A DNA stretch of 64,000 bases from Candidatus Uhrbacteria bacterium (GTDB lineage Bacteria > Patescibacteriota > Patescibacteriia > UBA9934 > GWF2-40-263). Where the stretch lies: positions 173,987-237,986 of the forward strand of contig JAPLZK010000003.1 in the NCBI GenBank assembly GCA_026395055.1, read 5' to 3'. Under the pieces are notes generated by a model. The model saw only the letters and a list, made by a program, of their open reading frames with translations, ran no database searches and had not been told where the DNA came from. A program made the position numbers and the translations under genes. Positions 1 through 64,000 of this stretch are shown here, one piece after another (position 1 is the stretch's first letter; the number at the start of each line of letters is the position of its first letter).

Positions 1-662
1 ATCTGTTTTGCTTCTAATTGTTCGTTGAACTGCATTTTTTGTGTTTCAAGCTCTTGTTCCGCTGCAATGTGTTCGTCTCGCATTTTTTCTTGTTGTTCTT
101 TCGCTTGTTCGAGTGAAACCTTCACCGCTTTCGCTTCTGCAACAGATTGAGATAAATCAGAATTGATTTGTTCTAGCTTTTGTACCGTATCGAGCAAAGC
201 AGAAAATCGATCGGATCCATAAAACAACTGAATGGGAAGCGATTGATCTTGTGCTTGAATTTTTTGAACAACGCCCGTTATCAATTCTTTTTGATGATCC
301 AACTTTTTTTGCATTGCTAGGATATCTTGTTCGGTCTTGCTGATTTCTGCCTGAATCAATTCGATTTGCGCAGTCGTTTCATTAATCTGCAATTCTGCTT
401 GCTTTAATCGATTCTGCAAAATATCTAGTTCTGTTTCTAGCGACAATGACTGTGATTGTGCTTCATTGATTTTCTTTTGATACGCCTGAATTTGGTCATT
501 CAGTTGATCGATATTACTCTTTTTATCCTGAATGGCTTGTTGAACGTCCGGACTCACTATGGGCACAGGTTCATCTGCATGCGAAAAAGAAATATGCACG
601 CAAAAGAAGAGAATCATTATTCCAATGGTGGAAACAAATATTGGAGTCCGAACGTGGGACAT
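1..662 (-). CDS. Secreted coiled-coil protein, N-terminal part (EnvC/M23-peptidase-like coiled-coil region); the gene runs off the window start
   Basis: An open minus-strand frame was read by hand from the ATG at 660..662 down to position 1 with no stop. It encodes a signal peptide (MSHVRTPIFVSTIGIMILFFCVHISFSHA) followed by heptad-rich Q/E/K/L coiled coil. It is absent from the supplied ORF track, apparently because it has no in-window stop. Confidence 0.5.
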   Translation of the reverse strand, partial: MSHVRTPIFVSTIGIMILFFCVHISFSHADEPVPIVSPDVQQAIQDKKSNIDQLNDQIQAYQKKINEAQSQSLSLETELDILQNRLKQAELQINETTAQIELIQAEISKTEQDILAMQKKLDHQKELITGVVQKIQAQDQSLPIQLFYGSDRFSALLDTVQKLEQINSDLSQSVAEAKAVKVSLEQAKEQQEKMRDEHIAAEQELETQKMQFNEQLEAKQ

Positions 663-664
663 AG

Positions 665-2086
665 TTATTTTAAGAGCGAGACGGCGTGATCAATGCGTTT
701 AAGAGATTCTTGTTTTCCAAAAATCCAGAGAAGTTCAAATGGATTTGGAGATTTTTCTTTCCCAGAAAGTGCTGCACGTAATGGCCATAACACATTTCCA
801 TTTTGAAAACTTCCCTCTTCAATATACTTCTTTACGACGGCTTCGAGAAGTGTGCGATCTGCGAATGTTTCGTCTGTTATGTTCTCAAGAAGCTCAAGAA
901 GGGCTACGAAATGCATGTGCGCATCTGCCGCGTCCGCTTTCTTCCAGATAAGCATTGCGGGATCATAGGCACTTAATTGAAGATACTCGAGTGCGCGGTC
1001 AGAAAGATCTTGTAGTGTAATGAGTCGATCTTTTTCTATTTCACAGATACGTGTCAGAAATTCTGGATCGATAGAGACCTGTGCCTTCTCAAGAAAAGGT
1101 TTTGCGAGAGTGATTATTTCTGCTACTGATTTCGTTCGAAGATACATCCCGTTCATCCAGTCGAGTTTTGCGTGATCAAACACCGCACCACTCTTATTGA
1201 TCTTTGAAAGGTCGAACAGTTGAATCAGTTCGTCGAATGCGTAGATTTCACGGTCCGCTGTTGGGTTAAATCCAAGTAATGCAACAAAATTGATCAATGT
1301 TTCTGGTAAATATCCTTTTGCGAGGTAATCTTCAACAGCAACGTCACCTTGTCTCTTCGATAACTTAGACTTGTCTGGATTCAAAATAAGAGGAAGGTGT
1401 GCGAATTTTGGAATTGCAAATCCAAACATGTTGTATAAAATAACATGTTTTGGAACAGACGAAATCCACTCGTCTCCACGAATGATATGTGTGACATTCA
1501 TGTCATTGTCATCAACGACAACAGCAAGATGGTAGGTTGGAAAGCCATCGGTCTTCAGTAAGACTTGGTCATCCACCTCTTTGTTATCAATCGTAATGTC
1601 ACCACGGATTTCGTCTGTGAATGTTGTCTTCCCTTCTGGAATTAATAAACGAATGACGTGTGGTTCATTTGCAGCAAGTTTTGCTTCCTTTTCTTCTTGC
1701 GATACATGCAAACACGCACGATCATATTTCATGGGTGCTTTTGTTGCTTGCTGTTCTTCGCGAAGGGCGAGTAAACGTTCTTTTGTACAAAAACAATAGT
1801 AGGCATCGCCTTTTTCAAGCAATCGATGTGCATGTTCACGATATAATTCGAGGCGTTCTGATTGGATGTAAGGCCCTTTGTCTGGTGGTAATCCCATTGT
1901 GGTAAGTGTGGAGATTAATGCTTCGACGGCCCCGGGAACAAGGCGAGCTTGGTCTGTGTCTTCAATGCGCAAAATGAAGGTTCCTTTTTGTTGTTTTGCG
2001 TAGAGATAACTATAAAGGGCCGTGCGTAAACTGCCGACGTGAAGGTAGCCTGTTGGAGATGGGGCGAATCGAGTTACAACATTCAT
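665..2086 (-). CDS. gltX: Glutamate--tRNA ligase
   Basis: HIGH motif PSPTGYLHVG near the N-terminus; class I GluRS architecture; 473 aa. Confidence 0.95.
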   Translation of the reverse strand: MNVVTRFAPSPTGYLHVGSLRTALYSYLYAKQQKGTFILRIEDTDQARLVPGAVEALISTLTTMGLPPDKGPYIQSERLELYREHAHRLLEKGDAYYCFCTKERLLALREEQQATKAPMKYDRACLHVSQEEKEAKLAANEPHVIRLLIPEGKTTFTDEIRGDITIDNKEVDDQVLLKTDGFPTYHLAVVVDDNDMNVTHIIRGDEWISSVPKHVILYNMFGFAIPKFAHLPLILNPDKSKLSKRQGDVAVEDYLAKGYLPETLINFVALLGFNPTADREIYAFDELIQLFDLSKINKSGAVFDHAKLDWMNGMYLRTKSVAEIITLAKPFLEKAQVSIDPEFLTRICEIEKDRLITLQDLSDRALEYLQLSAYDPAMLIWKKADAADAHMHFVALLELLENITDETFADRTLLEAVVKKYIEEGSFQNGNVLWPLRAALSGKEKSPNPFELLWIFGKQESLKRIDHAVSLLK

Positions 2087-2880
2087 AAACCAGTTAATTG
2101 ACGATAAATTTCCGGCAAAACATGTTTACACGCACGCCAGAGTCTGTGCTGCCTAAGTGTACCGTAAACGACCATGATCGGAAAGACGAAACTCGCGTTA
2201 AGAATACGACCAATGCGCTTTGGTTCGATGAAGACGCGCCAAACCCATTCGAGTCCCATTTGTGACATGATTCGAGGTGCGCGCGGCTTCATTCCAGCAA
2301 TCATCTCGAAGGCACCACCGATTCCGACTGCGATGCGAATAGATGGAACGTTCGGTAAGACTTCGTGTATAAATTTTTCCTGTTTCTTTTGTCCGAGGGC
2401 GACAAGCATGATGTCTGGTGAAATTTCGAGAAGGGTTTCGAGGATGCGGTCAGAAATTGGAAACGTCACTTGCCCAGGATTGAAAATGGAAATCTTGATA
2501 CCTGGATACTGTTTTTCAAAGACCTCTTTTGTCTTTTCGGCAGAACCTGGATCTCCACCAACGAGCAATACATGTTTATGATTTTCATTCGAGAGATATG
2601 CAACTCGCTCAACAAGATCAACTCCTGTATGCCGATAAGACAGAGTTTCATTTGTGAGTGCAGCTATTGCGAATCGGAGTCCCACACCATCCGGCAAAGA
2701 AAGATCGCTTGACTGCAATATTTTTTGAAACTCCTCGTCTTTACGTGCAAGCAAAAGAAACTCCGGATTTGGAGTTGTGATGAATTTTTGAACAGTTCCA
2801 TTCATCCATTCTGTCAGTTGAGCGTCGAGATTCTCGTTCGATAGATCATCGATCGGAACATCGAAAAGAAGATGTCTCAT
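2083..2880 (-). CDS. WecB/TagA/CpsF-family glycosyltransferase (N-acetylmannosaminyltransferase-like)
   Basis: The TagA/WecG family layout is present (VPIDDL..., LLGG, EWVWR). The start is moved to MRHLLFDVPIDD at 2880 by analogy with TagA N-termini. The 4-nt overlap with gltX is ATGA-type. Confidence 0.75.
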   Translation of the reverse strand: MRHLLFDVPIDDLSNENLDAQLTEWMNGTVQKFITTPNPEFLLLARKDEEFQKILQSSDLSLPDGVGLRFAIAALTNETLSYRHTGVDLVERVAYLSNENHKHVLLVGGDPGSAEKTKEVFEKQYPGIKISIFNPGQVTFPISDRILETLLEISPDIMLVALGQKKQEKFIHEVLPNVPSIRIAVGIGGAFEMIAGMKPRAPRIMSQMGLEWVWRVFIEPKRIGRILNASFVFPIMVVYGTLRQHRLWRACKHVLPEIYRQLTGL

Positions 2881-2926
2881 GTGCACATAGTCTATCAAAA
2901 TGGCACATTTATTCAAGTTTTTTTGT

Positions 2927-2955
2927 TTGACAAATCTTTTTTAGCACTCTATCAT
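2927..2955 (+). promoter_or_regulatory. Sigma70-type promoter of clpB: -35 TTGACA (2927..2932), 17-nt spacer, -10 TATCAT (2950..2955)
   Basis: Hexamers and spacing were read directly from the sequence. Confidence 0.6.
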
Positions 2956-2967
2956 TATGAGTGCTAA
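2941..2967 (+). promoter_or_regulatory. CIRCE element (HrcA operator) TTAGCACTC-N9-GAGTGCTAA overlapping the clpB -10 and transcription start
   Basis: Perfect match to the canonical CIRCE inverted repeat at 2941..2949 and 2959..2967 with a 9-nt spacer. Confidence 0.85.
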
Positions 2968-3004
2968 TGTTTCAGGTTTCCAAAACAAAAACGAAAATAT
3001 TCTT

Positions 3005-5650
3005 ATGATGCCAAACAATTTCACGTTAAAATCTCAAGAAGCAATCCAGCGCGCACATAACATCGCTCTTGAAAATGGACAACCCGCGCTTGAACCCATT
3101 CACCTTCTTGTTTCTCTGCTCACCCAACAAGACGGAATCATTCCAACGATTGTAGACAAAATTACCACGCAAGAATCTAATCTTCGTCATGAACTTGATC
3201 ACATCCTCGAAACGTTACCGAAATCCCCTGCCCCACAAGCGGGTGGAGTTGGACAAATGTATTTGAGTCAACAGATGGCAGAAACATTATCAATGGCACA
3301 TAAGAAAGCAAAAGAGTTTAAGGATGATTTTATTTCCACAGAACATTTACTTCTTGCCCTCTTAACAAACAAGCCCGTTGAAAACCTCCTTGCCGGATAT
3401 GAGATCACAGAAGAATCCGTCATGCGCGCGCTCAAGGACATCCGTGGTGCACAACGCGTAGATTCTGCAGAGCCAGAAGCACGTTATCAGACTCTCGAAA
3501 AATACGGCTCTGATCTCACGGAAGCCGCCCGTCTTGGTGAGCTTGATCCGGTGATTGGTCGCGATACGGAGATTCGACGACTTATGCAGGTGCTCTCTCG
3601 ACGAACCAAGAACAACCCGGTCCTGATCGGAGAAGCTGGAGTTGGAAAGACCGCAATTGTTGAGGGTCTCGCACAACGCATCGCATCAGGCGATGTCCCA
3701 GAATTACTGAAGGACAAATCTATTTTCATGTTAGATGTCGGCGCACTCGTTGCGGGAACAAAGTTTCGTGGCGAGTTTGAGGAACGACTCAAGGCTGTTA
3801 TCAAAGAAATCGAAAGTTCAGGCGGAAAAATCATTCTGTTTATTGATGAATTGCACACACTCGTTGGAACAGGAACAACAGAAGGTGGAACAATGGATGC
3901 ATCGAATATGTTGAAGCCGGCACTTGCTCGAGGGAAACTGCGTGCCATTGGTGCAACAACATTAAAAGAGTATCAGCGCTATATCGAAAAAGACCCAGCG
4001 CTCGAACGCCGATTCCAACCGATCATTGTTGAAGAACCTTCTGTCGAGGACACAATCGCGATCCTTCGAGGAATCAAAGAAAAGTACGAAGCGCACCATG
4101 GTGTGCGTATTTCAGATCCTTCCCTCATCTCCGCTGCCGAGTTGTCCGATCGCTATATCACAGATCGAAACTTGCCCGATAAGGCCGTCGATCTTATGGA
4201 CGAAGCGGGTTCTGCGCTTCGTATGCAGATTGATTCGATGCCAGAAGAACTGGATGTTCTCAAGCGAGATCTTATGCGTCTTGAAATTGAAGAAAAGGCG
4301 TTGCAAAAAGAAGATGACAAAGAATCAAAGTCTCGTCTCAAGGAAATTGAGAAGCAGATTGCCGATCTTCGTGAACAAACAGAAGCATTCGAAGGGAGAT
4401 GGAGAAATGAAAAGGAAAAGATTACGCTTATTCGTGAGATTAAGTCTTCGATCGATCGTCTCAAGCTGCAAGCAGAGCAAGAGGAACGCAAAGGGAATCT
4501 CGAGAAAGTGGCGGAGATTCGTTATGCAAACTTGCCTGTCGAAGAAAAGAAGTTGAAAGCGGCTGAAGAAGCGCTTCGAAAAATTCAAAAAGAGCGCGGT
4601 CTTTTGAAAGAAGTCATTACCGAAGAAGATATCGCCACAGTCGTTTCAAGATGGACAAACATTCCCGTCTCGAAAATGCTCGAATCAGAAATGAAAAAAC
4701 TGACGCGCATGGAGGACGACCTTGCAAAGCGTGTTGTTGGACAAGCAGAAGCAATCACAGCCGTCTCAAACGCACTACGTCGATCACGTGCAGGCATTGG
4801 CGAAGAACATCGTCCAATCGGTTCGTTTATTTTCCTTGGACCAACAGGAGTTGGAAAAACGGAACTTGCTCGAGCACTCGCCGAGTTTATGTTCAATGAT
4901 GAGTCTGCCATGATTCGTCTCGACATGAGCGAATACATGGAGAAACATTCGACCTCCAAGATCATTGGTTCCCCACCAGGATACGTCGGTTACGAAGAAG
5001 GCGGACAGCTCACTGAACTTGTGCGACGTAAACCGTATTCCGTTTTGCTTTTCGACGAAATTGAGAAAGCACATCCAGATACATTCAACTTGCTTCTCCA
5101 AATTTTAGACGAAGGTCATTTAACGGATGCGAAAGGTCGCAAAGTAAACTTCAAGAATACGATTATCATCATGACATCCAACATTGGATCAGATCTGATT
5201 CTCAATGCTGGGTCCTCGATGAGCTCAATGGGCTTTCATGAAGAATCGGAGATTGAAGTTGGATCGGACAAAGAAATTCGCGAGACGATCATGGGATTGC
5301 TCAAGGATCATTTCCGTCCTGAGTTCTTAAACCGTGTAGACGAAACGATTGTCTTTCACGCGCTTCGACCAGAAGACATGGAGGCGATCGTTCAAATCCA
5401 ACTTGATCGTGTTGCGCTTCGACTCAAAACACAAAGACACATTGAACTTGTTGTATCAGATACTGCTCGAGCTTTCATTGCGAAACTCGGATACGACCCG
5501 TCATATGGCGCTCGACCGGTGAAACGCGTCATCCAAACGCAGATTCTTGATCCGCTCGCTCTCAAGATTGTTTCCGGCGATATCAAAGAAGGAAAACAAG
5601 TTGTGGTCGGAGTAAAACAAGATCAAATCGTGATCTTGACCAAGAAATAA
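3005..5650 (+). CDS. clpB: ATP-dependent chaperone ClpB (Hsp100 disaggregase)
   Basis: Two AAA+ modules ([18 protein letters not shown] and [15 protein letters not shown] Walker A motifs) with a coiled-coil middle domain. The start was chosen at [15 protein letters not shown] because the upstream ATG at 2957 lies inside the CIRCE operator and upstream of the predicted transcription start. Confidence 0.9.
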
Positions 5651-5658
5651 GGCACAAA

Positions 5659-5687
5659 ATAAGAGCAATATCGCTCTTATTTTGTTT
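5659..5687 (+). terminator. Rho-independent terminator after clpB (8-bp stem ATAAGAGC/GCTCTTAT, then TTTGTTT)
   Basis: Hairpin plus T-run read from the sequence. Confidence 0.6.
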
Positions 5688-5713
5688 GTCGAACAAGTCG
5701 ATTTACGCTATAC

Positions 5714-6733
5714 TTGAAGCTCATGCACAAGCTGTTTCCCCTCATAATTCTCGGCATTTTCCTCTCGACACTTCTCCCGTCGGCAGTTTTTGCCAACGAA
5801 CTTTCTGCGCCAAGTCCTGAGCATTTACTTTCGGATACGGACATGACGGATGTAAACGCAATGACGCGTGACGATATTCAGACGTTTCTCGCAAACGGTG
5901 TCCTTGGCAAATATCGAACACAGGACATACGAGGTGTTTCTCGAAGCGCGGCCGATATTATTGCGAATACTTCGAAAGAGTTTTCATTGAATCCTCGCGT
6001 CATCCTCGTCATTCTCCAAAAGGAACAAAGTCTCGTTGAGAACACGAAGGCTACACAGAAACAATTCGACTGGGCCATGGGCTTTGCCATCTGTGACGAT
6101 TGTTCAAAAGCAGATCCTCGATTACAAAAATATAAAGGCTTTGGCAAACAGGTTTATTACGCAACGCAACATATCCGAGAAGCGTATCTTTCAAAACTCA
6201 TCACAAATGGTGTGACGACAGCTGGATACGGTCCAGGAATTGAATCTATCATCGACGGTTCCGCGCTTGTCCCACAGAATAATGCAACCGCAGCGCTCTA
6301 TACCTACACGCCGCACATGCACGGGAACGTAAACTTCATGAATATTTGGAATCGATGGTTCACAAAATCATTTCCAGATGGAACATTGATACAGAGTCGG
6401 ACAAATGGGGCGGTCTGGCTCGTCCAAGATGGAAAGAAACGACCGATCATCTCGGAGGCTGTGCTTCGATCCCGATTCAATATAAACACAATCGTTCCAA
6501 CAAGTGTTTCTGTCATTGAGCAATATCCTGACGGCGCACCAATCGACTTTCCAAATTATTCACTGCTTCGAGCCCCGAATGGTTCTGTGTACTTGATCGT
6601 AGACAACGTGCGTCGTGGGTTTGTCTCCATGAATGCTCTTCATGAAGCGGGATTCGATATCACAGACTCAATCTCTGTCAAAGCAAAAGAACTTACACGC
6701 TATACAGAAGGCCCACTTATCTTTCCGACCTGA
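5714..6733 (+). CDS. Secreted hypothetical protein, possibly cell-wall associated
   Basis: N-terminal signal peptide (LFPLIILGIFLSTLLPSAVFA). The C-terminal part has short duplicated segments (WLVQDGKKRPI / YLIVDNVRRGF). No family was recognised with confidence. Confidence 0.55.
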   Translation: MKLMHKLFPLIILGIFLSTLLPSAVFANELSAPSPEHLLSDTDMTDVNAMTRDDIQTFLANGVLGKYRTQDIRGVSRSAADIIANTSKEFSLNPRVILVILQKEQSLVENTKATQKQFDWAMGFAICDDCSKADPRLQKYKGFGKQVYYATQHIREAYLSKLITNGVTTAGYGPGIESIIDGSALVPQNNATAALYTYTPHMHGNVNFMNIWNRWFTKSFPDGTLIQSRTNGAVWLVQDGKKRPIISEAVLRSRFNINTIVPTSVSVIEQYPDGAPIDFPNYSLLRAPNGSVYLIVDNVRRGFVSMNALHEAGFDITDSISVKAKELTRYTEGPLIFPT

Positions 6734-6735
6734 AT

Positions 6736-7530
6736 ATGATCACCTTCGCCGCGTTCACCCCACATTCCCCTCTCTTGCTTGAAACAATCGGTAAAGAGAA
6801 TACGAAAGCTTTGCAAGCTACACTAGACGCCATGCATCAGCTTTCCGAAGAACTTTACGCTTCTCGCCCAGAGGTGATTTTGACGATCTCTACACATCGC
6901 GGTGCACATAAAGATGCATTTTCCATCAACATGCATGATGAATATTTTGTGGACTTTCAGGAATTTGGAGATCACGGAACACAGGGAGAATTTGCGCCAG
7001 ACATTGAACTCATGACACAAATCCAACGTCGCATGCGCAATGAAACAATCCCATTTACACTCGACTCAGACGCGAGTCTTGATTATGGTGTTGGAATTCC
7101 ACTTACATTACTCGCAAAAACTCTTCCCATCACACACACCATCGTTCCAATCGCCTACAGTTTCCTTCCTTCAAAGTCACACGTTGAGTTCGGTCGTATT
7201 TTGAAAGATGTTTGTATGGCAAGTTCAAAGCGTATCGCCATCATTGCCTCGGGTGATCTCTCGCACACCCTCTCGAGTGACGCGCCCGCAGGCTTTCATC
7301 CGTCTGGTGAGGAAGTTGATACCGCGATTGTGAAGTCGATTGAGAACATGTCCCTCTCACAACTTCTCTCCATGGACGAAACAATGCTTGAAACTTCACA
7401 AGAATGTGCGCATCGCCCCCTTCTCATTTTATTTGGGATCCTTGAAAAAATGCCCGTTCGTCCAGAAATTTTGTCTTATGAACATCCGTTTGGTGTTGGA
7501 CAGCTCGTTACCCAATTCCATTTAAGCTGA
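6736..7530 (+). CDS. LigB/MEMO1-family (class III extradiol dioxygenase-like) protein
   Basis: 264 aa with the conserved His/Asp pattern of the AmmeMemoRadiSam system protein B / LigB fold (TISTHRGAH ... GDLSH). Confidence 0.5.
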   Translation: MITFAAFTPHSPLLLETIGKENTKALQATLDAMHQLSEELYASRPEVILTISTHRGAHKDAFSINMHDEYFVDFQEFGDHGTQGEFAPDIELMTQIQRRMRNETIPFTLDSDASLDYGVGIPLTLLAKTLPITHTIVPIAYSFLPSKSHVEFGRILKDVCMASSKRIAIIASGDLSHTLSSDAPAGFHPSGEEVDTAIVKSIENMSLSQLLSMDETMLETSQECAHRPLLILFGILEKMPVRPEILSYEHPFGVGQLVTQFHLS

Positions 7531-7533
7531 GGT

Positions 7534-9378
7534 ATGGTTGCAGAAGTGTATCCACTCATGCGCATGCCGCGACACGTAACCGTGTTCGACTACACGCTTC
7601 CCGAAGAACTTCATCACCTCAAGCGAGGTGATGTTGTTGTGATCCCCTTTCGTACCGCATCCATTTTTGGAATTATCTCACGCGTAAAAGATGTTCCGGA
7701 CAGAGGCTTTCGTATTAAACCCGTAACACGCCAAGATTCACGCATCACGTTTTCTGATACAGAACTTTCTTTCTTCGAAAATTTGGCGATCGAACTTGCA
7801 CAGTCTGTTGCATCTGTGTTGAACAGTTGTCTGCCTGAATTTCCAAAGCGCATCTCGACAAAGACCGTTCCAATCGCACCTAGTGAACCCTTAACGATCG
7901 CACCAAATGAACTTGATGGACTTCAGTCGATTGCCCAACAACTCACCGAACGCAGTCGTGCGTTTGCACATGTTTCGGATATTCGTCGCATGGCGTGTGT
8001 GATTGCCGGGTATCTTCGATTAAAACCGGACCAGAAGTGCATTGTGCTGTGTCCAACGATTCTTGATGCACAACGACTTTATTCGCACCTTCCACTCGAA
8101 ACACGCCTCCTCCTCACAGGCGAAGAGAATACAGGAACGCAATTCGCTGTTTGGAATGCATTTCGAAATGCGGAAGCGTGTGTGATGATTGGAACAAAGA
8201 ATGTTTTGTTTGCAACCGACTCGAAAACTACAACGATCTTCGTTGTACGCTCAAGCCACGAGAATCACGGACATCACGAACAGAATCCACGTTTTGATGC
8301 GCGTCTCGTGGCCGAGATGCTCGCAAACCACCATCATACGAATCTGTTCTTTCTCGACGCCATGCCGCGTATTGAGGACACGATTACCTTCTCAAAAACA
8401 AACATCATTGGAAATCCAACGAATCTTGTTCCACACATCATCGACATGGAGCACCAAAGTCGTGCGTCCGCAATTGGGCACTGGATCTCACATGAGACCT
8501 ATCAGGCAACGCAAGAATGTCTCGACATGAACGCACATGTTCTTGTTGTCCTGAATAAAAAATTTCACGCTCGTCGTTTAAGCTGTACATCATGTGCATC
8601 GGATGTTGTCTGTGAGACATGTGGCAACGGAATGATTCTCGACGATCTGTTGATGCGCTGTGTGCGATGCAAGTCTTCCGTTCCGATCATCCGATCATGT
8701 CCGAAGTGTCATGAGGCGACATTGAAAGAATCTGGGTTTGGAAATCAAAAGATTGATGCACTGCTCCAGAAGGAATTTCCGAATGTCTCGACATGCCTCA
8801 TCGACAAAGAACACCCAAACATGAATACGAAGGCATCGCTTGTTATTGCAACGTCATACTATCTCGAACAGATGGCAAATGCATTTAGACCCGATCAATT
8901 CGCTCTCGTTGTTCTCCTCGACGCAGACGCGCCCCTGTTTCGACCAACATACCGTGCATCCGAGGCTGCACTCTACGAATGTGAGGGTTGGCGCGCACTA
9001 GCATTTGCCAATCGTGCACAATTCTTTGTTCAAACGCGATCGGTTCCCTTCTTCACCGAGTACTTCGAGAATCCAACGAAGTCTCTCGAAATGGAACGCG
9101 ATGCACGCCGCTCCTACATCCAACCACCGTTCTGCGAGATCTCAACGCTCACATTCGAAGAACCAGAGCCACGCAAAGCAGACATCTTCCTAAATCAACT
9201 CGTACAACAAATTCGTGCTGTGTCGAGCATAGCGCGCATCAAAAAGAATAAAGTATCCGTTGGCGCAGAATACCTCCTCGAAGTCCGCTATCCGCGTGAA
9301 GATCGACCCAAACTTCTCCTATTATTCCGAAGCCTTCCAGATCGTGTTATCATTGACACACAAGCAAATACGGGCTAA
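7534..9378 (+). CDS. priA: Primosomal protein N' (PriA)-like, with degenerate helicase motifs
   Basis: N-terminal 3' DNA-binding domain (VFDYTLPE), the PriA helicase-core alignment, and a four-CxxC zinc-binding region (CTSC, CETC, CVRC, CPKC). Walker A is replaced by HVSDIRRMA and DEEH by RSSHE. Confidence 0.7.
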   Translation: MVAEVYPLMRMPRHVTVFDYTLPEELHHLKRGDVVVIPFRTASIFGIISRVKDVPDRGFRIKPVTRQDSRITFSDTELSFFENLAIELAQSVASVLNSCLPEFPKRISTKTVPIAPSEPLTIAPNELDGLQSIAQQLTERSRAFAHVSDIRRMACVIAGYLRLKPDQKCIVLCPTILDAQRLYSHLPLETRLLLTGEENTGTQFAVWNAFRNAEACVMIGTKNVLFATDSKTTTIFVVRSSHENHGHHEQNPRFDARLVAEMLANHHHTNLFFLDAMPRIEDTITFSKTNIIGNPTNLVPHIIDMEHQSRASAIGHWISHETYQATQECLDMNAHVLVVLNKKFHARRLSCTSCASDVVCETCGNGMILDDLLMRCVRCKSSVPIIRSCPKCHEATLKESGFGNQKIDALLQKEFPNVSTCLIDKEHPNMNTKASLVIATSYYLEQMANAFRPDQFALVVLLDADAPLFRPTYRASEAALYECEGWRALAFANRAQFFVQTRSVPFFTEYFENPTKSLEMERDARRSYIQPPFCEISTLTFEEPEPRKADIFLNQLVQQIRAVSSIARIKKNKVSVGAEYLLEVRYPREDRPKLLLLFRSLPDRVIIDTQANTG

Positions 9379-9390
9379 AATCCTCTACCT

Positions 9391-9867
9391 ATGACATCAA
9401 GAACAGTACTTACCTCACCAAACGCAGAGTTACGCGTTGTCTCAAAAGAATTCCCAAAAGCGGAATTTGGATCTGATGAAACAAAGACTCTGACACGCGA
9501 TTTGATTGAAACCATGCGTGTGGAAAATGGGATCGGCATCGCCGCGCCCCAAATTGGAGTACACAAGCGCATGATTATTGTAGATGTTGGCAACAACCAA
9601 CCTCAAGCGTTTTTCAATCCAAAAATTACGTCAAAATCGTTTACAAAAACAGAAAGCGAAGAAGGATGTCTCTCTGTGCCTGGCGTATTTGGAATTGTGA
9701 AACGTCACAGATCTGTCACCGTATCCGCACAAAATATGGAAGGCATCACACAGGTCTTCCGTGCGGAAGGTCTCATGGCAATTGTCTTTCAACATGAAAT
9801 TGATCACTTGGACGGCATTCTTTTTATAGACAAGGTTCTTCGTTACACTTCTCACCCAAAACTATGA
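9391..9867 (+). CDS. def: Peptide deformylase
   Basis: Motifs GIGIAAPQIG, EGCLSVPG and QHEIDHLDG. Confidence 0.9.
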   Translation: MTSRTVLTSPNAELRVVSKEFPKAEFGSDETKTLTRDLIETMRVENGIGIAAPQIGVHKRMIIVDVGNNQPQAFFNPKITSKSFTKTESEEGCLSVPGVFGIVKRHRSVTVSAQNMEGITQVFRAEGLMAIVFQHEIDHLDGILFIDKVLRYTSHPKL

Positions 9868-10820
9868 AGACACGCGTTGTCTATTTCGGTTCTCCGGAAT
9901 TATCGGTTCCTTTTTTATCCGCGCTCGTAAACGACACGGATTTTGATGTTGTAGCGGTTGTAACACAACCAGAGAAACCCGTTGGTCGAAAAGCGGTCAT
10001 GACAAAATCCGCCGTTCACGAATTCGCAATCACACATAATATTCCCGCACTTACTTACAAGTCATTACGATCGGATGAAGTTGTTACAGAACTCTCAAAG
10101 TTGGAGGCGGACATCTTTGTCGTGGTCGTCTACGGAAAGATTATTCCAAAGGCCGTTCTCGACATTCCAAAGTTTGGCTGCATCAACGTTCACCCATCAC
10201 TCCTTCCAAAGTACCGCGGTCCATCGCCATTTCAAGAAGCCATTCGTATGGGCGAGAACGTAACAGGTGTATCGATCATGCTTCTCGACGAAGGAATGGA
10301 TACGGGGCCCGTGCTTACAATGCATGAATTTCCAATTGATGAACGAGAGACCGGTGAAACGATTCAACCAAAAGTTGTTGCGATCGGCGTGCCGTTGCTT
10401 CTCGACGCACTCCGCAAATGGACAACGGCTGATCGTGTAGCAATTCCACAAGACGATGCGCTTGCAACCTATTCAAAAATGTTGTCGAAGGAAGATGGAA
10501 AGATCGATTGGTCTAAGTCCGCGCTCGAGATTGATCGTCAGGTGCGAGCATTTAAACCATGGCCAGGAACATATTTTATCTGGAACGAGGATGGAAAAGA
10601 TGTTCGTGTCGTTGTACACGAGACATTGCCACTCGAGAGTTCATCCGATCGAACTCCTGGAAGTGTCATCGAAGATACGGGCCGCATCATGATCGTTTGT
10701 GGAGACCATTCTCTTCTCGAACTTATTACAGTCCAACCGGAAGGCAAAAATAAAATGTCCTCGAACGAATATGTTCGAGGACATCAATCATTTTTAAAAA
10801 CAAACCTTATTTCGTCCTAG
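9864..10820 (+). CDS. fmt: Methionyl-tRNA formyltransferase
   Basis: Formyltransferase N-domain (NVHPSLLPKYRGPSP) plus C-terminal domain; ATGA overlap with def; conserved priA-def-fmt order. Confidence 0.9.
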   Translation: MKTRVVYFGSPELSVPFLSALVNDTDFDVVAVVTQPEKPVGRKAVMTKSAVHEFAITHNIPALTYKSLRSDEVVTELSKLEADIFVVVVYGKIIPKAVLDIPKFGCINVHPSLLPKYRGPSPFQEAIRMGENVTGVSIMLLDEGMDTGPVLTMHEFPIDERETGETIQPKVVAIGVPLLLDALRKWTTADRVAIPQDDALATYSKMLSKEDGKIDWSKSALEIDRQVRAFKPWPGTYFIWNEDGKDVRVVVHETLPLESSSDRTPGSVIEDTGRIMIVCGDHSLLELITVQPEGKNKMSSNEYVRGHQSFLKTNLISS

Positions 10821-12345
10821 AGGTAGCAATAGATGTCGCGAGTTCTGCTCGTGGCATTTTTTGTTTGGCGCGCACTCGAATGCGAAGTCCTGGCACTGAG
10901 ATGATTGGCACAAACACAATTGCGAGAAGAATGAGGCCAAGGCCGATTGGGTGGTTCAGATATGGTGAGAAGAAGTGTGTGAAATACAGAAACGTCATGA
11001 ACTCAAGGATCCAAATGCCAACCCACGCCTTATCCGATCGAAGCAGGCTCGAAGCGGCGTACGCGGTATAAGCGAAGACTGCGAGAAACCCAAGCGGTGC
11101 GAGGATTCCCATCTTGAGCCAAAGCTCAAGCCAACCCCATTCCATAGAGGTCGTTGTCCATGAACCGTCCGGATGGATGGCACGAATGCGTGGGTCATCT
11201 GTGATGAATGTCACGGTTTGACCAAACCCATTGCCGAGGATTGGATCCGCCTTGATGAGATCAAGCATTGGATGCAAAAGATTCCAACGACTTGAAACCG
11301 CAACATCTGTTCCAATCGCGCGTTCACCAAAGACACCCGTGAGATATTCACCGGCCGCTCGTGTGTGTGGAAATGGAAAAATAACGGTCGAGTAGATGAG
11401 CGCGATCGCAATCACAATCGAAGCAATGATGGATCCGATTCCGAGAAGCCAATTTCGCAATGATGTTTTGAGTCCGAATACAAGCCAGACCCCGAGAATC
11501 AACATGGCCGCAATGAATCCAAACAGAAAACTACGTGACATGCCGACGAGTATGGCAATGAATACAACCGACAGAAGCGCAATCGAAATGCAACGATCTT
11601 TTCGAGATTGCACCTGATACACACGTTCAAGCAAAATGAATCCAAAGACAACGGCGAAAACCTGTGTTTGTTCGAAAATCCGATACATCCCCATTCCAAT
11701 GTTTGTCATCTCAGCAAAACGGATATCGCGCAAATAAACGTACATGACACGCAGGAAGGATTGTGAAAGATGGGTGAAGGCGTAGAGAATGAAAAGCGAC
11801 ATTGCGGTTGTAAAGACAGTTGCGGCCGCGAGTATCTGGAGAACAACGCGTTGTTTCAAACTATCCCATTGGACGTTTATGATTGGAACAAGATACGCCA
11901 AATAAAGATATGCGTTACCATCTTGAAAAACTTCCATAGTTGATCGACGCGTGAGTCCGATCATTCCACCAACTCCGATCGCGAGTGCGAGCACAAGAAA
12001 TGGTACATATCGTGTATCTCGTAACTGAAGTGAGGTACGTCGAAGCAAGATTGCGAGTCCCCATCCGAGGAATAAGCCAAGGAAGATCGTCATGCGTGCG
12101 GAAATACGGACACTTCCGATCGAGTCGTACAAAATGTATCCATGTGCGTTTGAAAGGAGTTCGAGAAATGCGATCATGAGTCCATACTCAAGTTTTCGAA
12201 ACGTTGCGACAAGTGTCACGAGTCCGAGTAGGCCGAGAATGAATAGACTTGAGTGCAAGAAATATCCGACCATCGACAACAAGAACAATCCCGCGAAGCC
12301 GAGGAGTGCGAATCGAAACGGTTTTCCTAAAAATTCTTGGATCAT
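10807..12345 (-). CDS. O-antigen ligase/polymerase-like polytopic membrane protein (Wzy_C family)
   Basis: About 12 predicted TM helices and a large C-proximal periplasmic loop containing IHPDGSW...MEWGWLELWLKMG, resembling the O-antigen ligase signature. Confidence 0.5.
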   Translation of the reverse strand: MIQEFLGKPFRFALLGFAGLFLLSMVGYFLHSSLFILGLLGLVTLVATFRKLEYGLMIAFLELLSNAHGYILYDSIGSVRISARMTIFLGLFLGWGLAILLRRTSLQLRDTRYVPFLVLALAIGVGGMIGLTRRSTMEVFQDGNAYLYLAYLVPIINVQWDSLKQRVVLQILAAATVFTTAMSLFILYAFTHLSQSFLRVMYVYLRDIRFAEMTNIGMGMYRIFEQTQVFAVVFGFILLERVYQVQSRKDRCISIALLSVVFIAILVGMSRSFLFGFIAAMLILGVWLVFGLKTSLRNWLLGIGSIIASIVIAIALIYSTVIFPFPHTRAAGEYLTGVFGERAIGTDVAVSSRWNLLHPMLDLIKADPILGNGFGQTVTFITDDPRIRAIHPDGSWTTTSMEWGWLELWLKMGILAPLGFLAVFAYTAYAASSLLRSDKAWVGIWILEFMTFLYFTHFFSPYLNHPIGLGLILLAIVFVPIISVPGLRIRVRAKQKMPRAELATSIATSRTK

Positions 12346-13187
12346 ATTGGCTTGATGATTGCGGCGATGTAACCGAGTACCACGAAGACGGGATTCAGAA
12401 GCGTAAACAAGAGCCAGACACCAAAACCATAATGCTTTTTCATATAGCGACGCAGACTACGACGAACCATTTCTTGTTTACGATAGGTCGTCACGCGCTC
12501 AAAGCTACTTCCCTTCTTGTGCTTTGCGTGAATCTCGGCAAAGTATCGTACGCGATATCCTGCATCAATCGTGCGTCTTGCAAAGTCGACTTCTTCATAC
12601 CAAAGAAAAAATCCATCATCGAGGCCGGTCAGCTTCTCATACACATCACGACGAATGCAGAAGAACGCGCCCATAACTTGGTTCACATCTTGCGACTTCG
12701 TATAGTCGAAGTCGGCCATGCGCCATCGAGCCACGGATTTGATCGACGGAATAATGTGAGGAATCTTTGCAAGTAACATCAGCTGATCGATCGGCGTTGG
12801 AAATCTCCAAACACAGGCTTGTTGTGTACCGTCGAGGTTCTTGAGCGAGATTCCGCCGACACCGACATCCGGATTCTCGCGCATTGCCTTCTCAATTTGC
12901 ACGAGGGCATCATCAACGAAAATCACATCTGGATTCAATAGCAAAAGAAAATCCCCTGTCGCCGATTGCGCTCCAAGGTTGCATCCACCCGCGAATCCTA
13001 AATTCTTTTCACTAAAGATAAATTTTACCTGTGGAAACTTCGCTTGAAGCTTCGAAAGGTCATCACCGGACCCGTTCTCTACAACAATTACCTCAACACT
13101 TCCGATCGGATGAAACTCAAATAACGAGTCGAGAAGTGTCTCGAGATAATCAGCGGTCTTATAGTTCACGGTGATGGTTGAGATCAT
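12342..13187 (-). CDS. Glycosyltransferase family 2
   Basis: GT2 N-terminal fold (TVNYKTADYL...VVENGSGDD, DxD region). Confidence 0.8.
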   Translation of the reverse strand: MISTITVNYKTADYLETLLDSLFEFHPIGSVEVIVVENGSGDDLSKLQAKFPQVKFIFSEKNLGFAGGCNLGAQSATGDFLLLLNPDVIFVDDALVQIEKAMRENPDVGVGGISLKNLDGTQQACVWRFPTPIDQLMLLAKIPHIIPSIKSVARWRMADFDYTKSQDVNQVMGAFFCIRRDVYEKLTGLDDGFFLWYEEVDFARRTIDAGYRVRYFAEIHAKHKKGSSFERVTTYRKQEMVRRSLRRYMKKHYGFGVWLLFTLLNPVFVVLGYIAAIIKPI

Positions 13188-13894
13188 ACAAGGTGGTGTT
13201 TCTCCAAAATAATCTTTTTTGCCTCGCGATATTTCTGTACACGCTTTGGCATCCAGCCGATGTATTTCCAGGGAAATCGAATAATGAGCGATGGTAACCA
13301 GTTAGACATCCGTTCTGGGCGATCTTCTTGAATCACAAGAAATAAACTCTTATCGATATAAGCTCCATTCGATCCTTGTTCGAGCATGGTGAGCCAAAGA
13401 TCCCAATCTTGAAAACGCTTAAGAGATGTGTCGAATTTTGGAAACTTCTCGCGACGGATAAGCGCCGACGTGTGAATGTAGTTCATTTGTTTGAGTCGAG
13501 CAGCATCGAATGGAAATGATGTAAACGTTTTCCATCCCCACTCAAATCCAGAGTACGCATAGGACGCATCAGGATGCGTTTTAAGCGCCTGTTCCAGTTC
13601 CGCGAGCATCTCAGGTCTCATTTCAACATCTGCATCGCAAAACAGCACAAGATCACCAACAGATTTTTCAAATCCATGATTGCGAGCCGCAGGTGCACCC
13701 TGATTTGTTTGCACTAGAACCTGCACACGGTCGCGATACGGTTTCAAAACCGCTTGCGTGGTATCCGTCGAACCGTCATCAACCACAATAATTTCATCTG
13801 CCGGTCGAGATTGCGCAAAAATCGAATCAAGGCATCGAACCAGTGTCGAGGCGTGTTGGTATGTTGGGATGACGATTGAGATACGTTCACTCAT
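13184..13894 (-). CDS. Glycosyltransferase family 2
   Basis: SIVIPTYQ...IIVVDDGSTD...CDADV motifs. Confidence 0.85.
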   Translation of the reverse strand: MSERISIVIPTYQHASTLVRCLDSIFAQSRPADEIIVVDDGSTDTTQAVLKPYRDRVQVLVQTNQGAPAARNHGFEKSVGDLVLFCDADVEMRPEMLAELEQALKTHPDASYAYSGFEWGWKTFTSFPFDAARLKQMNYIHTSALIRREKFPKFDTSLKRFQDWDLWLTMLEQGSNGAYIDKSLFLVIQEDRPERMSNWLPSLIIRFPWKYIGWMPKRVQKYREAKKIILEKHHLV

Positions 13895-14979
13895 ACAAGG
13901 TACGGTTCCAGTTTTGAAAACTGTGCGGCTGGCGTGAACTCTGTTGTCACACGCATTCGTGCCGCGTTCCCGAGCTGTTCTCGAAGTAATACGTCATTTG
14001 CAAGCGAAAGAATCGCCCCGGCGAGAGCTTCAATATTTCCATCTTCAACCAGTAGACCAGTTTCTTGATCAAGCACGGCTTCATCGACACCACTCATTCT
14101 GGTTGCAATTGAAGGCACTCCGTACGCAGCCGCTTCGAGATATACCATGCCAAATCCTTCCTTATCGATAGGATCATTTTTTACGGGTAACACAAACACA
14201 TCTGCATCACTGTAAACCGTTCGAAGTTCTTCATCAGATACATCCCCTTTAAACACAACACTAGACCCAAGATCAAGTTCAATCGCCAATGTCTCCAGCG
14301 CTTGTCGCATAGGACCACCCCCAACAATCGTGTAGCGAAACGTGGAAAGTGATCCATTCATCTTTAAAAGCGCGAGCGCCTGCAAGACACGCTCATGTCC
14401 TTTTCGATCAACGAGTCGACTAACACTCAATAATCTAAATACCAAAGATGCAACATTCGTTGCGCTCGACACAAACTTCGGATCCACACATGGGTAGATG
14501 GTCAGAATATTCTTCAATCCAAATTCCTGTTGAAGTTCTTGCGCAAGAGCGTTTGAATTTGCAATGACGAGATATGCATTCGAGAGAACACGAGACGTGA
14601 GTGACTTCTTTGATCTGAGAGCTAGACGGACGTCCATTCCGTGCGTGATAACAATGTAGGGTTTTTTTGTAAACCATTTTGCAACCATTGCTGCCGTTCC
14701 AAACGGAATCACGTGGCTTGTAATAACACAGCGATACGATTTGGCTTCTCGAACAAGAAGTAAAACGGAAGTGATCCATTTCGGCCAGATATACTTTGAT
14801 AAAAGCGGTTTGCGATCGAGTGGGTACGTTACAGCAACTTCGGTAGCATTCTCGAGAGGCGAAGCAATAACACGAACACGCTGTGAGAAATATTCCGCGA
14901 ACAAACCTAAATAGCGCGCAACACCGCCGCGGCTAGGAAGAAAATCTGGAGTGATAAGAAGAAGATCTTTTTCGATCAT
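13891..14979 (-). CDS. Glycosyltransferase family 4
   Basis: GT4 C-terminal signature EGFGMVYLEAAAYGVPSIAT. The start was moved to MIEKDLLLITP at 14979, giving an ATGA overlap with the upstream flippase stop. Confidence 0.8.
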   Translation of the reverse strand: MIEKDLLLITPDFLPSRGGVARYLGLFAEYFSQRVRVIASPLENATEVAVTYPLDRKPLLSKYIWPKWITSVLLLVREAKSYRCVITSHVIPFGTAAMVAKWFTKKPYIVITHGMDVRLALRSKKSLTSRVLSNAYLVIANSNALAQELQQEFGLKNILTIYPCVDPKFVSSATNVASLVFRLLSVSRLVDRKGHERVLQALALLKMNGSLSTFRYTIVGGGPMRQALETLAIELDLGSSVVFKGDVSDEELRTVYSDADVFVLPVKNDPIDKEGFGMVYLEAAAYGVPSIATRMSGVDEAVLDQETGLLVEDGNIEALAGAILSLANDVLLREQLGNAARMRVTTEFTPAAQFSKLEPYLV

Positions 14980-16424
14980 ACAAGCGGAGCGGACTTTCTG
15001 AAAAGAGATCGTAAACCTACAACATCTTGTTTTGTAACGGAACGTGTCAATAATAACGCCCCTACGTAAACAAGAGCTGCGCACGGAATAACCAACATCC
15101 AATGCAACCAAATTTTAAGAATGAGTCCAACACCTAACATGGCAAGTCCGCTTACAATGGTGCCACATGTTCTAAGCACAAACGCACGATTTAAAAATTG
15201 TGGAAGAAATTTTGAAACAATGAAAAGTTCTGCAAGAATCATGATGGTATAACTCATGAGAGATCCAATGACAGCACCGAGTAGTCCGAGACGTGAAATA
15301 AGAAACAAATCAATGATCGCATTTACCACCATTGCAAGCCCCATGATTTTCATACGTGTCGCCTGACGATCAGAAGCATTGAGAAGTGCACCGAATGGAA
15401 TTTCAAGAAAAGATGGAAAGAGAACGAAAATGAGTGTACGGAGAACAACAGCAGATTCGGAATACTCACGTCCTGGTAGCCGAATCATTTCTGGAGCAAT
15501 AAGCCACACACCAAAGACAATAGGAGTTGCGATAAGCAAAATATACCAAATAGCGCGATCAAACGTATGGGCTGTTGCTTGCTTGTCGTTTTCAATGGTT
15601 GCACTAAGACTTGGATAAAGAGCAGCAGAAAACGCAAGCGGAAGGAATTGAAATGCGTAGGTAAACTTATACGCAACAGAATAAATTCCAACAGCCGTTG
15701 TACTCATGAGTTTTGAAATCAAGACAATGTCTAATGAGCTATAAATTTTTGTGAAAATTCCTGTGAGGGCGAATGGGATCATGATTTTCATCATGTTCCA
15801 TTGTGCGTGCTTATCCCAGGATGGAACCAAAAGACGCCATCCATATAAACGAATAACTTGTGAGGAGGAAATGAGAAGACCCGAGAAACTTCCGCAAAAC
15901 AATGCAAGAATGAGAAAACGAACATCAGGGTGCAAGATAAGTGACAAGCTTCCAATAAGAACCGTTATGCATTGCCCTATAAACATCCCTACTGCCTCGT
16001 ATCGCAATTTCTGTGAACCTCGCAACACGCCATAGCAAACAAGTGCGAGAGCATCTGTTGTCATGACAACGGTTGTAATCAAGATAAACTCTGTAATTTC
16101 TTTTCCGTATCCGAAAAATGGCGTTGCAATGAAAACAAGAATAACCGTCAAAAGGATCAGGGTTAGCTTTAATCCAACCGCTCGACGTGTCGCAACCTCT
16201 CGATTCTCGGGATGCTTTGCAACCTCTCTGATTAAAATAGACGTAAGTCCTAGATCTGTAAAAACAGAAAAGGCTGTGACAATGGAAGTCGCCAAAAAAA
16301 ACATTCCTGTTCGCTCTGGCATCATGATGCGCGCCAGAAACAAAAAATAGACAAACGCAATAAGCTTTTGTCCAACGGAAGCCATGGTCATGAACGCCGT
16401 ATTTTTTGCGAGATGCTGTGACAT
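14976..16424 (-). CDS. Oligosaccharide flippase (Wzx / MOP superfamily polysaccharide biosynthesis protein)
   Basis: About 14 TM helices with a typical Wzx-like N-terminus; the start was moved to MSQHLAKNTAF at 16424. Confidence 0.7.
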   Translation of the reverse strand: MSQHLAKNTAFMTMASVGQKLIAFVYFLFLARIMMPERTGMFFLATSIVTAFSVFTDLGLTSILIREVAKHPENREVATRRAVGLKLTLILLTVILVFIATPFFGYGKEITEFILITTVVMTTDALALVCYGVLRGSQKLRYEAVGMFIGQCITVLIGSLSLILHPDVRFLILALFCGSFSGLLISSSQVIRLYGWRLLVPSWDKHAQWNMMKIMIPFALTGIFTKIYSSLDIVLISKLMSTTAVGIYSVAYKFTYAFQFLPLAFSAALYPSLSATIENDKQATAHTFDRAIWYILLIATPIVFGVWLIAPEMIRLPGREYSESAVVLRTLIFVLFPSFLEIPFGALLNASDRQATRMKIMGLAMVVNAIIDLFLISRLGLLGAVIGSLMSYTIMILAELFIVSKFLPQFLNRAFVLRTCGTIVSGLAMLGVGLILKIWLHWMLVIPCAALVYVGALLLTRSVTKQDVVGLRSLFRKSAPLV

Positions 16425-16460
16425 GTAAGGACAAGGATAGCAAAAAATGACCCGAATGTA

Positions 16461-16497
16461 AAACAAAAAAATACCTGCACAAGGCAGGTATTTTTTC
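16461..16497 (-). terminator. Rho-independent terminator downstream of rpsI on the minus strand (stem TACCTGC/GCAGGTA followed by a U-run)
   Basis: Hairpin at 16472..16490 flanked by an A7 run on the + strand, which is a U-run on the minus strand. Confidence 0.6.
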
Positions 16498-16901
16498 TAA
16501 CGCTTTGACCATTGTGGGGAGCGTCGAGCGGACTTTTTTCCGAATTTTTTACGTTCACGGATGCGAGCATCACGTGTCATCATTCCTTGTTTTTTCAAAA
16601 CGGTTTTGTATTCTGGGTTGAAATCAACGAGGGCACGAGCAATTCCAAGGCGGATACTGTCCGCTTGTCCTGCTTGTCCTCCACCCTTTACAACAACCTG
16701 TACATCAAACATGTTTTCTGTTCCCGTAAGAACAAGAGGAGATTTGACGGTTTGGTGTTGAAACGTTGTTGGCAAATACTTTTCGAGCTCACGGTCATTA
16801 ATGGTGATCTTTCCAGATCCATTATGGTGAAGGCGAACTTGTGCAACCGCACATTTGCGTCGTCCAACGGCTCCAATATATTTTGTTGCTAATTCAGTCA
16901 T
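16497..16901 (-). CDS. rpsI: 30S ribosomal protein S9
   Basis: GGGQAGQADSIRLGIARAL ... C-terminal RRSPQWSKR. Confidence 0.95.
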   Translation of the reverse strand: MTELATKYIGAVGRRKCAVAQVRLHHNGSGKITINDRELEKYLPTTFQHQTVKSPLVLTGTENMFDVQVVVKGGGQAGQADSIRLGIARALVDFNPEYKTVLKKQGMMTRDARIRERKKFGKKSARRSPQWSKR

Positions 16902-16902
16902 A

Positions 16903-17265
16903 TTAGTTCTTGACGACGAGGCGCTTCAAGCGTTCGTTGCGATGTGAGTTCTTTGGCAACATACGTGATACCGCACGAACCAATACGTCACCTGGATTAT
17001 CTGCCCATACTTTTTTCATGGACGTTGTGCGCAATCCGCTTGCGTACGCTGTGTGACGGAAGTATTCTTTCTGTTCTAAGCGCTTTCCGATGATGTTCAT
17101 CTTTGAAGCATTGATCACTTGAACATGATCACCACCATCTACGTTTGGGACGAACGTAGCTTTTCCTTTTCCCATCAAAAAGCCTACGACTTGTGTTGCA
17201 AGACGTCCTGGGCTTTTTCCATCCGCATCGATGGTGTGAATATTGCGATCAAGTTCTTTTTGCAT
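16903..17265 (-). CDS. rplM: 50S ribosomal protein L13
   Basis: GRLATQVVGFL and GDHVQVINASK motifs. The start was moved to MQKELDRNIHTIDADGKSPGRLAT at 17265 to remove the overlap with rplQ. Confidence 0.85.
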   Translation of the reverse strand: MQKELDRNIHTIDADGKSPGRLATQVVGFLMGKGKATFVPNVDGGDHVQVINASKMNIIGKRLEQKEYFRHTAYASGLRTTSMKKVWADNPGDVLVRAVSRMLPKNSHRNERLKRLVVKN

Positions 17266-17266
17266 A

Positions 17267-17617
17267 TTAGACAAGTTCAATTTGTACGACAGGAGCGCCG
17301 TCACCTTTGCGTGTTCCCATTTTGATGATACGTGTGTATCCGCCATTTCGATCCATATAACGCGGACCGAGGACATCCAAAATTTTGTTTACAGGACTTT
17401 CAGAAGCAAAACGCTTCATCAAATTTCTGCGCGTTGCAAGGGTTGCTTTCTTTCCATCCGTGATGGATCGTTCTACGAGAGAACGGACAACTTTCGCCTT
17501 TGTCTCGGTTGTTTTTACTTTTTCGTGCAAAATAATACTCGCCGCCAAGCTTGTAAGCATAGCGATTCTAGAAGAAGTTCTTCGACCGAGAGTTTTTGTG
17601 GCGTTGCGATGGCGCAT
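17267..17617 (-). CDS. rplQ: 50S ribosomal protein L17
   Basis: MRHRNATKTLGRRTSSR... Confidence 0.95.
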   Translation of the reverse strand: MRHRNATKTLGRRTSSRIAMLTSLAASIILHEKVKTTETKAKVVRSLVERSITDGKKATLATRRNLMKRFASESPVNKILDVLGPRYMDRNGGYTRIIKMGTRKGDGAPVVQIELV

Positions 17618-17631
17618 ATACGTAAACCGGA

Positions 17632-18351
17632 TTATGAAGCATCTGATTCAGATGTCACTTCCGTTTGTGTGTTGAGAAGGATTGAGAAATAATCGATAAG
17701 AGTTTTTGCAGATTGCTCTACAGCAACTTCTGGAGTAACGGTTCCGTCTGTTTCAATGTTCATGATGAGCTTATCATAGTTTGTGATATCGCCCACACGT
17801 GTATTGACCACATGGTAACCAACGTTTCTAACGGGAGAAAACAGGGCGTCAATGGCAATGGTGCCAAGATCATGTGTTTCTCCTGCGCGTTCCTCTGTTG
17901 TGGAATAACCACGCCCTTTACGAACGGTGAGTTCCATCTCAAAGGTTGCTTTTGCTTCTGTAAGATGAGCGATCACGAGGTCTGGGTTCATGATTTCAAC
18001 ATCTGCATTTGGAGCAATGTCTCCCGCTGTGATGGTTTTTAACCCGCTCACACTCAACTTGAGTGTGACAGGTTCATCAGAAAAAACTTTGAGACGAAGG
18101 GTCTTGAGGTTTAAAATGATCTCAAGAGCGTCCTCTTTCACGTTTTCAATTGCTTGAAATTCGTGCGTGACACCTTTCATCTTAACGGCTGTAACCGCAG
18201 CTCCCGGCAAAGATGAGAGCAACACGCGACGCAATGCGTTTCCGAGTGTTGTTCCATAGCCGTAAAAGCATGGTTCTACAACCAAAACGCCTTCGTTTGG
18301 TCGTTCGCCCTTTTCGAACGAAATTTTTGATGGAAGAAGAATGTTCTCCAT
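17632..18351 (-). CDS. rpoA: DNA-directed RNA polymerase subunit alpha, N-terminal domain only (no alpha-CTD)
   Basis: Strong alpha-NTD match (GTTLGNALRRVLLSSLPGAAVT). At 239 aa it ends where the alpha-NTD ends in E. coli, and only 14 nt separate it from rplQ. Confidence 0.9.
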   Translation of the reverse strand: MENILLPSKISFEKGERPNEGVLVVEPCFYGYGTTLGNALRRVLLSSLPGAAVTAVKMKGVTHEFQAIENVKEDALEIILNLKTLRLKVFSDEPVTLKLSVSGLKTITAGDIAPNADVEIMNPDLVIAHLTEAKATFEMELTVRKGRGYSTTEERAGETHDLGTIAIDALFSPVRNVGYHVVNTRVGDITNYDKLIMNIETDGTVTPEVAVEQSAKTLIDYFSILLNTQTEVTSESDAS

Positions 18352-18372
18352 ACGACGATCCTCCTTAGTGAT

Positions 18373-18984
18373 TTATCGAGAGTAAAATTCGACGATCAGC
18401 CGTGGGTCAAAGAGCTTTTCAACATCATCCATGGTTGGCTCTCCTGTTACCTTACCCTTCAGTGCGGCTGCGTCAGCATTCAACCATTTTGGAACTTGAT
18501 TTTCCTTTTTCAATTCCCCAATAGCTTTTACGATGCCTTTTTCCTTTTTATTTTCCTTTACGGAAATAACGTCACCAACTTTTATCTGATAAGAAGGAAT
18601 ATCAACCAGCTTGTCATTCACGAGAACAAATCCGTGTCCAACGATTTGACGTGCTTGTTTACGAGTTTTTGCAAACCCGAGACGATAGATCACGTTATCA
18701 AGACGTTGTTCCAGCAATTGAATCATGAATTCAGAAGTGTTTCCTTTATGTTGAGAGGCTTTCTCAAAACATTTTCGGAATTGCTTTTCCAAAAGTCCGT
18801 AAACGGCTTTTGCTTTCTGTTTTTCAAGTAATTGCTCTCCGTATCCAGAAATGCGGCGATGGTTCCCTTGTTTAGGACCATGCACACCTGGTGGGTATGG
18901 GCGTCGGCGGACGTACTTTTCTTTGCCGAGCACAATCCCGAGGCGTCGGGAGAGTTTTACGATGGGAGTTTGATTTTTTGCCAT
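18373..18984 (-). CDS. rpsD: 30S ribosomal protein S4
   Basis: MAKNQTPIVKLSRRLG... and an S4 RNA-binding domain. Confidence 0.95.
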   Translation of the reverse strand: MAKNQTPIVKLSRRLGIVLGKEKYVRRRPYPPGVHGPKQGNHRRISGYGEQLLEKQKAKAVYGLLEKQFRKCFEKASQHKGNTSEFMIQLLEQRLDNVIYRLGFAKTRKQARQIVGHGFVLVNDKLVDIPSYQIKVGDVISVKENKKEKGIVKAIGELKKENQVPKWLNADAAALKGKVTGEPTMDDVEKLFDPRLIVEFYSR

Positions 18985-18987
18985 AAA

Positions 18988-19383
18988 CTAGACACGACGT
19001 GGTTTACGTGGACGACAACCATTATGAGGAAGCGGTGTTAAATCTTTGATAGAAAGGACCTGGAATCCATTTGCGTTTAATGCGCGCACAGCAGAATCGC
19101 GACCTGCACCAACACCCTTTACGAACACATTGATTTCTTTGAGACCAATTTCTTTCACACGGTCAGCAGCAGCTTTGACGATCATTCCCGCTGCGTACGG
19201 TGTAGCTTTCTTTGGTCCTTTGAATCCACAGTTTCCTGCACTGGACCACGCAAGTGTGTTTCCGTTCAGGTCTGTAAGAGTAACAATGGTGTTGTTATAG
19301 GTTGCCTGAACATACGCGTTACCTTGCGCAACGGATTTCACGACTTTCTTTTTCTTTGATTTTGTTTGGGTTACAGCAGCCAT
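18988..19383 (-). CDS. rpsK: 30S ribosomal protein S11
   Basis: NTIVTLTDLNGNTLAWSSAG ... GFKGPKKATPYAA. Confidence 0.95.
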   Translation of the reverse strand: MAAVTQTKSKKKKVVKSVAQGNAYVQATYNNTIVTLTDLNGNTLAWSSAGNCGFKGPKKATPYAAGMIVKAAADRVKEIGLKEINVFVKGVGAGRDSAVRALNANGFQVLSIKDLTPLPHNGCRPRKPRRV

Positions 19384-19384
19384 A

Positions 19385-19771
19385 TTATGTCTTGGTCAAC
19401 GCGCGACGACCACTTCCTGTGGTCTTTCTCACGTTGCCTCGAATGGTTCGTGAATTTGTTTTAGTTCTCTGGCCACGTGCTGGCAAGTGTTTTGCGTGAC
19501 GTGTTCCGCGGTATGCTCCGATTTCTTTCAAACGCTTAACGCTAGAGAGAACATCTCGACGCAAGTCTCCTTCCAATCTACGTCCTTTTTCTACGAGGTC
19601 GCGGATGGATTTAACTTGGTCTTCTGTTAAATCTTTTGTTTTGATATCCCCTTTCACATCTGCTTGCTTTAAGATACTAGCAGCCGTTGTTGGACCCACC
19701 CCATAAATATAGGTAAGGGCGATGCGGATATGTTTGTTGAGTGGAAGATTCACTCCAGCGATACGTGCCAT
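19385..19771 (-). CDS. rpsM: 30S ribosomal protein S13
   Basis: MARIAGVNLPLNKHIRIALTYIYGVG. Confidence 0.95.
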   Translation of the reverse strand: MARIAGVNLPLNKHIRIALTYIYGVGPTTAASILKQADVKGDIKTKDLTEDQVKSIRDLVEKGRRLEGDLRRDVLSSVKRLKEIGAYRGTRHAKHLPARGQRTKTNSRTIRGNVRKTTGSGRRALTKT

Positions 19772-19821
19772 AAGAAATGTAGTAAGTAGAAATAAGGAGA
19801 GAGGGTTAAACCAATCAACTC

Positions 19822-19935
19822 TTACCCTTGACGTTGTTTATGTTTAGGATTTTTACAAATGACAACCACACGTCCTTTTCGGCGTGTGACACTGCAATCT
19901 TTACAAATTTTTTTTGCGGATGCTCGAACTTTCAT
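19822..19935 (-). CDS. rpmJ: 50S ribosomal protein L36
   Basis: Hand translation gives [37 protein letters not shown] (37 aa). It is below the 60-aa ORF-track cutoff and sits in the conserved position between infA and rpsM. Confidence 0.85.
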
Positions 19936-19981
19936 AATCTATAAACTTCACCGATGTTGCTCGATGAAGTTTGGAATCTTA

Positions 19982-20203
19982 TTAGAAACGATAAACGACA
20001 CGACCCTTTGTAAGGTCGTACGGACTAATTTCCACTTTCACGTCATCTCCAGGCAAAATGCGAATACGAAACTTGCGCATTTTTCCAGAAAGATAACCTG
20101 TGATGGTTTGTCCATTTTCCAGTTTCACTTTGAAATTTGCAGATGGTAGAAGTTCTTCTACCGTGCCTCGCATTTCAATAAAATCTTTTGTATCCTGACT
20201 CAT
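19982..20203 (-). CDS. infA: Translation initiation factor IF-1
   Basis: 73 aa S1-like OB fold ([42 protein letters not shown]). Confidence 0.95.
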
Positions 20204-20278
20204 AGGTTCTTTGGTTCAGAAAATGCTATCAGATTTTGCTGTAAATCGCAAGCAAAAATAGATTTCTGAGGCGCCGGT

Positions 20279-20307
20279 ATTTTATGTTATTTGCTAAATT
20301 GTGTCAA
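20279..20307 (-). promoter_or_regulatory. Consensus sigma70 promoter for the infA-rpmJ-rpsM-rpsK-rpsD-rpoA-rplQ-rplM-rpsI operon: -35 TTGACA (20302..20307), 17-nt spacer, -10 TAAAAT (20279..20284), minus strand
   Basis: Read from the reverse complement TTGACAcaatttagcaaataacaTAAAAT, about 75 nt upstream of the infA ATG. Confidence 0.6.
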
Positions 20308-20361
20308 GAAATCAACCGGGGATAACCTTGAGCAACATATTTCAGCTAAATTAAGGTGTGT

Positions 20362-22245
20362 TTACGTGAGAACAGCCTTGATTCTTCTGAGTCCAGATCC
20401 GATCGATTCTTCCTTCTGAATCTCAAATTTTCCTAGTTCGGCGGTGTTTGATACATGAGGCCCTCCACAAACCTCTTTTGAGAAGGCGTCTCCCATAGCT
20501 TCATCACCAACGAAATAGACTTTTACCTTATCTCCAACTTCTGCATACTTATCCGTAAATAGTCCGATTGCCCCTCGCGCTTTTGCTTCTTCAAGCGTCA
20601 GCATTTCGAAGTGAACCGGTAACTTCTTTGAAATTGCCTCATTAACCAGCCCTTCAACCTGTTTAATCTGATCATCCGTGAGTCTTTCTGGATACGGAAA
20701 GTCGAATCGGAGGCGTTCTGGGGTGATGTTGCTTCCCTTTTGGACGACCATATCACCAAGAACCTGTCTAAGCGACTGATGAAGTAAGTGAGTTGCTGTG
20801 TGGTATTTAACGCTCATTTCTGACGTATCTGCAAGACCACCCTTGAACTTCTGCTCTGAACCAGCTCGAGAAAGTGCTTGATGCTTTTCTTTTTCGACTT
20901 TAAACGTTTCCATATCGACCGTAAACCCATTCTCTGTCGCGAGCTCTTGTGTCAGCTCAACAGGAAACCCATAAGATTGAACGAGATCAAATGCATCCAT
21001 TCCTGATATCTGTTTATTACTTTCAACAGTCAGGAGCTCAACGAATTTCTTCATTCCCTGTTTCAACGTTTGTTGAAATTTCTTTTCCTCCTTCGCGAGC
21101 TCGGCAAGAACCCTATCTCGAGAAGATGCGAGATTCGGATATGCTTCCGAATAAGCTTCGATGAATGTTGCACCGATCTGAGCACAAACATCTTCTGTGA
21201 TATTCAGCCAATGTGCGAAACGAACGGAACGACGAATTAATCTACGTACAAAATATCCCTGATCTTTATTCGATGGATTAACACCATCACCAATAAGAAA
21301 TGTAGCAGCTCGAAGGTGATCCAAGATCACACGGAATTCATCCGTGTGTGTTTCGTAGGTTCTTCCACTGAGTTCTTCTAGCTTTTGAATAGCGGATTGA
21401 AAAACATCTACACGAAAAATATCTGGATCCCCATTCACCGCCGCGCACACACGTTCAAGTCCACCTCCAAAATCCACGTTTCTTTGTTTAAGCTCCTCAA
21501 AACCTGTTTCTGTCTTCACGTATTGCATGAACACATTGTTTCCAATTTCAACGAAACGCCCACAGTCACAGTTCACATGACATGGTTCGTTTTTCCAATT
21601 TGAAATTTCATGCAAGTTTCGTTCCGCACCAAAATCCCAAAACATTTCTGTGTCTGGACCACCGGGTTCTCCAACAGGCATGTTTGATGGCACGCCAGTT
21701 CTACTCCACCAGTTTTTTTTTTCTGGTTAATAAAAAATACGTTCACCAGATTTCATTCCGTCTTGTTCCACATTTTCACCAATCGCCGCATCAATCCCCT
21801 TTGACGCAAATAATTTTTGCCACAATGCTGCAGACTCTTCATCTCTGGGAATATTCAAATCCGTATTTCCTCGAAATACAGTCACATATAAATTCTTTGG
21901 ATCAAGTCCAAGATTCGTCGTCAAAAATTCAAACATCCATGTGATTTGCTCATTTTTGAAATAATCTCCAAGCGACCAGTTGCCGAGCATTTCAAAAAAC
22001 GTTGTGTGACGATTATCTCCCACTTCATCAATGTCTTGTGAACGAAAACATTTTTGAGAATCTGCAATACGAACACCACGAGGATGTGCCTCGCCGAGTA
22101 AATAAGAAACCATTGGTTGCATTCCGGATCCGGTAAAAAGGGTCGTTGGATCATTTTCAGGGATCAACAATGCGGATGGAAGAATGGCATGACCATGATC
22201 AGCAAAAAACTTCAGGTACTGTTCGCGAATTTCAGAAATCGTCAT
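20362..22245 (-). CDS. alaS: Alanine--tRNA ligase lacking the C-Ala domain; the reading frame is interrupted by one in-frame TAA (21727..21729) next to an A10 homopolymer
   Basis: The two ORF-track pieces (21727..22284 and 20362..21693) are in the same frame, separated by TAA plus 11 sense codons (PEKKNWWSRTG) that match the conserved AlaRS NFW-MGDTGPCGPC region. The catalytic and editing domains are present. The start was moved to MTISEIREQYLKFF at 22245. Confidence 0.75.
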
Positions 22246-22299
22246 AATGCGTGGATTGTACAAAGGAAAGAGATGAAAAGTCAAAAAGGAAAAAACCTT

Positions 22300-23943
22300 T
22301 TAAATTGTTCCGGAACCATCTGTTGAGTTTATGACCTCAACGGGCACAACCTGCTTCAGTTGTTTCTTAGAAAGAGAGCCAATAAAGCTAAAGAGTTCTT
22401 CTGAACGTAGAAGCGCAAGGATTCCAAGATACACGACTGCACCTGCTGCACCAGTTACAAAAATCTGTGTAAGAACATGAATGAAGGAGTCGAGTGCGAT
22501 ATGGGAACTTACAAATGCACGAGCAAAATACATCACGATTCCGGAAAGGAGTGCTGCAGGAACCATTTTAAATATTCCGTGCAAGATATTCATTTCATGA
22601 AGAGACCCAACTTTTTGATGAAGTAGAATCCATAAAAGTCCCGCGTTCACACATTCCGCCGTTCCAAACGCCATGGCAAGACCGATGACTCCAAATGTTT
22701 TTGTGAAAAGAAATGCAGATGTAATTCCTAGAATAGCAGAAACGATTCCTGCTGTAAGTGGCGTAACAGTGTCGTGAAGCGCAAAAAACGCACGCGCTAA
22801 AATGTAAACGCACGCTTGTGGAATGAGTGTGAGCGCAAAGAATGCAAGCGTATCAGCAGCGAGAATGGTTGCATTCCAATTAAATGCCCCCGCTCCGACA
22901 ACAACTCGAACGATTTGTGCACGAAGCAAAAGAAATGAAATCGTTGCAGGAATCAAGAAAAACAATAACTGACGGATAGTAGAAGCAAAAACACTCTGAA
23001 ATTGATCCATTCTTCCTGCCGCAATATGTTCTGAAAACGTTGGAAATGCCGCGATCGCATAAGACACACCAAAAACTCCTACGGGGAAAAATTCCACATT
23101 GTATGCGAACTGAAAAATAGTTACAGATCCAACAGCAAGTGTTGTTGCAATGATGGTTAAAAATAAAAAGAGTAATTGATTAATTCCGATACCAACAACA
23201 CGCGGAATCATCATGCGCAACACTTTTTGAACGTCTCTATCACGAAAATTGAATAACGGTTCGTATTTATAGCCTGTACCAATAAGCCCAACAGCCTGCG
23301 TTGAAACATGCATGAGTGCACCCAGAATCACGCCGTATGCAAGACCAATTGGACCAAACCAATTCACAAAGAACAATGCCCCAATTACGATTCCCAAATT
23401 ATAAAAGATGGGCGCAAGCGAATAAAGAAAAAATCGCTTCATGCTCTGAAGAACTCCTCCAAACACCATTGAAACAGATAGGAGGATTTCTGAGAGTAAC
23501 ATGACACGCGTAAAGGAAGCGACTTGTGCTTGTTTGAGATGATCAAAACCAGGTGCAATGATGGCAGCAACTTGATTTGCGAAAATAAATACAATAAACG
23601 CAATGACAATCATTCCAAGCCCTACCAAATGAAGAATGGTGTTTGTAAACTGCCAAGCTCGTTGTCGTTGTAATGGCGCATGATAATACTTTGTGAACAT
23701 TGGGATAAAACTTGCAGACAACGCCCCAATAACCATCAGGTTAAACAAAAAATCTGGCACTTTAAATGCCGCATAATAAATATCAAGCGTATTTCCTGCA
23801 CCAAAGGTTCCTGCAAGAATTCGATCTCGAACCAAACCGACGATATCGCTTAGAAACGAAAAGATGCCGACCAAGATGGCCGCACCAATTACCGTGGTCG
23901 ATTCCGACCCAAAAATCTTAAATAGCTTACTCTTCTTTAACAT
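22300..23943 (-). CDS. murJ: Lipid II flippase MurJ (MviN)
   Basis: 547 aa, 14 TM, MurJ N-terminal signature (LVRDRILAGTFGAGNTLDIYYAAFKVPDFLFNL). Confidence 0.9.
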   Translation of the reverse strand: MLKKSKLFKIFGSESTTVIGAAILVGIFSFLSDIVGLVRDRILAGTFGAGNTLDIYYAAFKVPDFLFNLMVIGALSASFIPMFTKYYHAPLQRQRAWQFTNTILHLVGLGMIVIAFIVFIFANQVAAIIAPGFDHLKQAQVASFTRVMLLSEILLSVSMVFGGVLQSMKRFFLYSLAPIFYNLGIVIGALFFVNWFGPIGLAYGVILGALMHVSTQAVGLIGTGYKYEPLFNFRDRDVQKVLRMMIPRVVGIGINQLLFLFLTIIATTLAVGSVTIFQFAYNVEFFPVGVFGVSYAIAAFPTFSEHIAAGRMDQFQSVFASTIRQLLFFLIPATISFLLLRAQIVRVVVGAGAFNWNATILAADTLAFFALTLIPQACVYILARAFFALHDTVTPLTAGIVSAILGITSAFLFTKTFGVIGLAMAFGTAECVNAGLLWILLHQKVGSLHEMNILHGIFKMVPAALLSGIVMYFARAFVSSHIALDSFIHVLTQIFVTGAAGAVVYLGILALLRSEELFSFIGSLSKKQLKQVVPVEVINSTDGSGTI

Positions 23944-25171
23944 GAATTTGTTTTAAAGTAGGTTCATTGGTCTTTTTTGCAGGAGTTTTTTTTGTTTTCA
24001 TTTTTATCCAAGCTATAAACGCCCCAAGAAGTGCGATCCCGAGAAGTGAGAGCAAGATGATAATAAGCGGGTTTGAAAAACTAAAAAAAGTTACTAGCAC
24101 ATCCGCAGACTCTTCCGAGATACTTCCATTTTCGTCTGTCGTCTTGAGCGTGACATGATATGAACCAGCCTGCGTATAAACATGTGTCGCGCTCGTCTTG
24201 CTTGAATGAACACCATCCCCAAAGTTCCATTCGTAAACGAAACGATCTTGAACGGGAGCAATCAAATGAAATGCAAATGTATTCCAAGAACTTTTTTCGT
24301 ATGTAAATACGGCGTTTGGAGAAATCTTTACTTTTGTTGAATTTGTGACGGAAGTTTCAACGATGGGGTCTGAAACCAATTTGGCTGTTCCACCAGCCGC
24401 GCTTGGAGAGTTAGATGCAATCTGCACGACGCCATTCTCCGATTTTACGATCGTATCAACCTGAATTGGTTTTTCTGTTTTTGATGGTTCAACCTTTTGA
24501 ATGATTTTGATTGGTACGGGTTTTTCAATAACCCAACGCTTTGGATCGAGCGGATACGCATCATGTGCATCGTCGACTCCATCGCCATCCGTATCTGTTA
24601 AACGTGGGTTTGTTCCCAACTCTGACTCAACAGCATTTGTTAAACCATCGCCATCAATATCGTCGTCACACGCATCCCCAATCCCATCATGATCAAGATC
24701 TGCTTGATCAGGGTTTGCAACAGTCGGACAATTATCTGATGCGTTTTGCGCCCCATCATGATCATTATCTGGTACAGGAGTGAACATCCCTGTAATAGCG
24801 ACGTTATTGTCCAGATTAACATCCGCGGGTTTTGTTCCACTAATAACGGTTCTGATATTAAATTGAGCATCGGGAACAACAAAATCTACAAAGACTTCTT
24901 CTGGGTCACTTCCTGCCACAACAGAAATAACTTGCGGTTGATCAATGGCCGTACTCCCTTGATAGAAGGTGACGTATCCTGTGACATCAACCGTTCCAAT
25001 ATTTTGAACTTTTGTATAAATACGAACCGTATCACCGGAAACAAACGGTGATTTCGAAAAACGAATATCCGACGCATTCACACGCAAGTCCGCCGTTGCA
25101 GCATGCGCAAAAGCAGGGGCGGAAAGGGCGATACAGGCAAAAAGGGCGAAGAACCCAAGACGTTTTAACAT
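23927..25171 (-). CDS. Cell-surface protein with thrombospondin type-3-like Ca-binding repeats, a PKD domain and a C-terminal TM anchor
   Basis: Signal peptide; D-x-D-x-D-G repeats (DNDHDGAQNASDNCP...DQADLDHDGIGDACDDDIDGDG...DTDGDGVDDAHD); a PKD-like segment (WNFGDGVHSSKTSATHVYTQAGSYHVTLKTTDENG); a hydrophobic helix plus KKTKKTPAKK tail. Confidence 0.65.
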   Translation of the reverse strand: MLKRLGFFALFACIALSAPAFAHAATADLRVNASDIRFSKSPFVSGDTVRIYTKVQNIGTVDVTGYVTFYQGSTAIDQPQVISVVAGSDPEEVFVDFVVPDAQFNIRTVISGTKPADVNLDNNVAITGMFTPVPDNDHDGAQNASDNCPTVANPDQADLDHDGIGDACDDDIDGDGLTNAVESELGTNPRLTDTDGDGVDDAHDAYPLDPKRWVIEKPVPIKIIQKVEPSKTEKPIQVDTIVKSENGVVQIASNSPSAAGGTAKLVSDPIVETSVTNSTKVKISPNAVFTYEKSSWNTFAFHLIAPVQDRFVYEWNFGDGVHSSKTSATHVYTQAGSYHVTLKTTDENGSISEESADVLVTFFSFSNPLIIILLSLLGIALLGAFIAWIKMKTKKTPAKKTNEPTLKQIHVKEE

Positions 25172-25728
25172 AGTTCAAATAAATCACCGGTATGAAGCCA
25201 ATGATGCGCGGCTTCATCGGATGTAAGATGTAATTCAAGAGCGAACGTTGGATGCACTCGAACAAAGACATGCGACAACACAACGTCTGGATTTTCTGCA
25301 TGTCTCAATGTTACCACGTGATGGTTTTTCACGTGAAGTTTTTTTGCCATTCTGTCAGAACAATGCAAATGTCTGGCAGGAACAATAACAGATGAGGTGG
25401 CTCGAACAGAACCGGCGGGACCGATCAGCTTGCACGACGCAGCTCGAGTCAAATCTCCAGACTGGCGCGTTGGCGCGTTTAGTCCAATCGCAAATGCATC
25501 CGTAATCGATAATTCAACCTGTGTTGCGCTTCGAGAAGGACCGAGCACGCGTACAGATTCAATAATTCCCGTCTTCCCTTCTACATCGACGGTTTCGCGA
25601 TACAAATACTGCCCCTTATGTTCCAACTCCGACTCGATCTCCAAGGTTTTTTCGTCACCAAACAATTGGCGAAGGTCTTTCTTCGACAAATGTACGTGAC
25701 GATGTTGAATAACGAGTGGAATGAACAT
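25165..25728 (-). CDS. pduL: PduL-type phosphate acyltransferase (phosphotransacetylase-like)
   Basis: Two PduL repeats with the signature ...NRHVHLS... (MFIPLVIQHRHVHLSKKDLRQLFG in the first; the second around VPARHLHCSD); 187 aa. Confidence 0.7.
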   Translation of the reverse strand: MFIPLVIQHRHVHLSKKDLRQLFGDEKTLEIESELEHKGQYLYRETVDVEGKTGIIESVRVLGPSRSATQVELSITDAFAIGLNAPTRQSGDLTRAASCKLIGPAGSVRATSSVIVPARHLHCSDRMAKKLHVKNHHVVTLRHAENPDVVLSHVFVRVHPTFALELHLTSDEAAHHWLHTGDLFELC

Positions 25729-25738
25729 GAACCGTCAT

Positions 25739-26473
25739 TTAATGTTTCTTTTCGGAAGCCTTTGTCTTTTTTGTTTTACTGTGCCCAAACGTGTAATTGA
25801 ATTTGTTGGATCTGATTGGTCCCACAAACGCAAGATGAAGTTCCGCAAGTAAGTATTTAATAGCGATTTGTAAACGTCCGTCACGATCTAAACGACGAAT
25901 ACTTACGGGAATTTTTGTTGATTTTAAAAAGCCGAATCTTCCCACGCGTTTAAAACGGCGTGCGTAATCATGATCTTCACAAAAAACAACAGATTCATCG
26001 AACCCACTGATTTTGTTGTGTCCCTCACGTTTTACAAGCATGCAAAATCCCGGTGCGTGCGGGAAAAGGGATCCCCATGCACGAACGTACTTGTTATAGG
26101 CTTTATGCAAAAAGTGATCGATGTACGCATCCGACAACGGAAAAACATCGCATGTTGCAAGTCCAAGTCCACGCGCTTTAAATTCTTTCACAGACTTTTC
26201 CAAAAATGTTGGGTCACGCAATTCAACGTCTGCATCTAAAAACAAGAGGATATCTCCAACCGCATGCTTTGCTCCAATGTTTCTCCCAACAGACGGCATA
26301 CCGCCGTCAATAATTTTTGCCCCAAAAGATTTTGCAATTTCACGTGTGTGGTCTGTTGAATGCGCGTCTGCCACGATGATTTCATGAGGCTGCACCGTTT
26401 GCTGCTTGATGGATTCTAAAAGTTTTGGAAGGTGTTCTTCTTCGTTTTTTGTTGGGATGACAATCGATAACAT
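25739..26473 (-). CDS. Glycosyltransferase family 2
   Basis: SIVIPTKNEEEHL...IIVADAHSTDHT...LDADVEL. Confidence 0.8.
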   Translation of the reverse strand: MLSIVIPTKNEEEHLPKLLESIKQQTVQPHEIIVADAHSTDHTREIAKSFGAKIIDGGMPSVGRNIGAKHAVGDILLFLDADVELRDPTFLEKSVKEFKARGLGLATCDVFPLSDAYIDHFLHKAYNKYVRAWGSLFPHAPGFCMLVKREGHNKISGFDESVVFCEDHDYARRFKRVGRFGFLKSTKIPVSIRRLDRDGRLQIAIKYLLAELHLAFVGPIRSNKFNYTFGHSKTKKTKASEKKH

Positions 26474-26484
26474 ACAGAATCAGT

Positions 26485-26937
26485 TTAGCGTATTTTTGTC
26501 ATGATCGCAAACAGGGCGATACCGGTTGCAACGGATACGTTCAGAGATTTTTTTGTTCCAATCATGGGAATCTCAATGACTTCATCACATTGTTCAAGAA
26601 GTTGCGGTGAGATTCCTTCCACTTCACTTCCTGCGATAAGCGCTATGTTTTCGACAGGAATCTCGAGGGCTCCAACCGGAATCGCGCGATCCGAAATCTC
26701 GAGAGCGACGATCTTCTTCCCTGTCGACTTAAGTTCGAGAAGCAGCTCGTCGAGATTCTCGCGATGTTCCCATGGAATTCGATGTTCCGATCCAAGTGCG
26801 GTCTTTGCGATCTCTTTACGTGGAGGACAACCCGTATAGCCCGTTAAATAGATCTTTTCAACGCCAAATGCATCTGCGGTTCGAAAGAACGCGCCGACAT
26901 TATGGAGAGATCGGATGTTGTGGGCGATGAGAATCAT
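26485..26937 (-). CDS. SpoU/TrmH-family RNA 2'-O-methyltransferase (TrmL-like)
   Basis: SPOUT fold motifs (HNIRSLHNVGAFFRTADAFG ... IAGSEVEGIS ... LNVSVATGIALF); 150 aa. Confidence 0.85.
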   Translation of the reverse strand: MILIAHNIRSLHNVGAFFRTADAFGVEKIYLTGYTGCPPRKEIAKTALGSEHRIPWEHRENLDELLLELKSTGKKIVALEISDRAIPVGALEIPVENIALIAGSEVEGISPQLLEQCDEVIEIPMIGTKKSLNVSVATGIALFAIMTKIR

Positions 26938-26981
26938 AGAATACTTGAAAAAATGGGAGGATTAATGTAGGATCGAGGCCT

Positions 26982-28112
26982 ATGTCATCGCTTTGCCCCA
27001 ACAAAGAAATATGCGGATCCTGCGCCTGGTCGCATATCCCTTATGAGAAACAACTGATACAGAAAGTATCGGATATGAACGGTTCTTTCAAGCTGAAAGG
27101 CCTTTCTTTAAAGTGCGAAGAGATTCTCCCAAGTCCAAAACTGGAACATTATCGCAATAGAATGGACTTTGTGATCGACTTTGAAGGACGTGTGGGCATG
27201 CGACAAAAGGACAAGTGGTGGAAAGTCATCGACAATCATACATGCTTTCTTGCAGATGAGCAGATCGACGCACTCTTCGTACCCGTTCGCGAATGGGCAA
27301 AGACCTGCGGACTCTCGTTTTATGATCGTCGTGCGCACACAGGACTCCTTCGCTATGCAACCATCCGCGCAACGCGTACAGGACAAACCATGATCGTTCT
27401 CGTTACAAGCAAGCCTGCGGATGCAGTGGAGAAACAAACTATTCTCGATGCGCTCGCGATTCTCGAATCAACAGCAAAGCCATCAACACTTGTTTGGTCT
27501 ATCAATGCCACAGACTCAGACACCTCGTTTGGCACAGAGCTTACAACCATCTCTGGTCCGGGTTACATCGAAGAAACTATTTCGGACATCACGTACCGCA
27601 TTAGTCCAAACGCATTCTTTCAAACAAACTCGTACGCATCACACTTACTCCTTGATACAGTGAAAGAATTTTGCGGAGACGTATCACACAAGTGCGTTCT
27701 AGACTTATACTGCGGAACAGGATTCTTCTCGATCGCACTCGCGAGTTCTGCTCGCAAGATGATCGGAGTCGAACTGAACGCGGAAGCAATTGAAGACGCA
27801 AAGACCAATGCAACACTCAACAACGTCTCACCAGAATTCTTCGCAGCATCGACAGAAGATTATGATTGGTCGAAACACAACGCCGACGTCGTGATTCTCG
27901 ATCCTCCTCGTTCTGGAATGCATGATCGCGCGCTTGCAGACGTCATCAAACACAAACCAAAAACAATTATCTACATCTCCTGCAATCCAAAAAACTTTGC
28001 ACGAGAGATGGTACAATTACAAGAGATCTACAATGTCACGGCCATGAAATCAATCGACATGTTCCCACACACGCCGCACGTCGAGCTTGTAACAAAATTA
28101 GAACTTAAATAA
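26982..28112 (+). CDS. Class I SAM-dependent RNA (uracil-5-)-methyltransferase of the TrmA/RlmD family
   Basis: N-terminal Cys cluster (CPNKEICGSC), SAM motif DLYCGTGFFS, catalytic DPPRSG and C-terminal nucleophile Cys region. Confidence 0.8.
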   Translation: MSSLCPNKEICGSCAWSHIPYEKQLIQKVSDMNGSFKLKGLSLKCEEILPSPKLEHYRNRMDFVIDFEGRVGMRQKDKWWKVIDNHTCFLADEQIDALFVPVREWAKTCGLSFYDRRAHTGLLRYATIRATRTGQTMIVLVTSKPADAVEKQTILDALAILESTAKPSTLVWSINATDSDTSFGTELTTISGPGYIEETISDITYRISPNAFFQTNSYASHLLLDTVKEFCGDVSHKCVLDLYCGTGFFSIALASSARKMIGVELNAEAIEDAKTNATLNNVSPEFFAASTEDYDWSKHNADVVILDPPRSGMHDRALADVIKHKPKTIIYISCNPKNFAREMVQLQEIYNVTAMKSIDMFPHTPHVELVTKLELK

Positions 28113-28130
28113 ATTTAGAATATCTATTCT

Positions 28131-29030
28131 ATGACAATCTCTCCCACCTCAGAAGAAGCAGAAGTTGAAAAACCAGTCTCAAAAGCAGGATTCGTGGTCA
28201 TTGTTGGTCGATCAAACGTTGGAAAATCAACCTTGATGAACGCGCTCGTTGGTTCAAAAGTTGCCATTACTTCCCCAAAACCACAAACGACACGCCTGCC
28301 GATTCACGGAATTCTTACGCGTGACGAAGGTCAAATCGTGTTCGTTGATACTCCAGGAATGTTGAAAGGGGCAAAAGATGCGCTTTCGAAAGCGCTTACG
28401 GAATCTTTGAAGAACGCCCTCGCGGATGTGGATATCCTCATGTATGTCGCAGATCCAACCCGAGTTATCGGCGATGAAGAAAAATCGATGTTGCGCATGG
28501 TTGAGCAAATCGACAAACCAAAAATCATGGTCATCAACAAAATGGATGACAACAACAAACCGTACCTAGACTTTTATCGCGATCTTTCTGATAAGTTTGA
28601 TTATACGTTCGAAGTGTCCGCAAAAAATAGCGCACACATCAAACCACTTATCGATAAACTGTTCGAGATTCTTCCAGAAGGTGAACAGTTCTACCCCGCG
28701 TATCAAATCACCAACATGGCGAACAACGTCTGGGTATCTGAGTTGATTCGTGAAAAACTTTACTTGCGTCTTCGCCAAGAAGTTCCCTACACCGTTCACG
28801 TCGAAGTGACCGCCATGGAAGAACGCGAGAACAACGTGCTCTACATTGCCGCAACCGTCTTTACGACCGAGGATCGTTACAAACGCATGATCATCGGACA
28901 AGGCGGACGAGGAATTCGCGAGATTGGACAATCCACTCGCAAAGAACTCGAGTCTGTCATGGGAAAAAAGATTTATCTCGATTTACAAGTCGAAACCAAT
29001 CCGCACTGGATGCTCAGATTTGAAATCTAG
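28131..29030 (+). CDS. era: GTPase Era
   Basis: G1 GRSNVGKST, G3 DTPG, and a C-terminal KH domain. Confidence 0.95.
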   Translation: MTISPTSEEAEVEKPVSKAGFVVIVGRSNVGKSTLMNALVGSKVAITSPKPQTTRLPIHGILTRDEGQIVFVDTPGMLKGAKDALSKALTESLKNALADVDILMYVADPTRVIGDEEKSMLRMVEQIDKPKIMVINKMDDNNKPYLDFYRDLSDKFDYTFEVSAKNSAHIKPLIDKLFEILPEGEQFYPAYQITNMANNVWVSELIREKLYLRLRQEVPYTVHVEVTAMEERENNVLYIAATVFTTEDRYKRMIIGQGGRGIREIGQSTRKELESVMGKKIYLDLQVETNPHWMLRFEI

Positions 29031-29083
29031 AAGATAAATCCGAAACGAAAGCAAATCCGAAATTCGAAAACACAAAAATAAAA

Positions 29084-29109
29084 CTGTCTCATGATTGAGA
29101 CAGTTTTTT
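29084..29109. terminator. Bidirectional rho-independent terminator between era (+) and the thioredoxin-like gene (-): stem CTGTCTCA/TGAGACAG, loop TGAT, T6, embedded in a larger imperfect palindrome (29036..29135)
   Basis: Perfect 8-bp stem with an A-run upstream and a T-run downstream. Confidence 0.7.
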
Positions 29110-29142
29110 GGTTTTCGGATTTCGATATTTTATCTTTCGGAT

Positions 29143-29397
29143 TTACTTCCCATCCGACCAGTTCTCCACCTCCTTCTCGGTTGCTTCACCACACAAAAAC
29201 TTTTTGGTTGTGACGTTATAAAAAAATGGAACACCACCGCACAATCCTGTATCAAACGTCGCGAGCTTCTTTGCATTTTCTTCATGATGCCATGTCTCAA
29301 GAATCTCGATCTTCGCCCCTGCTTTATTTAATTTCTCCACAATTGGTAGCATTGTGTGACAATGTGGGCACTCCGTTCCGTAAAAGAAGTATTTCAT
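29143..29397 (-). CDS. Thioredoxin/glutaredoxin-like small protein (CPHC active site)
   Basis: CxxC motif CPHC within about 84 aa; the start was placed at MKYFFYGTECPHC. Confidence 0.65.
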   Translation of the reverse strand: MKYFFYGTECPHCHTMLPIVEKLNKAGAKIEILETWHHEENAKKLATFDTGLCGGVPFFYNVTTKKFLCGEATEKEVENWSDGK

Positions 29398-29413
29398 ATA
29401 AACTGATTCTAAC

Positions 29414-30010
29414 ATGCGCCAAAAGATTCTCGCAATTCTCTTTATCCTCTGCGTATTCGCCCTTATTGTCGCGAACCGTTTTGATTTTACGGAACAAGTT
29501 ACCGCAAAGGTTTCTCGTGATACGGGAACAAGCTATTCCATTGGACACGTTTTTCGTCGAGGGGAAACCATCCATACGAGTAAGGGCGAGTTTGTCGAAC
29601 TATTTATTGGTGGAATGGTTGTTATTGATCTCGACGAGAATACAAACCTGGAGCTCAAGTCGCTTGCGAGAAATGCTGTTCGCGTCGGATTTGGACACGG
29701 ACGCATTCTCGTAAACCTTACGAACAATGATGGTGGCAATCTGGAAGTCGACACTCCAACCGCACAGCATCAACTCGTTGGTCGCGCCTCATTCATTGGC
29801 TACGACTTCAAACACGAAACAAGCGTGATCCCACTGTTTCTCTTGAACACCGGAAGTATTCACACAACTATTCCCCTTCTCAATCAAACATTCGAGCTCA
29901 CATCACCAATGACGATTCACGATGTGAATCCTCCAACCGTCGAGGAGATCACGTTCGATGAGAAAACAGACGCGCGAGCAGAATTTTATTTGTGGGCGGC
30001 AGGAAAATAA
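29414..30010 (+). CDS. Hypothetical membrane-anchored protein
   Basis: N-terminal TM/signal anchor (ILAILFILCVFALIVA); no recognisable domain. Confidence 0.45.
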   Translation: MRQKILAILFILCVFALIVANRFDFTEQVTAKVSRDTGTSYSIGHVFRRGETIHTSKGEFVELFIGGMVVIDLDENTNLELKSLARNAVRVGFGHGRILVNLTNNDGGNLEVDTPTAQHQLVGRASFIGYDFKHETSVIPLFLLNTGSIHTTIPLLNQTFELTSPMTIHDVNPPTVEEITFDEKTDARAEFYLWAAGK

Positions 30011-30038
30011 AAAACCCGACCAGTTGGTCGAGCGAGTC

Positions 30039-31055
30039 CTAGACGAGATGCATGGAATTTACGACTTCGACGATGATGTCTTCTTCGATCGGAAAGTCGC
30101 CGTATTGATCGATGATGGCAACTGCTGTGCCTTCGATCACGAAAATGATTGGGTCGCGCGAGAGATCCGGATGTTTTGTTTCCTTTTCCACGTTCGCATC
30201 ATGAATCCCCATGAGGATGTCCACAATGTTTTGGCGAAAATGAATCGCCTCCGGAACCACAGCCACATGAAGCGGCATACGTGCGCGTTCCGTTGCGACA
30301 AGGCGCTCCTGAACGTTCGCAGGCGGAATCGGGAGCACAATCTGCACATCCGTTCCATTTGCGGGTTCATGATAGTTGGGCCAGAAGTTCTGGAACAAGC
30401 GATCAGTGCCACGATCATTTGTGACGGATCTCTGTACGTATCTGAGAACCTCATCGCGTTTTGCTTTCACGTCAGTGTCAAAAAAAACGCTCAAAAGCCA
30501 GATAAAAATACCGAGAGCCGGAAGCAAACCCCAGAAAAACCACGAACTTGCAAAAATACCCCAAAGAATCGTCAGTACTGTGAACGCACCCCAAATGCTC
30601 CACCATTTTTTCAAGAATGCGCTCTGCTTCACTTCAGCGTCTTTGAGCGCAGAGGCCTCCGCATCTTTGACGTAGAATTCTCCGCTCATACGCACAACGT
30701 CGCCCCGCGTTACGAAACGATACAACTTGGCACTGTCGCAAATGCGTTCCCACGCCTTGAGTGGAATCGTCGCGACCGGCACAATGTCGACGCGTTTCAG
30801 ACGTTCGAGGACAAGCCCGCGATCCGCGCGATAGCGCAGAAGCCGCTCTTGGCGTTTTGCGGCGTCCTCATCGATGATTGCATCACGCGCTGCATTGCTT
30901 GCCACACGCATACCGCCAATGATTCGAAAACGTTTTGGCGCAACGCCGAGCTCTGTGAGAGCGGAGACGTTCTGTTCACCCTCGCCCAATTCCCAGGCAA
31001 CCGAACTCTCGACCGCCTGATCAAGCAAAGCCAGATTGGTCTTTCTTGCAGTCAT
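30039..31055 (-). CDS. Hypothetical membrane protein (two central TM helices)
   Basis: Protein-like composition with a TM hairpin (WWSIWGAFTVLTILWGIFASSWFFWGLLPALGIFIWLLSVFF). A GGAGA ribosome-binding site precedes the ATG at 31055. The fully overlapping + strand ORF has an antisense-like composition. Confidence 0.5.
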   Translation of the reverse strand: MTARKTNLALLDQAVESSVAWELGEGEQNVSALTELGVAPKRFRIIGGMRVASNAARDAIIDEDAAKRQERLLRYRADRGLVLERLKRVDIVPVATIPLKAWERICDSAKLYRFVTRGDVVRMSGEFYVKDAEASALKDAEVKQSAFLKKWWSIWGAFTVLTILWGIFASSWFFWGLLPALGIFIWLLSVFFDTDVKAKRDEVLRYVQRSVTNDRGTDRLFQNFWPNYHEPANGTDVQIVLPIPPANVQERLVATERARMPLHVAVVPEAIHFRQNIVDILMGIHDANVEKETKHPDLSRDPIIFVIEGTAVAIIDQYGDFPIEEDIIVEVVNSMHLV

Positions 31056-31170
31056 GGTTTTCTCCTTCTTCCTGATCTTTTTTGAACCCACAATTCTCTT
31101 CCTCCAATCATAGAGGAACGTTTCCTCGTGAGCTATCCTTGCAGAAAAAAATTAAAATGTCAATGAATAC

Positions 31171-31201
31171 AAAAACCATCAACGATTCGTTGATGGTTTT
31201 T
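31171..31201. terminator. Rho-independent terminator downstream of mnmA (stem AACCATCAACG/CGTTGATGGTT flanked by A/T runs)
   Basis: 11-bp inverted repeat with flanking homopolymer runs. Confidence 0.65.
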
Positions 31202-32339
31202 AATCAATAATTCCTCCGCCAATCATTTCGTCACCAATGTAGAAGACGATTGATTGTCCTGGAGTAACCGCGCGCTGTGGTTCGTTAAACACCACATGAA
31301 CCTGTTCTTCGCCACCAGAGGTCACAAGACACTTCTGCACGGGCTGGCGATGACGTAGACGCGCTTCACACACAATTGGATACACAGGATCTTTAAACCA
31401 ATTCAACTGTGATGCAGTTAATTCCTTCTTGAACAACGCGGGATGAAAGTTGCTGCCGACCACAATCTCGTTTGTCTCGCGACGTTTCTCGACAACGTAG
31501 TACGGATCGCCGCCGCCGATGTCCAGTCCGTGACGTTGGCCGATCGTGTAAAAGTTGATGCCAATATGTTTGCCGATAACTTTTCCGTCGGTCGTCACAA
31601 CATTTCCTGACTCTTCTTTCATGCGAGCTTTCAAAAACTCACGCATATCGACTTCGCCAACAAAACAAATTCCCGTTGAATCCTTCTTTGTTGCGACCTC
31701 AAGGTTGTGCTTTGCCGCGATCTCCCGAACAGCCGGCTTCTCGAGGTGCCCGATTGGAAACAAGACGCGAGGAATCACTGCTTTGTTGATCGCCCAGAGA
31801 AAATAGGTTTGATCTTTGTTTGGGTCGACCCCTTTTAAAATGCGACCACCCCCTGCCCCCTCCTTGGTAAGGAGGGGGTTCTCCGTGCGAGCGTAGTGAC
31901 CTGTGGCGATGAACTCACAACCGAGTTTATCTGCTTCTTTCAAAAAAAGATCGAACTTCATGTAGCGGTTACACATGACATCCGGATTTGGTGTGCGACC
32001 AGCTTCGAACTCGCGAAACATATATTCAACAACGTCACGTCGATATTCTGCTTCGAAGTCAAATGTCAAAAATGGAATCCCAAGCTGTGCAGCAACGCGC
32101 ATCGCATCTCTGCGTTCTGTCTTCCATCCACATTCCTCAAAAGACGTTCCAATGCGATCCGTTCCTTTCACCTCTGGTCCATTTACATCACCCGACCAAT
32201 TCTTCATAAACGCCCCAATCACTTCATATCCGGCTTCCAACAACAAAACCGCGGACACACTTGAGTCCACGCCGCCAGACATTCCAAGAAGTACTCTTCG
32301 ACTTCGCTCAGGATTTTCAACTTTAGGCTTGTCGTTCAT
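31200..32339 (-). CDS. mnmA: tRNA-specific 2-thiouridylase MnmA
   Basis: PP-loop LLGMSGGVDSSVSA and catalytic Cys residues; 379 aa. Confidence 0.95.
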   Translation of the reverse strand: MNDKPKVENPERSRRVLLGMSGGVDSSVSAVLLLEAGYEVIGAFMKNWSGDVNGPEVKGTDRIGTSFEECGWKTERRDAMRVAAQLGIPFLTFDFEAEYRRDVVEYMFREFEAGRTPNPDVMCNRYMKFDLFLKEADKLGCEFIATGHYARTENPLLTKEGAGGGRILKGVDPNKDQTYFLWAINKAVIPRVLFPIGHLEKPAVREIAAKHNLEVATKKDSTGICFVGEVDMREFLKARMKEESGNVVTTDGKVIGKHIGINFYTIGQRHGLDIGGGDPYYVVEKRRETNEIVVGSNFHPALFKKELTASQLNWFKDPVYPIVCEARLRHRQPVQKCLVTSGGEEQVHVVFNEPQRAVTPGQSIVFYIGDEMIGGGIID

Positions 32340-32397
32340 AGAAAGCAGATGCTATCAGATAAGAGCTCTTCGATCAAGAGTCGATCTGTGTTAAAAT

Positions 32398-32817
32398 ATG
32401 ATTACTATGAAACTCAAAAAACATCTAAAAGAGAATGTACTTAAGAATCTTGTTGTCATTCTTGCGACATTCGCCTTTTATCCGTTCCTAAAAAACGCGC
32501 TCGATGAAGTAAATTCTGCACAAGCAGGAAATTTACTTATGGTCATCAGTATGTTTCTTGTTACGGTATGTTTTGCCAACTTTGAATTCACCTACGAAAA
32601 AAGCCAGATGGACAACAAGCTCGGTAAATGGCTCGCAACTGGATCCACAGCCATTTTTATGTTCCTAATTGCGATCATGCTCGAAATCATTGTCATCATC
32701 ATCCGTACGGTTTATCCATCTCTCTTTGGCATCTTCTTTGTTATCTCCGCTCTACTCTATTTGAGTATTGTTATTTACGACTTCTGGGATTTGATTCAAT
32801 CCAGCTCACGACGCTAA
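32398..32817 (+). CDS. Small hypothetical membrane protein (4 TM)
   Basis: Hydrophobic helices only; no homology recognised. Confidence 0.4.
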   Translation: MITMKLKKHLKENVLKNLVVILATFAFYPFLKNALDEVNSAQAGNLLMVISMFLVTVCFANFEFTYEKSQMDNKLGKWLATGSTAIFMFLIAIMLEIIVIIIRTVYPSLFGIFFVISALLYLSIVIYDFWDLIQSSSRR

Positions 32818-34118
32818 AGAAGTTCGTTCAGTGTTTCTACATCTTCACGCAGCACAAAGAAATCCGTAAAGCGGATTTTTTCGTTGTATTTTTTCAACAG
32901 GTCTGAGTATTCCATCATTGGCACGTACTCGACACCATGCAAAACCTTCTTGGCCACAAAAATTGGCTGCATGCCTTCTTTTTTTTCGCCAAGCTGTGTG
33001 AGTCGGTTTCCAACAGAGTGCGTGAAGTAGCGGATATGATTCTTTTCACAAAGCTCTGTGAGTTCTTCAAGGGTGTTTCGATCTACTTCAACCTGATCTT
33101 GCAAACGCAACACACGACGTGCGGGTTCACGACGCATCAGATGTCCGCTCCAGTAATTCTTTTCTTTCTTTGCGGCTTCAAACATCATCTCAATGACTGC
33201 ACCATCTCTCAGATCTGCATACTCATACGGATCCGTTGGAATCTCTAACGTAATTTCTTTCGAGAGAATCGCTTGTTCAAGATAATGTGTGAATCCGGCT
33301 TTTGTTTTGTGATAATAAACTTGGTCGATCATGTGATAACGCGCGAGAAGAAAATCTTCAAACGCACGCACACCATTCTCGGTTAACGTAAAGATGAGCT
33401 CTCCCTCTTGCTCCACAATCCCCATCGAGGAAATAAGCCAATCGAGGTCGTAATTCCCATACGCAACACCACAATAATAACTATCGCGCAAAAGGTAATC
33501 CATGCGATCACAATCGACTTCACCGGAGATAAGACCTTTGAGAACTCTGTGCAAACTCGGAATACGAATCATGAGATTTTCAAAGAAGTGCGATGGCTTC
33601 ACACCTCCATGCACAAGGGACGCGACGTCTTGTGCAAACGCGCGATCCAGAACGTCTTCATCCGCGAGTGTTTGGATCATAAGCACACTGTAATCTTCGT
33701 GTGCGGCGCGACGCTTTTCCGGTCCATGCTTCCACCACGTCCAATCAAGGGGAAGATCGTTAAAGTTTGGAAAGACCACTTCGGACGCGTGTGAGAATGG
33801 ACCGTGACCGATATCATGCAACATGCCGGCCATGCGCACCATTTGTCCAAGCGCGTTTATTTCATCGTTCTGCAAACGTTCACGCGGAATGCGTGAGCTT
33901 GTAATGAAACGACCAAACAGACGACCCGCAACATGCATGGCGCCAAGACAATGCTCAAAACGATTGTGGACCCCTCCTGGGTACACGTACGACTGCAAAA
34001 ATCCCAATTGGCTTATGAAGCGTAATCGTTGAAAAAACGGATGGTCAATGACAGATTTTTCAAACGCATTAAATGTAATACGTTTGTGAATCGGATCGCG
34101 CAGTTCAAATTCGGCCAT
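32814..34118 (-). CDS. HD-domain phosphohydrolase of the dGTPase/SAMHD1-like dNTP triphosphohydrolase family
   Basis: HNRFEHCLGAMHVAGRL ... MLHDIGHGPFSH motifs. Confidence 0.75.
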   Translation of the reverse strand: MAEFELRDPIHKRITFNAFEKSVIDHPFFQRLRFISQLGFLQSYVYPGGVHNRFEHCLGAMHVAGRLFGRFITSSRIPRERLQNDEINALGQMVRMAGMLHDIGHGPFSHASEVVFPNFNDLPLDWTWWKHGPEKRRAAHEDYSVLMIQTLADEDVLDRAFAQDVASLVHGGVKPSHFFENLMIRIPSLHRVLKGLISGEVDCDRMDYLLRDSYYCGVAYGNYDLDWLISSMGIVEQEGELIFTLTENGVRAFEDFLLARYHMIDQVYYHKTKAGFTHYLEQAILSKEITLEIPTDPYEYADLRDGAVIEMMFEAAKKEKNYWSGHLMRREPARRVLRLQDQVEVDRNTLEELTELCEKNHIRYFTHSVGNRLTQLGEKKEGMQPIFVAKKVLHGVEYVPMMEYSDLLKKYNEKIRFTDFFVLREDVETLNELL

Positions 34119-34127
34119 ACAAAAAGA

Positions 34128-34787
34128 TTAGTTCAAAGGAAGCTGTAGAATCAGATCTTGCATCAAAGCTGGATCTTTATCAAACATGGATGTTCCGTGC
34201 CCTAAACTATTCTTCTCGATCCAGATTGTTTGTGAGGGATTTAGTCTGTGAAGTTCCATACAGCTTACAGCGGACTCTCGATCGTCATCATCTGAGGAAA
34301 CAAGAACTACACGTTGACCCTCATGAAGCTGCGTAATGAATCCATCTGTCTTCACACCACGATAATTCAGCCCCGGTGATAAAGCGATCACAAACGGAAT
34401 CTGTGCATGCTCAAACGCAAATTGAATCGCAAGATTCGCCCCAATGGACGCACCAATGACAATAATTTGAGATTCCTCGAATCCATGTTGCTGCAAAAAG
34501 TGAAATGCCGCCTCGACATCTAGAATCTTTGCTTGCTGCTCTGCCTCTGTAAATTTTTTATAATCAAGTTTCCCTCTCATGATACTTTCTCCATGCCCGC
34601 GCTCATCAATCGCGACCGATGTATACCCTGCTTTTTCTAGTTCATTCGAGAAATTATTCCAACTTTCTTTTACAGCTGGCATCATGTGTAACAAAATCAC
34701 CGCACCACGAGGATTCTCGGGGGTGCGGTAGATTCCGGCAATATCAATACCATCGGCAGTTCTTATTGTGATATGTTCCTGATCCAT
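34128..34787 (-). CDS. Alpha/beta hydrolase
   Basis: VILLHMMP..., nucleophile elbow GASIGA, C-terminal Asp/His region; 219 aa. Confidence 0.75.
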   Translation of the reverse strand: MDQEHITIRTADGIDIAGIYRTPENPRGAVILLHMMPAVKESWNNFSNELEKAGYTSVAIDERGHGESIMRGKLDYKKFTEAEQQAKILDVEAAFHFLQQHGFEESQIIVIGASIGANLAIQFAFEHAQIPFVIALSPGLNYRGVKTDGFITQLHEGQRVVLVSSDDDDRESAVSCMELHRLNPSQTIWIEKNSLGHGTSMFDKDPALMQDLILQLPLN

Positions 34788-34788
34788 A

Positions 34789-37293
34789 TCAATCGAATTT
34801 TACGCTTTGTCCTACGTGCAACTTTCCAGATGTTGGTTGTTCAGGTGATTTCTCTGCGGGTTTTTCTACTGGTACCTCGACCGGTTTCGTATCAGGCGGT
34901 GGCACAACAATAGGTTCTGTGACAATCGGAGCGTGTGGAACTTCAACCCTTGGCTCTTGTCGCTCTGGTCGTTTTTGTTCTTGAAGAGATTTTAAGGAAA
35001 TAGTTTGTCCGGTTTGTGATAGTTGTGTGGTGATTTCACGGCGAACTTCTTGTGCTCGTGTATCAGAAATACGTTCAGATGCTCGAGGTGTTCCAGGTGA
35101 ATGAGCACTGGACTGCGGAGATTCTAAGCCAGTTCCTGTTTTCTTTTTGCGTTTACGCTTGCGTTTGCGTTTTTCTCCTTCGAGGACGGGGGCAGCCGAA
35201 TGTGGCGCTTGAGGCTCATTCGTTGTTTGTGAAGGAACGCGCGACAAATTCCCCATCGGTCGAACGGGTGTTGTTATGGGCGGAGACACTTGACCCCGCG
35301 CTGGAACGAGCGGTTGCGATTGCGGCTTTGATTCTTGAGGAACTCGAATTACAGGTTCGCTAGGCGTGTTTACAACAACAGGTTTTTGTTCAACACGAAC
35401 AACAGGCACTGGAATAATTGGTGCCTCGACAACAAGTTTTGGTTCTGGTTGAACAGGAGTTGGTTGTGATAATTCTGGTTTTGGAACAGATTCGACGACA
35501 GGTTGCGGTTTTGGCGCAACAACCACGGGTTCGGATCTTCTTTGTTCCATTGGTTGCGCGGTTGCGACGGGTTTTTGTTCCGGAATCTTTTCGTTCATCT
35601 GAGGTTCCTCTACAACAACCACCTCTACAGGCTTTGGCATGAGTGTTGAAAGAGAAATGGTTGGTTCGTCTGGTAACTTATGATCTTCAACTTCCTGAAC
35701 TTCCGATGAACGCATCTCACGAGGAGATGCTTCTTTGACAGGAACCTTTGGTGGAAGATTGCGTGTATCTGCTGGCTTACCCCCCGTTTTTCCTCCACGA
35801 TTATTCTTTTCCTCACGCACAATCTCAATACAATCTTCACAGTAAATTGGACGTGAGCGATCAAGTTCTACAGGCAAAACCATTTTTTTGCCGCAACGCG
35901 AACAATCATATTCAAATTTTGGCTTCTTTGCGTCCTTTGCTGCCACCTTGTCTGTTTTCTTTTTTTCTTCCGCTTCTGCAAGCATGGTATCAACATCCAT
36001 GTTTCCCATTCCGCTCCACGTCAAAATTTGTTCTTCAATAAATCCACGTTCTTTTGCGTAACGTTCTCGAGAAACTTTAATGACACGCTCTTCTGAATCT
36101 GTCTTTTGAGAAATTGGCGGAAGCGTGATGGCAGAAAACGGCTGACTTGTTACTCCGTTGATGAGCAACTTTAAGTACACGTTATATTTTGGAAGATTGA
36201 TAATGTCTTCTGGTAAAAAACGTGGGGCAAATTCTGTTTCCATGTACTTTGCGTCCGGAGAACCCACACGAAACGAAATAATTGTTCCGACGTTACCAAA
36301 AACCGCTTCACGCACTTCATCTGTAAGCTGCGCAATGTACTGGTGAGCAATGGTTAAACACAAACGATACTTACGTGCCTCAGACAAAATCCCAGCAAAA
36401 GAATCCACAGCAAAGTTTTGGAACTCATCAACGTACAAGTAAAAGTCCATACGGTCTTTTTCTTGCATGTCTACACGTTCCATGGCGGACAATTGCAATT
36501 TCGTAATCAACAGTCCTCCAAGTAAACGAGAACTATCTTCTCCAATACGTCCCTTGGAAAGGTTAACGATGAAAATCTTTCCAGAGTCCATGATTTCACG
36601 AATGTTGATACTGGATTTCACCTGCGCAACAATGTTTCTGATCACAGAAGCAGACAAAAACTGTCCAATCTTGTTTTGGATTGGAGCCACAGCCTCCTGC
36701 GCGTATTTTTCATTATACGAAGCAAACTCTCTCAACCAGAATTGTTTCACCACAGGATCCGTCACATTCGAAACAATACGCTTGCGATAATCTGCATCTG
36801 ACAACATGCGGTTGATTCCAAGCAGCGTTGATCCTTGGTTATCAAGCAATGCGAGAATCGTGTTGTTCAAAATGTACTCCATACGGGACGACCATTGGTC
36901 TTCCCAAATCTTTTTGAAAACTCCCATCATTCCACTTGCGACCAAGTGTTTATGTCGTTCAGAGACGGCCTCCAGGATATTAAATCCAACCGGATATTCC
37001 GCGTCAGATGGATTGAAGTACACAACATCGTTAATGCGCCAGCTTGGAATGTAATTGATGAGCTTTTCTGCCGTGTCTCCGTGAGGATCCACGTAACAAC
37101 AACCGTGTCCTGCGTAAATATCAGAAAGGGTGAGGTTCTCAAGGAGAACCGTCTTTCCCATACCTGTTTTTCCAATCACATACACATGTCGACGGCGATC
37201 GTCGGTTTTGATTCCAAATTTCGTCATCGCATTTCGGAAGTTTGTCTTCGCAAAATAGTTGACCTCGTTTTCATGTTCGTGATTGTAGCCCAT
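34789..37293 (-). CDS. VirD4/TraD/HerA-like (FtsK-HerA superfamily, T4 coupling-protein-like) ATPase with a C-terminal zinc ribbon and a long disordered Pro/Val/Glu-rich tail
   Basis: Walker A VIGKTGMGKT, Walker B LYVDEFQNF, and a TrwB/TraD-like C-terminal AAD motif (VFGNVGTIISFRVGSPDAKYMETEF). Zinc ribbon CSRCGKK...CEDC at about aa 460-480. A tail of roughly 350 aa rich in P/V/E/K with a KRKRKRKRKKK run. Confidence 0.7.
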   Translation of the reverse strand: MGYNHEHENEVNYFAKTNFRNAMTKFGIKTDDRRRHVYVIGKTGMGKTVLLENLTLSDIYAGHGCCYVDPHGDTAEKLINYIPSWRINDVVYFNPSDAEYPVGFNILEAVSERHKHLVASGMMGVFKKIWEDQWSSRMEYILNNTILALLDNQGSTLLGINRMLSDADYRKRIVSNVTDPVVKQFWLREFASYNEKYAQEAVAPIQNKIGQFLSASVIRNIVAQVKSSINIREIMDSGKIFIVNLSKGRIGEDSSRLLGGLLITKLQLSAMERVDMQEKDRMDFYLYVDEFQNFAVDSFAGILSEARKYRLCLTIAHQYIAQLTDEVREAVFGNVGTIISFRVGSPDAKYMETEFAPRFLPEDIINLPKYNVYLKLLINGVTSQPFSAITLPPISQKTDSEERVIKVSRERYAKERGFIEEQILTWSGMGNMDVDTMLAEAEEKKKTDKVAAKDAKKPKFEYDCSRCGKKMVLPVELDRSRPIYCEDCIEIVREEKNNRGGKTGGKPADTRNLPPKVPVKEASPREMRSSEVQEVEDHKLPDEPTISLSTLMPKPVEVVVVEEPQMNEKIPEQKPVATAQPMEQRRSEPVVVAPKPQPVVESVPKPELSQPTPVQPEPKLVVEAPIIPVPVVRVEQKPVVVNTPSEPVIRVPQESKPQSQPLVPARGQVSPPITTPVRPMGNLSRVPSQTTNEPQAPHSAAPVLEGEKRKRKRKRKKKTGTGLESPQSSAHSPGTPRASERISDTRAQEVRREITTQLSQTGQTISLKSLQEQKRPERQEPRVEVPHAPIVTEPIVVPPPDTKPVEVPVEKPAEKSPEQPTSGKLHVGQSVKFD

Positions 37294-37308
37294 AACGTAA
37301 GGTGAGGA

Positions 37309-38934
37309 TCAAACAGGAAGATCAGGTGGGGTAAATAATTCTTCGTCAGATGCGTCTGCGGGAGACGTATCCCCGAAACGACCTTTTGGTAAAAAGGCCT
37401 CTGCGTCTTCATGTTCTATGTCTGTAGGTGCTTTCAAGTGTGGAAGTGTTTCCGGTAATGGTTCTTTTGAAGTGACATATGTTCCTGCAAGACGAGATTC
37501 CGCAGATTCGTGATGTTCCATTGGCATTCCGCCTGGAAGAGGAAATTCATTATCCCCCGCTCCAGGCAACGTGTTCTCCAAGAATGTTGTTGGCAATCCA
37601 ACAGGAGGTTCTGCACGACGTGCTTCTGATTTCTTGATGAGTGGAGCTTTGATACTGATCGTTGGAAAATGCCAAAGCGTTGCCAACTCTTCTGCATTCA
37701 AATAAACAGGATTCGCCCCAATTCCCCAACTGCGCCCTTGAAACGCCTTCATGAGGATTGTTTGTTTTTTTTCATAATCCCACTTCTGCCAGAAGTAATC
37801 ATCCTTTGGAACAGAGGGACCATGCATCTTAAATGAATTCAAGTTCAAGTGAGAATACTGGTTCAAAATTCCCTTAATGATGGTTACACGATCTCCTTTT
37901 TTATAAACTGCCTTTTGCGCGCAATACACAATACGAATCTTCACGGCATGTCCAACCTTTATGGTTTTCTTCATGATGGCCTTTGCTTCATCTTGTTGTG
38001 CGGGACCAAGTTTAAATGCTTTCCAGGGATCTGCTTCTTTTGTTGCTTCTGACGCCATTCCAAAAAATGGCGCGAGATCGATTTCCGTAGCGTGAGCAAT
38101 TAATTCAAATGGTAATTTAAAAACAGTTTGTGCTGCAGCAACAAGGTCATTCTTCTTTGCCGCCTTATCTTCAACACCGAACGTTTTGTTTACATGTGCG
38201 ATTCCCGCCTTTTTCCATTCATGACCGGTTGGCTGAATAACCATCTGAAACCAAAAATGCTCCCCCGGTTTCATTTTAGACATTTGTTCGAGCGTGTAAC
38301 CAAGAGGATCTTTAATTTCTCCTGTCATTTGGTCTTCAAAATCCACATACGTTCGAATGGGAAAATGAGATTCCTTGTCTAACGTAAATTCCGCACCCCA
38401 CATGTCATATTTCTCATCGGGAAAGAGTTTTGGAACTTTTGTGACGTAATCATCAACCTCATTCATTTCCGCATCAGGATACTGCGCGTAAATACCTGCC
38501 TCAATGACGTCTCGGAATTTTGCTTGTGTACGAATAATAAACTGCATGTACCCTTCTTCTGAAACAATTTCAAAAGAAAACGTTGGCATGATTTTTCCAT
38601 CAAACCATTTTTCCTTAAATGTAGGACTAGATTTTGCCGCGTACAGTGCCGCAAATAAGTTTTCAAGCGCCTTTGGGGTTTGTTCTGTCATGGACGGAAC
38701 GTCAACCGCAAGACAAATATATTTTTGTTTTGCCGCGAACACTCCTTGTCGTTCTGCAAGCCACAATTCTGAAAAACCCCACAGAAGTGTTGTGAGGACA
38801 GGGATCCAACCAAACCAGACCAAGAGATCAAAAAAAATGACATCAATCGGTTGATTGAGGAAAGAAAGTGAAATCATTGGGACAGATGATTGCGCGGATT
38901 GTTGGATGATCTGAATCGCAAGCATGGGAAACAT
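37309..38934 (-). CDS. Hypothetical membrane protein (N-terminal TM hairpin plus about 450-aa soluble domain and an acidic Pro-rich C-terminus), co-operonic with the VirD4-like ATPase
   Basis: TM segments (VIFFDLLVWFGWIPVLTTLLWGF); no recognisable domain; 15-nt gap to the ATPase gene. Confidence 0.55.
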   Translation of the reverse strand: MFPMLAIQIIQQSAQSSVPMISLSFLNQPIDVIFFDLLVWFGWIPVLTTLLWGFSELWLAERQGVFAAKQKYICLAVDVPSMTEQTPKALENLFAALYAAKSSPTFKEKWFDGKIMPTFSFEIVSEEGYMQFIIRTQAKFRDVIEAGIYAQYPDAEMNEVDDYVTKVPKLFPDEKYDMWGAEFTLDKESHFPIRTYVDFEDQMTGEIKDPLGYTLEQMSKMKPGEHFWFQMVIQPTGHEWKKAGIAHVNKTFGVEDKAAKKNDLVAAAQTVFKLPFELIAHATEIDLAPFFGMASEATKEADPWKAFKLGPAQQDEAKAIMKKTIKVGHAVKIRIVYCAQKAVYKKGDRVTIIKGILNQYSHLNLNSFKMHGPSVPKDDYFWQKWDYEKKQTILMKAFQGRSWGIGANPVYLNAEELATLWHFPTISIKAPLIKKSEARRAEPPVGLPTTFLENTLPGAGDNEFPLPGGMPMEHHESAESRLAGTYVTSKEPLPETLPHLKAPTDIEHEDAEAFLPKGRFGDTSPADASDEELFTPPDLPV

Positions 38935-38967
38935 ATCGAGAACAGTATAGCAGGTAAAAGCGCAAAT

Positions 38968-39007
38968 AAAAAATCTCGAATTTCATAGAGGAGATTCGAG
39001 ATTTTAT
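38968..39007 (-). terminator. Rho-independent terminator after secF (stem AATCTCGAAT/ATTCGAGATT followed by a U-run on the minus strand)
   Basis: 10-bp inverted repeat at 38971..38980 and 38995..39004, with an A-run on the + strand at 38967..38972. Confidence 0.6.
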
Positions 39008-39016
39008 CTGATACAT

Positions 39017-39940
39017 TTATTTTTTCTTTCCTTTTATCCCCTCCCATGTCACAAGCGCAGGGCTTGCAAGGAAGATAGATGAATACGTTCCCGCAATGAT
39101 TCCTACGATAAGGGCAAGGGAGAACGGACGTGTTGTGTCTCCTCCAAAGAAGAAGATGGCGGTTAAACACAGCAAGGTTGTCATGGATGTGCTAATGGAA
39201 CGACGAATGGTCTGGCGAATACTGACATCAACCGTTGTTTCAAAAGATGGACTGATGTGTTTGAGCAAGTTTTCACGCGTACGATCAAACACCACAATCG
39301 TGTCTGTAATGGAATAACCAAGAACAGTCAGAATGGCCGCTACGAATGCGGTATCAACTTCCCAATTGAGAAACTTTCCAAGAATCGCGAAGACGCCGAG
39401 CGGCACGACAACGTCATGGAATGCGGTGATAATGGTGAGAACACCGTATTTCCATGAAGCAACAGGATGTGTCACTTTACGAAAGGTAAAGGCGACGTAA
39501 GAACCGATGAGCACAAGAATCAAAATGATTCCAAACGCCGCAGACTTTTGTAATTCCTTTCCAATGACTGGACCGATGGAATCAAATTTTTCTTCCGCTG
39601 TTTTGTCTCCGTATGTTTTCTTAAGATCAGACAACAATGCTTGGTGCTGTTCTTCATTTAAACTCTCAAGACGAATGAGCGCTCCGTTCGTGCTTGTTGA
39701 TTGAACAATGACATCATTATGACCAAGTTTTGCAACGTGGTCGCGCAATTCTGTTGTGACAACCGGTTTTTCAAAAGAAACTTCAAGCAAACTTCCTCCC
39801 GTAAAATCGATTCCGAGTTTTAAGCCGAACATTCCGATGGAAACCACACACACAAGCACAATCGCTCCTGAAATGGCGTACCAAAGTTTTCTGTATTTAA
39901 CAATATGGATTTGCATAGGATTATGACTTGTTATCTTCAT
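39017..39940 (-). CDS. secF: Protein translocase subunit SecF
   Basis: SecF signature (GIDFTGGSLLEV) and a 6-TM C-terminal half. Confidence 0.9.
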   Translation of the reverse strand: MKITSHNPMQIHIVKYRKLWYAISGAIVLVCVVSIGMFGLKLGIDFTGGSLLEVSFEKPVVTTELRDHVAKLGHNDVIVQSTSTNGALIRLESLNEEQHQALLSDLKKTYGDKTAEEKFDSIGPVIGKELQKSAAFGIILILVLIGSYVAFTFRKVTHPVASWKYGVLTIITAFHDVVVPLGVFAILGKFLNWEVDTAFVAAILTVLGYSITDTIVVFDRTRENLLKHISPSFETTVDVSIRQTIRRSISTSMTTLLCLTAIFFFGGDTTRPFSLALIVGIIAGTYSSIFLASPALVTWEGIKGKKK

Positions 39941-41999
39941 TTTTCTTTACACCAAAGAGAATTGGTTTGTGTGTCCACTTCCAACCAAAGACGGTATGGA
40001 GATATTGGCGCGCCACATAAATTGCCGTAAACAAACTGAGAACGACTCCAATTCCAAGGGTGAGGGCAAATCCACGAATAAAGCTTGAACTGAACCAGTA
40101 CAACACAACAGAAGAGATGAGTGTGGTGAAGTGACCGTCACGAATTGCAGCCCATGCACGTCGTTCTGCTTCATCTGCGGAGGAGATTAATCCTCTACCT
40201 GATGCGTATTCCTCTTTCAAACGTTCAATAATGAGAACGTTGGCATCAACCGCAATACCAAGAGACAAAACAAGTCCAGCAATACCTGCAAGCGTAATGG
40301 TTACTCCAAAGAGTCTGTACGCAAGCATATTCAATGAAGAGAACAGGAGCAACGCAACAATTGCAATCACACCTGGCAAACGATACATGCCGATCATGTA
40401 AATGGTGACGAGCAAGAATCCGATAAGCGCCGCCATGATACTTTTTTGCAACGAGACAGATCCAAGTGTTGGACCAACAGTTTGTTGTGAAAGCAAGGTG
40501 ACAGGAACAGGAAGCGCACCCGCATTTAAGCGTTGTGCCAAAATCTTTGCTTCATCAAGGGTGAAGTTTCCGGTAATAACCGCACGACCACCATAAATAG
40601 CTGCCTGAACAACAGGAGTTGAAATAGGAGAACCATCAAGAAAAATCGCGATTGGTTTTCCAACGTTTGCGGCAGTGAGTGTTCCAAACAGATCCCCTCC
40701 GTCTTTATCAAACGTGATTCCAACATAAGGATTTCCTGTCTTTTGATCAAATTCTACAACCGCGCTTTGCAATTGCTTTCCAGAAAGTTGTGTGTTTTTC
40801 CAAGGTGACGCTGGAGGCAAAACATCTGCCATGGTGGAAAGCTTCATCGCGATACGTTGAATCTTAAACGCTGGGATCACTTTTTGATCTTGCTTATAAA
40901 TCAAATGGTATCCGAAGTCTGTTTCGACAATATCTGAGATTTTTCCAACAGGAAGCGTTTCTGCAGCCGCTCCAAATGCTGGGACGTATTTATCTGCAGT
41001 TGCGTATCCAAGATCTCCACCATTTGTTGCAGCGCTAGGATCTGTAGAGTTTTTCTTTGCGAGGTCTGCAAAGTTTTGTGGGGTTGCTTCCTTCTTTAAA
41101 TTTGAAATTTGAATATTCGCGTCTATTGCGGACGTATCCTTTGAACATCCCTGCTTGCCCTTTGAACAAATCAAGATGTGCGAAAGATGCATGTTATTTG
41201 CGGTTGTATTTTCAAGCACTTTGAAAATTTCAATAGAACCACCAGATTCAACGGTTTTCCAAAATACAGATCCTGCTTTTGGTTTGTTTTGTGTAAGTGC
41301 TTTTGCGATTTCAGGATATTGGGCAGAATCAGAAGTAATTTTTGGCATTATACCTTTTGTGTCTGCCTTTGCAGCTTCTGTACTTACCTCCGCAACAAGC
41401 TTATCAAAATCTTCTCCTTTTTGTGCACGAAGCAAAACGGCTTGTGCGGCAGCACGGTCTGCCTTTTGCAACTCTGCAAGTTTTGTTTGATCTGCCGCTG
41501 TTGGTTTTGTATCTGTTTTTGATCCTTGTTCTTTAAATTCCAAAACAGGTGTTTCTCCAATTTGTTTAATGGCATCAGAAACATTCAACACACCCGCAAG
41601 TTCCACAATCACACGAGACACTCCGCCTGTTGATGTGGTTTGTACGAGCGGTTCAGAAACACCAAACGCGTTTACACGACGTTCAATCACATCACGAACA
41701 CCAGAAAGAGCGTTTGCGCGATCTTTTTCTGGGATCTCTTTCATGTCCGCAGAATAAACAAGGTGTGTTCCACCCTGCAAATCAAGTCCAAGACGATATG
41801 CATGTTCGTTAAGCACTGGCAAAGAAACGTGCGCTTTCGCTTTTACAAATCCGGCCGTTACATTCCACGCGTGTGGAAAATCATAAAATCCCGCAACAAG
41901 TGTTACGATCAAAAAAACAACGGTTGCAACTTTTGCTTTCCATGGTTTATGAACTTTCTGTGCGTTCTGAGACGTTCGTTTGGTTTTCCAAGTTTGCAT
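39921..41999 (-). CDS. secD: Protein translocase subunit SecD carrying a tandem parvulin-type (PpiC) PPIase insertion in its periplasmic P1 domain
   Basis: SecD N-terminus, P1 segments and 6-TM C-terminus. Inserted at about aa 158-372 are two parvulin-like units, the second with clear PpiC motifs (HLSHILI...NGGDLGYA...VPAF...FGYHLIYK). Confidence 0.85.
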   Translation of the reverse strand: MQTWKTKRTSQNAQKVHKPWKAKVATVVFLIVTLVAGFYDFPHAWNVTAGFVKAKAHVSLPVLNEHAYRLGLDLQGGTHLVYSADMKEIPEKDRANALSGVRDVIERRVNAFGVSEPLVQTTSTGGVSRVIVELAGVLNVSDAIKQIGETPVLEFKEQGSKTDTKPTAADQTKLAELQKADRAAAQAVLLRAQKGEDFDKLVAEVSTEAAKADTKGIMPKITSDSAQYPEIAKALTQNKPKAGSVFWKTVESGGSIEIFKVLENTTANNMHLSHILICSKGKQGCSKDTSAIDANIQISNLKKEATPQNFADLAKKNSTDPSAATNGGDLGYATADKYVPAFGAAAETLPVGKISDIVETDFGYHLIYKQDQKVIPAFKIQRIAMKLSTMADVLPPASPWKNTQLSGKQLQSAVVEFDQKTGNPYVGITFDKDGGDLFGTLTAANVGKPIAIFLDGSPISTPVVQAAIYGGRAVITGNFTLDEAKILAQRLNAGALPVPVTLLSQQTVGPTLGSVSLQKSIMAALIGFLLVTIYMIGMYRLPGVIAIVALLLFSSLNMLAYRLFGVTITLAGIAGLVLSLGIAVDANVLIIERLKEEYASGRGLISSADEAERRAWAAIRDGHFTTLISSVVLYWFSSSFIRGFALTLGIGVVLSLFTAIYVARQYLHTVFGWKWTHKPILFGVKKNEDNKS

Positions 42000-42168
42000 A
42001 GGTTATGTGCGGCGTCCTGACCCAGGATAGATTAAAGAGGGCTAAGAGTCTCGCGCTTAATAATCGCAAGGATAATAAGGGATTTTTGAATCAAACGCAA
42101 GTGGACAAGTTCTTGACGTTCCTGCCATTTTCCTGTATTTTGCAAGTTCCATTGGAGGGATCCGTATC

Positions 42169-42810
42169 ATGCGACGAAATGAAGAACTTGTATGGGTATT
42201 TGATATGGATGGCACACTCTACTCGAACGTCGAGTTGATGTGGCACGAAACGTTAAAAGAAATGCTCAAATATTTCCGAGACGAACTTCATCTCCCCGTA
42301 GACCTAAGTCTTGCGGAACAAGATCGTCTACGAGACAAATGGAATACACGGCAGACGACGGTCGCCTACTTCAACGAATTCAATCTCGATTTCGATAAAA
42401 TTGTTGAAGCGACACACTTGCCCATCTTGGACATGCTAATGATGGAGGGCCGAACAGGCCTACATTCGATCGCAGATCTTCCTGGAAGGAAAATTGTTCT
42501 GACGAATTCTCCGGAAGCATTTGCTCACGCTCTTTTGAAGAAGCTTGGAATTCACCAATACTTCGACGAAGTTCTTGGCATCCGTGGCGATCTGCAACAC
42601 GCAAAGCCAAATCCGCTCAGCTACGCGCGTGTCGTTACGGGACAAAGAACGATCATGGTTGAAGACTGGGAGGAAAACCTTCGTCTTCCACACATAAACG
42701 GCTGGACAACGGTCTGGTTCCCAGAATCCGACAAACCGCGCCCAACCACATTCCCCACACACGTTCATCACGAAATTCAGTCGCTTGCTGAACTCGCAAA
42801 CCTCGTCTAA
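42169..42810 (+). CDS. HAD-superfamily hydrolase
   Basis: Motif I DMDGTL at the N-terminus and a HAD core; a GGAGGG ribosome-binding site upstream. Confidence 0.75.
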   Translation: MRRNEELVWVFDMDGTLYSNVELMWHETLKEMLKYFRDELHLPVDLSLAEQDRLRDKWNTRQTTVAYFNEFNLDFDKIVEATHLPILDMLMMEGRTGLHSIADLPGRKIVLTNSPEAFAHALLKKLGIHQYFDEVLGIRGDLQHAKPNPLSYARVVTGQRTIMVEDWEENLRLPHINGWTTVWFPESDKPRPTTFPTHVHHEIQSLAELANLV

Positions 42811-42838
42811 ACCCGTCCCAGTCCTTGGGCCGGTTTTT

Positions 42839-43108
42839 TTATAGCCGTTCCGCAATTAAATATCGACAACCTTCCATACCAACGACTGCCACATGGCTTG
42901 TTCCGCGTGGAATCTCAAAATAATCATGTGCACCAAGATGAACGGTCTGATAGCCAATCGTCACTTCAATATCACCTGAGAAGATAACGATCTTGTGATC
43001 CCGATCATGCGCGTGTTCATCTTCTGCTTCATGCGCGAACGCATCTCGAAACAACAGGTTGTCATACCCGTCATGCAGCAATTCCTCGATCCATTCAGAT
43101 TCTGTCAT
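42839..43108 (-). CDS. Cupin-domain small protein
   Basis: 89 aa with a His-rich cupin motif (HEAEDEHAHDRDHKIVIFSGD...YFEIPRGTSHV). Confidence 0.6.
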   Translation of the reverse strand: MTESEWIEELLHDGYDNLLFRDAFAHEAEDEHAHDRDHKIVIFSGDIEVTIGYQTVHLGAHDYFEIPRGTSHVAVVGMEGCRYLIAERL

Positions 43109-43114
43109 AGAATC

Positions 43115-43282
43115 TTAAGAGGTTGTCTCTTCGTCTTTTGGAATTTCCGCAACTACTTTCGTTTTATCATACGAACAGACCCACTTCACACGCTCAATCG
43201 GTTTTCCCGTATTTGCGTCAGATGCGGAATCGCGACTTTGAACAGACATTTCGTAACCGCAACCGGATTTCGGACAGACCAT
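43115..43282 (-). CDS. Small (55 aa) Cys-containing hypothetical protein
   Basis: A hand-translated ORF MVCPKSGCGYEMSVQ...WVCSYDK... fills the gap between the cupin and ParB-like genes. It is below the ORF-track length cutoff. Confidence 0.3.
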   Translation of the reverse strand: MVCPKSGCGYEMSVQSRDSASDANTGKPIERVKWVCSYDKTKVVAEIPKDEETTS

Positions 43283-43299
43283 AAAAAATAATTTAATGA

Positions 43300-43809
43300 C
43301 TAAACATCATTCGGAACAACAATCTCTTTTGGCAACTCAGCAAAGTGTTTTATCTCAATTTTTTCCGCACCATCAATAAACGCTTTTGTTAGACGATGAA
43401 TTCCATCCACAACAACGTTGTCTATAACTATAATTGGAAATTGTTTATAATCAGCCCTCTGAATTTTAAGGAGTTCATCCTTCCAATCTGGATGACGGGT
43501 AATCAGATCACTCCATTTCGTTTCTCCCTGAAACATTGCCGCTTCTTGGATGATTTGTGCTGGGCCAAGCCATTCCCCATTTGAATCATGCCAATAATTA
43601 TTCCCCTCTTCCACAGAAGATTCTAATCGTGAAAGATCTACAAATTGTGTTTCCAAGCCTTTTGAGAGTTCAATCAATTTATAAACATCAATGGTTTGAT
43701 CTTCAAATCCGGCTACATGTTTGTTATCAGGTGTTGATTCGATTGGGAACGTCTTTGCACCTGATTGCGATCGCAATACCTCACTCATAGAGTTAGGTTG
43801 TTCTCCCAT
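43300..43809 (-). CDS. ParB-like nuclease (ParB/Srx fold) domain protein
   Basis: C-terminal segment FPIIVIDNVVVDGIHRLTKAF matches the ParB N-domain DGxxR motif. Confidence 0.5.
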   Translation of the reverse strand: MGEQPNSMSEVLRSQSGAKTFPIESTPDNKHVAGFEDQTIDVYKLIELSKGLETQFVDLSRLESSVEEGNNYWHDSNGEWLGPAQIIQEAAMFQGETKWSDLITRHPDWKDELLKIQRADYKQFPIIVIDNVVVDGIHRLTKAFIDGAEKIEIKHFAELPKEIVVPNDV

Positions 43810-43864
43810 AGGACATTAAAATAGATATTCAGTACAAGCATCATACACAAATACACATCATCAG

Positions 43865-43896
43865 AAAACAACAACCCATTTGGGTTGTTGTTTTGT
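43865..43896 (-). terminator. Rho-independent terminator after secA (13-bp stem AAACAACAACCC/GGGTTGTTGTTT)
   Basis: Long inverted repeat directly downstream of the secA stop on the minus strand. Confidence 0.6.
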
Positions 43897-46659
43897 TTAT
43901 GCTCCGTGACACTTCTTATATTTCTTTCCGCTTCCACACGTACATGGATCATTTCTTCCCACCTTGTCATCATTCGATGTGCTTGCAACGGACGAATGTT
44001 CATTTGATGTTGTGGGTGCGCCTGCGAGGCGTACGCCCGCACGACTCAGGAGAGAGTCGTTGAGTTGCGCCTGAACCTTCATGTCCACAGCATGGCGAGC
44101 GAATTTGAAGAACGAGAATGTGACATCTTGGTTAATGACCGTGAGAAGCTGTTGGAACATGTCGTATCCTTCACGCTTATACTCAATCAAAGGATCACGC
44201 TGACCGTACCCTCTAAGGCCAATACCTGTTCTAAGAGATGTCATTGCAGACAAGTGCTCAATCCAAAGCATGTCGATGCTTCTGATGAGTGTTGCACGTT
44301 CAATGTGATAAACATCCATCTTTACTTCAAACAAGTCATGGATTTTGCGATACTCGTCTTTCACAACAGACATGATTGTATCAATCATCTTTGTGCGAGT
44401 TTCTACAACGTCATGCTTGTCCTTTGCGTTGTGAATGGTTATTGCTTCTAGTTTTGATTTGGATTCCGGATCAAGGGTGACGATTGTGTTCACGGTTTCA
44501 ATGATTTCTTTTGTATTCCAGTCCCCTGACCCGACGTCTTCCGCCCCTTCTGCTTTATGTACAGGGGAAAGAACTTTTTCACCCGTGTGAAATAAGACAA
44601 CTTGCTCTACTTCCCCTTCGATAATATCAAGAACGCGTTCCTTTAACGTTTCTGGTTCTTTTTCAAATGCCTCAAGCACTTCAATACGACGACCATAAAT
44701 AACTTCACGATGCTTGTTTAAAACATCATCGTATTCAAGCAAGTGCTTACGCATATCAAAGTTATGACCCTCAACACGCACCTGCGCTTTTTCAATGGAA
44801 CTTGTGATCATGCCGTTCTCAATAGGCATATCGTCTGGAATTCCGAGTCTGTCCATCATGTTTTTTGCGCGATCTGAACCGAAGATACGCATCAGGTCAT
44901 CTTCCATGGAGATATAAAATTGTGTAGAACCAGGATCCCCTTGTCGACCAGATCGACCACGGAGCTGGTTGTCGATGCGTCTCGATTCATGACGTTCTGT
45001 TCCAAGAACGTGTAATCCTCCCAATTCTCGAACACGAGCTTCGTCCTCTTTTGTTCCTGGATTTCCTCCGAGCTTAATGTCTACTCCACGACCAGCCATG
45101 TTTGTCGCAACCGTTACAGCCCCAACACGACCGGCCTGCGCAATGATTTCTCCTTCACGCGCGTGGTTTTTTGCATTCAAAATTTCATGCTTTACTCCAG
45201 CACTCGTTAGCAATTCAGAAAGCAATTCGTTTTTTTCAACAGACGCCGTACCAACAAGAACGGGTTGTCCAGCGAATTGGCGTTCTTTAATTTCACGAAT
45301 CACTGCCTCAAACTTTCCAAGTTCAGATTTAAACACACGATCCGGAAGATCTTTACGCGCAACCGCAACGTTCGTTGGAATCTCTGTCACTTCGAGCTTA
45401 TAGATCTTTGAGAATTCTTCTGCTTCTGTTGCGGCAGTTCCTGTCATTCCAGACAGCTTAGTATACATGCGGAAATAATTTTGGAACGTGATTGTGGCGA
45501 GTGTCTGACTTTCATTTTGAATAGGGACGCCTTCTTTTGCTTCAATCGCTTGGTGAATTCCTTCTGAGAAACGTCGGCCCTGCATGAGGCGACCTGTAAA
45601 TTCATCAACAATAAGGACTTCATTGTTTTGCACAACGTAGTGAACATCTTTTTGATAGTTTGCACGCGCGCGAAGCGCAGAATCCGCAAATCGCTGAAAC
45701 ATGATTCCAGAACCTGCTGCATACAAGTTTTCAATTCCAAGGGCTTTTTCAATTTTTTCAACACCCGCATCTGTAAACGCGGCCGTGCGAAGTTTTTCAT
45801 CAACGTTATAATCTTCATTTTCGATGAGCGTTTTTGTGATGTGCGCTAAACGCACATACAGCTCATTCGATTTTTCTGCCGGAGCGGAAATAATAAGTGG
45901 TGTACGCGCTTCATCAATCAAAATAGAGTCGATTTCATCAACGATGGCGAAATGGAGGCCGCGCATAACCATGTCTTGAACGGTTGGCGCCATGTTGTCA
46001 CGCAAATAATCAAACCCGTATTGGTTATTTGTACCGTACGTGATATCTGCCTTATACGCATCTCTGCGATCAACTGGACGCAAAAAATCTTCACGAACTT
46101 TAAACGATTCGATTTGGATCTGTTCTTCTGATCCCACTTCTTGTTCTGGATGTTTGAATAAAGGATCGTACAATAATCCAGTTTCATGCTGAATAACTCC
46201 AATACTCATTCCAAGGAAATGAAAAATTTGCCCCATCCAAACCGCGTCACGACGCGCAAGATAATCATTCACGGTGACAAGGTGACATCCTTTTCCTTCA
46301 AGAGCGTTCGCGTACAGTGCGAGCGTGGAGGTAAGGGTCTTTCCTTCACCCGTGCGCATTTCTGCAATCATTCCTCTGTACAAAACAATTCCACCCATGA
46401 GCTGGACATCAAAGTGTCTTTGACCGAGTGTGCGCTTTGAAGCTTCTCTTACAACCGCAAACGCTTCATACAAAAGACTATCAACACTTCTTCCTTGTGC
46501 GATCATTTCACGAAACTCAACTGTCTTGTGTTTCAGCGCTTCATCCGAAAGCATGCTGATCTCACCTTCCAGTTTATTGATTTTTTCTACTTCACCCTGT
46601 AATTCCGCAATCACCTTTTTATTCGGGTCTCCAAAAATCAGATTATAGAATTTGCTCAT
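43897..46659 (-). CDS. secA: Protein translocase ATPase SecA
   Basis: 920 aa with a DEAD-like motor (AEMRTGEGKTL) and a C-terminal zinc-binding tail (CTCGSGKKYKKCHG). Confidence 0.95.
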   Translation of the reverse strand: MSKFYNLIFGDPNKKVIAELQGEVEKINKLEGEISMLSDEALKHKTVEFREMIAQGRSVDSLLYEAFAVVREASKRTLGQRHFDVQLMGGIVLYRGMIAEMRTGEGKTLTSTLALYANALEGKGCHLVTVNDYLARRDAVWMGQIFHFLGMSIGVIQHETGLLYDPLFKHPEQEVGSEEQIQIESFKVREDFLRPVDRRDAYKADITYGTNNQYGFDYLRDNMAPTVQDMVMRGLHFAIVDEIDSILIDEARTPLIISAPAEKSNELYVRLAHITKTLIENEDYNVDEKLRTAAFTDAGVEKIEKALGIENLYAAGSGIMFQRFADSALRARANYQKDVHYVVQNNEVLIVDEFTGRLMQGRRFSEGIHQAIEAKEGVPIQNESQTLATITFQNYFRMYTKLSGMTGTAATEAEEFSKIYKLEVTEIPTNVAVARKDLPDRVFKSELGKFEAVIREIKERQFAGQPVLVGTASVEKNELLSELLTSAGVKHEILNAKNHAREGEIIAQAGRVGAVTVATNMAGRGVDIKLGGNPGTKEDEARVRELGGLHVLGTERHESRRIDNQLRGRSGRQGDPGSTQFYISMEDDLMRIFGSDRAKNMMDRLGIPDDMPIENGMITSSIEKAQVRVEGHNFDMRKHLLEYDDVLNKHREVIYGRRIEVLEAFEKEPETLKERVLDIIEGEVEQVVLFHTGEKVLSPVHKAEGAEDVGSGDWNTKEIIETVNTIVTLDPESKSKLEAITIHNAKDKHDVVETRTKMIDTIMSVVKDEYRKIHDLFEVKMDVYHIERATLIRSIDMLWIEHLSAMTSLRTGIGLRGYGQRDPLIEYKREGYDMFQQLLTVINQDVTFSFFKFARHAVDMKVQAQLNDSLLSRAGVRLAGAPTTSNEHSSVASTSNDDKVGRNDPCTCGSGKKYKKCHGA

Positions 46660-46733
46660 ACGCGGCGTATTATTCCGTTTTTCATGTGATAAATCAAGAG
46701 GAGAGGCTCGAAAGCCTCCCCTGCTTCTTATTT

Positions 46734-47078
46734 CTATTCTTTTCCTGGTCTTGGGCCTCTGTTTTGATCAATAGATTTTTCTTTCTTATCAACGAGCTGA
46801 CGTTTAATTTCATCTCGAACTTCGTCAATGACCGCATATAAATCTTCTCCTTCAGCCTTTGCAGTCAAAATCGTGCCTGGAACATCCATGTGAAACTCTG
46901 CGAAATAATATGGACCACTGGTGTGATGTTGTGAAGTTTTTCCGAGTTCTACGCGAAGCTCTGCTGTAGATTCAAAATGAGAGGTTAGTTTCTCAAGAAC
47001 TTCTGCACGCTCCTCAACGTATTGTTTAATAGCGTCTGTGAGATCCATGTTCGTTCCGAGAATCGATGAAATTTTCAT
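46734..47078 (-). CDS. hpf: Ribosome hibernation promoting factor (HPF/RaiA)
   Basis: 114 aa with the S30AE fold signature (DLTDAIKQYVEERAEVLEK...). Confidence 0.85.
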   Translation of the reverse strand: MKISSILGTNMDLTDAIKQYVEERAEVLEKLTSHFESTAELRVELGKTSQHHTSGPYYFAEFHMDVPGTILTAKAEGEDLYAVIDEVRDEIKRQLVDKKEKSIDQNRGPRPGKE

Positions 47079-47096
47079 AAAGCGACGTAAAAAAAA

Positions 47097-48062
47097 TTAA
47101 AACCCGACGTACTGAACTTCCTCTTGTAAAATTATACCATACGTATCCCGAGCTCGTGTTTTAATAAACGCAATCAATTGAACGATCTCATCTGCTGTTG
47201 CGCTTCCCGTATTTACCAAGAAATTTCCGTGCACATCACTGACTTTTGCTCCGCCAATTTGAAATCCCTTTAAATCTAACTGGTCGATGATCCAGCCCGC
47301 CGAGATTCGACGAGCTAGGACCACCTCTGAAGGTAAATCGATCTTGGATTGAATTCGTTGCAAGTCTTCATCTGACGCAATTTCATAATTCTTAAACATA
47401 CAACCAGCAGATCCGGCATCGAGTGGCTGAGATGCTTTGCGTTTGGCCAAGTTTGATTCCATTACTTGCTTGATGGTATTGCAATCACCCGGCAATAAGT
47501 TAAATGTTGCCGATAAGACAATGTCAGATGAATGTTTTATGGCGGATTCTCTGTATCCAAACGCAAGTTCTGCGCTTGATCGTGCGACAACTTCCCCATT
47601 TGAAAGAACAAACACCTCAACAAGATGATCTTTCGTCTCTCCTCCAAAACATCCGGCATTTCCCCGAACCGCACCACCAACCGTTCCGGGCAATGTGATT
47701 GCCCATTCAAGTCCGGCGAGACATGCTTCACCCACTTTTCTGGAAAGAAGGATCATAGGAACCCCCGCACCTACTTGAACACTATTTTTATCAATAAAAA
47801 TTTCACGCATGAGAAGTCTGATCATGATTCCATCAAACCCTTGATCTGCCACAAGCATGTTTGATCCACCTCCAATAATTACGCTCGCGATTTCGTTTGT
47901 CTGTGCAATTGATAAAACTTGTTTCAATTCATCAATAGATCTCACTTCCACAAAATATTTTGCTGGCCCTCCAATACGAAAATTGGTGTACTTACTCATG
48001 GGCTCGTTTTCTTTTACACGATTCGAAACGACCGTTTTCAATTGTTCTAAAACATCTTGCAT
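47097..48062 (-). CDS. murB: UDP-N-acetylenolpyruvoylglucosamine reductase
   Basis: FAD-binding domain (NFRIGGPAKYF ... IIGGGSNMLV) and a MurB C-terminal domain. Confidence 0.9.
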   Translation of the reverse strand: MQDVLEQLKTVVSNRVKENEPMSKYTNFRIGGPAKYFVEVRSIDELKQVLSIAQTNEIASVIIGGGSNMLVADQGFDGIMIRLLMREIFIDKNSVQVGAGVPMILLSRKVGEACLAGLEWAITLPGTVGGAVRGNAGCFGGETKDHLVEVFVLSNGEVVARSSAELAFGYRESAIKHSSDIVLSATFNLLPGDCNTIKQVMESNLAKRKASQPLDAGSAGCMFKNYEIASDEDLQRIQSKIDLPSEVVLARRISAGWIIDQLDLKGFQIGGAKVSDVHGNFLVNTGSATADEIVQLIAFIKTRARDTYGIILQEEVQYVGF

Positions 48063-48087
48063 AGTGAAAACAGTTTACCATTGACCA

Positions 48088-48114
48088 ATAAAAAAACCAG
48101 CCTCGAGAGACTGG
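48088..48114 (-). terminator. Rho-independent terminator after the Cys-rich lipoprotein gene (stem CCAGUCU/AGGCUGG with a G-U wobble, then U7 on the minus strand)
   Basis: Read from the reverse complement of 48088..48114. Confidence 0.5.
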
Positions 48115-48121
48115 AGAGACG

Positions 48122-49726
48122 TTACTTACAACCCGGTGTCCATTTATGTGTGCAGGTGTTCCCAATACAGGCATCAACCGTGCACCCCTGACCATCGTCG
48201 TTGCATACACCCTCTTGCGGGTTTGCATATGGGAGGAAAACACATCCTTTCTTTGCTTCATCACACGCGTCCGACGTGCACCCGTTTCCATCACTACACA
48301 CGTATGCGTCATGAACGGAACACATCGAATCTTTGCACTTGTCGTTGATGGTACACAGGAGTCCATCGTCGCATTTCAGGGCGTTTGGAACGTGCGTACA
48401 GAGCATGCTTGCACAGACATCTGTTGTGCAAACGTTTCCGTCGTCCAAACATTTTGTGCCATCCGGTTCTTGCGGGTGCATGCATTTGCCGTCCGCGCAT
48501 TTGTCTTGCGTACAGGCATTACCATCATCCGTGCATTTGCCGTCAGATGACGCAGCGTGTTTGCAACCCGTGAATGGATCACACGAATCCGTTGTGCACG
48601 GATCGTTGTCGTTGCAATTCAACGTACTTCCGCCGATGCATGTCCCCGCAGCGCACTGTGAAAGTGCGGTGCAAATATTTGCGTCATCACAGGCAGAACT
48701 GGTGAGAGGTGTATGTTTGCATCCACCATCAGTGTTGCAGACATCTGTCGTACAGCTATTGCCGTCGTCGCAGAGATCTTCATCGGTCTTGCCGTCACAA
48801 TCGTCATCCTTTCCATTACAGGTTTCGGGTGACGCATCCGGCGCATTGCAGATGGCTTTGCCGTCGCTGCAGGCAATGAACTTTCCAAGGCATGTGCCGA
48901 ATTCGTTCTTCTTGTCACATTGAACACCAAATGTATTCTCGTCGATGTTGTCCGTCTTTGCATCGCAGTTGTCGTCTTTCCCGTTACAGATTTCCTGTTC
49001 AGGGACTTGACCGACACATCCAGACAATCCATTCACCGTACACGTACGAGTACCCGCACAAGACCCAAAAGGATTTGTGTTGGCACAGGCCGTAGAAAAA
49101 CCTTTCTGGATGGCAAAGGGCGAACACGCACATGTTGCGTTTCCAGAAGGGAGACACTGTGAGCTTCCAGCCCCGCTCTTTGGATCCGTGACGAATTTGC
49201 ACGTATATCCTTTGGGGCAATCATCGCTCACTGGGTCACAGGTCACTCCACAAAAACTCCCCGCGTCACCATGACTGATGCACGCATTGTTCGAGTCTTT
49301 GGCAAAGTTGCATTGATCGTTTGTCGTGCACGGATTACACAGGTTCAACAAGCGAGAAACACAGACGAACTGAACATCTGTTCCACCACCTACAACCTGT
49401 CCGCATGCGTATCCACTTTGACACGACTGTACACAGATCATCGAGCACTTTTTCCCGTTCTCTGTTTGTAAACAAAGACCGGAATCACAATCATCTGAAT
49501 GTTCACACGCGTAGCCAAACTGACCCGGCGTGATCATGACATCACTTTGCGTTGAGACAAGTACGTCCGTGAACACATCTGCCGTGAGTACCGCATCGAG
49601 TTTTGCATCTCCCGCAACGTCTGCGTTCGATGTGTCCCCATTGGACGGCGCTAAGATCTGATCAGTACCACATCCAATCGATGTGCAGATGAGGCAAAAA
49701 AGACAGATTTTTTGAGAGAGCGTCAT
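48122..49726 (-). CDS. Cysteine-rich tandem-repeat lipoprotein (about 16 copies of the C-D-D-G-N-x-C-T-x-D-x-C motif)
   Basis: Signal/lipobox-like N-terminus (MTLSQKICLFCLICTSIGCG) with an AGGAGG ribosome-binding site 8 nt upstream of the ATG at 49726. Repeated DGNxCTxDxC units such as DGNACTQDKCADGKC and DGNVCTTDVCASMLC. Confidence 0.7.
   Translation of the reverse strand: MTLSQKICLFCLICTSIGCGTDQILAPSNGDTSNADVAGDAKLDAVLTADVFTDVLVSTQSDVMITPGQFGYACEHSDDCDSGLCLQTENGKKCSMICVQSCQSGYACGQVVGGGTDVQFVCVSRLLNLCNPCTTNDQCNFAKDSNNACISHGDAGSFCGVTCDPVSDDCPKGYTCKFVTDPKSGAGSSQCLPSGNATCACSPFAIQKGFSTACANTNPFGSCAGTRTCTVNGLSGCVGQVPEQEICNGKDDNCDAKTDNIDENTFGVQCDKKNEFGTCLGKFIACSDGKAICNAPDASPETCNGKDDDCDGKTDEDLCDDGNSCTTDVCNTDGGCKHTPLTSSACDDANICTALSQCAAGTCIGGSTLNCNDNDPCTTDSCDPFTGCKHAASSDGKCTDDGNACTQDKCADGKCMHPQEPDGTKCLDDGNVCTTDVCASMLCTHVPNALKCDDGLLCTINDKCKDSMCSVHDAYVCSDGNGCTSDACDEAKKGCVFLPYANPQEGVCNDDGQGCTVDACIGNTCTHKWTPGCK
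48150..49250 (-). repeat. Coding tandem repeat array (units of about 78-84 nt, Cys-rich motif) inside the lipoprotein gene
   Basis: Periodic recurrence of the DGNxCTxDxC peptide motif. Confidence 0.55.
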
Positions 49727-49843
49727 CAAGGAAACCTCCTGGCATGGGCAAGCAACATGCCCAGAGATCTTTTCAGAAAAAAATGAAATTGTCAATAGTT
49801 TAGATAAAAAAATCCTCCTTTCAGGTGAAAGAAGGAAGAGGTG

Positions 49844-51388
49844 TCAGGGGACGCAATTACCAATCGGGACGAAAACACATTTGCCTGTGGTTGGATTGCA
49901 CGAATCGGAGGTGCACTTGTTTTGGTCGTCGCACACAAGCGGAGGCTTGCTAATGCAGACACTGTTGTTGCACTTGTCACCGGTTGTGCACGCATCGCCA
50001 TCGTCGCACGGATCGTTGTTGACGTTTGTGAAGATGCATCCCGTTTTTGGATTACAGATGTCATCCGTACACGAGTTACCGTCATCACACTTGTAAACCT
50101 TACCTACACATGTTGTTGCGGAGCACTCACTCGCAAGCGTACATGCGTCGCCGTCGTCGCAGGAGTAACCCTGGTTGGCCGTGTGGTTACACACGCCAAT
50201 GGCTGGGTCACAACTATCGTTCGTACAGACATTATTGTCATTACAAGTCTGCGACAGTCCTTTGCAATTGTTGCCGTAACAGATGTCGCCGATTGTACAG
50301 GCATTGTTGTCATTGCACGGATCCTTGTCGTGAACCGTGAACTGACAGCCTGTTGCCGCAATACACGAATCTTCCGTGCAATCATTTCCGTCCGCGCACT
50401 GCTTCTGCTTGCCAATGCAAACACCAAGCGAGCACTGATCGTCCGTGGTGCACAGACTATTGTCACTACAAGAAAACACGTTTGGAATAGGCGTATGAAC
50501 GCACACACCCGTCCCGGAATCACACGAGTCTGCCGTGCAGACATTATTGTCGTTGCAATTCTTCTGGTTTCCTGAGACACACTGACTCTTTTGACACGTG
50601 TCATTCTGCGTACAAAAGTCCCCGTCGTTGCAATTCGCCCCGTCTGCTTGGGGTGTCGAATAACATCCAGCAACCTTGTCACACAGATCCGCCGTACACG
50701 CGTTCCCGTCATTGCACGTAATTGGCGTTCCGGCACAAGCACCCTTTGCGCACTGATCCGGTGCCGTACAGGCATTGCCGTCATCACACGGATCGTTCGT
50801 GAGCTTTTCATGAACGCACTGGTTGATTTCGTTACAGTAGTCCTTTGTGCATTGATCTGCATCATCACAGTCCACGGCCTTGCCGAGACAGTTGCCGTTC
50901 AGACAATGGTCGTTGTTCGTGCAGACGCTTCCGTCGTCGCATGGGATGTCGATGTTCACGTGCGAGCATCCTGCGATCTTGTCGCAAGGATCAAGCGTGC
51001 AAGGTTTGCCATCTGAACAGTCGACTCCCTTTGGACCAACACATGTTCCGATTGCAGAACAAACATCGCCCGTCGTACAGACATCGCCATCAGAACACGC
51101 GGTACCTTGTGGCGAAGGCTGGTGATGACACTCACCCGTTCCCGGGTCGCACCAATCTTGCTGACAAGGAGTCTTCGTGTCGCACTGTTCGTGCGTCACA
51201 CAGACAAATACATCTGCCGCAATTTCCGGCCCAGTGTCTTGTGGGACATCCGGCGGAAGATCGGGCGAACCCGAGTCCATCGAAACATCACCAGCAACTT
51301 CAGGAGGTGCAGAAACAATGGTCGAATCCGAGCACGCCGATACATAAACACAACCAACGATCAAAAGGGCTTTCGTCAAACGATTCAC
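49844..51388 (-). CDS. Cysteine-rich tandem-repeat lipoprotein, paralog of the adjacent gene (about 16 repeats)
   Basis: Lipoprotein signal (LLIVGCVY). Repeats include DGDVCTTGDVC, DGKPCTLDPCD, DGNACTAPDQC, DGNACTADLCD, DNNVCTADSCD, DGNDCTEDSC and DGNSCTDDICN. A GGAGG site lies upstream. Confidence 0.7.
   Translation of the reverse strand: MNRLTKALLIVGCVYVSACSDSTIVSAPPEVAGDVSMDSGSPDLPPDVPQDTGPEIAADVFVCVTHEQCDTKTPCQQDWCDPGTGECHHQPSPQGTACSDGDVCTTGDVCSAIGTCVGPKGVDCSDGKPCTLDPCDKIAGCSHVNIDIPCDDGSVCTNNDHCLNGNCLGKAVDCDDADQCTKDYCNEINQCVHEKLTNDPCDDGNACTAPDQCAKGACAGTPITCNDGNACTADLCDKVAGCYSTPQADGANCNDGDFCTQNDTCQKSQCVSGNQKNCNDNNVCTADSCDSGTGVCVHTPIPNVFSCSDNSLCTTDDQCSLGVCIGKQKQCADGNDCTEDSCIAATGCQFTVHDKDPCNDNNACTIGDICYGNNCKGLSQTCNDNNVCTNDSCDPAIGVCNHTANQGYSCDDGDACTLASECSATTCVGKVYKCDDGNSCTDDICNPKTGCIFTNVNNDPCDDGDACTTGDKCNNSVCISKPPLVCDDQNKCTSDSCNPTTGKCVFVPIGNCVP
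49900..51150 (-). repeat. Coding tandem repeat array (about 26-28-aa Cys-rich units)
   Basis: Periodic DGNxCTxDxC motif. Confidence 0.55.
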
Positions 51389-51490
51389 GGGTTCCTCCTA
51401 CCTCTGGGTTTCGAACACACGATCGAAAAAATCGTGCTTGTCTTTTTAACAAGATATTTGGATTACGTCAAGTTTAAAGCCTGTTGTGCA

Positions 51491-51521
51491 AAGAAAAAAT
51501 CGACCAGTTTAGGGTCGATTA
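51491..51521 (-). terminator. Rho-independent terminator after the YfiH-like gene (stem AATCGACC/GGTCGATT plus U-run on the minus strand)
   Basis: Hairpin at 51498..51520 with an A7 run on the + strand. Confidence 0.6.
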
Positions 51522-52547
51522 GTTACGCTTGATCACAACCAAGTTGCGAAGTGTCCTGTCGCGACGATTCGAGTGAAACAAGAAATTTCCGTTCGAGTCT
51601 GTCGAAGTTGCCGTGTCAAATTCGTCTTCTTCGATCTGTGTCACGCCATGCGCATCGAGCTGATGACGAACGAGGGCGAAGAGATTGATTCGTCCGAATG
51701 CATTTTCCGTCACAATGGATGGCAAATGACCACGCTTGACTTGGAGATTCTCCAAGTGATCAATGAGCCCCATATTGCGCACACTTTCCGGTGGAGCGAT
51801 GCCAAGATTCGCATACAATGGATGTCTCCACGTATTATGCTCAAACTTCTCCGGCCTGATACCGGCCGCAAGAAACACTTGCATCTCAATCGGCTGTCCG
51901 TCACACGGACGATCAGGCATTTCACAGGAAAGACGATCCAACATCTTGATGGCCGCATCAATCACCGATTCATTCTCTCGATGTTCCGCTCCGCGCGAAT
52001 CAAGTCGATTGCGATCAATGACCGCATCACGACCACAGTGCAGTGCAGCAACCATATTTGTATGCGGATCAAACAGTGCTGTCGCGAGACAATCCGCTGA
52101 AGCAAGAAAGTACGCGTCACCAGGCTGTTCGAGAATGACCCCATCCGCATCTGCACCTCGAAAGAAATTCGGGAGTAGTTCGTTTGGAAGATCTACATCC
52201 GTCACCACCTTCGCATTGAACGAAGGCTTGGGCACGAGCGCGCGCTTGATGTTGTAACGATCCATGATCGACAACAGTCGATTCACGACCACGGGATTCT
52301 TTGCATTGATCTCGTCCACGGATACGCCGGCGTAATTCCAGTCGCCATCCAAGGCGCCGAAAACAATGATCTTGGCTTTTCCGCCAAACAAATCCCGTTC
52401 ATAGACGGGTTGATATGCTCGCACAACGCGAACATTTCCAGATGAATCAGTCTCAATTGCCACGGAATCCTCCTGCCTTGCGGGTCTGCGGCCGCGTTGT
52501 AAAGCAGACTGGATATAATGACGGATTTTTTTGAGAACGTCAAGCAT
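51519..52547 (-). CDS. YfiH/PgeF-family (Cu_oxidase_4, peptidoglycan-editing / purine nucleoside phosphorylase-like) protein with an N-terminal extension
   Basis: Segment FLASADCLATALFDPHTNMVAALHCGRDA fits the YfiH ...ADC...HAGWRG core. The assignment is tentative. Confidence 0.45.
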   Translation of the reverse strand: MLDVLKKIRHYIQSALQRGRRPARQEDSVAIETDSSGNVRVVRAYQPVYERDLFGGKAKIIVFGALDGDWNYAGVSVDEINAKNPVVVNRLLSIMDRYNIKRALVPKPSFNAKVVTDVDLPNELLPNFFRGADADGVILEQPGDAYFLASADCLATALFDPHTNMVAALHCGRDAVIDRNRLDSRGAEHRENESVIDAAIKMLDRLSCEMPDRPCDGQPIEMQVFLAAGIRPEKFEHNTWRHPLYANLGIAPPESVRNMGLIDHLENLQVKRGHLPSIVTENAFGRINLFALVRHQLDAHGVTQIEEDEFDTATSTDSNGNFLFHSNRRDRTLRNLVVIKRN

Positions 52548-52552
52548 AAAGA

Positions 52553-53938
52553 CTAGCAAATCTCTCTCGCAACACAATCAATATCCCCCGCTCCCATGAT
52601 AATCAAAACGTCACCCGATCGAACAACCTGCTCAAGCGCGGACTTCACTGCATCAAAGTTTGAGGAGAACATAACATGAGCTCCTGGGTTTTCTTTCTTA
52701 ATCTTCTCAACAATCAACCTTGACGACATTTCGTGTTCTTCGTTTCTTCCGGCGACGTCATAGATTTCTGCGACCACTGTTTCGTCGGCCAGTTGAAGTG
52801 CGTGCACAAAACCATCAAAGAGCGCTTTTGTTCTGGAGTGTTGATGCGGCTGGAAACAGAGAACAATTCTTCGGCTAGGGAAAAACTCGCGCGCGGCACT
52901 GATGGTCTTCTCAACCGCCGTTGGATGATGACCATAGTCAGAGATAACATCCGCTTCTCTCCACATACCAACGCGTTCAAAGCGGCGCCAGATTCCTGGA
53001 AATGTTTCAAGAACGCGCGCGCAAGTCTCGAAGGGCACACCGAGTTCCATTGCAGCTGACGTTGCTGCAAGTGCGTTCAATACGTTATGTGTGCCTGGGA
53101 TAATCAGCTTAAGTCGTCCAAGAATTTCATCGCGATGTACGGCGAACGATTGCGATCCTTTTTCTGTTATACGATTGGTCGCTGCATAGTCGGCTCGTTG
53201 TTCGTAACCATACGTGATTGGTCTTTCGACCTTTAACTTCATAGATTCGGCATCATCTGCGTTCATAACCATCATTCCTTTGCCGATTAGCTTGTCAGCA
53301 AAAATCTGGAACGTGTCACGGATGTGGTTGATGTCGCGGTAGTAGTCGAGGTGATCTTCTTCAATATTTGTAAGCACGATCATTTCTGGATGAAGGTTTA
53401 ACATGTTCGCTTGATACTCACACCCTTCTACAACAAAGAATCTTCCTTTCCCAAGACGTAAATTTTTATCTGGAAATGCTGGAACGAATGAACCGACAAG
53501 AACCGTTGGATCGTAACCAGCTGCCTCAAGCATTAATCCGAGCAGTGCCGTTGTTGTACTTTTGCCATGTGTTCCCGTTACCACAATCGTCGAAAAAGTT
53601 TTGGACACCTCGCCGAGAAATTGCGCATAGGAAACTTCTGGAATCCCTTTTTCACGAGCCGCGATACGTTCTGGATTTGTGGAGGGAATGGCGGAGGAAT
53701 AGATCACAACTTCTACATCAGCAAGAACGTGCGAGGTATCATGACCGATATTTACTTGAATACCTTTCTTATTCAAGTCTTGAACCATCTCAGAATCATG
53801 AACGTCTGATCCGGTAACACGTTTTTCCTTAGACAACAAAAACTTTGCGAGAGCGGACATACCAATTCCGCCAATTCCTACAAAATGAAAGTGATTCTTT
53901 TCAAGTAACATAGTGCTGACAGGATAACAAAAAAGCAC
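52553..53938 (-). CDS. murC: UDP-N-acetylmuramate--L-alanine ligase
   Basis: Mur ligase N-terminal GIGGIGMSALA, central GTHGKSTT, and a C-terminal domain. Confidence 0.95.
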   Translation of the reverse strand: MLFCYPVSTMLLEKNHFHFVGIGGIGMSALAKFLLSKEKRVTGSDVHDSEMVQDLNKKGIQVNIGHDTSHVLADVEVVIYSSAIPSTNPERIAAREKGIPEVSYAQFLGEVSKTFSTIVVTGTHGKSTTTALLGLMLEAAGYDPTVLVGSFVPAFPDKNLRLGKGRFFVVEGCEYQANMLNLHPEMIVLTNIEEDHLDYYRDINHIRDTFQIFADKLIGKGMMVMNADDAESMKLKVERPITYGYEQRADYAATNRITEKGSQSFAVHRDEILGRLKLIIPGTHNVLNALAATSAAMELGVPFETCARVLETFPGIWRRFERVGMWREADVISDYGHHPTAVEKTISAAREFFPSRRIVLCFQPHQHSRTKALFDGFVHALQLADETVVAEIYDVAGRNEEHEMSSRLIVEKIKKENPGAHVMFSSNFDAVKSALEQVVRSGDVLIIMGAGDIDCVAREIC

Positions 53939-53959
53939 TAGATATTCTAGTGCTAGACG

Positions 53960-55249
53960 TTAGTGTCTGAGAAGGTCTGTTTCATCTACCGTAAGACAGA
54001 CGATGGATTCTGGAAGGACAGAGGAATAACCAATGCCGCCGCCTGAAGCCCAGTGAAGTCCCCAGGCGATCGGTACGGACTGCAAGGAGCGATCATACAT
54101 GACGGGGTAACAGAGTTCACCGTCGTCTGTGATCGTTGCTGCAATTTCTCCATCTGCATCCACAAGGAATTCTCGCAGGAACGTTCCTGTGGGAAATTCC
54201 CGTTGTGTGTCTTGCGTGATGATCGATTGTTTCTCTTGGCCACTTGCATCTTGCGTCGTGATCCGAGCGCCAAAGCATGGACCTGAAAGTGCCCACACAA
54301 GATCCGCTTGGTTCATGGAGAATTCTCCCTCATGAATCAATTGGCCATTCAAGTAAAGTGCGCGTCGGGATGGGTCTGAACGATCAGGCCTCACGAGCCA
54401 TGCAAGCGAACGCTCGCTTGGCGAAACCCAGAGCTGCTCAATATCCCCCATCCAAGTTTCCGCAAGCGGAAACGTAAGTGTGTTCGTAGAACCAACCACA
54501 CGCAATCGTGAACCGGACTCTGTGCGCGTGGCAAGAACGTACTGATTTTGCACGTATGCAAGTGCCACTGGAACTTCACCTTTCGGATGAAGCACGGGGA
54601 ACCAATCAACGAAGCCTCTCGCTCCAAATCGGTAGCGATAAGAATTTCCGTCGATCTGTTCCAAAAACAGGAAGCTTCCGTCTGAAACGGCTGTTGCAGT
54701 CGCAAGATCCTCGACGGGGAGCACACCGTGCTCGGTCCACACGTGTTTTGCATTGGAATCTTCTGTTCCGATTCCAAGCAAGAACATGCCATGTGGCAAA
54801 CGGCAGACGCGATGAAGCGCCGCAAAGGGTCGCACAAGTTTCAGGCGAGGACGTCCAACCTTCAACTCGTACACTCCTCGAACCAACTGCCCAAACGGCA
54901 AACCCCACACCAACAAGCGATCTGTCCCAACGTGAAGGATGCGTGTTTCCACACGCTCACCATTCTCATGGGAACAAAATCGCGACGAAGCCATGCGCTC
55001 AAAATTGTGCGCAACCCGCTCCGTAGAATCTGTCACACGCGCAATAAGAGCAACGCGATGACCATCTTTACTCACAACCAGGCGATCCGTTGCTACAAGC
55101 TCGGAGAGCTTGTTTGCGTCAAATTGTCCTGGAAGGGCAAAAATTTGGTGAATGACTCCAAGGAGTCCTATTCGCCTCATTTCGTATGGTGGTTGTAACG
55201 GTCGGTGTGGTTGCATGTTTCCTCGATCCCTCTCATACAAGAGGTTCAC
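53960..55249 (-). CDS. Hypothetical protein (Arg-rich, locally GC-rich), directly upstream of murC
   Basis: Long ORF with protein-like composition and no recognised domain; the exact start is uncertain. Confidence 0.45.
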
Positions 55250-55273
55250 TAAACCTAGCGATAATTCATGAGA

Positions 55274-55302
55274 TTGTCAACCAGTTCCTTGTCACGTACA
55301 AT
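55274..55302 (+). promoter_or_regulatory. Sigma70-type promoter for glyA: -35 TTGTCA (55274..55279), 17-nt spacer, -10 TACAAT (55297..55302)
   Basis: Hexamers read directly; about 20 nt upstream of the glyA ATG. Confidence 0.55.
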
Positions 55303-55323
55303 GCGCGTACAATTATCTTTCCT

Positions 55324-56568
55324 ATGTTTATAGCAAAACAAGACCCCGAGGTCGCGCACGCCCTACAAAAAGAACTCATCCGTGAAGAAGAAGGATTAGA
55401 AATGATCCCCTCTGAAAACTTTGTTTCTCGAGCGGTTCTTGAAGCTCTTGGGTCAGTCGCAACAAACAAATACGCAGAAGGATTGCCAGGCAAACGCTAC
55501 TACGGCGGTTGTCAGGAGATCGACGTAATCGAACAACTCGCGATCAATCGCGCAAAACAACTTTTTGGCGCGGAGCATGTAAACGTTCAGTCGTTATCTG
55601 GCGCACCCGCGAACCTCGCGGCTTATTCTGCTGTTCTCTCACCTGGCGATACCGTCCTCGGTATGGATCTTTCACACGGAGGTCACCTTACGCACGGACA
55701 CCCTGTAACCTTCTCGGCAAAGATTTACAACTTCATTCGATATAAAACAACTGCAGCAGGACTGATCGATTACGAGGAGATCGAGCGCATGGCGCGCGAA
55801 CATAAACCAAAGCTCATCCTTGTCGGTTACTCGGCGTATTCCCGAGAAATTGATTATGCACGTATTAAAGCAATCGCAGATGAGGTTGGTGCACTCACCA
55901 TGGCAGACATCGCCCACATTGCCGGTCTTATCGCCGGAGGAGAAATGAATAACCCGGTCCCCTTGTTCGATATTGTAACAACGACGACACACAAAACACT
56001 CCGCGGACCTCGTGGTGGAATGATTATGTGTAAGGCAATTCTCGCAAAGGCGATCGACAAAGCGGTCTTTCCTGGTTTGCAAGGAGGTCCGCATGAGAAC
56101 GTCATTGCTGCAAAGGCTGTCGCGTTTCTAGAAGCACTCCAACCAGAATTTAAATCGTACGCAAGACAAATTCGTTTGAATGCAAAAGTCCTCGAACAAG
56201 AATTGAGTTCAAAGGGTTATCGCTTAATGTTCGGTGGAACAGATAACCATTTACTTCTCATTGATGTCTCCACAAAAAACGTGACAGGAGGTGAAGCTGA
56301 AAAAGCCCTCGACGCCGTTGGTATCACGGTGAATAAAAATATGATTCCTGACGATCCACGTTCTCCGTTCGATCCTTCTGGAATTCGACTCGGAACTCCA
56401 GCACTTACATCTCGAGGAATGAAAGAAGCAGAAATGAAGCTCATCGCTACATGGATTGATGAAGCAATTATGCATCGCTTGGACGAAGCACATCTCGAGA
56501 AACTTCGAACAGACGTAAAAGAACTAACGAAACGATTTCCACTTTACCCAGAACTCGCATACGAATAA
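55324..56568 (+). CDS. glyA: Serine hydroxymethyltransferase
   Basis: PLP-lysine region [14 protein letters not shown] and typical SHMT N-terminus ([19 protein letters not shown]). The start was moved to [10 protein letters not shown] at 55324. Confidence 0.95.
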
Positions 56569-56569
56569 G

Positions 56570-56597
56570 AAAAAACCGAGCACGTGCTCGGTTTTAG
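56570..56597. terminator. Bidirectional rho-independent terminator between glyA and rdgB (perfect palindrome ACCGAGCACGTGCTCGGT flanked by A5/T4)
   Basis: 18-nt perfect palindrome. Confidence 0.7.
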
Positions 56598-57187
56598 ATT
56601 TGGGTAGATTCAAGGAACTCGCGAACTTTTCGCATAGCGCGGCCACGATGTGACATCGCGTGTTTTTCCTCTTCGGGCATTTCCGCAAATGTTCGCGTTT
56701 CGCCTTCTGGAATGAAAATGGCGTCATACGGCAGCTTTGGTCGTGCGGTTCCGCGAGGCTCGGTCGTAAGGGTTCCGTCAACGCGACCCTCAAATGTCCA
56801 TGTTCGACCATCTGGAGTTACGAGCGCGGCCACACAAACAAACGAGGCCTTTCGATTCGTCTTTCCAGACATTTGTTCCAGTGTATGCTCGACAAGTTGA
56901 GTGTCAGACGCACCTTCGCCAGCCCAGCGTGCGGTATAAACACCAGGAGCTCCGTCGAGTGCGTTAATACAAACTCCAGAATCATCTGCAAGGGAAAGAG
57001 CATTTGTTGCCTTACAGACCTCAACCGCTTTTTTGAGCGCATTGTCTGCAAACGTGAGGCCGTCCTCCACCACTTCATCCATCACACCTGCTTCGCGTGC
57101 GGATTCAATTTCATACAGAAGACCCGCAAGAATAGAACGCATTTCCGCAAGCTTTCCAGAATTATGTGTTGCAAAGATGAGGCGCAT
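56594..57187 (-). CDS. rdgB: Non-canonical purine NTP pyrophosphatase (RdgB/Ham1, ITPase)
   Basis: MRLIFATHNSGKLAEM ... SLADDSGVCINALDGAPGVYTARWAG; the start was moved to MRLIFATHN at 57187. Confidence 0.9.
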   Translation of the reverse strand: MRLIFATHNSGKLAEMRSILAGLLYEIESAREAGVMDEVVEDGLTFADNALKKAVEVCKATNALSLADDSGVCINALDGAPGVYTARWAGEGASDTQLVEHTLEQMSGKTNRKASFVCVAALVTPDGRTWTFEGRVDGTLTTEPRGTARPKLPYDAIFIPEGETRTFAEMPEEEKHAMSHRGRAMRKVREFLESTQI

Positions 57188-57237
57188 AATGAATCCTTTT
57201 TTGAATGACCTATGGAGTTTAGCGTGAACGAGATCGA

Positions 57238-57266
57238 TTGACAACATCCCCTTTTTCCCGTACAAA
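57238..57266 (+). promoter_or_regulatory. Putative sigma70 promoter: -35 TTGACA (57238..57243), 17-nt spacer, -10 TACAAA (57261..57266), upstream of the tandem hypothetical genes
   Basis: Hexamers read directly; AGGAG ribosome-binding site at 57285..57289 and ATG at 57298. Confidence 0.4.
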
Positions 57267-57297
57267 CAACTCACCTCAACCAAGAGGAGTTCTTTCC

Positions 57298-57906
57298 ATG
57301 ATGGAAGTTAGACAATCGACGTTGCGCGACATGCTCTTGCGTCATTTGACTCCAGAGCGCGTTATCGAAATCATGACCATTCTTGAACCGCTTTATGCGA
57401 TGTGCACACGCGAACGTTTCTTCTACGGACACGTCGAGTGTTTCCCGTCGGAGATTCATAAGCACATTCAGTTCCTCACACAAAGGCCTTGTGACGGAAT
57501 CGAGTTTCTTGCGGAGTCCGTGATTCCTCAACGACTTCTCATCTCCGTTCAAAATACGAATATCAGCGTTCGATCTCGCAGCCACATGCAAACGAAGTTA
57601 TTTGCAACGCTTGGAATCATTCAGGTTCACAATTTCGATTTCGACTTTCGATTCAGCTTCGGCAACAGGCTCATGCATGTCCTGCCACAGAACTTATGGA
57701 ATCAACTTTGGGAAACGGTTCGTTATTGGCTTCTGTGCGAAATTGCTTTGAAGCCGTTTAAAAAAGAAGCCGCAGCACTGCAACAGATGGTTTGTTTGTG
57801 CGCAAGTGGGTACATCCCTTTCGATTTCAATCCGATCAAGCCAACTATTGCACACATCGTGAACGAAAAGACTTCCACAACCAACATGCGCTACAGAACG
57901 CGCTAA
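57298..57906 (+). CDS. Hypothetical protein, paralog A of a tandem pair
   Basis: Good ribosome-binding site; alignable to the downstream gene (LRxxLxxHLxxxxVxxIMxILxP...; later W..IP segment). Confidence 0.5.
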   Translation: MMEVRQSTLRDMLLRHLTPERVIEIMTILEPLYAMCTRERFFYGHVECFPSEIHKHIQFLTQRPCDGIEFLAESVIPQRLLISVQNTNISVRSRSHMQTKLFATLGIIQVHNFDFDFRFSFGNRLMHVLPQNLWNQLWETVRYWLLCEIALKPFKKEAAALQQMVCLCASGYIPFDFNPIKPTIAHIVNEKTSTTNMRYRTR

Positions 57907-57917
57907 GGAGTTTCCTC

Positions 57918-58550
57918 ATGGCAAACATTATCCCAGGTCGTCTTCGCGGATTTTTGCGCGAACATCTATCCGATGATCACGTGAACAAGATCATGCAGAT
58001 CCTCGCGCCCTTCATGCAAATGACCGAGCAAGATGCATTCGCCTATTCCGCAGAGGTCAATGCAATCGATTTTCGACTCTCGATCTGTATCGAAGCATTA
58101 ACAGGAATCACCTGTTCGGATATTGCTTGCACAAAGATCGATAGTGGTCTCTTGCCCGTTTACATCGGAGATGGCTTAAGAGCTGATCTCTTGAACATGA
58201 ACCCAAAAGACAATCCCGCTGAACAACTTTCGCAGCAAGTACGCGAAGATCTCACGTTCGCTCTCTTGCATAGTTTTCTGAAAGCACTGTGCGAAACCAC
58301 GAACAAGCAAACGGATATCGGGCGTTTCCGACGTCCGAGCGATGATCTGTGGTGGATCATCCACACGTGGATTGCAAGTGAGCTCGTAAATGATCCTTTG
58401 CGAGCAGATCGAAGTCACGCCCTCGAACAACTGGTTGTGCAGGCAAGCAAAGGCTGGATCCCTCTCGGTGTCCACAAAAACAGAGAGACAAATGTTCTCG
58501 TCCTTGGTGGAGCACGTACGTGCTACATCCCTCTCCCTTTCGCCCCCTAA
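57918..58550 (+). CDS. Hypothetical protein, paralog B of a tandem pair
   Basis: AAGGAG ribosome-binding site before the ATG at 57918; shares conserved blocks with paralog A. Confidence 0.5.
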   Translation: MANIIPGRLRGFLREHLSDDHVNKIMQILAPFMQMTEQDAFAYSAEVNAIDFRLSICIEALTGITCSDIACTKIDSGLLPVYIGDGLRADLLNMNPKDNPAEQLSQQVREDLTFALLHSFLKALCETTNKQTDIGRFRRPSDDLWWIIHTWIASELVNDPLRADRSHALEQLVVQASKGWIPLGVHKNRETNVLVLGGARTCYIPLPFAP

Positions 58551-58570
58551 CCAGGGCGATTTTTTCTTTT
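58541..58570 (+). terminator. Rho-independent terminator (stem CGCCC/GGGCG, then T6CT4)
   Basis: Short GC stem followed by a T-run immediately after the paralog B stop. Confidence 0.45.
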
Positions 58571-58647
58571 CATCGATTGACGTATTCCCCAAAATTTGCT
58601 AGTCTTCCCTGTCGCACAGAAACAACAGCGACGAGGAGAAAAGAGAA

Positions 58648-59580
58648 ATGCCCATTTCCTATGGCGAACTGAATGGCCCGCTCATTGGAGCGACCATACG
58701 TGACTGTGTCGTTCGCGCGACCCGACTAATTCGCGACAAGCGATTCACCTTCAAACCCAGGCAAAAAGGGACGAAGGCGGACGGACGCCCGGATTGGGTC
58801 ACAGATGCCGATGAAGATGCTCAAGAGATCTACACAAAGGTCTTGCGTGAGCGCTTCCCACAATTCGGCATCGTTGGCGAAGAAGAAGGCTTACGTATTG
58901 CCTGTACGCATCCCACCGAAGACTTTTGGTTCTCGGTGGATCCGCTTGATGGCACGAGTGCCTACAATCGGTACCAGTCGCACGGCATTGGAACCATGAT
59001 CGCTCTCATGCACGGTAAAAAAGTGATTGCGGTCGCCATCGGTGACATCCTAACCGGAGAGATCTATTACTACAGGCCCGGTTCGCGAAAGACGCACCGA
59101 CTCGACGTTCATCAGAACTCATTTGATCAACGCCTATGGATCAACCCAAAACGTACACTGATCGATCAATACATTCTGTTGCGCGACCCGGTTGAAAAAC
59201 ACTCAGACATGGCTCAGTGCCTCGTTCAGTTGCATCCGCATCCGCTCTTCTACTCGCACGAGATCACCGGCGGTTCGATCGGTATTTCGATGGCACGTCT
59301 TTGGAAAGGCGAAGTCGGAGGCGTGATCCTGCGTCCGGGTAAGCAGACCCCGTGGGATTCCTGCCCCGTGCTCGGTCTCACCAAGCGTCTCGGATTCGTG
59401 TTCTTTGACCTGAATCCTCTCAAAGGAGAGGGTACATACGGTCCATCTCTCCACCAGACGCATCCGGTCCCACAAAAGCACACCTACTCGGTCGGCGTCG
59501 ACACCCTCGTGATTCACAAGAGTCGCATTCCGGAACTCACCGAGTGGTGCACATCGGCAGGTCTCAAGATAGAACTCTAA
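58648..59580 (+). CDS. Inositol monophosphatase / FIG-superfamily phosphatase family protein
   Basis: Metal-binding motifs GEEE...DPLDGT...; AGGAG ribosome-binding site upstream. Confidence 0.7.
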   Translation: MPISYGELNGPLIGATIRDCVVRATRLIRDKRFTFKPRQKGTKADGRPDWVTDADEDAQEIYTKVLRERFPQFGIVGEEEGLRIACTHPTEDFWFSVDPLDGTSAYNRYQSHGIGTMIALMHGKKVIAVAIGDILTGEIYYYRPGSRKTHRLDVHQNSFDQRLWINPKRTLIDQYILLRDPVEKHSDMAQCLVQLHPHPLFYSHEITGGSIGISMARLWKGEVGGVILRPGKQTPWDSCPVLGLTKRLGFVFFDLNPLKGEGTYGPSLHQTHPVPQKHTYSVGVDTLVIHKSRIPELTEWCTSAGLKIEL

Positions 59581-59606
59581 ACCGTCATTCTCGACGGTTT
59601 TTTCTT
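59581..59606 (+). terminator. Rho-independent terminator (ACCGTC-attctc-GACGGT followed by T6)
   Basis: 6-bp stem plus T-run directly after the stop codon. Confidence 0.65.
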
Positions 59607-59628
59607 TTTCCGCTATCCTATCCGCATT

Positions 59629-60465
59629 ATGATGACCATTCTTGATGGCAAAGCGCTTGCGCAAACCATTCGCACAAAAATTAAAGATCGTATTACTGCA
59701 CTCGCGTCTAAACCCGGTCTCGCCATTCTTTTGGTTGGGGAAGATCCCGCTTCACACATCTACGTAAACCTCAAACAAAAAGCGTGTGAAGAAGTCGGAA
59801 TCCATTTTGAAAAACATTTATACGCACAGGATGTCTCAGAAGAAGAACTTATTTCAAAAATACAAGAATTAAACAGCAATCCAGATATTCACGGAATTCT
59901 GGTACAAATTCCGCTTCCAAACCAAAATGCAGATCATGTCATCGAAGCGATCGATCCTGTGAAAGATGTCGACGGATTCCATCCAAGAAACCTTGAGGCA
60001 TTACGTGAAGGAAAACCATCACTTGCGCCCGCTGTCGCTCTCGGCATCCTGAAGCTTATCGATAAGGCGCTCGATGGAAAAAACCGAGCAGGATTACATA
60101 CGACCATCGTCTCAAGTGACTTTTTTGCAGACCCATTACAAATTCTTCTTCGTGAACAACAAATTTCGTCAGACGTTGTTAGACCAACAAATCCTTCCTT
60201 CCAACAAAAAATAGCGGAAGCGGATATTCTCATCATCGCCCTCGGAAGACCGAATTTGATCCACGGTTCCATGATCAAGACAGGAGCCATTCTCATTGAT
60301 GTTGGAACAACAAAAGTACATGGCAGACTTGTTGGTGATATTGAGCGAGCAACCGTTGAACCGGTCGCAGGCGCGCTCTCCCCTGTCCCGGGCGGTGTCG
60401 GACCCATGACCGTCGCCATGCTCCTCTTAAATGTTCTGAACGCATACGGAAAACAAAAGCCCTAA
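59629..60465 (+). CDS. folD: Bifunctional 5,10-methylene-THF dehydrogenase/cyclohydrolase
   Basis: LAILLVGEDPASHIYVNLKQKACEEVGI ... DGFHP ... C-terminal GGVGPMTVAMLL. Confidence 0.95.
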   Translation: MMTILDGKALAQTIRTKIKDRITALASKPGLAILLVGEDPASHIYVNLKQKACEEVGIHFEKHLYAQDVSEEELISKIQELNSNPDIHGILVQIPLPNQNADHVIEAIDPVKDVDGFHPRNLEALREGKPSLAPAVALGILKLIDKALDGKNRAGLHTTIVSSDFFADPLQILLREQQISSDVVRPTNPSFQQKIAEADILIIALGRPNLIHGSMIKTGAILIDVGTTKVHGRLVGDIERATVEPVAGALSPVPGGVGPMTVAMLLLNVLNAYGKQKP

Positions 60466-60467
60466 AA

Positions 60468-60495
60468 CAAAGAAACCCTCGCGGGTTTCTTTTTA
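60468..60495. terminator. Bidirectional rho-independent terminator (GAAACCC-tcgc-GGGTTTC followed by T5)
   Basis: 7-bp stem with flanking A/T runs between the convergent folD and membrane-protein genes. Confidence 0.65.
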
Positions 60496-60501
60496 ATATC
60501 T

Positions 60502-60906
60502 CTATTTTTTTATTTTCGTTTGAACAATCTTTACAACCACTCCTGAGAGAAGAACGGCTAAGAACGAACTCCAGTTTGCTTCTATTTGCGGAAGATTGAT
60601 GATAGAAGTCCAATCGAATCCATACACAAACTTTACCAATATTGCCGCGATTAAAAATGTAAGAAGAATCCATCCAAATGCAACCAAGAATCGATCATTC
60701 CAATCATTTGGACTTTTACGAAAGTATAAATACGAGAAAAGGAAAATCAAGATTGGGTAATACGCATTAAGCGCAACATATAACACACCACTCGTGGTTA
60801 CCGTATACGCAACATATAAAAGAAAAGACCCTGGATACCAAACAAGAAAAAGCAAAAGAAAAAAGAGCACGTAGCGTTTTGTAAAATAATGTTTTAAGAT
60901 TTCCAT
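60502..60906 (-). CDS. Small hypothetical membrane protein
   Basis: Four hydrophobic helices; no homology recognised. Confidence 0.4.
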   Translation of the reverse strand: MEILKHYFTKRYVLFFLLLFLVWYPGSFLLYVAYTVTTSGVLYVALNAYYPILIFLFSYLYFRKSPNDWNDRFLVAFGWILLTFLIAAILVKFVYGFDWTSIINLPQIEANWSSFLAVLLSGVVVKIVQTKIKK

Positions 60907-60915
60907 ATGAAATGA

Positions 60916-62064
60916 TTATACCAAAAATCGGTACAAGGTAAAAATTAATCCTCCAAGAAAAAATAAAATCGCGAGCCAAGAAAATACGTCTGGCAGATTT
61001 AAACAATGATGCTCTCTACAAACAGGCTCTTGTTTCAACTTCAAATAACATAGAACGATAAATATTCCGAGCATTCCTCCAAAGACAGATCCAATAAATC
61101 CAACCAGATCTACGAATTCGCGCACCCCAAACGCAAAGAATAAAAATGGAACGCCAACCGTGAGGGCAAACGCAACCAGCTTAGAACAACGCAGATCGAA
61201 TTTAAACGTGTTTTGAAGGGTGATTCCAAGAAGCATGTAAATGGAAAGAATTGTGATGAGTCCAAGAACAGACGCAATCACACGGAACGATGTTCCAAAA
61301 ACAGAAATGAGTCCATCAAACGCCACACCTGTTGTTGCCACTCCTGTAACCCCAACAACCGCAAAAGAGAAAAACGCATAGAGGAGAACAACGATCGTCA
61401 TTCCAATCAACATTGCTTTTCCTAACTGCTTCTTTGCTCGCATTCCCAAGACATCACGCATCTCTGGAACAATTCCCGTAGAAGAAAGAGCGAAGAGAAT
61501 AATTCCATACGGCAAAAACCATTTTGATGGGTCAATCACTGCCAAGTTCCCAATTTCGATATGCGGAACGGAAAGCGCGATCATGAAAATAAACAAAAAT
61601 AACAACGCGAGAATGACAAAGACCTCAAGTTTAGACGCAAATTGTAAGCCGCGGTAAATAAGAGCTGCGGCGATAATGCCGACGATGTAAGAATAAGGAG
61701 CAGCCGTTCCGCCAAAGACGGGTGACAAAAGAAGAAATAAAAATTTTCCTCCGATAATCATGTAAGCAAGCATGGCACCCCAAACGCTTGCACAAATAGC
61801 TGCCGTACTCAGCCATGACCATTTTTTTCCAAGATAAATTTCCACATATCCAACCAAACGATGCGTTCCTTCTGTTTGTAAGGCAAGTTCCGCATACATG
61901 AACTGAACCATGAGAAGAACGATTCCGATAACCAATAATTCAAGAAGTCCGATGGAAAATCCGCTTTGTGCAAACGCAAATGGAAGTCCAAATACCCCAA
62001 CACCAACAATTCCACCAATCATCATGAAAACGGCGCGTAAAAATTTAAAATCAGGGTGAATCAT
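60916..62064 (-). CDS. Amino-acid permease (Trp/Tyr-permease / AAAP-like transporter)
   Basis: About 11 TM with an N-terminal GxVGxGVFGLPFAF motif typical of aromatic/hydroxy amino-acid permeases; the start was moved to MIHPDFKFL. Confidence 0.6.
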   Translation of the reverse strand: MIHPDFKFLRAVFMMIGGIVGVGVFGLPFAFAQSGFSIGLLELLVIGIVLLMVQFMYAELALQTEGTHRLVGYVEIYLGKKWSWLSTAAICASVWGAMLAYMIIGGKFLFLLLSPVFGGTAAPYSYIVGIIAAALIYRGLQFASKLEVFVILALLFLFIFMIALSVPHIEIGNLAVIDPSKWFLPYGIILFALSSTGIVPEMRDVLGMRAKKQLGKAMLIGMTIVVLLYAFFSFAVVGVTGVATTGVAFDGLISVFGTSFRVIASVLGLITILSIYMLLGITLQNTFKFDLRCSKLVAFALTVGVPFLFFAFGVREFVDLVGFIGSVFGGMLGIFIVLCYLKLKQEPVCREHHCLNLPDVFSWLAILFFLGGLIFTLYRFLV

Positions 62065-62141
62065 AGAGTAATTTTCTCCACAATTATAGCACACCTTATC
62101 CTCTTGTCTCGTATCACGAGCGTGCTAAGATACCGGCATCT

Positions 62142-63662
62142 ATGGCAACACACGAGCGCATTCCCCCTCAAAACCTTGAAGCAGAGCAATCCTTGCTCGG
62201 ATCTCTTTTGATTGACAAAGATGCCATTGTGAAAGTTGCTGATCGCTTACAAGGCGATGACTTTTATCGTCCCGCACACCAATGGGTTTATGAAACCATC
62301 ACAGAATTGTTTGAACGGCATGACCCAATCGACATTCTTTCCTTAGGAAATCGTTTAGAAGAAAAAGGTCAGCTCACGCAGGTGGGTGGACGCGCGTATC
62401 TTGTTGAACTTTCAAACATGGTTCCCACGGCAGCAAACGTTACGCACTACGCAGAGATTGTACAAAAGAAAGCAACGCTGCGTCGCTTGATCACCGCTGC
62501 CACCAACATTTCTCAAATGGGATTTGAAGAGGAAGAAGAAATTGACGCAACGCTTGATGAAGCAGAACGTGCTTTGTTTCACGTTTCAGAAAAATATAAC
62601 AAGAATACATTCGTTTCTATTCGCAGTGTTCTTGATGGTGCCTTTGAACGTATTGATGAACTTCACCGCGATCGCGGCAAGTTGCGCGGAGTTGCAACAG
62701 GTTACACGGCCCTAGATCAAATCCTTGCCGGATTCCAAAAATCCGACCTGATTATTTTGGCTGCGCGTCCTTCTTGCGGAAAAACAGCGTTAGCGCTGGA
62801 CATGGCGCGTCATATTGGTGTGAACATGAAAGTCCCAACCGCCTTCTTCTCCCTAGAAATGAGTAAAGAACAGCTCGTCGACCGTATGATTTGTGCGCAA
62901 GCAAACGTTGATTTGTGGAAGCTTCGTACAGGACGCCTCTCTGATAAAGCAGACGACTTTCCAAAAATCGCGGATGCGCTTGGTAAATTATCCGAAGCTC
63001 CCATTTTCATTGACGACAGTGCAAACTTAAACATCATGCAGCTCAGAACAAAGGCTCGTCGATTAAAAACAGAACATGGGCTTGGCATGATCGTTGTCGA
63101 CTACTTACAGCTCATGGAAGGGAGATCCAAAAAGTCTCAAGAAAACCGTGTGCAAGAAGTTGCGGAAATTTCTCGTGGACTCAAACAGATCGCCAAAGAA
63201 TTAGACGTTCCTGTTCTTGCCCTCGCTCAGCTCTCGCGTGCCGTTGAGTTAACAAAGCCCGCAATCCCAAAACTTTCACACTTGCGTGACTCTGGATCTA
63301 TTGAGCAAGACGCAGACGTTGTCATGTTTATTTACCGCAAAGCCGCAGACAAAAACTTCCGCGAAGAAGACTTGGCACCGGAAGACAAGAACATCGCGGA
63401 AATTCACATTGCAAAACATCGTAACGGACCAACGGGCATGATCCGACTCTTTTTTGAAAAAGAGCGCGCGTCGTTTCGCAATTTAGATGGACAAGGAGGA
63501 AGCTATACAGGCGGAGGCGGATCAGGTTCCTCAAACACCAACGGATTTGCTCCTTACGCAACCGCACAAAATAAACCCGCTCACGCTCCACTCGGACAAC
63601 CCGGAGGAGGTGCCAATGTCATGGCTCCCCCACCAATTGATGCAAACCCAGGAGCACGGTAA
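62142..63662 (+). CDS. dnaB: Replicative DNA helicase DnaB with a Gly/Pro-rich C-terminal extension
   Basis: N-terminal domain PPQNLEAEQSLLGSLL, Walker A ARPSCGKTALALDMA, RecA-like core; a roughly 55-aa low-complexity tail. Confidence 0.95.
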   Translation: MATHERIPPQNLEAEQSLLGSLLIDKDAIVKVADRLQGDDFYRPAHQWVYETITELFERHDPIDILSLGNRLEEKGQLTQVGGRAYLVELSNMVPTAANVTHYAEIVQKKATLRRLITAATNISQMGFEEEEEIDATLDEAERALFHVSEKYNKNTFVSIRSVLDGAFERIDELHRDRGKLRGVATGYTALDQILAGFQKSDLIILAARPSCGKTALALDMARHIGVNMKVPTAFFSLEMSKEQLVDRMICAQANVDLWKLRTGRLSDKADDFPKIADALGKLSEAPIFIDDSANLNIMQLRTKARRLKTEHGLGMIVVDYLQLMEGRSKKSQENRVQEVAEISRGLKQIAKELDVPVLALAQLSRAVELTKPAIPKLSHLRDSGSIEQDADVVMFIYRKAADKNFREEDLAPEDKNIAEIHIAKHRNGPTGMIRLFFEKERASFRNLDGQGGSYTGGGGSGSSNTNGFAPYATAQNKPAHAPLGQPGGGANVMAPPPIDANPGAR

Positions 63663-63700
63663 AATGTTTTCGCTAAGCCTATCTGATAATAATCAAACCT

Positions 63701-64000
63701 ATGTTCTCCAAACTGAAACAGTTCAAAGATCTCAAGCAACAAGCAAAGACCATGGAATCTGAACTCGCAACCGTTATTTCAGAAGGTGAGGCGGCTTGGG
63801 GTAAAGTCAAAGTAACCGTCAACGGAAACCGCGACATGATCGGATGCAGCATTGATCCAACCATGACAGCAGATCTTCCAAAACTTCAAGAAGCCCTATG
63901 TGAAGCACACAAAGACGCCATTAAAAAAATGCAATTTAAACTCGCAAAGAAAGTACAAGAAATGGGTGGATTAGATATGTTGAAGAATTTGGGAGGCTAA
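63701..64000 (+). CDS. ybaB: Nucleoid-associated protein YbaB/EbfC
   Basis: 99 aa; KQAQKMQ..., GKVKVTVNGN ... matches the YbaB family. The stop is exactly at the window end. Confidence 0.8.
   Translation: MFSKLKQFKDLKQQAKTMESELATVISEGEAAWGKVKVTVNGNRDMIGCSIDPTMTADLPKLQEALCEAHKDAIKKMQFKLAKKVQEMGGLDMLKNLGG

Follow-up and report, generated by a model that had tools for sequence, protein, structure and literature searches.

Gene content of the locus

The locus lies in a stretch of 64,000 nucleotides, called the window here, which is chromosomal DNA of housekeeping character from a Candidatus Uhrbacteria bacterium (Patescibacteria/CPR). Four minus-strand ORFs lie close together, 15, 1 and 9 nt apart, as an initial annotation reported and the list of ORFs confirmed; they encode a DUF8128 protein, a coupling-protein ATPase, an alpha/beta hydrolase and a SAMHD1-like HD phosphohydrolase (Table 1). 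The interval given in that annotation, 34789-38934, covers the DUF8128 and ATPase genes only; its text deals with all four. The GC content of the locus equals that of its flanks, with no composition anomaly or island signature. Beyond secDF, secA follows a few kb further upstream, and the window neighbours with a Pfam match are housekeeping genes. A Pfam scan of ~50 window ORFs found no VirB-type, pilus or competence genes, in agreement with the earlier view that this is not a conjugation locus and that VirB-type components are missing from the window. Genes for T4SS, relaxases and pili were found neither in the window nor among the recurrent neighbours in 143 loci, and no phage or defence genes were seen near the locus.

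Table 1. Genes and features of the locus (positions within the window)
Feature	Position	Strand	Basis
SAMHD1-like HD phosphohydrolase, 434 aa; syntenic neighbour in Uhrbacteria only	32814..34118	-	Pfam HD + HD_assoc_2; PDB matches
Alpha/beta hydrolase, 219 aa; variable neighbour	34128..34787	-	Pfam Hydrolase_4 7e-13
Soluble VirD4/TrwB-type coupling-protein ATPase, 834 aa; putative motor half	34789..37293	-	Pfam TrwB_AAD_bind + TraG-D_C; hhalign to TrwB
ATPase, low-complexity tail, ~334 aa (P 17%, V 13%, E 11%), with KRKRKRKRKKK patch	34792..35793	-	Composition
ATPase, zinc ribbon CxxC-x17-CxxC (C464, C467, C485, C488)	35830..35904	-	Pfam zf_Tbcl_2 1.1e-4; NCBIfam TIGR04272 3.1e-5
ATPase, Walker B FYLYVDE, residues 284-290	36424..36444	-	F284, Y287, D289, E290 invariant in the same 24 homologues as for Walker A
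ATPase, Walker A GKTGMGKT, residues 41-48	37150..37173	-	G41, G44, G46, K47 invariant in 24 split + fused homologues
DUF8128 (PF26449) protein, 541 aa; putative membrane-anchor half of split coupling protein	37309..38934	-	ORF; 100%-identical database protein has PF26449
DUF8128, C-terminal PPDLPV motif, end of disordered acidic tail (residues 450-541)	37312..37329	-	Family alignments
DUF8128, cytoplasmic alpha/beta domain, residues ~70-440, VirB4/TrwK-like fold	37615..38727	-	Probable match to VirB4 N-terminal domain
DUF8128, single N-terminal transmembrane helix, residues ~30-57	38764..38847	-	Sole Kyte-Doolittle window >1.6 in the protein; AF2 helix 30-69
secD (inserted parvulin domain) + secF; conserved synteny partner, directly upstream of DUF8128 gene	39017..41999	-	Pfam

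A coupling-protein ATPase without a membrane segment

The 834-aa protein exceeded the Pfam thresholds of TrwB_AAD_bind (PF10412; E 1.6e-9, 37.6 bits over a cut-off of 20.5) and TraG-D_C (PF12696; E 1.3e-5, 25.6 bits over a cut-off of 22), and hhalign aligned it to residues 115-394 of R388 TrwB with a probability of 97.4% (E 9e-12). Its Walker A and B motifs fall on the corresponding motifs of TrwB, and both Pfam matches and the aligned span point to the all-alpha domain inserted in the NBD that is typical of type IV coupling proteins (T4CPs). Sequence matches in the PDB were to TrwB and DotL only. The ATPase thus shares the P-loop motor, Walker motifs and all-alpha insertion of VirD4/TrwB-type T4CPs. 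Unlike them, however, it has no membrane domain, since a hydrophobicity scan of the 834 aa found no TM segment, and its putative anchor is encoded by a separate gene. It also differs from them in its zinc ribbon and disordered tail of ~330 aa, in lying on the chromosome with no T4SS or relaxase nearby, and in being more conserved than SecA. The zinc-ribbon part is conserved among Uhrbacteria; the tail varies in length and sequence, and across homologues of 580 to 870 aa conservation is confined to the core and the zinc ribbon.

The initial annotation had taken this protein for a relative of type IV coupling proteins and not for FtsK, a distinction that held. A housekeeping FtsK/SpoIIIE would belong to the same ASCE/FtsK-HerA superfamily, and would likewise be chromosomal and highly conserved. 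Yet no Pfam match to FtsK_SpoIIIE or its gamma-domain appeared at E<0.01, the best families and the hhalign result were those of coupling proteins, and neither an N-terminal multi-pass domain nor adjacent divisome genes are present. As family membership this reading is refuted and has next to no chance of being right, while the refutation does not extend to an FtsK-like function. Other assignments were tried and rejected. Against the VirB4-type ATPase TrwK, hhalign gave a probability of 9%, over the P-loop only; for HerA, DUF87 stayed below its cut-off (18.1 vs 23.2 bits) and the surrounding genes included no NurA; and the NCBIfam equivalogs of conjugative TraD and CD1115 fell far below threshold (SXT_TraD, 46.5 vs 366 bits; conju_CD1115, 39.6 vs 250 bits).

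The DUF8128 protein

Our local copy of Pfam assigned no family to the 541-aa protein, but a database entry of 100% identity has a precomputed PF26449 match, as do all but one of 120 listed homologues; the family comprises 2564 cluster representatives. The initial annotation had described a membrane protein, which is correct for the N-terminal hydrophobic helix; that helix is the only one, and the rest of the protein is predicted to be soluble and cytoplasmic. Charged residues are missing from the N-terminus and R/K residues come after the helix, a pattern that predicts an N-out, C-in topology. A cytoplasmic C-terminal part would also fit the fusion to a cytoplasmic ATPase that is found in paralogues.

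The AF2 model of the protein has a pLDDT of 82.8. In fold searches, the domain following the helix had a fold like that of VirB4/TrwK. The output gives no aligned ranges, and the match was assigned to the N-terminal domain of VirB4 because no other P-loop ATPase was among the listed matches and DUF8128 has no Walker motif. At the sequence level, hhalign detected no similarity to TrwK (E 0.22). In contrast to VirB4/TrwK (R388), DUF8128 has its own TM helix and is paired with a VirD4-type motor. Its tail is modelled with pLDDT <50 over most of its length. A P..LP motif falls within the last few residues in 100 of 141 family members, and there is also an internal copy at residues 442-448, EPPVGLP, which is invariant.

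Pairing and fusion of DUF8128 and the ATPase

In all 58 GTDB species-representative loci with room downstream, the gene immediately after that of DUF8128 is the ATPase gene, in line with the earlier claim that the ATPase has a dedicated membrane partner. Among more divergent metagenome loci the same holds for 43/59, plus one with a 2.4-kb insertion; in the other 15 the DUF8128 gene has no ATPase within the DNA covered, which counts against the split-motor reading given below.

Both parts occur as one polypeptide elsewhere. In one paralogue of 854 aa, residues 43-412 match DUF8128 (HMM E 1e-46), and the ATPase part that comes after them is 42.5% identical to the window ATPase. Genes beside the fused form include NrdR, a ribonucleotide reductase large subunit and NUDIX, and no sec genes. 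Most of the 120 listed database proteins combine PF26449 with a T4CP-type domain (PF10412, PF01935 or PF12696), the full-length fused forms among them being 776-783 aa long. Such fusions are found in many paralogues within Patescibacteria and also in relatives on plasmids of Actinomycetota, Bacillota and haloarchaea, and the order of the parts is that of the genes in the split form. From these fusions we read the 541-aa protein as the detached N-terminal half of the coupling protein. That the partner belongs to the same coupling protein and has a VirB4-like fold had been missed in the initial annotation.

The plasmid T4CPs of Embleya (812 aa), Halorubrum pHLAC01 (1276 aa) and Pontibacillus show the arrangement of the pair, a DUF8128-like region and then the ATPase. 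The DUF8128 HMM matched them with E-values of 2e-8 (hhalign E 1.1e-4), 1e-13 and 1e-26, respectively, and identity to the window ATPase is 33% for Embleya and 24% for Halorubrum. A single N-terminal TM helix is present in the Embleya and Pontibacillus proteins, and none was detected in that of Halorubrum; the Pontibacillus gene is disrupted. The Embleya T4CP lies in a conjugation cluster together with genes for PrgI, an ATP-binding protein, a relaxase-like protein and NlpC-P60. While these plasmid T4CPs are single polypeptides, the window pair is encoded by two separate genes on the chromosome, with no T4SS genes beside them.

Conservation of the two halves differs. Paired median identities were 81.7% for the ATPase core, 68.3% for SecA, 62.7% for MnmA, 58.3% for SecD and 51.9% for DUF8128. 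Apart from a 41-aa fragment, no phage-borne copies of the family were found.

The hydrolase and HD genes

The initial annotation correctly named the other two genes, the third matching Pfam Hydrolase_4 and the fourth being SAMHD1-like. In the PDB the HD protein matched 2hek (5.6e-37), the HD dNTPase EF1143 (2o6i; 1.6e-29) and SAMHD1 (~1e-22), which suggests that it may be a dNTPase. Of 49 genome loci, 10 have the hydrolase gene downstream and 31 the HD gene, whereas the unrelated mnmA is linked in 40; outside Uhrbacteria the hydrolase and HD genes nearly vanish (3/29 metagenome loci each). It had been stated in the annotation that its reading would fall if the four genes were not kept together in relatives, and this test, run here, went against co-conservation.

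A module of all four genes, serving either DNA uptake and degradation or anti-phage defence, would account for the short gaps, which suggest co-transcription in this genome. The PADLOC matches of the ATPase to mad8 (3.7e-16, residues 33-373) and, weakly, of the HD protein to dGTPase (23 bits, 1.1e-5) also point in this direction, and HD dNTPases can act in defence. However, the linkage counts speak against such a module. Among the four genes PADLOC detected no MADS component besides mad8, and the anti-phage dGTPase models of NCBIfam reached ~15 bits against cut-offs of 383-400, so that neither a MADS system in this housekeeping context nor an anti-phage dGTPase was accepted; the mad8 similarity probably reflects a shared ATPase family. 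The even composition, the near absence from phage contigs and an ATPase conservation exceeding that of SecA likewise contradict the defence-type module proposed in the initial annotation. We therefore consider a four-gene module very unlikely. The alpha/beta hydrolase and the SAMHD1-like, putative dNTPase are neighbours by synteny at the level of the order rather than parts of the system.

A probable split and domesticated coupling protein

The conserved unit is probably a coupling-protein motor that has been split and domesticated for a housekeeping task in Patescibacteria. Its chromosomal position among housekeeping genes, together with purifying selection on the ATPase stronger than on SecA, leads us to read it as a coupling protein domesticated from a mobile element; the pair is neither a conjugation module nor a defence module. 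In the literature, VirD4-type homologues number 5,713 in 2,918/3,035 Patescibacteria genomes, only 148 of them near virB4 (PMC12102498). The DUF8128 protein would contribute one membrane helix and a cytoplasmic VirB4-like-fold domain, and the second gene a soluble VirD4/TrwB-type motor with Walker A/B, all-alpha insertion, zinc ribbon and a proline-rich disordered tail bearing a basic patch. The two presumably bind each other to form a membrane-anchored, probably hexameric, ATP-driven translocase, in which the DUF8128 tail ending in PPxLPV may be a tether in place of the covalent link of the fused forms. The substrate, tentatively, would most likely be nucleic acid (DNA), passed to or from a membrane channel encoded elsewhere, for which the chromosomal patescibacterial T4SS core, docked via the VirB4-like domain, or another conduit are candidates. 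Weak hints of DNA are the zinc ribbon and the KRKRKRKRKKK patch, the nature of T4CPs as DNA-dependent motors, and the nucleotide-metabolism genes beside both paralogue types (the HD dNTPase-like gene for one; NrdR, ribonucleotide reductase and NUDIX for the other).

A more specific version of this explanation makes the pair a coupling protein encoded in trans to the T4SS on the patescibacterial chromosome; it would recruit protein effectors (or DNA) and dock on a VirB3/VirB6/VirB8-like inner-membrane complex through its VirB4-like domain. The ATPase is in the T4CP family, its partner has a VirB4-like fold, and the N-terminal domain of VirB4 binds VirB3 and VirB8. The t4cp gene is almost never near patescibacterial T4SS clusters, yet VirB4 was found in 2,417/3,035 genomes (PMC12102498). 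Wang et al. 2023 (PMC10633639) could likewise recognise no coupling protein in the Se T4SS cluster. However, a T4SS gene was found within 7-10 kb in 0/143 loci, and the conservation of the ATPase is far above what would be expected of a part whose evolution follows that of divergent pilins and effectors. Few relaxases are known from these genomes (109 in 103 genomes), and in S. epibionticum the T4SS genes are essential whereas the t4cp homologue is not (PMC12102498). We regard this version as possible but doubtful. The dispensability of that homologue in Tn-seq (PMC12102498) also fits badly with an essential role of the pair, although it may not be the ortholog of the DUF8128-linked ATPase, and redundancy among paralogues could explain it.

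The synteny with secDF could point to protein export instead, with the pair as an accessory motor for export or membrane-protein handling alongside the Sec machinery. Directly upstream and on the same strand, secD-secF (secF within 2.5 kb) was found in 54/58 genome and 33/62 metagenome loci; the linkage persists where DUF8128 identity is 34-40% and in some loci without an adjacent ATPase, and secA is located a few kb beyond secDF. Some relatives of T4CPs, DotL among them, move proteins, and the EccE-like fold match of DUF8128 recalls the T7SS. Yet this synteny was sampled mostly in relatives of Uhrbacteria and takes in unrelated genes, the recurrent neighbours being an rpoD-like gene, a uppP-like gene, mnmA and era besides secDF; the fused paralogue has no sec neighbours, and we know of no Sec partner in the DUF8128/ATPase family. 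A role in protein export is therefore unlikely, if less so than a four-gene module.

Relation to other two-gene systems

The EccE-EccC pair of type VII secretion is a poorer counterpart than VirB4, as its fold match to DUF8128 is much weaker and the other T7SS genes are absent. A precedent for the division is given by TrsD and TrsE of pSK41/pGO1, where an ATPase of this superfamily is spread over two adjacent genes, one product being small and akin to the N-terminus of VirB4 and the other being the ATPase (PMC12102498). DUF8128 shows no sequence similarity to TrsD (hhalign E 0.12, probability 0.5%), and TrsE, which is VirB4-like, aligns to the window ATPase around the P-loop only.

A conserved gene pair within a four-gene locus

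The locus probably encodes a split, domesticated type IV coupling protein (T4CP), in which a VirD4/TrwB-type ATPase is paired with an anchor, a DUF8128 protein with a predicted VirB4-like fold. The initial annotation had described four tightly packed minus-strand genes, for a membrane protein, a coupling-protein-like ATPase, an alpha/beta hydrolase and a SAMHD1-like HD phosphohydrolase. We confirmed these ORFs and their gaps of 15, 1 and 9 nt, although the positions given for them took in the first two genes and left the hydrolase and HD genes outside. While the observation was borne out, its interpretation held in part only: a T4CP-type ATPase with a membrane partner stood, and a four-gene module did not. 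The 541-aa protein is 100% identical in a database search to a protein of a Candidatus Uhrbacteria MAG, which assigns the window to Patescibacteria (CPR), and the GC content of the region (0.43-0.45) is the same as that of its flanks. A promoter scan returned promoter-like sites at chance level, the sole strong terminator lies after mnmA, and tRNA and Rfam scans of the window gave no match.

Positions of the features discussed, in the window and in comparison loci (L-numbers)
Feature	Location	Position	Strand
DUF8128 protein gene, 541 aa (ORF)	window	37309-38934	-
T4CP-type ATPase gene, 834 aa (ORF)	window	34789-37293	-
Alpha/beta hydrolase gene, 219 aa (ORF)	window	34128-34787	-
HD phosphohydrolase gene, 434 aa (ORF)	window	32814-34118	-
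EPPxxLP motif of DUF8128	window	37591-37611	-
PPxLPV tail motif of DUF8128	window	37312-37329	-
SecD	window	39921-41999	-
Alanyl-tRNA synthetase, first ORF (profile positions 1-140)	window	21727-22284	-
Alanyl-tRNA synthetase, second ORF (159-447 plus SAD domain)	window	20362-21693	-
Two adjoining CTDC-type repeat proteins	window	48122-51388	-
139-aa multi-TM protein	window	32398-32817	+
350-aa TM protein	window	30039-31091	-
Two ORFs between DUF8128 and ATPase genes	L097 (metagenome)	9585-10986	
rpoD-like gene	L093	734-1873	
rpoD-like gene	L060	15376-16164	
Fused paralogue	L144	5629-7989	
Fused paralogue	L147	5481-7920	
Second T4CP-like gene	L074	11620-12891	
Second T4CP-like gene	L103	14063-16627	
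Plasmid relative of ATPase core	L149 (Sulfitobacter)	6953-8140	

Gene order was compared in 63 loci of species-representative genomes, the majority Uhrbacteria and the rest Komeilibacteria and other Patescibacteria, and in 80 further, more divergent metagenome loci, counting for each neighbour only those loci with enough DNA on that side. The hydrolase and HD genes are linked to the DUF8128 gene more rarely than is the unrelated mnmA, so the four genes are not co-conserved as a module, whereas the two-gene unit of DUF8128 and ATPase passes the very test that the larger module fails. Fifteen metagenome loci have a DUF8128 gene without an ATPase within the stretch of DNA compared, and one locus (L097) has two extra ORFs between the two genes. 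Neighbour clustering over the 143 loci gave neither a third recurrent component nor a T4SS gene. In 38 loci secF and the DUF8128 gene are separated by an rpoD-like gene, and in 30 the ATPase gene has a uppP-like gene after it.

Neighbours of the DUF8128 gene
Neighbour	Genome loci	Metagenome loci
ATPase, directly downstream	58/58	43/59, plus one with two inserted genes
Alpha/beta hydrolase, downstream	10/49	3/29
HD gene, downstream	31/49	3/29
mnmA, downstream	40/49	12/29
secF, <=2.5 kb upstream	54/58	33/62

A coupling-protein ATPase and its partner with a predicted VirB4-like fold

As the initial annotation had proposed, the ATPase is T4CP-like: residues 27-347 match TrwB_AAD_bind (1.6e-9) and TraG-D_C (1.3e-5), both over the Pfam cut-offs, and Pfam gave no FtsK_SpoIIIE or gamma-domain match, leaving an FtsK identity unsupported. 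A profile of 24 homologues aligns to residues 115-394 of R388 TrwB (probability 97.4%, E 9e-12) and to the VirB4 protein TrwK around the P-loop only (probability 9%). Both Walker motifs, A (G41-T48) and B (F284-E290), are invariant in the 24 homologues, and by its motifs the motor appears catalytically intact. A zinc ribbon, CxxC-x17-CxxC (C464-C488), lies C-terminal to the core and is followed by a tail of ~334 aa that is rich in P, V and E and bears a KRKRKRKRKKK patch; only the core and the zinc ribbon are conserved among relatives. Given the TrwB-type matches, the lack of any hydrophobic segment in the 834 aa, and scores far under the curated cut-offs for conjugative TraD and CD1115, the protein is, to judge from its sequence, a divergent VirD4-type coupling-protein ATPase lacking its own membrane domain.

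A Pfam scan of the 541-aa partner itself (local copy) assigned no family; its 100%-identical database twin bears PF26449, that is, DUF8128, a family on which our literature search found no papers. The DUF8128 profile retrieves 2564 cluster representatives (clusters at 50% identity), of which 855 score E<=1e-30. A single hydrophobic helix near the N-terminus of the protein (~residues 30-57) is followed by positive residues, from which the C-terminal part is predicted to be cytoplasmic. Its conserved domain reaches ~residue 448 and closes in an invariant EPPxxLP, after which an acidic disordered tail ends in PPxLPV. At the extreme C-terminus of DUF8128 proteins this motif takes the form (P)PxNLP-hydrophobic, and P..LP occurs within the last few residues in 100 of 141 members.

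An AlphaFold2 model based on a 141-sequence alignment reached a pLDDT of 82.8 and a pTM of 0.75, and replaced one from a 14-sequence alignment that was set aside at a pLDDT of 40. In a fold search the model resembles VirB4, making the DUF8128 product a membrane-anchored protein with a predicted VirB4-like fold. Since the matches listed include no other P-loop ATPase and DUF8128 has no Walker motif, the part resembled is most likely the VirB4 N-terminal domain. Comparisons of DUF8128 with TrwK and TrsD by hhalign were not significant, with no detectable sequence similarity, and its profile found no match among PDB sequences.

Fusion in paralogues and in plasmid coupling proteins

The two genetically coupled gene products are fused in relatives. 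Locus L103 encodes an 854-aa protein of which residues 43-412 match the DUF8128 profile (E 1e-46) and residues 413-832 share 42.5% identity with the window ATPase. Its N-terminal part, used as a database query, retrieved proteins of Magasanikbacteria, Uhrbacteria, Buchananbacteria and Gottesmanbacteria; most of the 120 matches listed combine PF26449 with a T4CP-type domain (PF10412, PF01935 or PF12696), and full-length fused forms measure 776-783 aa. Domain order in the fusions is the gene order in the window; at the junction the EPPxxLP end of DUF8128 runs straight into the N-terminus of the ATPase, and the acidic tail is absent. Gene adjacency and the fusions jointly support a physical association of the two window proteins, and a split coupling protein is the best reading of the pair.

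In L144 and L147 the fused paralogue comes after two conserved ORFs (617-662 aa and 144-164 aa) that are very basic and have neither a TM segment nor a Pfam match. We considered them as possible channel proteins and rejected this, given their strongly basic character, the lack of a TM segment and their absence from the window. Genes for NrdR and a ribonucleotide reductase large subunit are upstream of the fused paralogue in L144; a NUDIX gene is found on its downstream side. Second, paralogous T4CP-like genes (40-43% identity to the window ATPase) occur a few kb from the DUF8128 gene in L074 and L103, which fits the approximately two copies per genome reported previously (PMC12102498).

A search with the ATPase core returned 395 plasmid records, every one below 60% identity and most of them from Streptomyces, Bacillus, Staphylococcus, Clostridium, haloarchaea and Sulfolobus. 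The homologue on a plasmid of Embleya forms the C-terminal half of an 812-aa T4CP, clustered with PrgI-family, ATP-binding, replication-relaxation and NlpC/P60 proteins, and the N-terminal half, which contains a single TM helix, is collinearly similar to DUF8128 (HMM E 2e-8; hhalign E 1.1e-4, probability 56%). The same order, a DUF8128-like part and then an ATPase part, is found in a 1276-aa Halorubrum plasmid protein (HMM E 1e-13) and in a disrupted gene of Pontibacillus (HMM E 1e-26), which has a pilin-like conjugal-transfer gene a few kb away. These three cases indicate that the architecture is present in mobile-element T4CPs of monoderm bacteria and archaea, which agrees with the origin in monoderm conjugation systems that has been published for patescibacterial T4SS parts (PMC12102498). 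Among plasmid relatives the core comes closest (41% identity) to an orphan gene of 395 aa in the alphaproteobacterium Sulfitobacter, which lies beside transposases and has no partner gene. A phage origin was rejected, the viral-contig scan having given a 41-aa fragment only.

Constraint and possible function

Over loci where all proteins could be compared, median identity to the window proteins was 81.7% for the ATPase core, 68.3% for SecA, 65.4% for the HD protein, 62.7% for MnmA, 58.3% for SecD and 51.9% for DUF8128. Of the ~50 further window ORFs scanned with Pfam, almost all that gave a match are housekeeping genes, including GltX, ClpB, PriA, Def, Fmt, glycosyltransferases, L13, RpoA, S4, AlaRS, MurJ, MurB, MurC, Era, MnmA, SecA, SecD, SecF, SHMT, FolD and DnaB; none is a pilus or competence gene, nor a VirB-type component, as the initial annotation had noted. 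Its suggestion of a defence-type module, or a four-gene defence or uptake module generally, is not supported, as PADLOC gave no defence partners among the four genes and there was no occurrence in viral contigs beyond the fragment mentioned. The sequence constraint, the chromosomal housekeeping context and the absence from viral contigs and of defence partners argue for a core cellular function.

The main rival is that the pair acts in trans as the coupling protein of a chromosomal T4SS. In published data, 2,918 of 3,035 Patescibacteria genomes together have 5,713 VirD4-type homologues, just 148 of them near virB4, and relaxases are rare; in S. epibionticum Tn-seq, one VirD4-type homologue was dispensable and T4SS genes were essential (PMC12102498). 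The authors suggested exaptation of such homologues for other functions (PMC12102498; see also PMC10633639, PMC12857230). The occurrence of T4CP in 96% and VirB4 in 80% of genomes was rejected as a sign of T4SS independence, because two T4CP copies per genome at ~80% MAG completeness would yield the same figures. A Sec-linked role, to which the nearby secF might point, is a weaker rival.

As a split coupling protein, the two proteins would assemble into a membrane-bound, probably hexameric, ATP-driven translocase, for which the DUF8128 tail motif may serve as a tether and the channel would be encoded elsewhere. Its substrate may, with low certainty, be DNA, as suggested by how T4CPs behave as a family, by the zinc ribbon and the basic patch, by the very high motor conservation and by the nucleotide-metabolism genes that neighbour both split and fused paralogues. 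We regard it as rather doubtful that the pair is a T4SS-independent, near-universal, Patescibacteria-specific housekeeping translocase and its architecture a surviving VirB4/VirD4 intermediate, in which the N-terminal domain is of VirB4 type and the motor joined to it of VirD4 type. Such a translocase could, for example, serve nucleotide scavenging or chromosome handling by moving DNA across or along the membrane.

Much of bacterial diversity belongs to Patescibacteria, and VirD4-like ATPase genes unlinked to their T4SS occur in nearly all of them. What is new here is an obligate ATPase partner family previously without function or fold assignment, its predicted resemblance to VirB4 (most likely the N-terminal domain), its union with the ATPase in one protein in paralogues and in monoderm and archaeal plasmid coupling proteins, and a motor more strongly conserved than SecA. 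With these points, a family that is very widespread and strongly constrained gains a defined two-protein architecture. They bear on VirB4/VirD4 divergence and single out two proteins as a concrete target for genetic work in cultivable Saccharibacteria.

Other features of the window

In SecD, a PpiC/parvulin-type rotamase domain (residues 257-372) is inserted so as to separate the SecD_1st domain from the P1 head subdomain. Alanyl-tRNA synthetase is encoded by two consecutive ORFs, which could be a natural split or a frameshift. The two adjoining proteins with Dictyostelium CTDC-type repeats are encoded in a stretch with a higher GC content (~0.49-0.51). A 350-aa TM protein after mnmA has no Pfam match. 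Just past the HD gene, the small 139-aa multi-TM protein is kept in the closest relatives at the equivalent place before mnmA, likewise on the opposite strand.

Follow-up and report, generated by a model that had tools for sequence, protein, structure and literature searches.

The great majority of Patescibacteria genomes (2,918 of 3,035, about 96%) encode VirD4-like homologues, 5,713 in all, of which 148 lie near virB4; exaptation has been suggested for them, and the role of these ATPases is an acknowledged open question (PMC12102498). The locus described here lies in a 64-kb stretch of Candidatus Uhrbacteria DNA (the window) and encodes an orphan ATPase of this VirD4-like kind, in which the motor core is followed by a zinc ribbon and a long disordered tail.

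ATPase gene and motor core

The gene and the parts of its core are as follows.

34789-37293, minus strand: orphan T4CP-like ATPase gene with zinc ribbon and disordered tail (834 aa, single ORF)
36004-37293, minus strand: ATPase core of TrwB/VirD4 type, nucleotide-binding plus putative all-alpha domain (aa 1-430; Pfam, Foldseek and phmmer)
37150-37173, minus strand: Walker A motif GKTGMGKT (aa 41-48)
35932-35994, minus strand: charged helical connector from the core to the ribbon (aa 434-454; AlphaFold helix H434-454)

The stop codon occupies 34789-34791, and the ATG of the next gene begins 1 nt beyond it. Over the tail region one frame is open and the other five contain 8-16 stops, so the frameshifted fusion with a separate gene, which the preliminary description had named as the finding that would undo its case, was not encountered. 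Two antisense ORFs on the plus strand (35052-35363 and 35418-35642) are assumed to be incidental to the low-complexity coding sequence on the opposite strand. No Rfam match was found on either strand of 34000-39500.

The earlier designation of the protein as a coupling-protein-like ATPase is borne out by Pfam TrwB_AAD_bind (PF10412; aa 27-342, 37.6 bits against a cut-off of 20.5), to which PF12696 (25.6 against 22) may be added, and by the structural matches. The best Foldseek match is TrwB (1e9s, E 3.5e-6), followed by Cag-beta and DotL, while VirB4 is matched at 3.9e-4, which places the motor domain nearer to coupling proteins than to VirB4, although such fold rankings are approximate because the AlphaFold core is only moderately confident (mean pLDDT 59.8 overall, some core segments below 50). 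Searches by sequence agree, as phmmer against the PDB retrieved DotL and TrwB, and no VirB4 match to the ATPase was found. A helical block (aa 112-222 in the AlphaFold model, there of moderate confidence) lies within the PF10412 match. The core shares 58-85% identity across Patescibacteria. Neither a membrane segment nor a signal peptide was detected in the protein (maximum 19-residue hydropathy 0.97), and the N-terminal transmembrane anchor of T4CPs is absent, the Walker A motif standing already at aa 41. The ATPase is probably a cytoplasmic motor of the TrwB/VirD4/TraD lineage, which would assemble as a hexamer.

The nearest relatives outside Patescibacteria are coupling proteins in conjugation-type clusters, such as that of Embleya with PrgI, VirB4-like, relaxase and NlpC-P60 genes; they also include proteins of haloarchaeal plasmids and of Bacillus phage G. 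A phage origin was considered, as there is a match to phrog_5156, and was rejected on the housekeeping context of the window. A defence system was likewise rejected, as it was suggested by a weak mad8 match (E 3.7e-16) and HerA models only and a defence context is absent. In the cultured Saccharibacterium S. epibionticum a t4cp homologue, which may or may not be an ortholog of the present ATPase family, was reported as non-essential (PMC12102498), a point against the role proposed below.

DUF8128 partner and gene neighbourhood

Three genes upstream of the ATPase gene belong to the conserved setting.

37309-38934, minus strand: DUF8128 (PF26449) partner protein, 541 aa, with one N-terminal membrane helix and a VirB4-N-terminal-domain-like fold
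39017-39940, minus strand: secF, directly upstream, in conserved synteny
39921-41999, minus strand: secD, directly upstream, in conserved synteny

The assignment of the partner to PF26449 comes from precomputed annotation of the identical protein P0121 and of all but the last of 120 listed homologues, and DUF8128 is also the given name of the neighbouring genes in three related loci. The link to the VirB4 N-terminal domain was made by fold comparison alone; the DUF8128 profile had no match in the PDB by sequence, and a literature search found no mention of DUF8128. From the charge distribution of the protein, its large domain is placed by prediction in the cytoplasm. The C-terminal tail of DUF8128 is disordered and acidic, with a conserved PP[ND]LPV end.

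The DUF8128 gene stands directly upstream of the ATPase gene in 66 of 84 loci, commonly with a 4-nt overlap, and the two are fused in many other lineages, namely in 62 of the best 150 representatives, in the phage protein family phrog_5156 and in phage G gp156; split and fused forms are found in bacteria, on archaeal plasmids and in a Bacillus phage. The order SecD-SecF-DUF8128-ATPase is widely conserved, and the gene of the window's SecA, which contains a SEC-C motif, lies 6.6 kb upstream in the same orientation. Neither T4SS genes (virB4 and others) nor relaxase genes were found in the window or flanking the related loci examined, and no linked relaxase, ComEC or channel gene occurs near the ATPase. 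Magasanikbacteria-type loci, which follow ftsW-murG, prompted the idea of an FtsK replacement or a role in division, which was set aside because TM7x, itself a member of Patescibacteria, has FtsK and most loci are linked to secDF.

Zinc ribbon

The module that follows the connector consists of the following elements.

35800-35916, minus strand: zinc-ribbon module ending in a helix of aa 486-498 (aa 460-498; HMMs, Cys motif and AlphaFold)
35830-35904, minus strand: Cys motif CxxC-x17-CxxC with exact spacing, CSRCGKKMVLPVELDRSRPIYCEDC (aa 464-488)

The zinc ribbon that had been noticed after the ATPase core is real, and as its Cys motif spans 35830-35904, it starts 4 nt beyond position 35900, at which the preliminary description had begun the region. 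The module matches PF23477 (zf_Tbcl_2; E 1.1e-4, 22.3, below the curated threshold of 27) and TIGR04272 (E 3.1e-5, 23.6, below the curated threshold of 36), and it is modelled by AlphaFold with a mean pLDDT of 85-92 as two beta-strand pairs followed by a helix. Across 109 homologues no variation occurs at C464, C467 or C488, and the conservation of C485 is at least 90%. The ribbon occupies the equivalent position (about aa 460) in 117 of 120 close homologues from Candidatus Uhrbacteria and other Patescibacteria, and the tail is kept along with it, so the ortholog comparison proposed at the outset favours both features. In the wider family the ribbon is found in 12 of 142 representatives, and it is inessential to the core mechanism, as most of the distant members are without it.

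Some homologues carry second or third ribbons, which are followed by basic helices of the CLEKIRERRK type; the second copies are assigned to PF23477 by precomputed annotation, and the JGI label on homologues is RPC12/RpoP. A search of the window and of 84 related loci found no further zinc-ribbon protein of the CxxC-x17-CxxC type. Within this domain family, proof of zinc binding exists only for small archaeal proteins of Methanosarcina mazei, which are annotated as RNA-polymerase-like (PMC12704099).

Disordered tail and its short motifs

Downstream of the ribbon the following features are recognized.

34831-35799, minus strand: disordered spacer rich in Pro, Val, Glu, Lys, Ser and Gln (aa 499-821; pLDDT below 50 and composition)
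35641-35679, minus strand: short linear motif 1, KLPDEPTISLSTL (aa 539-551; family consensus [VI]EKLPDEPS-[IVL]SLxxL)
35140-35172, minus strand: polybasic run KRKRKRKRKKK, coded by a hexanucleotide repeat (aa 708-718)
34984-35001, minus strand: second ISLxxL copy, ISLKSL, in the closest relatives only (aa 765-770)
34792-34830, minus strand: extreme C-terminal motif SGKLHVGQSVKFD (aa 822-834; consensus [ST]G.[LIV]..GQ[ST][IV][KR]F[DE]-COOH)

The tail after the ribbon comprises 346 aa (P 16.5%, V 13% and E 11%, with a single Phe and no Trp, Tyr or Cys), and over roughly aa 500-820 the AlphaFold model has a pLDDT below 50 and no secondary structure, in keeping with the Pro/Val/Glu-rich disordered tail of about 350 aa described before. 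It had also been called basic and made of PxPxV and EPxV units, neither of which holds: the net charge is +7 and falls to -4 without the Lys/Arg run, and the motif counts resemble those of shuffled sequences and lack periodicity. P.P, P.P.V and P[EKQ]P are not more frequent than in shuffles, EP.V is only nominally enriched (74/2000), and the dipeptides PV/VP and VV are modestly so (25/2000 each). A tail built from repeats is ruled out by these counts together with the repeat searches, as Tandem Repeats Finder and a repeat finder detected no tandem or dispersed DNA repeat building the tail, the lone repeat found being the 6-nt unit that encodes the KR run, and by an alignment of one half of the tail with the other, which scored no better than shuffles.

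The spacer sequence evolves fast, and tail lengths range from 93 to 429 aa among 117 of 120 close homologues. A long tail is kept in almost all unfused members of the family. The architecture had been judged unusual, of which the combination of ribbon and long tail stands as real and conserved, whereas a long tail as such is the rule within the Patescibacteria family (median 256 aa in unfused representatives).

What had been missed is the main content of the tail, namely conserved short linear motifs, including a near-universal one at the C-terminus. Of 117 tails, 86 contain the pattern [IVL]SLxxL of motif 1, whereas shuffling predicts 0.5, and its residues L548 and L551 are at least 90% conserved. 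The 11-residue Lys/Arg run was correctly reported; a K/R run of at least 11 residues arose in none of 5000 shuffles of the ATPase protein, and a run of 5-13 residues is found at the equivalent place in most close homologues; in the wider family 9 of 142 representatives have the KR run. At the C-terminus an F[DE] end is present in 110 of 120 homologues, and the Gly residues at -12 and -7 and the Gln at -6 hardly vary; F833 is invariant, and G823 and G828 are nearly so. In the AlphaFold monomer the pLDDT climbs to about 67-76 over the last 13 residues, where DSSP finds no strand pairing. Three types of C-terminal motif are distinguished (PGQxIxF, PEDVLKxxL and FEEPII). Distant Patescibacteria have related ends of the form PG[QED]x[IV]xF, a Magasanikbacteria-type locus (L036) is without the ribbon yet retains VSLxxL, the polybasic run and an ...IxFD end, and the tail motifs persist across lineages in which the partner protein is 27-40% identical.

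ISLxxL and GQxIxF at the C-terminus have the look of peptide-docking motifs, not of nucleic-acid binders, and, judged from its conservation, the tail looks like a motif-bearing interaction arm and not junk. It is taken to be cytoplasmic, as the predicted topology of the DUF8128 partner puts the complex on the cytoplasmic face.

Proposed role of the C-terminal region

By analogy with F TraD and DotL, the protein may be a translocation ATPase that is tethered to the membrane and uses its tail to recruit partners or cargo, a reading to which a probability of about 0.55 is given. DUF8128, encoded upstream and translationally linked, would supply the membrane anchor that the ATPase has lost. The C-terminal 370 residues would form a flexible recruitment arm, with the ribbon beside the motor and then a disordered spacer of about 320 residues displaying at least three docking elements (LPDEPxISLxxL, the polybasic KR run and the terminal GxLxxGQxIxF[DE]). 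Each ring would have six of these arms, which could sweep the cytoplasm and deliver partner proteins and/or anionic cargo to the membrane-bound motor, nucleic acid being the obvious cargo candidate for the ribbon and the KR patch, whose putative binding to it is plausible. It is the presence of conserved short docking motifs that makes the tail look like a recruitment arm; the binding targets of the ribbon, the KR run and the motifs, as well as the identity and direction of the cargo, are what we infer within this reading.

The locus affords a detailed portrait of one clade of Patescibacteria VirD4-like proteins, comprising a membrane-less motor, an anchor protein with a VirB4-N-domain-like fold and a conserved secDF linkage, and in place of a vague annotation it offers handles for experiment, namely three peptide motifs, a zinc ribbon and a defined partner. 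That DUF8128 and the ATPase exist both split and fused bears on the divergence of VirB4 and coupling proteins.

Alternative explanations

The C-terminal region may instead be a direct nucleic-acid arm, which is possible but rather unlikely; the ribbon, the basic helix and the KR run would then hold DNA or RNA by non-specific binding and pass it to the hexamer pore, and the machine would be a nucleic-acid translocase (importing host-derived DNA or RNA, or exporting DNA) and not a hub that recruits proteins. DNA-dependent motors are among the members of the T4CP lineage, TrwB is the best structural match, and the zinc-binding, RNA-polymerase-like archaeal proteins, the RPC12/RpoP labels, the CLEKIRERRK-type helices and the highly non-random polybasic run all fit such an arm, as does the uptake of host RNA by Patescibacteria, the route of which is unknown (bioRxiv 10.64898/2026.06.21.733656). 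However, the ribbon and the KR run are confined to a subclade, the overall charge of the tail does not make it a basic one, relaxase, ComEC and channel genes are unlinked, and the best conserved elements are those that resemble peptide-docking motifs; moreover, deletion of comEC has no effect on viability in S. epibionticum (PMC12857230).

The raised pLDDT at the tip despite 320 preceding disordered residues could, in the model, reflect docking back on the protein's own core, that is, regulation and not recruitment. An autoregulatory tail of this kind, in which the C-terminal motif, perhaps together with the KR run, would dock on the ATPase ring or on DUF8128 and gate the pore or ATP hydrolysis, with a long spacer that gives reach only, is considered doubtful. 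The acidic disordered tail of DUF8128 with its conserved tip could pair with the basic run, and there is a precedent for regulation of a T4CP by a bound partner in the Cag-beta/CagZ structure 8dol, but the tip shows no strand pairing, and the four-fold variation in spacer length suits a capture arm, since a calibrated plug should be more sensitive to it.

A bolder and distinctly improbable proposal is that DUF8128 and the T4CP-like ATPase form a third branch, so far unrecognised, of the VirB4/coupling-protein superfamily. The pair would serve nearly all Patescibacteria as a housekeeping membrane translocase inherited beside secDF; its arm with the zinc ribbon and the polybasic run would take hold of nucleic acid, such as the RNA or DNA of a host that nucleotide-auxotrophic epibionts need, or else the translocase would pass specific cargo to the export machinery. 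If this were true, the tail motifs would specify cargo or adaptors for a machine at the centre of epibiotic life.

That the tail is a non-specific low-complexity appendage, a harmless entropic bristle, spacer or condensate driver whose apparent motifs are mere lineage inheritance, is very unlikely. The fast evolution of spacer sequence and length and a composition typical of disordered linkers would suit it, whereas the conservation of the motifs exceeds both chance and the surrounding spacer, they persist where the partner has diverged to 27-40% identity, and these reduced genomes keep a long tail in almost all unfused members. Anchoring to the envelope, peptidoglycan or S-layer, which the preliminary description had offered as one function of the tail, has hardly any likelihood left: stretches rich in Pro, Val, Glu and Lys are known in some wall-spanning proteins and the gene adjoins secDF, but the motor that precedes the tail is a cytoplasmic P-loop ATPase devoid of signal peptide and membrane segment, the large domain of the partner is predicted to be cytoplasmic, and no wall-binding domain was detected. 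An annotation or assembly artefact that joined the ATPase by frameshift to a separate downstream gene, for which the sole argument is the abrupt change of composition past aa 498, can be dismissed, as the frame is continuous with the others closed, the same architecture recurs in more than 100 independent assemblies (NCBI, JGI, ENA and Logan), and a conserved motif stands right at the C-terminus.

Comparison with known systems

T4CPs (TrwB of R388, VirD4, Cag-beta and DotL) have in common with the present ATPase the P-loop nucleotide-binding domain and, putatively, the inserted all-alpha domain, and they are its best matches by Pfam, PDB sequence and fold, the non-Patescibacteria relatives being coupling proteins in conjugation clusters. 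Unlike them, the ATPase has no N-terminal membrane domain and no linked virB4, T4SS channel genes or relaxase; it resides in a chromosomal housekeeping neighbourhood conserved across a phylum, is paired with DUF8128, and carries a zinc ribbon and a motif-bearing tail of more than 300 aa. VirB4 (TrwK), which has neither a zinc ribbon nor a long disordered tail, combines its N-domain and motor in one protein, whereas here the N-domain-like fold is found on the separate DUF8128 protein. The TIGR04272/PF23477 domain, for no member of which a function is known, has identical Cys spacing and gives weak but specific HMM matches; here it sits within the tail that follows an ATPase motor, in a copy scoring below the curated thresholds.

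The C-terminal tail of SecA consists of a flexible linker and a small Cys4-type metal-binding SEC-C module for partner binding. A translocation motor followed by a flexible linker and a tiny metal-binding module is thus common to SecA and the present protein, an analogy that may serve as a lead only, as the ATPase families are unrelated (SF2-like versus FtsK/HerA-like), their zinc motifs are not alike and SecA has a tail of about 70 aa.

The nearest parallels to the proposed recruitment arm are the C-terminal extensions of F TraD, which binds TraM, and of Legionella DotL, which binds adaptor proteins; no homologue of TraM, DotM, IcmS or IcmW was seen. The statement that canonical VirD4/TraD proteins have short acidic tails was too simple, as the C-terminal tail of F TraD is flexible, makes a Gly turn and docks on TraM through the aromatic residue at its end (PMC7555446). 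The present tail, predicted to be flexible and with conserved Gly residues and a conserved Phe at -2, may be compared with this docking tail, but the tip of TraD is acidic and has Phe as its last residue, whereas the present one is basic at -3 (K/R) and ends in F[DE]. The tail of the present ATPase also far exceeds the TraD and DotL extensions in length and has a ribbon and a polybasic run besides; its likeness to them is one of logic, not of sequence.

The ATPase and its zinc ribbon

A zinc ribbon, a long tail and a K/R run on one coupling-protein-like (TrwB/VirD4-type) ATPase, as proposed in the preliminary description, are all present in a single unbroken ORF that contains the whole region:

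34789..37293, minus strand: ATPase ORF, 834 aa
N-terminal 430 residues, minus strand: P-loop ATPase core, with Walker A GKTGMGKT at aa 41-48
aa 464-488 (nt 35830-35904), minus strand: zinc-ribbon Cys motif CSRCGKKMVLPVELDRSRPIYCEDC, with exact CxxC-x17-CxxC spacing

It is not a frameshifted fusion, as only one of the six frames is open through the tail, and the remaining five contain 8-16 stops each over the same 343 codons; the downstream gene begins 1 base past the ATPase stop codon. An identical protein from a Candidatus Uhrbacteria MAG is named 'type IV secretion system DNA-binding domain-containing protein' at NCBI. The ATPase exceeds the Pfam cut-offs for TrwB_AAD_bind and TraG-D_C and gives weak TraD/VirD4-like matches in NCBIfam, and a sequence comparison with PDB brings up DotL and TrwB alone. 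By fold, the core, modelled at moderate AlphaFold confidence, comes closest to TrwB, Cag-beta and DotL, with VirB4 and HerA next. No membrane segment is found in the ATPase. The weak match of PADLOC mad8, the ATPase of a methylation-associated defence system (E 3.7e-16), probably reflects shared superfamily membership only.

A charged helix lies between the core and the Cys motif, where C464, C467 and C488 are invariant in the homologue alignment and C485 is at least 90% conserved. Zinc-ribbon scores are below the curated thresholds, and the AlphaFold model, built with a 109-sequence alignment, contains two short strand pairs and a helix at aa 460-498 (mean pLDDT 85-92).

The disordered tail and its motifs

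The tail after the ribbon comprises 346 residues (Pro 16.5%, Val 13%, Glu 11%; one Phe and no Trp, Tyr or Cys), of which about aa 500-820 form no secondary structure in the AlphaFold model and stay under pLDDT 50, with pLDDT climbing to ~67-76 over the last 13 residues (the tip). It had been described as built of PxPxV/EPxV units and as basic. Neither holds, because these patterns do not exceed their frequency in shuffled sequences, with no DNA repeats and no internal similarity above shuffles in the tail, and the net charge of +7 becomes -4 once the single polybasic run is removed. When the tails are aligned and scanned, conserved islands stand out from a fast-evolving spacer:

aa 539-551: [VI]EKLPDEPS-[IVL]SLxxL, 50-80 residues past the ribbon
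aa 708-718, minus strand: polybasic run KRKRKRKRKKK; no K/R run that long in 5000 protein shuffles
aa 765-770: second ISLxxL, in the closest relatives only
extreme C-terminus: consensus [ST]G.[LIV]..GQ[ST][IV][KR]F[DE], nearly universal

The [IVL]SLxxL core motif occurs in 86 of 117 tails (0.5 expected from shuffles). In the tip, the glycines at -12 and -7 and the glutamine at -6 are almost fixed, while F833 is invariant and the F[DE] terminus is found in 110 of 120 homologues. The polybasic run is coded by a hexanucleotide tandem repeat (35146-35172); in-frame slippage at this 6-nt repeat could account for the variation in K/R run length, 5-13, among homologues.

A ribbon-less Magasanikbacteria locus retains VSLRDL, KKKRKRKRNRKRK and ...QIISFD. 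Copies of this type (loci L024-L048, e.g. L036 1587-5995), which have neither the ribbon nor an adjoining DUF8128 gene, still show VSLxxL, a polybasic run and a terminal IxFD motif, and may represent a paralogue or a rearranged locus. At L036, the one locus inspected, the ATPase gene follows ORFs resembling ftsW and murG by sequence.

Distribution among homologues

The ATPase has more than 8000 homologues, of which the best 120 were compared closely. The Cys motif stands at the same place (~aa 460) in 117 of these, and its carriers, two exceptions aside, have P/K/E/S/V-rich tails of 93-429 aa, in most cases including 5-13 consecutive K/R residues. Roughly one third possess a second or third ribbon further along the tail; these extra ribbons are optional, each having a CLEKIRERRK-type basic helix after it. 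The 84 species-representative loci span many Patescibacteria lineages (Uhr-, Magasanik-, Doudna-, Nealson-, Moran-, Buchanan- and Staskawiczbacteria, and Paceibacter) with cores 58-85% identical; related PG[QED]x[IV]xF ends recur among them, and the ribbon is found in only about half. Many GTDB records that contain clear orthologues with Patescibacteria-type synteny (L009, L011, L013-L015, L017 and others) bear the title 'uncultured Gammaproteobacteria bacterium' or 'Candidatus Saccharibacteria', which is probably wrong.

In a wider and diverse sample, 142 cluster representatives whose core is complete, the median tail is 191 aa (256 aa in unfused proteins), and the C-terminal motif comes in no fewer than three alternative types (PGQxIxF, PEDVLKxxL and FEEPII), while the ribbon is present in only 12 and a long K/R run in only 9. 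A long, disordered tail that ends in a motif is therefore the rule for the family, and the ribbon and K/R run are modules that particular clades have inserted in it. Other clades (e.g. representatives P0307, P0339 and P0369) end in conserved EVPEDVLKxxLE or xFEEPII; the differing motifs suggest clade-specific docking partners. Neither outcome named beforehand as refuting the feature, orthologues without the tail or ribbon or a frameshifted fusion, is borne out by the close homologues and the reading frame. The feature is real, conserved and more structured than the preliminary description made it.

The DUF8128 partner and genomic setting

The ATPase gene is surrounded by housekeeping genes:

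37309-38934, minus strand: DUF8128 (PF26449) ORF, 541 aa
upstream in operon direction, minus strand: secA (43897-46659), secD, secF, DUF8128
downstream: alpha/beta hydrolase, HD protein, mnmA

The 64-kb window contains no T4SS or relaxase genes, consistent with a survey of Patescibacteria in which 5,713 VirD4-like homologues were found in 2,918 of 3,035 genomes, only 148 of them near virB4, and exaptation was suggested (PMC12102498). Orphan T4CP homologues in Patescibacteria are already known; the zinc ribbon goes unmentioned in that survey, and the S. epibionticum t4cp homologue, which may or may not be an orthologue of the present ATPase, is reported as non-essential (PMC12102498). The nearest relatives beyond the phylum are coupling proteins on monoderm and archaeal mobile elements, including haloarchaeal plasmid genes and gp156 of Bacillus phage G, which adjoins a VirB-like gene; an Embleya plasmid relative lies within a PrgI/ATPase/relaxase/NlpC-P60 cluster.

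The DUF8128 protein has a single hydrophobic helix at aa ~29-57, and the positively charged residues after it imply an N-out/C-in topology. It further contains a 360-aa domain, modelled with confidence, with a VirB4-N-terminal-domain-like, also EccE-like, fold, and a disordered acidic C-tail with the conserved terminus PP[ND]LPV. This protein and the ATPase thus each end in a conserved terminal peptide of their own. Its gene is directly upstream of the ATPase gene in 66 of 84 loci, frequently with a 4-nt overlap, and DUF8128 forms the N-terminus of a single ATPase polypeptide in 62 of the 150 top-ranking cluster representatives (HMM E down to 1e-84), as well as in phrog_5156 and phage G gp156 (L088 2861-5338); on a haloarchaeal plasmid the two are split. 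Given this adjacency and fusion, the two proteins almost certainly function as one unit. The fused forms (P0268, P0274, P0285 etc.; phrog_5156; gp156) are 750-1100-aa proteins from many lineages and a phage protein family, with a median tail of 82 aa against 256 aa in unfused forms.

The pair has SecD/SecF ahead of it in about 50 of the 84 loci, even where DUF8128 identity is only 27%. In the window, the stretch directly upstream (39017-46659, minus strand) contains secA, which has a SEC-C zinc motif, together with secD and secF, all oriented like the pair. The order SecD-SecF-DUF8128-ATPase is kept across Patescibacteria classes, by functional link or as inherited gene order, both being possible. 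Paceibacteria-type loci carry a sigma-70-region-4-like gene between secF and DUF8128; its ~335-aa product has the motif RRFGL...TLE.IG...TRERVRQIE (L046, L050, L052, L054, L055, L057, L075 and L079; about 1600-2650), and pgk-, DHH/RecJ- and RNase H-like genes, judged from N-terminal sequences alone, lie downstream. The literature searched contains no mention of DUF8128 and no description of the ribbon with a motif-bearing tail, the VirB4-N-like partner in split and fused forms, or the secDF linkage of the pair.

Elsewhere in the window, two adjoining large ORFs of 557 and 514 aa (48122-51388, minus strand) are packed with Dicty_CTDC Cys-rich repeats (E 7e-14 and 4e-47), and their products may be secreted or at the surface. 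A 414-aa protein adjoining murJ (23927-25171, minus strand) has thrombospondin type-3 repeats, a PKD domain and, by eye, an apparent N-terminal signal sequence.

Proposed working and comparison with known systems

From family knowledge, the motor would be a hexamer at the cytoplasmic membrane face, held by DUF8128, from which six flexible arms of ~320 residues each would reach out. By analogy with F TraD and, secondly, DotL, these arms most likely recruit partners or cargo, and such tethered recruitment is given a probability of 0.55. The ribbon, basic helix and K/R run are natural candidates for putative binding of nucleic acid, as the preliminary description had suggested for the tail, or of another polyanion; an arm that purely feeds nucleic acid is an unlikely reading. 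Autoregulatory docking of the tail in cis, at which the raised predicted confidence of the tip may hint, is rather doubtful, and a non-specific bristle is improbable. Binding to the envelope, also proposed earlier, is very improbable, since all indications point to a cytoplasmic location, and it is scarcely conceivable that the whole feature is an artefact.

The arms that would carry out tethered recruitment are likened to the flexible TraM-docking tail of F TraD, which has a Gly turn and, at its end, an aromatic residue that inserts into TraM (PMC7555446), and DotL offers the second analogy. The DUF8128-ATPase pair resembles VirB3/VirB4 in overall plan (membrane helix, VirB4-N-like domain and motor), but its motor is of the coupling-protein type.

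What the first reader, a model, noticed from the sequence alone, without database searches (positions are those of the whole stretch)
40886..41528. SecD with a tandem parvulin (PpiC) PPIase inserted in the periplasmic P1 domain
SecD is 692 aa. About 215 residues inserted into the P1 head show two parvulin-like units. The second has canonical PpiC residues (HLSHILI, GGDLGYA, VPAF, FGYHLIYK). A foldase built into the SecDF translocon subunit would couple export with prolyl isomerisation, which is normally done by separate PrsA/SurA-type proteins. I am not aware of this as a standard SecD architecture.
Basis: partly seen in the sequence, partly recalled or inferred. Interest (0 to 1): 0.65.

Follow-up and report, generated by a model that had tools for sequence, protein, structure and literature searches.

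The report
SecD with built-in double parvulin foldase
In this ultra-small groundwater bacterium (Candidatus Uhrbacteria), and in at least 80 related species, the protein-export motor subunit SecD carries two prolyl-isomerase-type folding domains inserted into its moving outer arm, so export and folding help are probably joined in one protein.

Summary
The ORF at 39921-41999 (-) is a 692-aa SecD, 100% identical to a Candidatus Uhrbacteria protein. About 213 residues (aa 160-372) sit between the P1-base strand VLEFKE and the P1 head. T. thermophilus and D. radiodurans SecDF have 20-40 residues there.

This is not a one-off. All 80 best loci from species-representative genomes (Uhr-, Falkow-, Magasanik-, Buchananbacteria and other Patescibacteria) carry the same architecture, nearly all with secF downstream. 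Databases call it plain "SecD", and I found no paper describing it.

The function, a foldase/chaperone riding on the SecD P1 head, is inferred. It matches the proposed non-covalent SurA(P1,P2)-SecDF P1-head contact in E. coli and the PrsA-like dome on the Mycoplasma translocon. Whether the genome lacks a separate PrsA could not be tested. It is a new variant of known kinds, of moderate to high interest.

The parts
39921..41999 (-). secD coding sequence, 692 aa, with the inserted double parvulin
   Evidence: ORF list. Pfam and NCBIfam hits. 100% identical to NCBI 'protein translocase subunit SecD [Candidatus Uhrbacteria bacterium]'.
41880..41945 (-). TM1 of SecD (aa about 19-40)
   Evidence: AF2 helix 19-40. 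The hydrophobic stretch VATVVFLIVTLVAGF can be read directly in the sequence.
41526..41807 (-). GG motif plus the N-terminal part of the P1 base (aa 65-158), ending in the strand VLEFKE
   Evidence: Pfam Sec_GG 69-87 and SecD_1st 101-158. Aligns to T. thermophilus SecDF 30-119.
41211..41522 (-). Parvulin-like unit 1 (aa 160-263): degenerate, non-catalytic, with no N-terminal beta1
   Evidence: Pfam Rotamase E 1.7e-6, profile positions 13-95 of 97. hhalign against unit 2: probability 99%, E 7e-18. The catalytic positions are I/V/D at 217 and N/S/E at 257. The NCBIfam SurA model aligns 176-373 to model positions 191-384.
40884..41210 (-). Parvulin unit 2 (aa 264-372): canonical PpiC-type PPIase domain
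41145..41168 (-). Cys pair C278...C285 (CSKGKQGC) in the beta1-alpha1 loop of unit 2
   Evidence: Translation. Both Cys are kept in 185 of 187 fusion proteins. A disulfide is inferred, not shown.
40797..40883 (-). Return strand and linker (aa 373-401). The strand consensus Y-T-[IV]-[QS]-[RH]-[IV]-L-M resembles a parvulin beta1
   Evidence: AF2 strand running to aa 386 at pLDDT above 90. Placing this strand in front of unit 1 extends the profile alignment to unit 2 from 75 to 100 columns and raises the score from 94 to 102. That it pairs with unit 1 is an inference.
40500..40796 (-). P1 head subdomain of SecD (aa 402-500)
   Evidence: Pfam SecDF_P1_head E 5e-31, profile positions 18-114 of 114. 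Aligns to Tt SecDF from residue 159 onward.
39960..40499 (-). TM2-TM6 of SecD (aa 501-680), including the invariant Asp585 in GIAVDANVL
   Evidence: Pfam SecD_SecF_C. D585 is invariant in A1. GIAVDANVL aligns to GAAVDGNVL of 3aqp.
39017..39940 (-). secF, 307 aa, overlapping the end of secD by 20 nt
   Evidence: Pfam SecD_SecF_C E 1.6e-53 and Sec_GG E 9e-11. Coordinates. secF follows the fused secD in nearly all of the 80 related loci.

Best explanation
This is a functional SecD. A SurA-like cassette of two parvulin domains has been inserted into its large extracytoplasmic P1 domain, exactly at the junction where the mobile P1 head begins.

Shown by computation:
- It is one intact ORF.
- All SecD modules and the proton-relay Asp are conserved.
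- Unit 2 is a canonical parvulin with conserved catalytic residues.
- Unit 1 is a homologous but catalytically dead parvulin.
- The insert is modelled with high confidence.
- The architecture is under long-term conservation across many Patescibacteria species, with secF adjacent.

Inferred mechanism: the P1 head of SecDF binds the polypeptide emerging from SecYEG and swings between the membrane-facing and upright forms, driven by the proton gradient (PMC5974789). The parvulin pair rides on that arm. The inactive unit 1 would act as a substrate-holding or positioning domain, as in SurA P1 and PpiD. Unit 2 would catalyse cis-trans isomerisation of Xaa-Pro bonds. Secreted and surface proteins would then receive chaperoning and prolyl isomerisation at the moment they are pulled out.

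This is a covalent version of the PrsA / PpiD-YfgM / SurA associations with the translocon. It would suit very small, gene-poor cells.
For: Architecture: Pfam and NCBIfam hits, and alignments to the 3aqp and 5xan SecDF structures that define the insertion site.

Catalytic residues in 187 homologs: H274 98%, H365 99%, D329 71% (a further 7% have E), F362 88%.

Unit 1 is homologous to unit 2 (E 7e-18) but has lost the catalytic residues.

Conservation: the 120 best database hits, down to 55% identity, share the architecture. Of the 150 closest 50%-identity cluster representatives, about 18-20 are SecD fusions. All 80 best loci from GTDB species representatives carry secdN-u1-u2-head-TM, followed by secF or fused to it wherever the contig extends far enough.

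Motor residues: D585 is invariant.

Precedents for non-covalent coupling: AlphaFold and EM work places the SurA P1 and P2 parvulin domains on the SecDF P1 head (PMC9987972). In Mycoplasma, PrsA-like proteins form a dome on the Sec translocon, and Mpn444 crosslinks to SecD.
Against: - No activity data exist.
- D329, the equivalent of the Pin1 Cys113 / Par10 Asp position, varies in 29% of homologs.
- PPIase activity is dispensable for the chaperone function of SurA, and PpiD's parvulin is inactive (my knowledge of those families). Catalysis may therefore not be the selected function.
- The full-length model has pTM of only 0.43, so the position of the parvulins relative to the P1-head cavity and to SecYEG is unknown.
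- I could not show that the organism lacks other extracytoplasmic foldases.
- The insert evolves faster than the SecD core. Mean identity to the query is 34% for unit 1 and 53% for unit 2, against 62-74% for the core.
Confidence: 0.65

Rival explanations
1. The parvulin pair is mainly a holdase or docking arm. It binds unfolded chains or recruits partners, and prolyl isomerase catalysis is irrelevant. This would match SurA, whose chaperone function does not need its parvulin domains, and PpiD, whose parvulin is inactive.
For: Unit 1 is conserved although it is catalytically dead. D329 is replaced by S, Y, N or E in about 29% of homologs. The best structural match is the chaperone SurA.
Against: The two catalytic His residues, and the FGYH and GGDLG motifs of unit 2, are kept in 88-99% of 187 sequences whose full-length identity to the query falls to about 41% in the related loci. 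Insert identity falls to about 30% in the most divergent representative. That is more than a purely structural role would require.
Confidence: 0.22
2. The insert serves SecDF itself or the envelope rather than substrates. It could be a structural spacer that lifts the P1 head, a replacement for missing translocon partners such as YajC or PpiD/YfgM, or a contact to the wall or S-layer.
For: The same position in P1 tolerates large unrelated insertions. In the gammaproteobacterial SecD model PRK12933, query residue 402 maps to model position 313, against position 132 in the generic TIGR01129 model.
Against: A spacer would not need conserved parvulin active-site residues. No evidence for wall or S-layer contacts was found.
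Confidence: 0.08
3. The finding is an artefact: a chimeric assembly or gene call, or ordinary P1 sequence misread as parvulin.
For: None was found. The one weak point is that BLASTP between the two units is not significant (E 0.47).
Confidence: 0.01

Closest known systems
SurA (periplasmic chaperone of Gram-negative bacteria; PDB 1m5y)
   Same: Two consecutive parvulin domains, with the first inactive-like and the second canonical. It is the best two-domain structural match (E 2.6e-10, 249 columns, 27% identity). The NCBIfam SurA model aligns across both units. AlphaFold models place SurA's P1 and P2 domains on the SecDF P1 head (PMC9987972).
   Different: There is no SurA_N chaperone domain and no C-terminal tail. 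The score of 61 bits is far below the 394-bit cutoff. The cassette is covalently embedded in SecD. The host clade probably has no outer membrane or BAM, so the substrates must differ.
PrsA (lipoprotein foldase of monoderm bacteria; PDB 4wo7, 6vj6)
   Different: PrsA is a separate lipoprotein with a single parvulin nested in an N/C chaperone domain. Here there is no lipobox and no N/C domain. The tether is SecD itself, and there are two parvulin units. The NCBIfam PrsA score of 48 bits is far below the 343-bit cutoff.
PpiD-YfgM at the E. coli SecYEG translocon (PDB 8zht; PMC9643414)
   Different: PpiD is a separate single-pass protein that associates non-covalently. It has SurA_N-like chaperone regions and no active parvulin.
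Mycoplasma pneumoniae Sec translocon dome (Mpn444/436/489, PrsA-like; bioRxiv 10.1101/2025.04.25.650208 and 10.1101/2024.09.05.611430)
   Same: A genome-reduced bacterium in which parvulin-type foldases are associated near-obligately with SecDF and SecYEG. Mpn444 crosslinks to SecD.
   Different: There the foldases are large separate lipoproteins that form a dome. Here the parvulins are two small domains inside the SecD polypeptide.
Ordinary SecD/SecDF (T. thermophilus 3aqp, D. radiodurans 5xan, E. coli 5mg3)
   Same: TM1, P1 base, P1 head, TM2-6, the GG motif and the TM4 Asp are all present and align. secF is adjacent.
   Different: The insertion site holds 20-40 residues in Tt and Dr SecDF, and an unrelated segment of about 180 residues in gammaproteobacterial SecD. 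No solved SecD structure has a parvulin there.

Membership tests
SecD (protein translocase subunit; TIGR01129) | Score above the curated equivalog-domain cutoff | tested here: met
   TIGR01129 scores 337 bits against a cutoff of 244.4, E 1.7e-100.
SecD (protein translocase subunit; TIGR01129) | Topology of TM1, a large extracytoplasmic P1 (base plus head), then five C-terminal TM helices | tested here: met
   Pfam Sec_GG, SecD_1st, SecDF_P1_head and SecD_SecF_C. AF2 helices 19-40 and 510-671. Foldseek gives SecDF structures as the top hits, E 2e-23.
SecD (protein translocase subunit; TIGR01129) | Conserved TM4 Asp of the proton pathway | tested here: met
   D585 in GIAVDANVL aligns with GAAVDGNVL of 3aqp. 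It is invariant in 94 homologs.
SecD (protein translocase subunit; TIGR01129) | Partner secF encoded adjacently | tested here: met
   secF at 39017-39940 (-), Pfam E 1.6e-53. The same arrangement occurs in nearly all 80 related loci.
SecD (protein translocase subunit; TIGR01129) | Stimulates Sec-dependent translocation using the proton-motive force | not testable with these tools
   Requires biochemistry or genetics.
Parvulin / PpiC-type PPIase domain (PF00639) | Profile match above the gathering score | tested here: met
   Unit 2 scores 72.4 bits and unit 1 scores 29.4 bits, both against a cutoff of 21.7.
Parvulin / PpiC-type PPIase domain (PF00639) | The beta-alpha3-beta-alpha-beta2 fold | tested here: met
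Parvulin / PpiC-type PPIase domain (PF00639) | Active-site residues: two His plus Asp/Cys (the Pin1 H59, C113, H157 equivalents) | tested here: met
   Met for unit 2: H274, D329 and H365 are present and are 98%, 71% and 99% conserved. Not met for unit 1, which has I217 and E257 at the aligned positions and no beta1 His.
Parvulin / PpiC-type PPIase domain (PF00639) | Measurable cis-trans prolyl isomerase activity | not testable with these tools
   Requires an enzyme assay.
SurA | SurA_N chaperone domain plus a C-terminal tail framing two parvulins; full-length equivalog score | tested here: not met
   No SurA_N Pfam hit. NF008038 scores 61.3 bits against a cutoff of 394. Only the P1-P2 cassette is shared.
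PrsA | Lipoprotein with an N/C chaperone domain around one parvulin; equivalog score | tested here: not met
   NF002827 scores 48.4 bits against a cutoff of 343. The only N-terminal element is the SecD TM1.

The most novel reading that the evidence does not exclude
SecD of this Patescibacteria clade is a self-contained translocation-folding motor. The proton-driven swing of the P1 head hands the emerging chain directly to an on-board pair of parvulins, one holding and one catalytic.

The pair would have an unusual nested topology. Unit 1 would be completed by a beta1-like strand that follows unit 2, which brings the two ends of the insert together. A near-invariant Cys pair would staple the substrate loop of unit 2.

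The fusion would be a natural 'Rosetta stone' showing that tandem parvulin chaperones act at the SecDF P1 head in bacteria generally. It may also be the only extracytoplasmic prolyl isomerase in these reduced genomes.
Probability: 0.3. Interest if true: 0.75.

Novelty: new variant of a known kind. Interest (0 to 1): 0.58.

Why it matters
How proteins leaving SecYEG are received by folding factors is an active question. The current evidence for contact between SecDF and a parvulin chaperone is indirect or comes from one unusual organism:
- low-resolution EM and AlphaFold models for SurA with SecDF in E. coli;
- crosslinks and in-cell tomography in Mycoplasma.

A gene fusion that places a SurA-like parvulin pair exactly at the SecD P1 head is independent evolutionary evidence that the two activities work together at that spot. 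The fusion is conserved in at least 80 species-level genomes of the Patescibacteria.

It also offers a compact, single-polypeptide system for testing translocation-coupled folding by structure determination and biochemistry. And it is a possible example of how very small genomes consolidate envelope functions.

Tried and rejected
- BLASTP of unit 1 against unit 2 was not significant (E 0.47). Only profile methods showed the homology.
- The afdb50 fold library was unavailable. I therefore could not list AlphaFold-database proteins with the same full architecture.
- A weak parvulin-profile hit at 19832-20146 (+) (E 0.004) lies antisense to the IF-1 (infA)-type ORF at 19982-20203 (-). I rejected it as chance.
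- The listing of cluster members gave almost no taxonomy for the divergent fusion clusters.
- I tried to learn whether the clade also has free-standing parvulins. The nearest free-standing relatives of the insert are triple-parvulin proteins of Planctomycetota, Myxococcota and Deltaproteobacteria, and SurA_N-parvulin proteins of Woesearchaeota. None is named as Patescibacteria. These searches were not designed to prove absence, so the question stays open. One paper reports PrsA annotations in CPR generally (PMC9166423).
- The idea that the SecD strand VLEFKE supplies beta1 of unit 1 got no support. The profile alignment did not extend.
- The return strand on its own is too short to score (probability 3%).
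- Two loci carry non-CPR record titles (Acutalibacteraceae, Binatia), and many carry 'uncultured Gammaproteobacteria'. Their SecDs cluster with other fusion-type SecDs. I treat these titles as unreliable labels, but I could not verify that.

Full report
**Observation**

The minus-strand ORF at 39921-41999 encodes a 692-aa protein. secF follows at 39017-39940 and overlaps it by 20 nt. secA lies 1.9 kb upstream at 43897-46659. The protein is 100% identical to an NCBI entry named 'protein translocase subunit SecD [Candidatus Uhrbacteria bacterium]' on a 367,614-bp contig.

Pfam finds these domains:
- Sec_GG at 69-87
- SecD_1st at 101-158
- Rotamase at 274-370 (E 8.8e-26, two stretches)
- Rotamase_3 at 257-372
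- SecDF_P1_head at 402-498 (profile positions 18-114 of 114)
- SecD_SecF_C at 502-668

NCBIfam TIGR01129 (SecD) scores 337 bits against a cutoff of 244. The finding's coordinates, 40886-41528, correspond to aa 158-371. The quoted motifs are present exactly.

**Where the insert sits**

Against T. thermophilus SecDF (3aqp), residues 65-159 align to Tt 30-119, ending in the strand VLEFKE / VLEFRI. Residues 404-668 align to Tt 159-423. D. radiodurans SecDF (5xan) gives the same break points. About 245 residues therefore occupy a place that holds 20-40 residues in the solved SecDF structures. This place is the transition from the P1 base to the mobile P1 head.

The generic SecD model maps residue 402 to model position 132. 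The gammaproteobacterial model PRK12933 maps it to position 313. This region of P1 therefore tolerates large lineage-specific insertions. No part of the E. coli SecD chain 5mg3_D matched the parvulin region.

**What the insert is**

*Unit 2 (aa 264-372)* is a canonical parvulin.
- On its own it gives Rotamase_3 E 7e-23 and Rotamase E 6e-20.
- It matches SurA domain II, PrsA and Par10 sequences in the PDB.

*Unit 1 (aa 160-263)* is also a parvulin, but a degenerate one.
- It passes the Pfam Rotamase gathering score (29.4 bits against 21.7, E 1.7e-6). The match covers only profile positions 13-95, so beta1 is missing.
- Unit 1 of more distant fusion proteins scores 1.9e-17 and 1.7e-15, again without beta1.
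- Profile-profile comparison of unit 1 with unit 2 gives 92.7% probability and E 4e-7 with 94 sequences. With 187 sequences it gives 99.0% and E 7e-18.
- The aligned catalytic positions are lost. D329 corresponds to I/V/D at 217, and H365 corresponds to N/S/E at 257.

*Structure prediction:*
- The full-length AF2 model has pLDDT 81.9, with 88-93 across the insert.
- A model of aa 148-408 alone has pLDDT 92 and pTM 0.73. It shows the element order beta-alpha-alpha-alpha-beta-alpha-beta-beta twice.
- The best Foldseek hit is full-length SurA, aligned over 249 columns and therefore over both units (E 2.6e-10, 27% identity).
- The NCBIfam SurA model likewise aligns 176-373 to model positions 191-384.
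- The order, an inactive-like unit followed by a canonical one, is the same as SurA P1-P2 (my knowledge of SurA).

**Conservation**

I aligned 187 fusion proteins: 94 database homologs, 80 species-representative loci and 13 distant cluster representatives. Conservation of key residues out of 187:

| Residue | Sequences keeping it |
|---|---|
| H274 | 183 |
| H365 | 186 |
| F362 | 165 |
| D329 | 132 (E 13, S 14, Y 13, N 8) |
| C278 and C285 | 185 each |

C278 and C285 lie in the beta1-alpha1 loop of unit 2.

Mean identity to the query, by region:

| Region | Identity |
|---|---|
| Unit 1 | 34% |
| Unit 2 | 53% |
| Return segment | 40% |
| P1 base | 74% |
| P1 head | 68% |
| TM2-6 | 62% |

The insert evolves faster than the SecD core but keeps its active-site signature. 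The SecD proton-pathway Asp (D585) is invariant.

**Distribution**

- All 120 best hits in the 5.8-billion-protein collection, down to 55% identity, have the SecD plus Rotamase domain set. They are named only 'SecD'.
- An exhaustive search of 1.84 billion cluster representatives with the insert found 18,503 proteins at E <= 1e-3. Of the best 150, about 18-20 are SecD fusions, with insert identity down to 30%. The rest are free-standing multi-parvulin proteins.
All 80 best loci match the whole insert.
- Every one of those 80 has a single ORF with the order SecD-N, unit 1, unit 2, P1 head, TM. Nearly all have secF next to it. One, L079, appears to be a SecD-parvulin-SecF fusion.
- Record titles name Candidatus Uhrbacteria, Falkowbacteria, Magasanikbacteria, Buchananbacteria, 'Parcubacteria group' and 'Patescibacteria group'.
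- The many 'uncultured Gammaproteobacteria' titles, and single Acutalibacteraceae and Binatia titles, are probably unreliable labels. Their SecDs cluster with the other fusion-type SecDs. I could not verify this.

**A possible nested topology (inference)**

Unit 1 lacks an N-terminal beta1. In both models a long strand continues from beta4 of unit 2 to aa 386. Its consensus, Y-T-[IV]-[QS]-[RH]-[IV]-L-M, resembles the beta1 motif L-S-H-I-L-I of unit 2. In some lineages it reads ISHIF or VRHIL.

Placing this strand in front of unit 1 extends the profile alignment with unit 2 from 75 to 100 columns and raises the score from 94 to 102. Placing the SecD strand VLEFKE in front gives no extension. 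This suggests that the return strand completes unit 1, so that the two ends of the insert meet. I could not inspect the coordinates, so this remains a hypothesis.

**Mechanism**

According to the structure-based model of SecDF, the P1 head has an amphiphilic cavity that contacts precursor proteins. The head swings between the Super-F, F and I forms, coupled to proton flow (PMC5974789). The insert is attached where that head begins.

The best-supported reading is a foldase-chaperone module carried on the moving arm. Unit 1 would hold or position the chain and unit 2 would isomerise prolyl bonds as the chain leaves SecYEG.

Three published observations make this plausible:
- In E. coli, SurA binds the SecYEG-SecDF-YidC holo-translocon. 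All AlphaFold models place SurA's P1 and P2 parvulin domains on the SecDF P1 head (PMC9987972).
- PpiD-YfgM sits at SecYEG (PMC9643414).
- In Mycoplasma pneumoniae, PrsA-like proteins form a dome on the Sec translocon, and Mpn444 crosslinks to SecD.

The fusion here joins the same two partners covalently.

The main rival is that the module acts only as a holdase and catalysis is irrelevant. The variable D329 and the SurA and PpiD precedents support that view. The near-invariant His pair argues against it.

**Not established**

- No enzymatic or chaperone activity has been shown.
- The position of the parvulins relative to SecY is unknown. The full-length pTM is only 0.43.
- A disulfide between C278 and C285 has not been shown.
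- It is unknown whether these genomes lack a separate PrsA-like foldase. The 64-kb window contains no other parvulin. My searches for free-standing relatives retrieved proteins of Planctomycetota and Myxococcota and of Woesearchaeota, with none named as Patescibacteria. These searches cannot prove absence. One survey reports PrsA annotations among CPR in general (PMC9166423).

**Novelty**

The sequences have been public for years and carry precomputed Rotamase and SecD Pfam hits, but they are annotated simply as SecD. Four full-text searches combining SecD/SecDF with parvulin, PPIase, PrsA, fusion, and Patescibacteria or CPR found no paper describing the architecture. The library lacks most subscription journals, so a prior description cannot be excluded.

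I class the finding as a new variant of known kinds: SecD plus a SurA-type parvulin cassette. It is not a new kind of system.

Interest is moderate to high. A Sec specialist would find a clade-wide, covalent SecD-foldase fusion notable. It also bears directly on the current question of how translocation is coupled to folding.

Noticed in passing
window 37309-38934 (-) and 34789-37293 (-): Directly downstream of secF lies a 541-aa predicted membrane protein with no Pfam hit. It is followed by an 834-aa protein with TrwB_AAD_bind and TraG-D_C domains, resembling a type IV secretion coupling-protein ATPase. This may be a secretion or DNA-uptake pair on the same strand as secDF.
   Followed up: partly
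window 48122-49795 (-) and 49844-51388 (-): Two adjacent Cys-rich proteins carry Dicty_CTDC repeats (E 7e-14 and 4e-47). They lie in a stretch with higher GC, 0.49-0.51 against 0.42-0.45 nearby. They are probably secreted or surface proteins that would need extracytoplasmic folding.
   Followed up: partly
window 41145-41168 (-), i.e. SecD C278...C285; proteins P0167, P0402, P0426, P0509: The Cys pair H-I-L-I-C-x6-C in the beta1-alpha1 loop of unit 2 is kept in 185 of 187 fusions. It also occurs in free-standing SurA_N-parvulin proteins (P0167, P0231, P0239), one of which (P0167) also has a thioredoxin-like domain and is labelled Candidatus Woesearchaeota archaeon. P0167 is 52% identical to unit 2. 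Relatives of P0239 (P0402, P0426, P0509) are labelled Woesearchaeota too, but I did not check them for the motif. This could reflect a shared parvulin subtype or gene exchange between CPR bacteria and DPANN archaea.
   Followed up: partly
L079 3449-6538 (+) (Candidatus Magasanikbacteria MFQZ01000010.1): In this locus the SecD-parvulin ORF appears to continue into the SecF-type TM domain. It would be a single SecD-parvulin-SecF polypeptide.
   Followed up: no
protein P0192 (286 aa, metagenomic): The SecDF_P1_head domain (56-140) precedes a Rotamase domain (171-280), which is the opposite order to the window protein. It may be a second way of joining the two domains, or a fragment.
   Followed up: no
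window 43300-43809 (-) and 42839-43108 (-): Between secA and secD lie a 169-aa ORF with no Pfam hit, an 89-aa cupin-domain ORF, and on the plus strand a HAD-family hydrolase at 42169-42810. They have no evident link to secretion.
   Followed up: no
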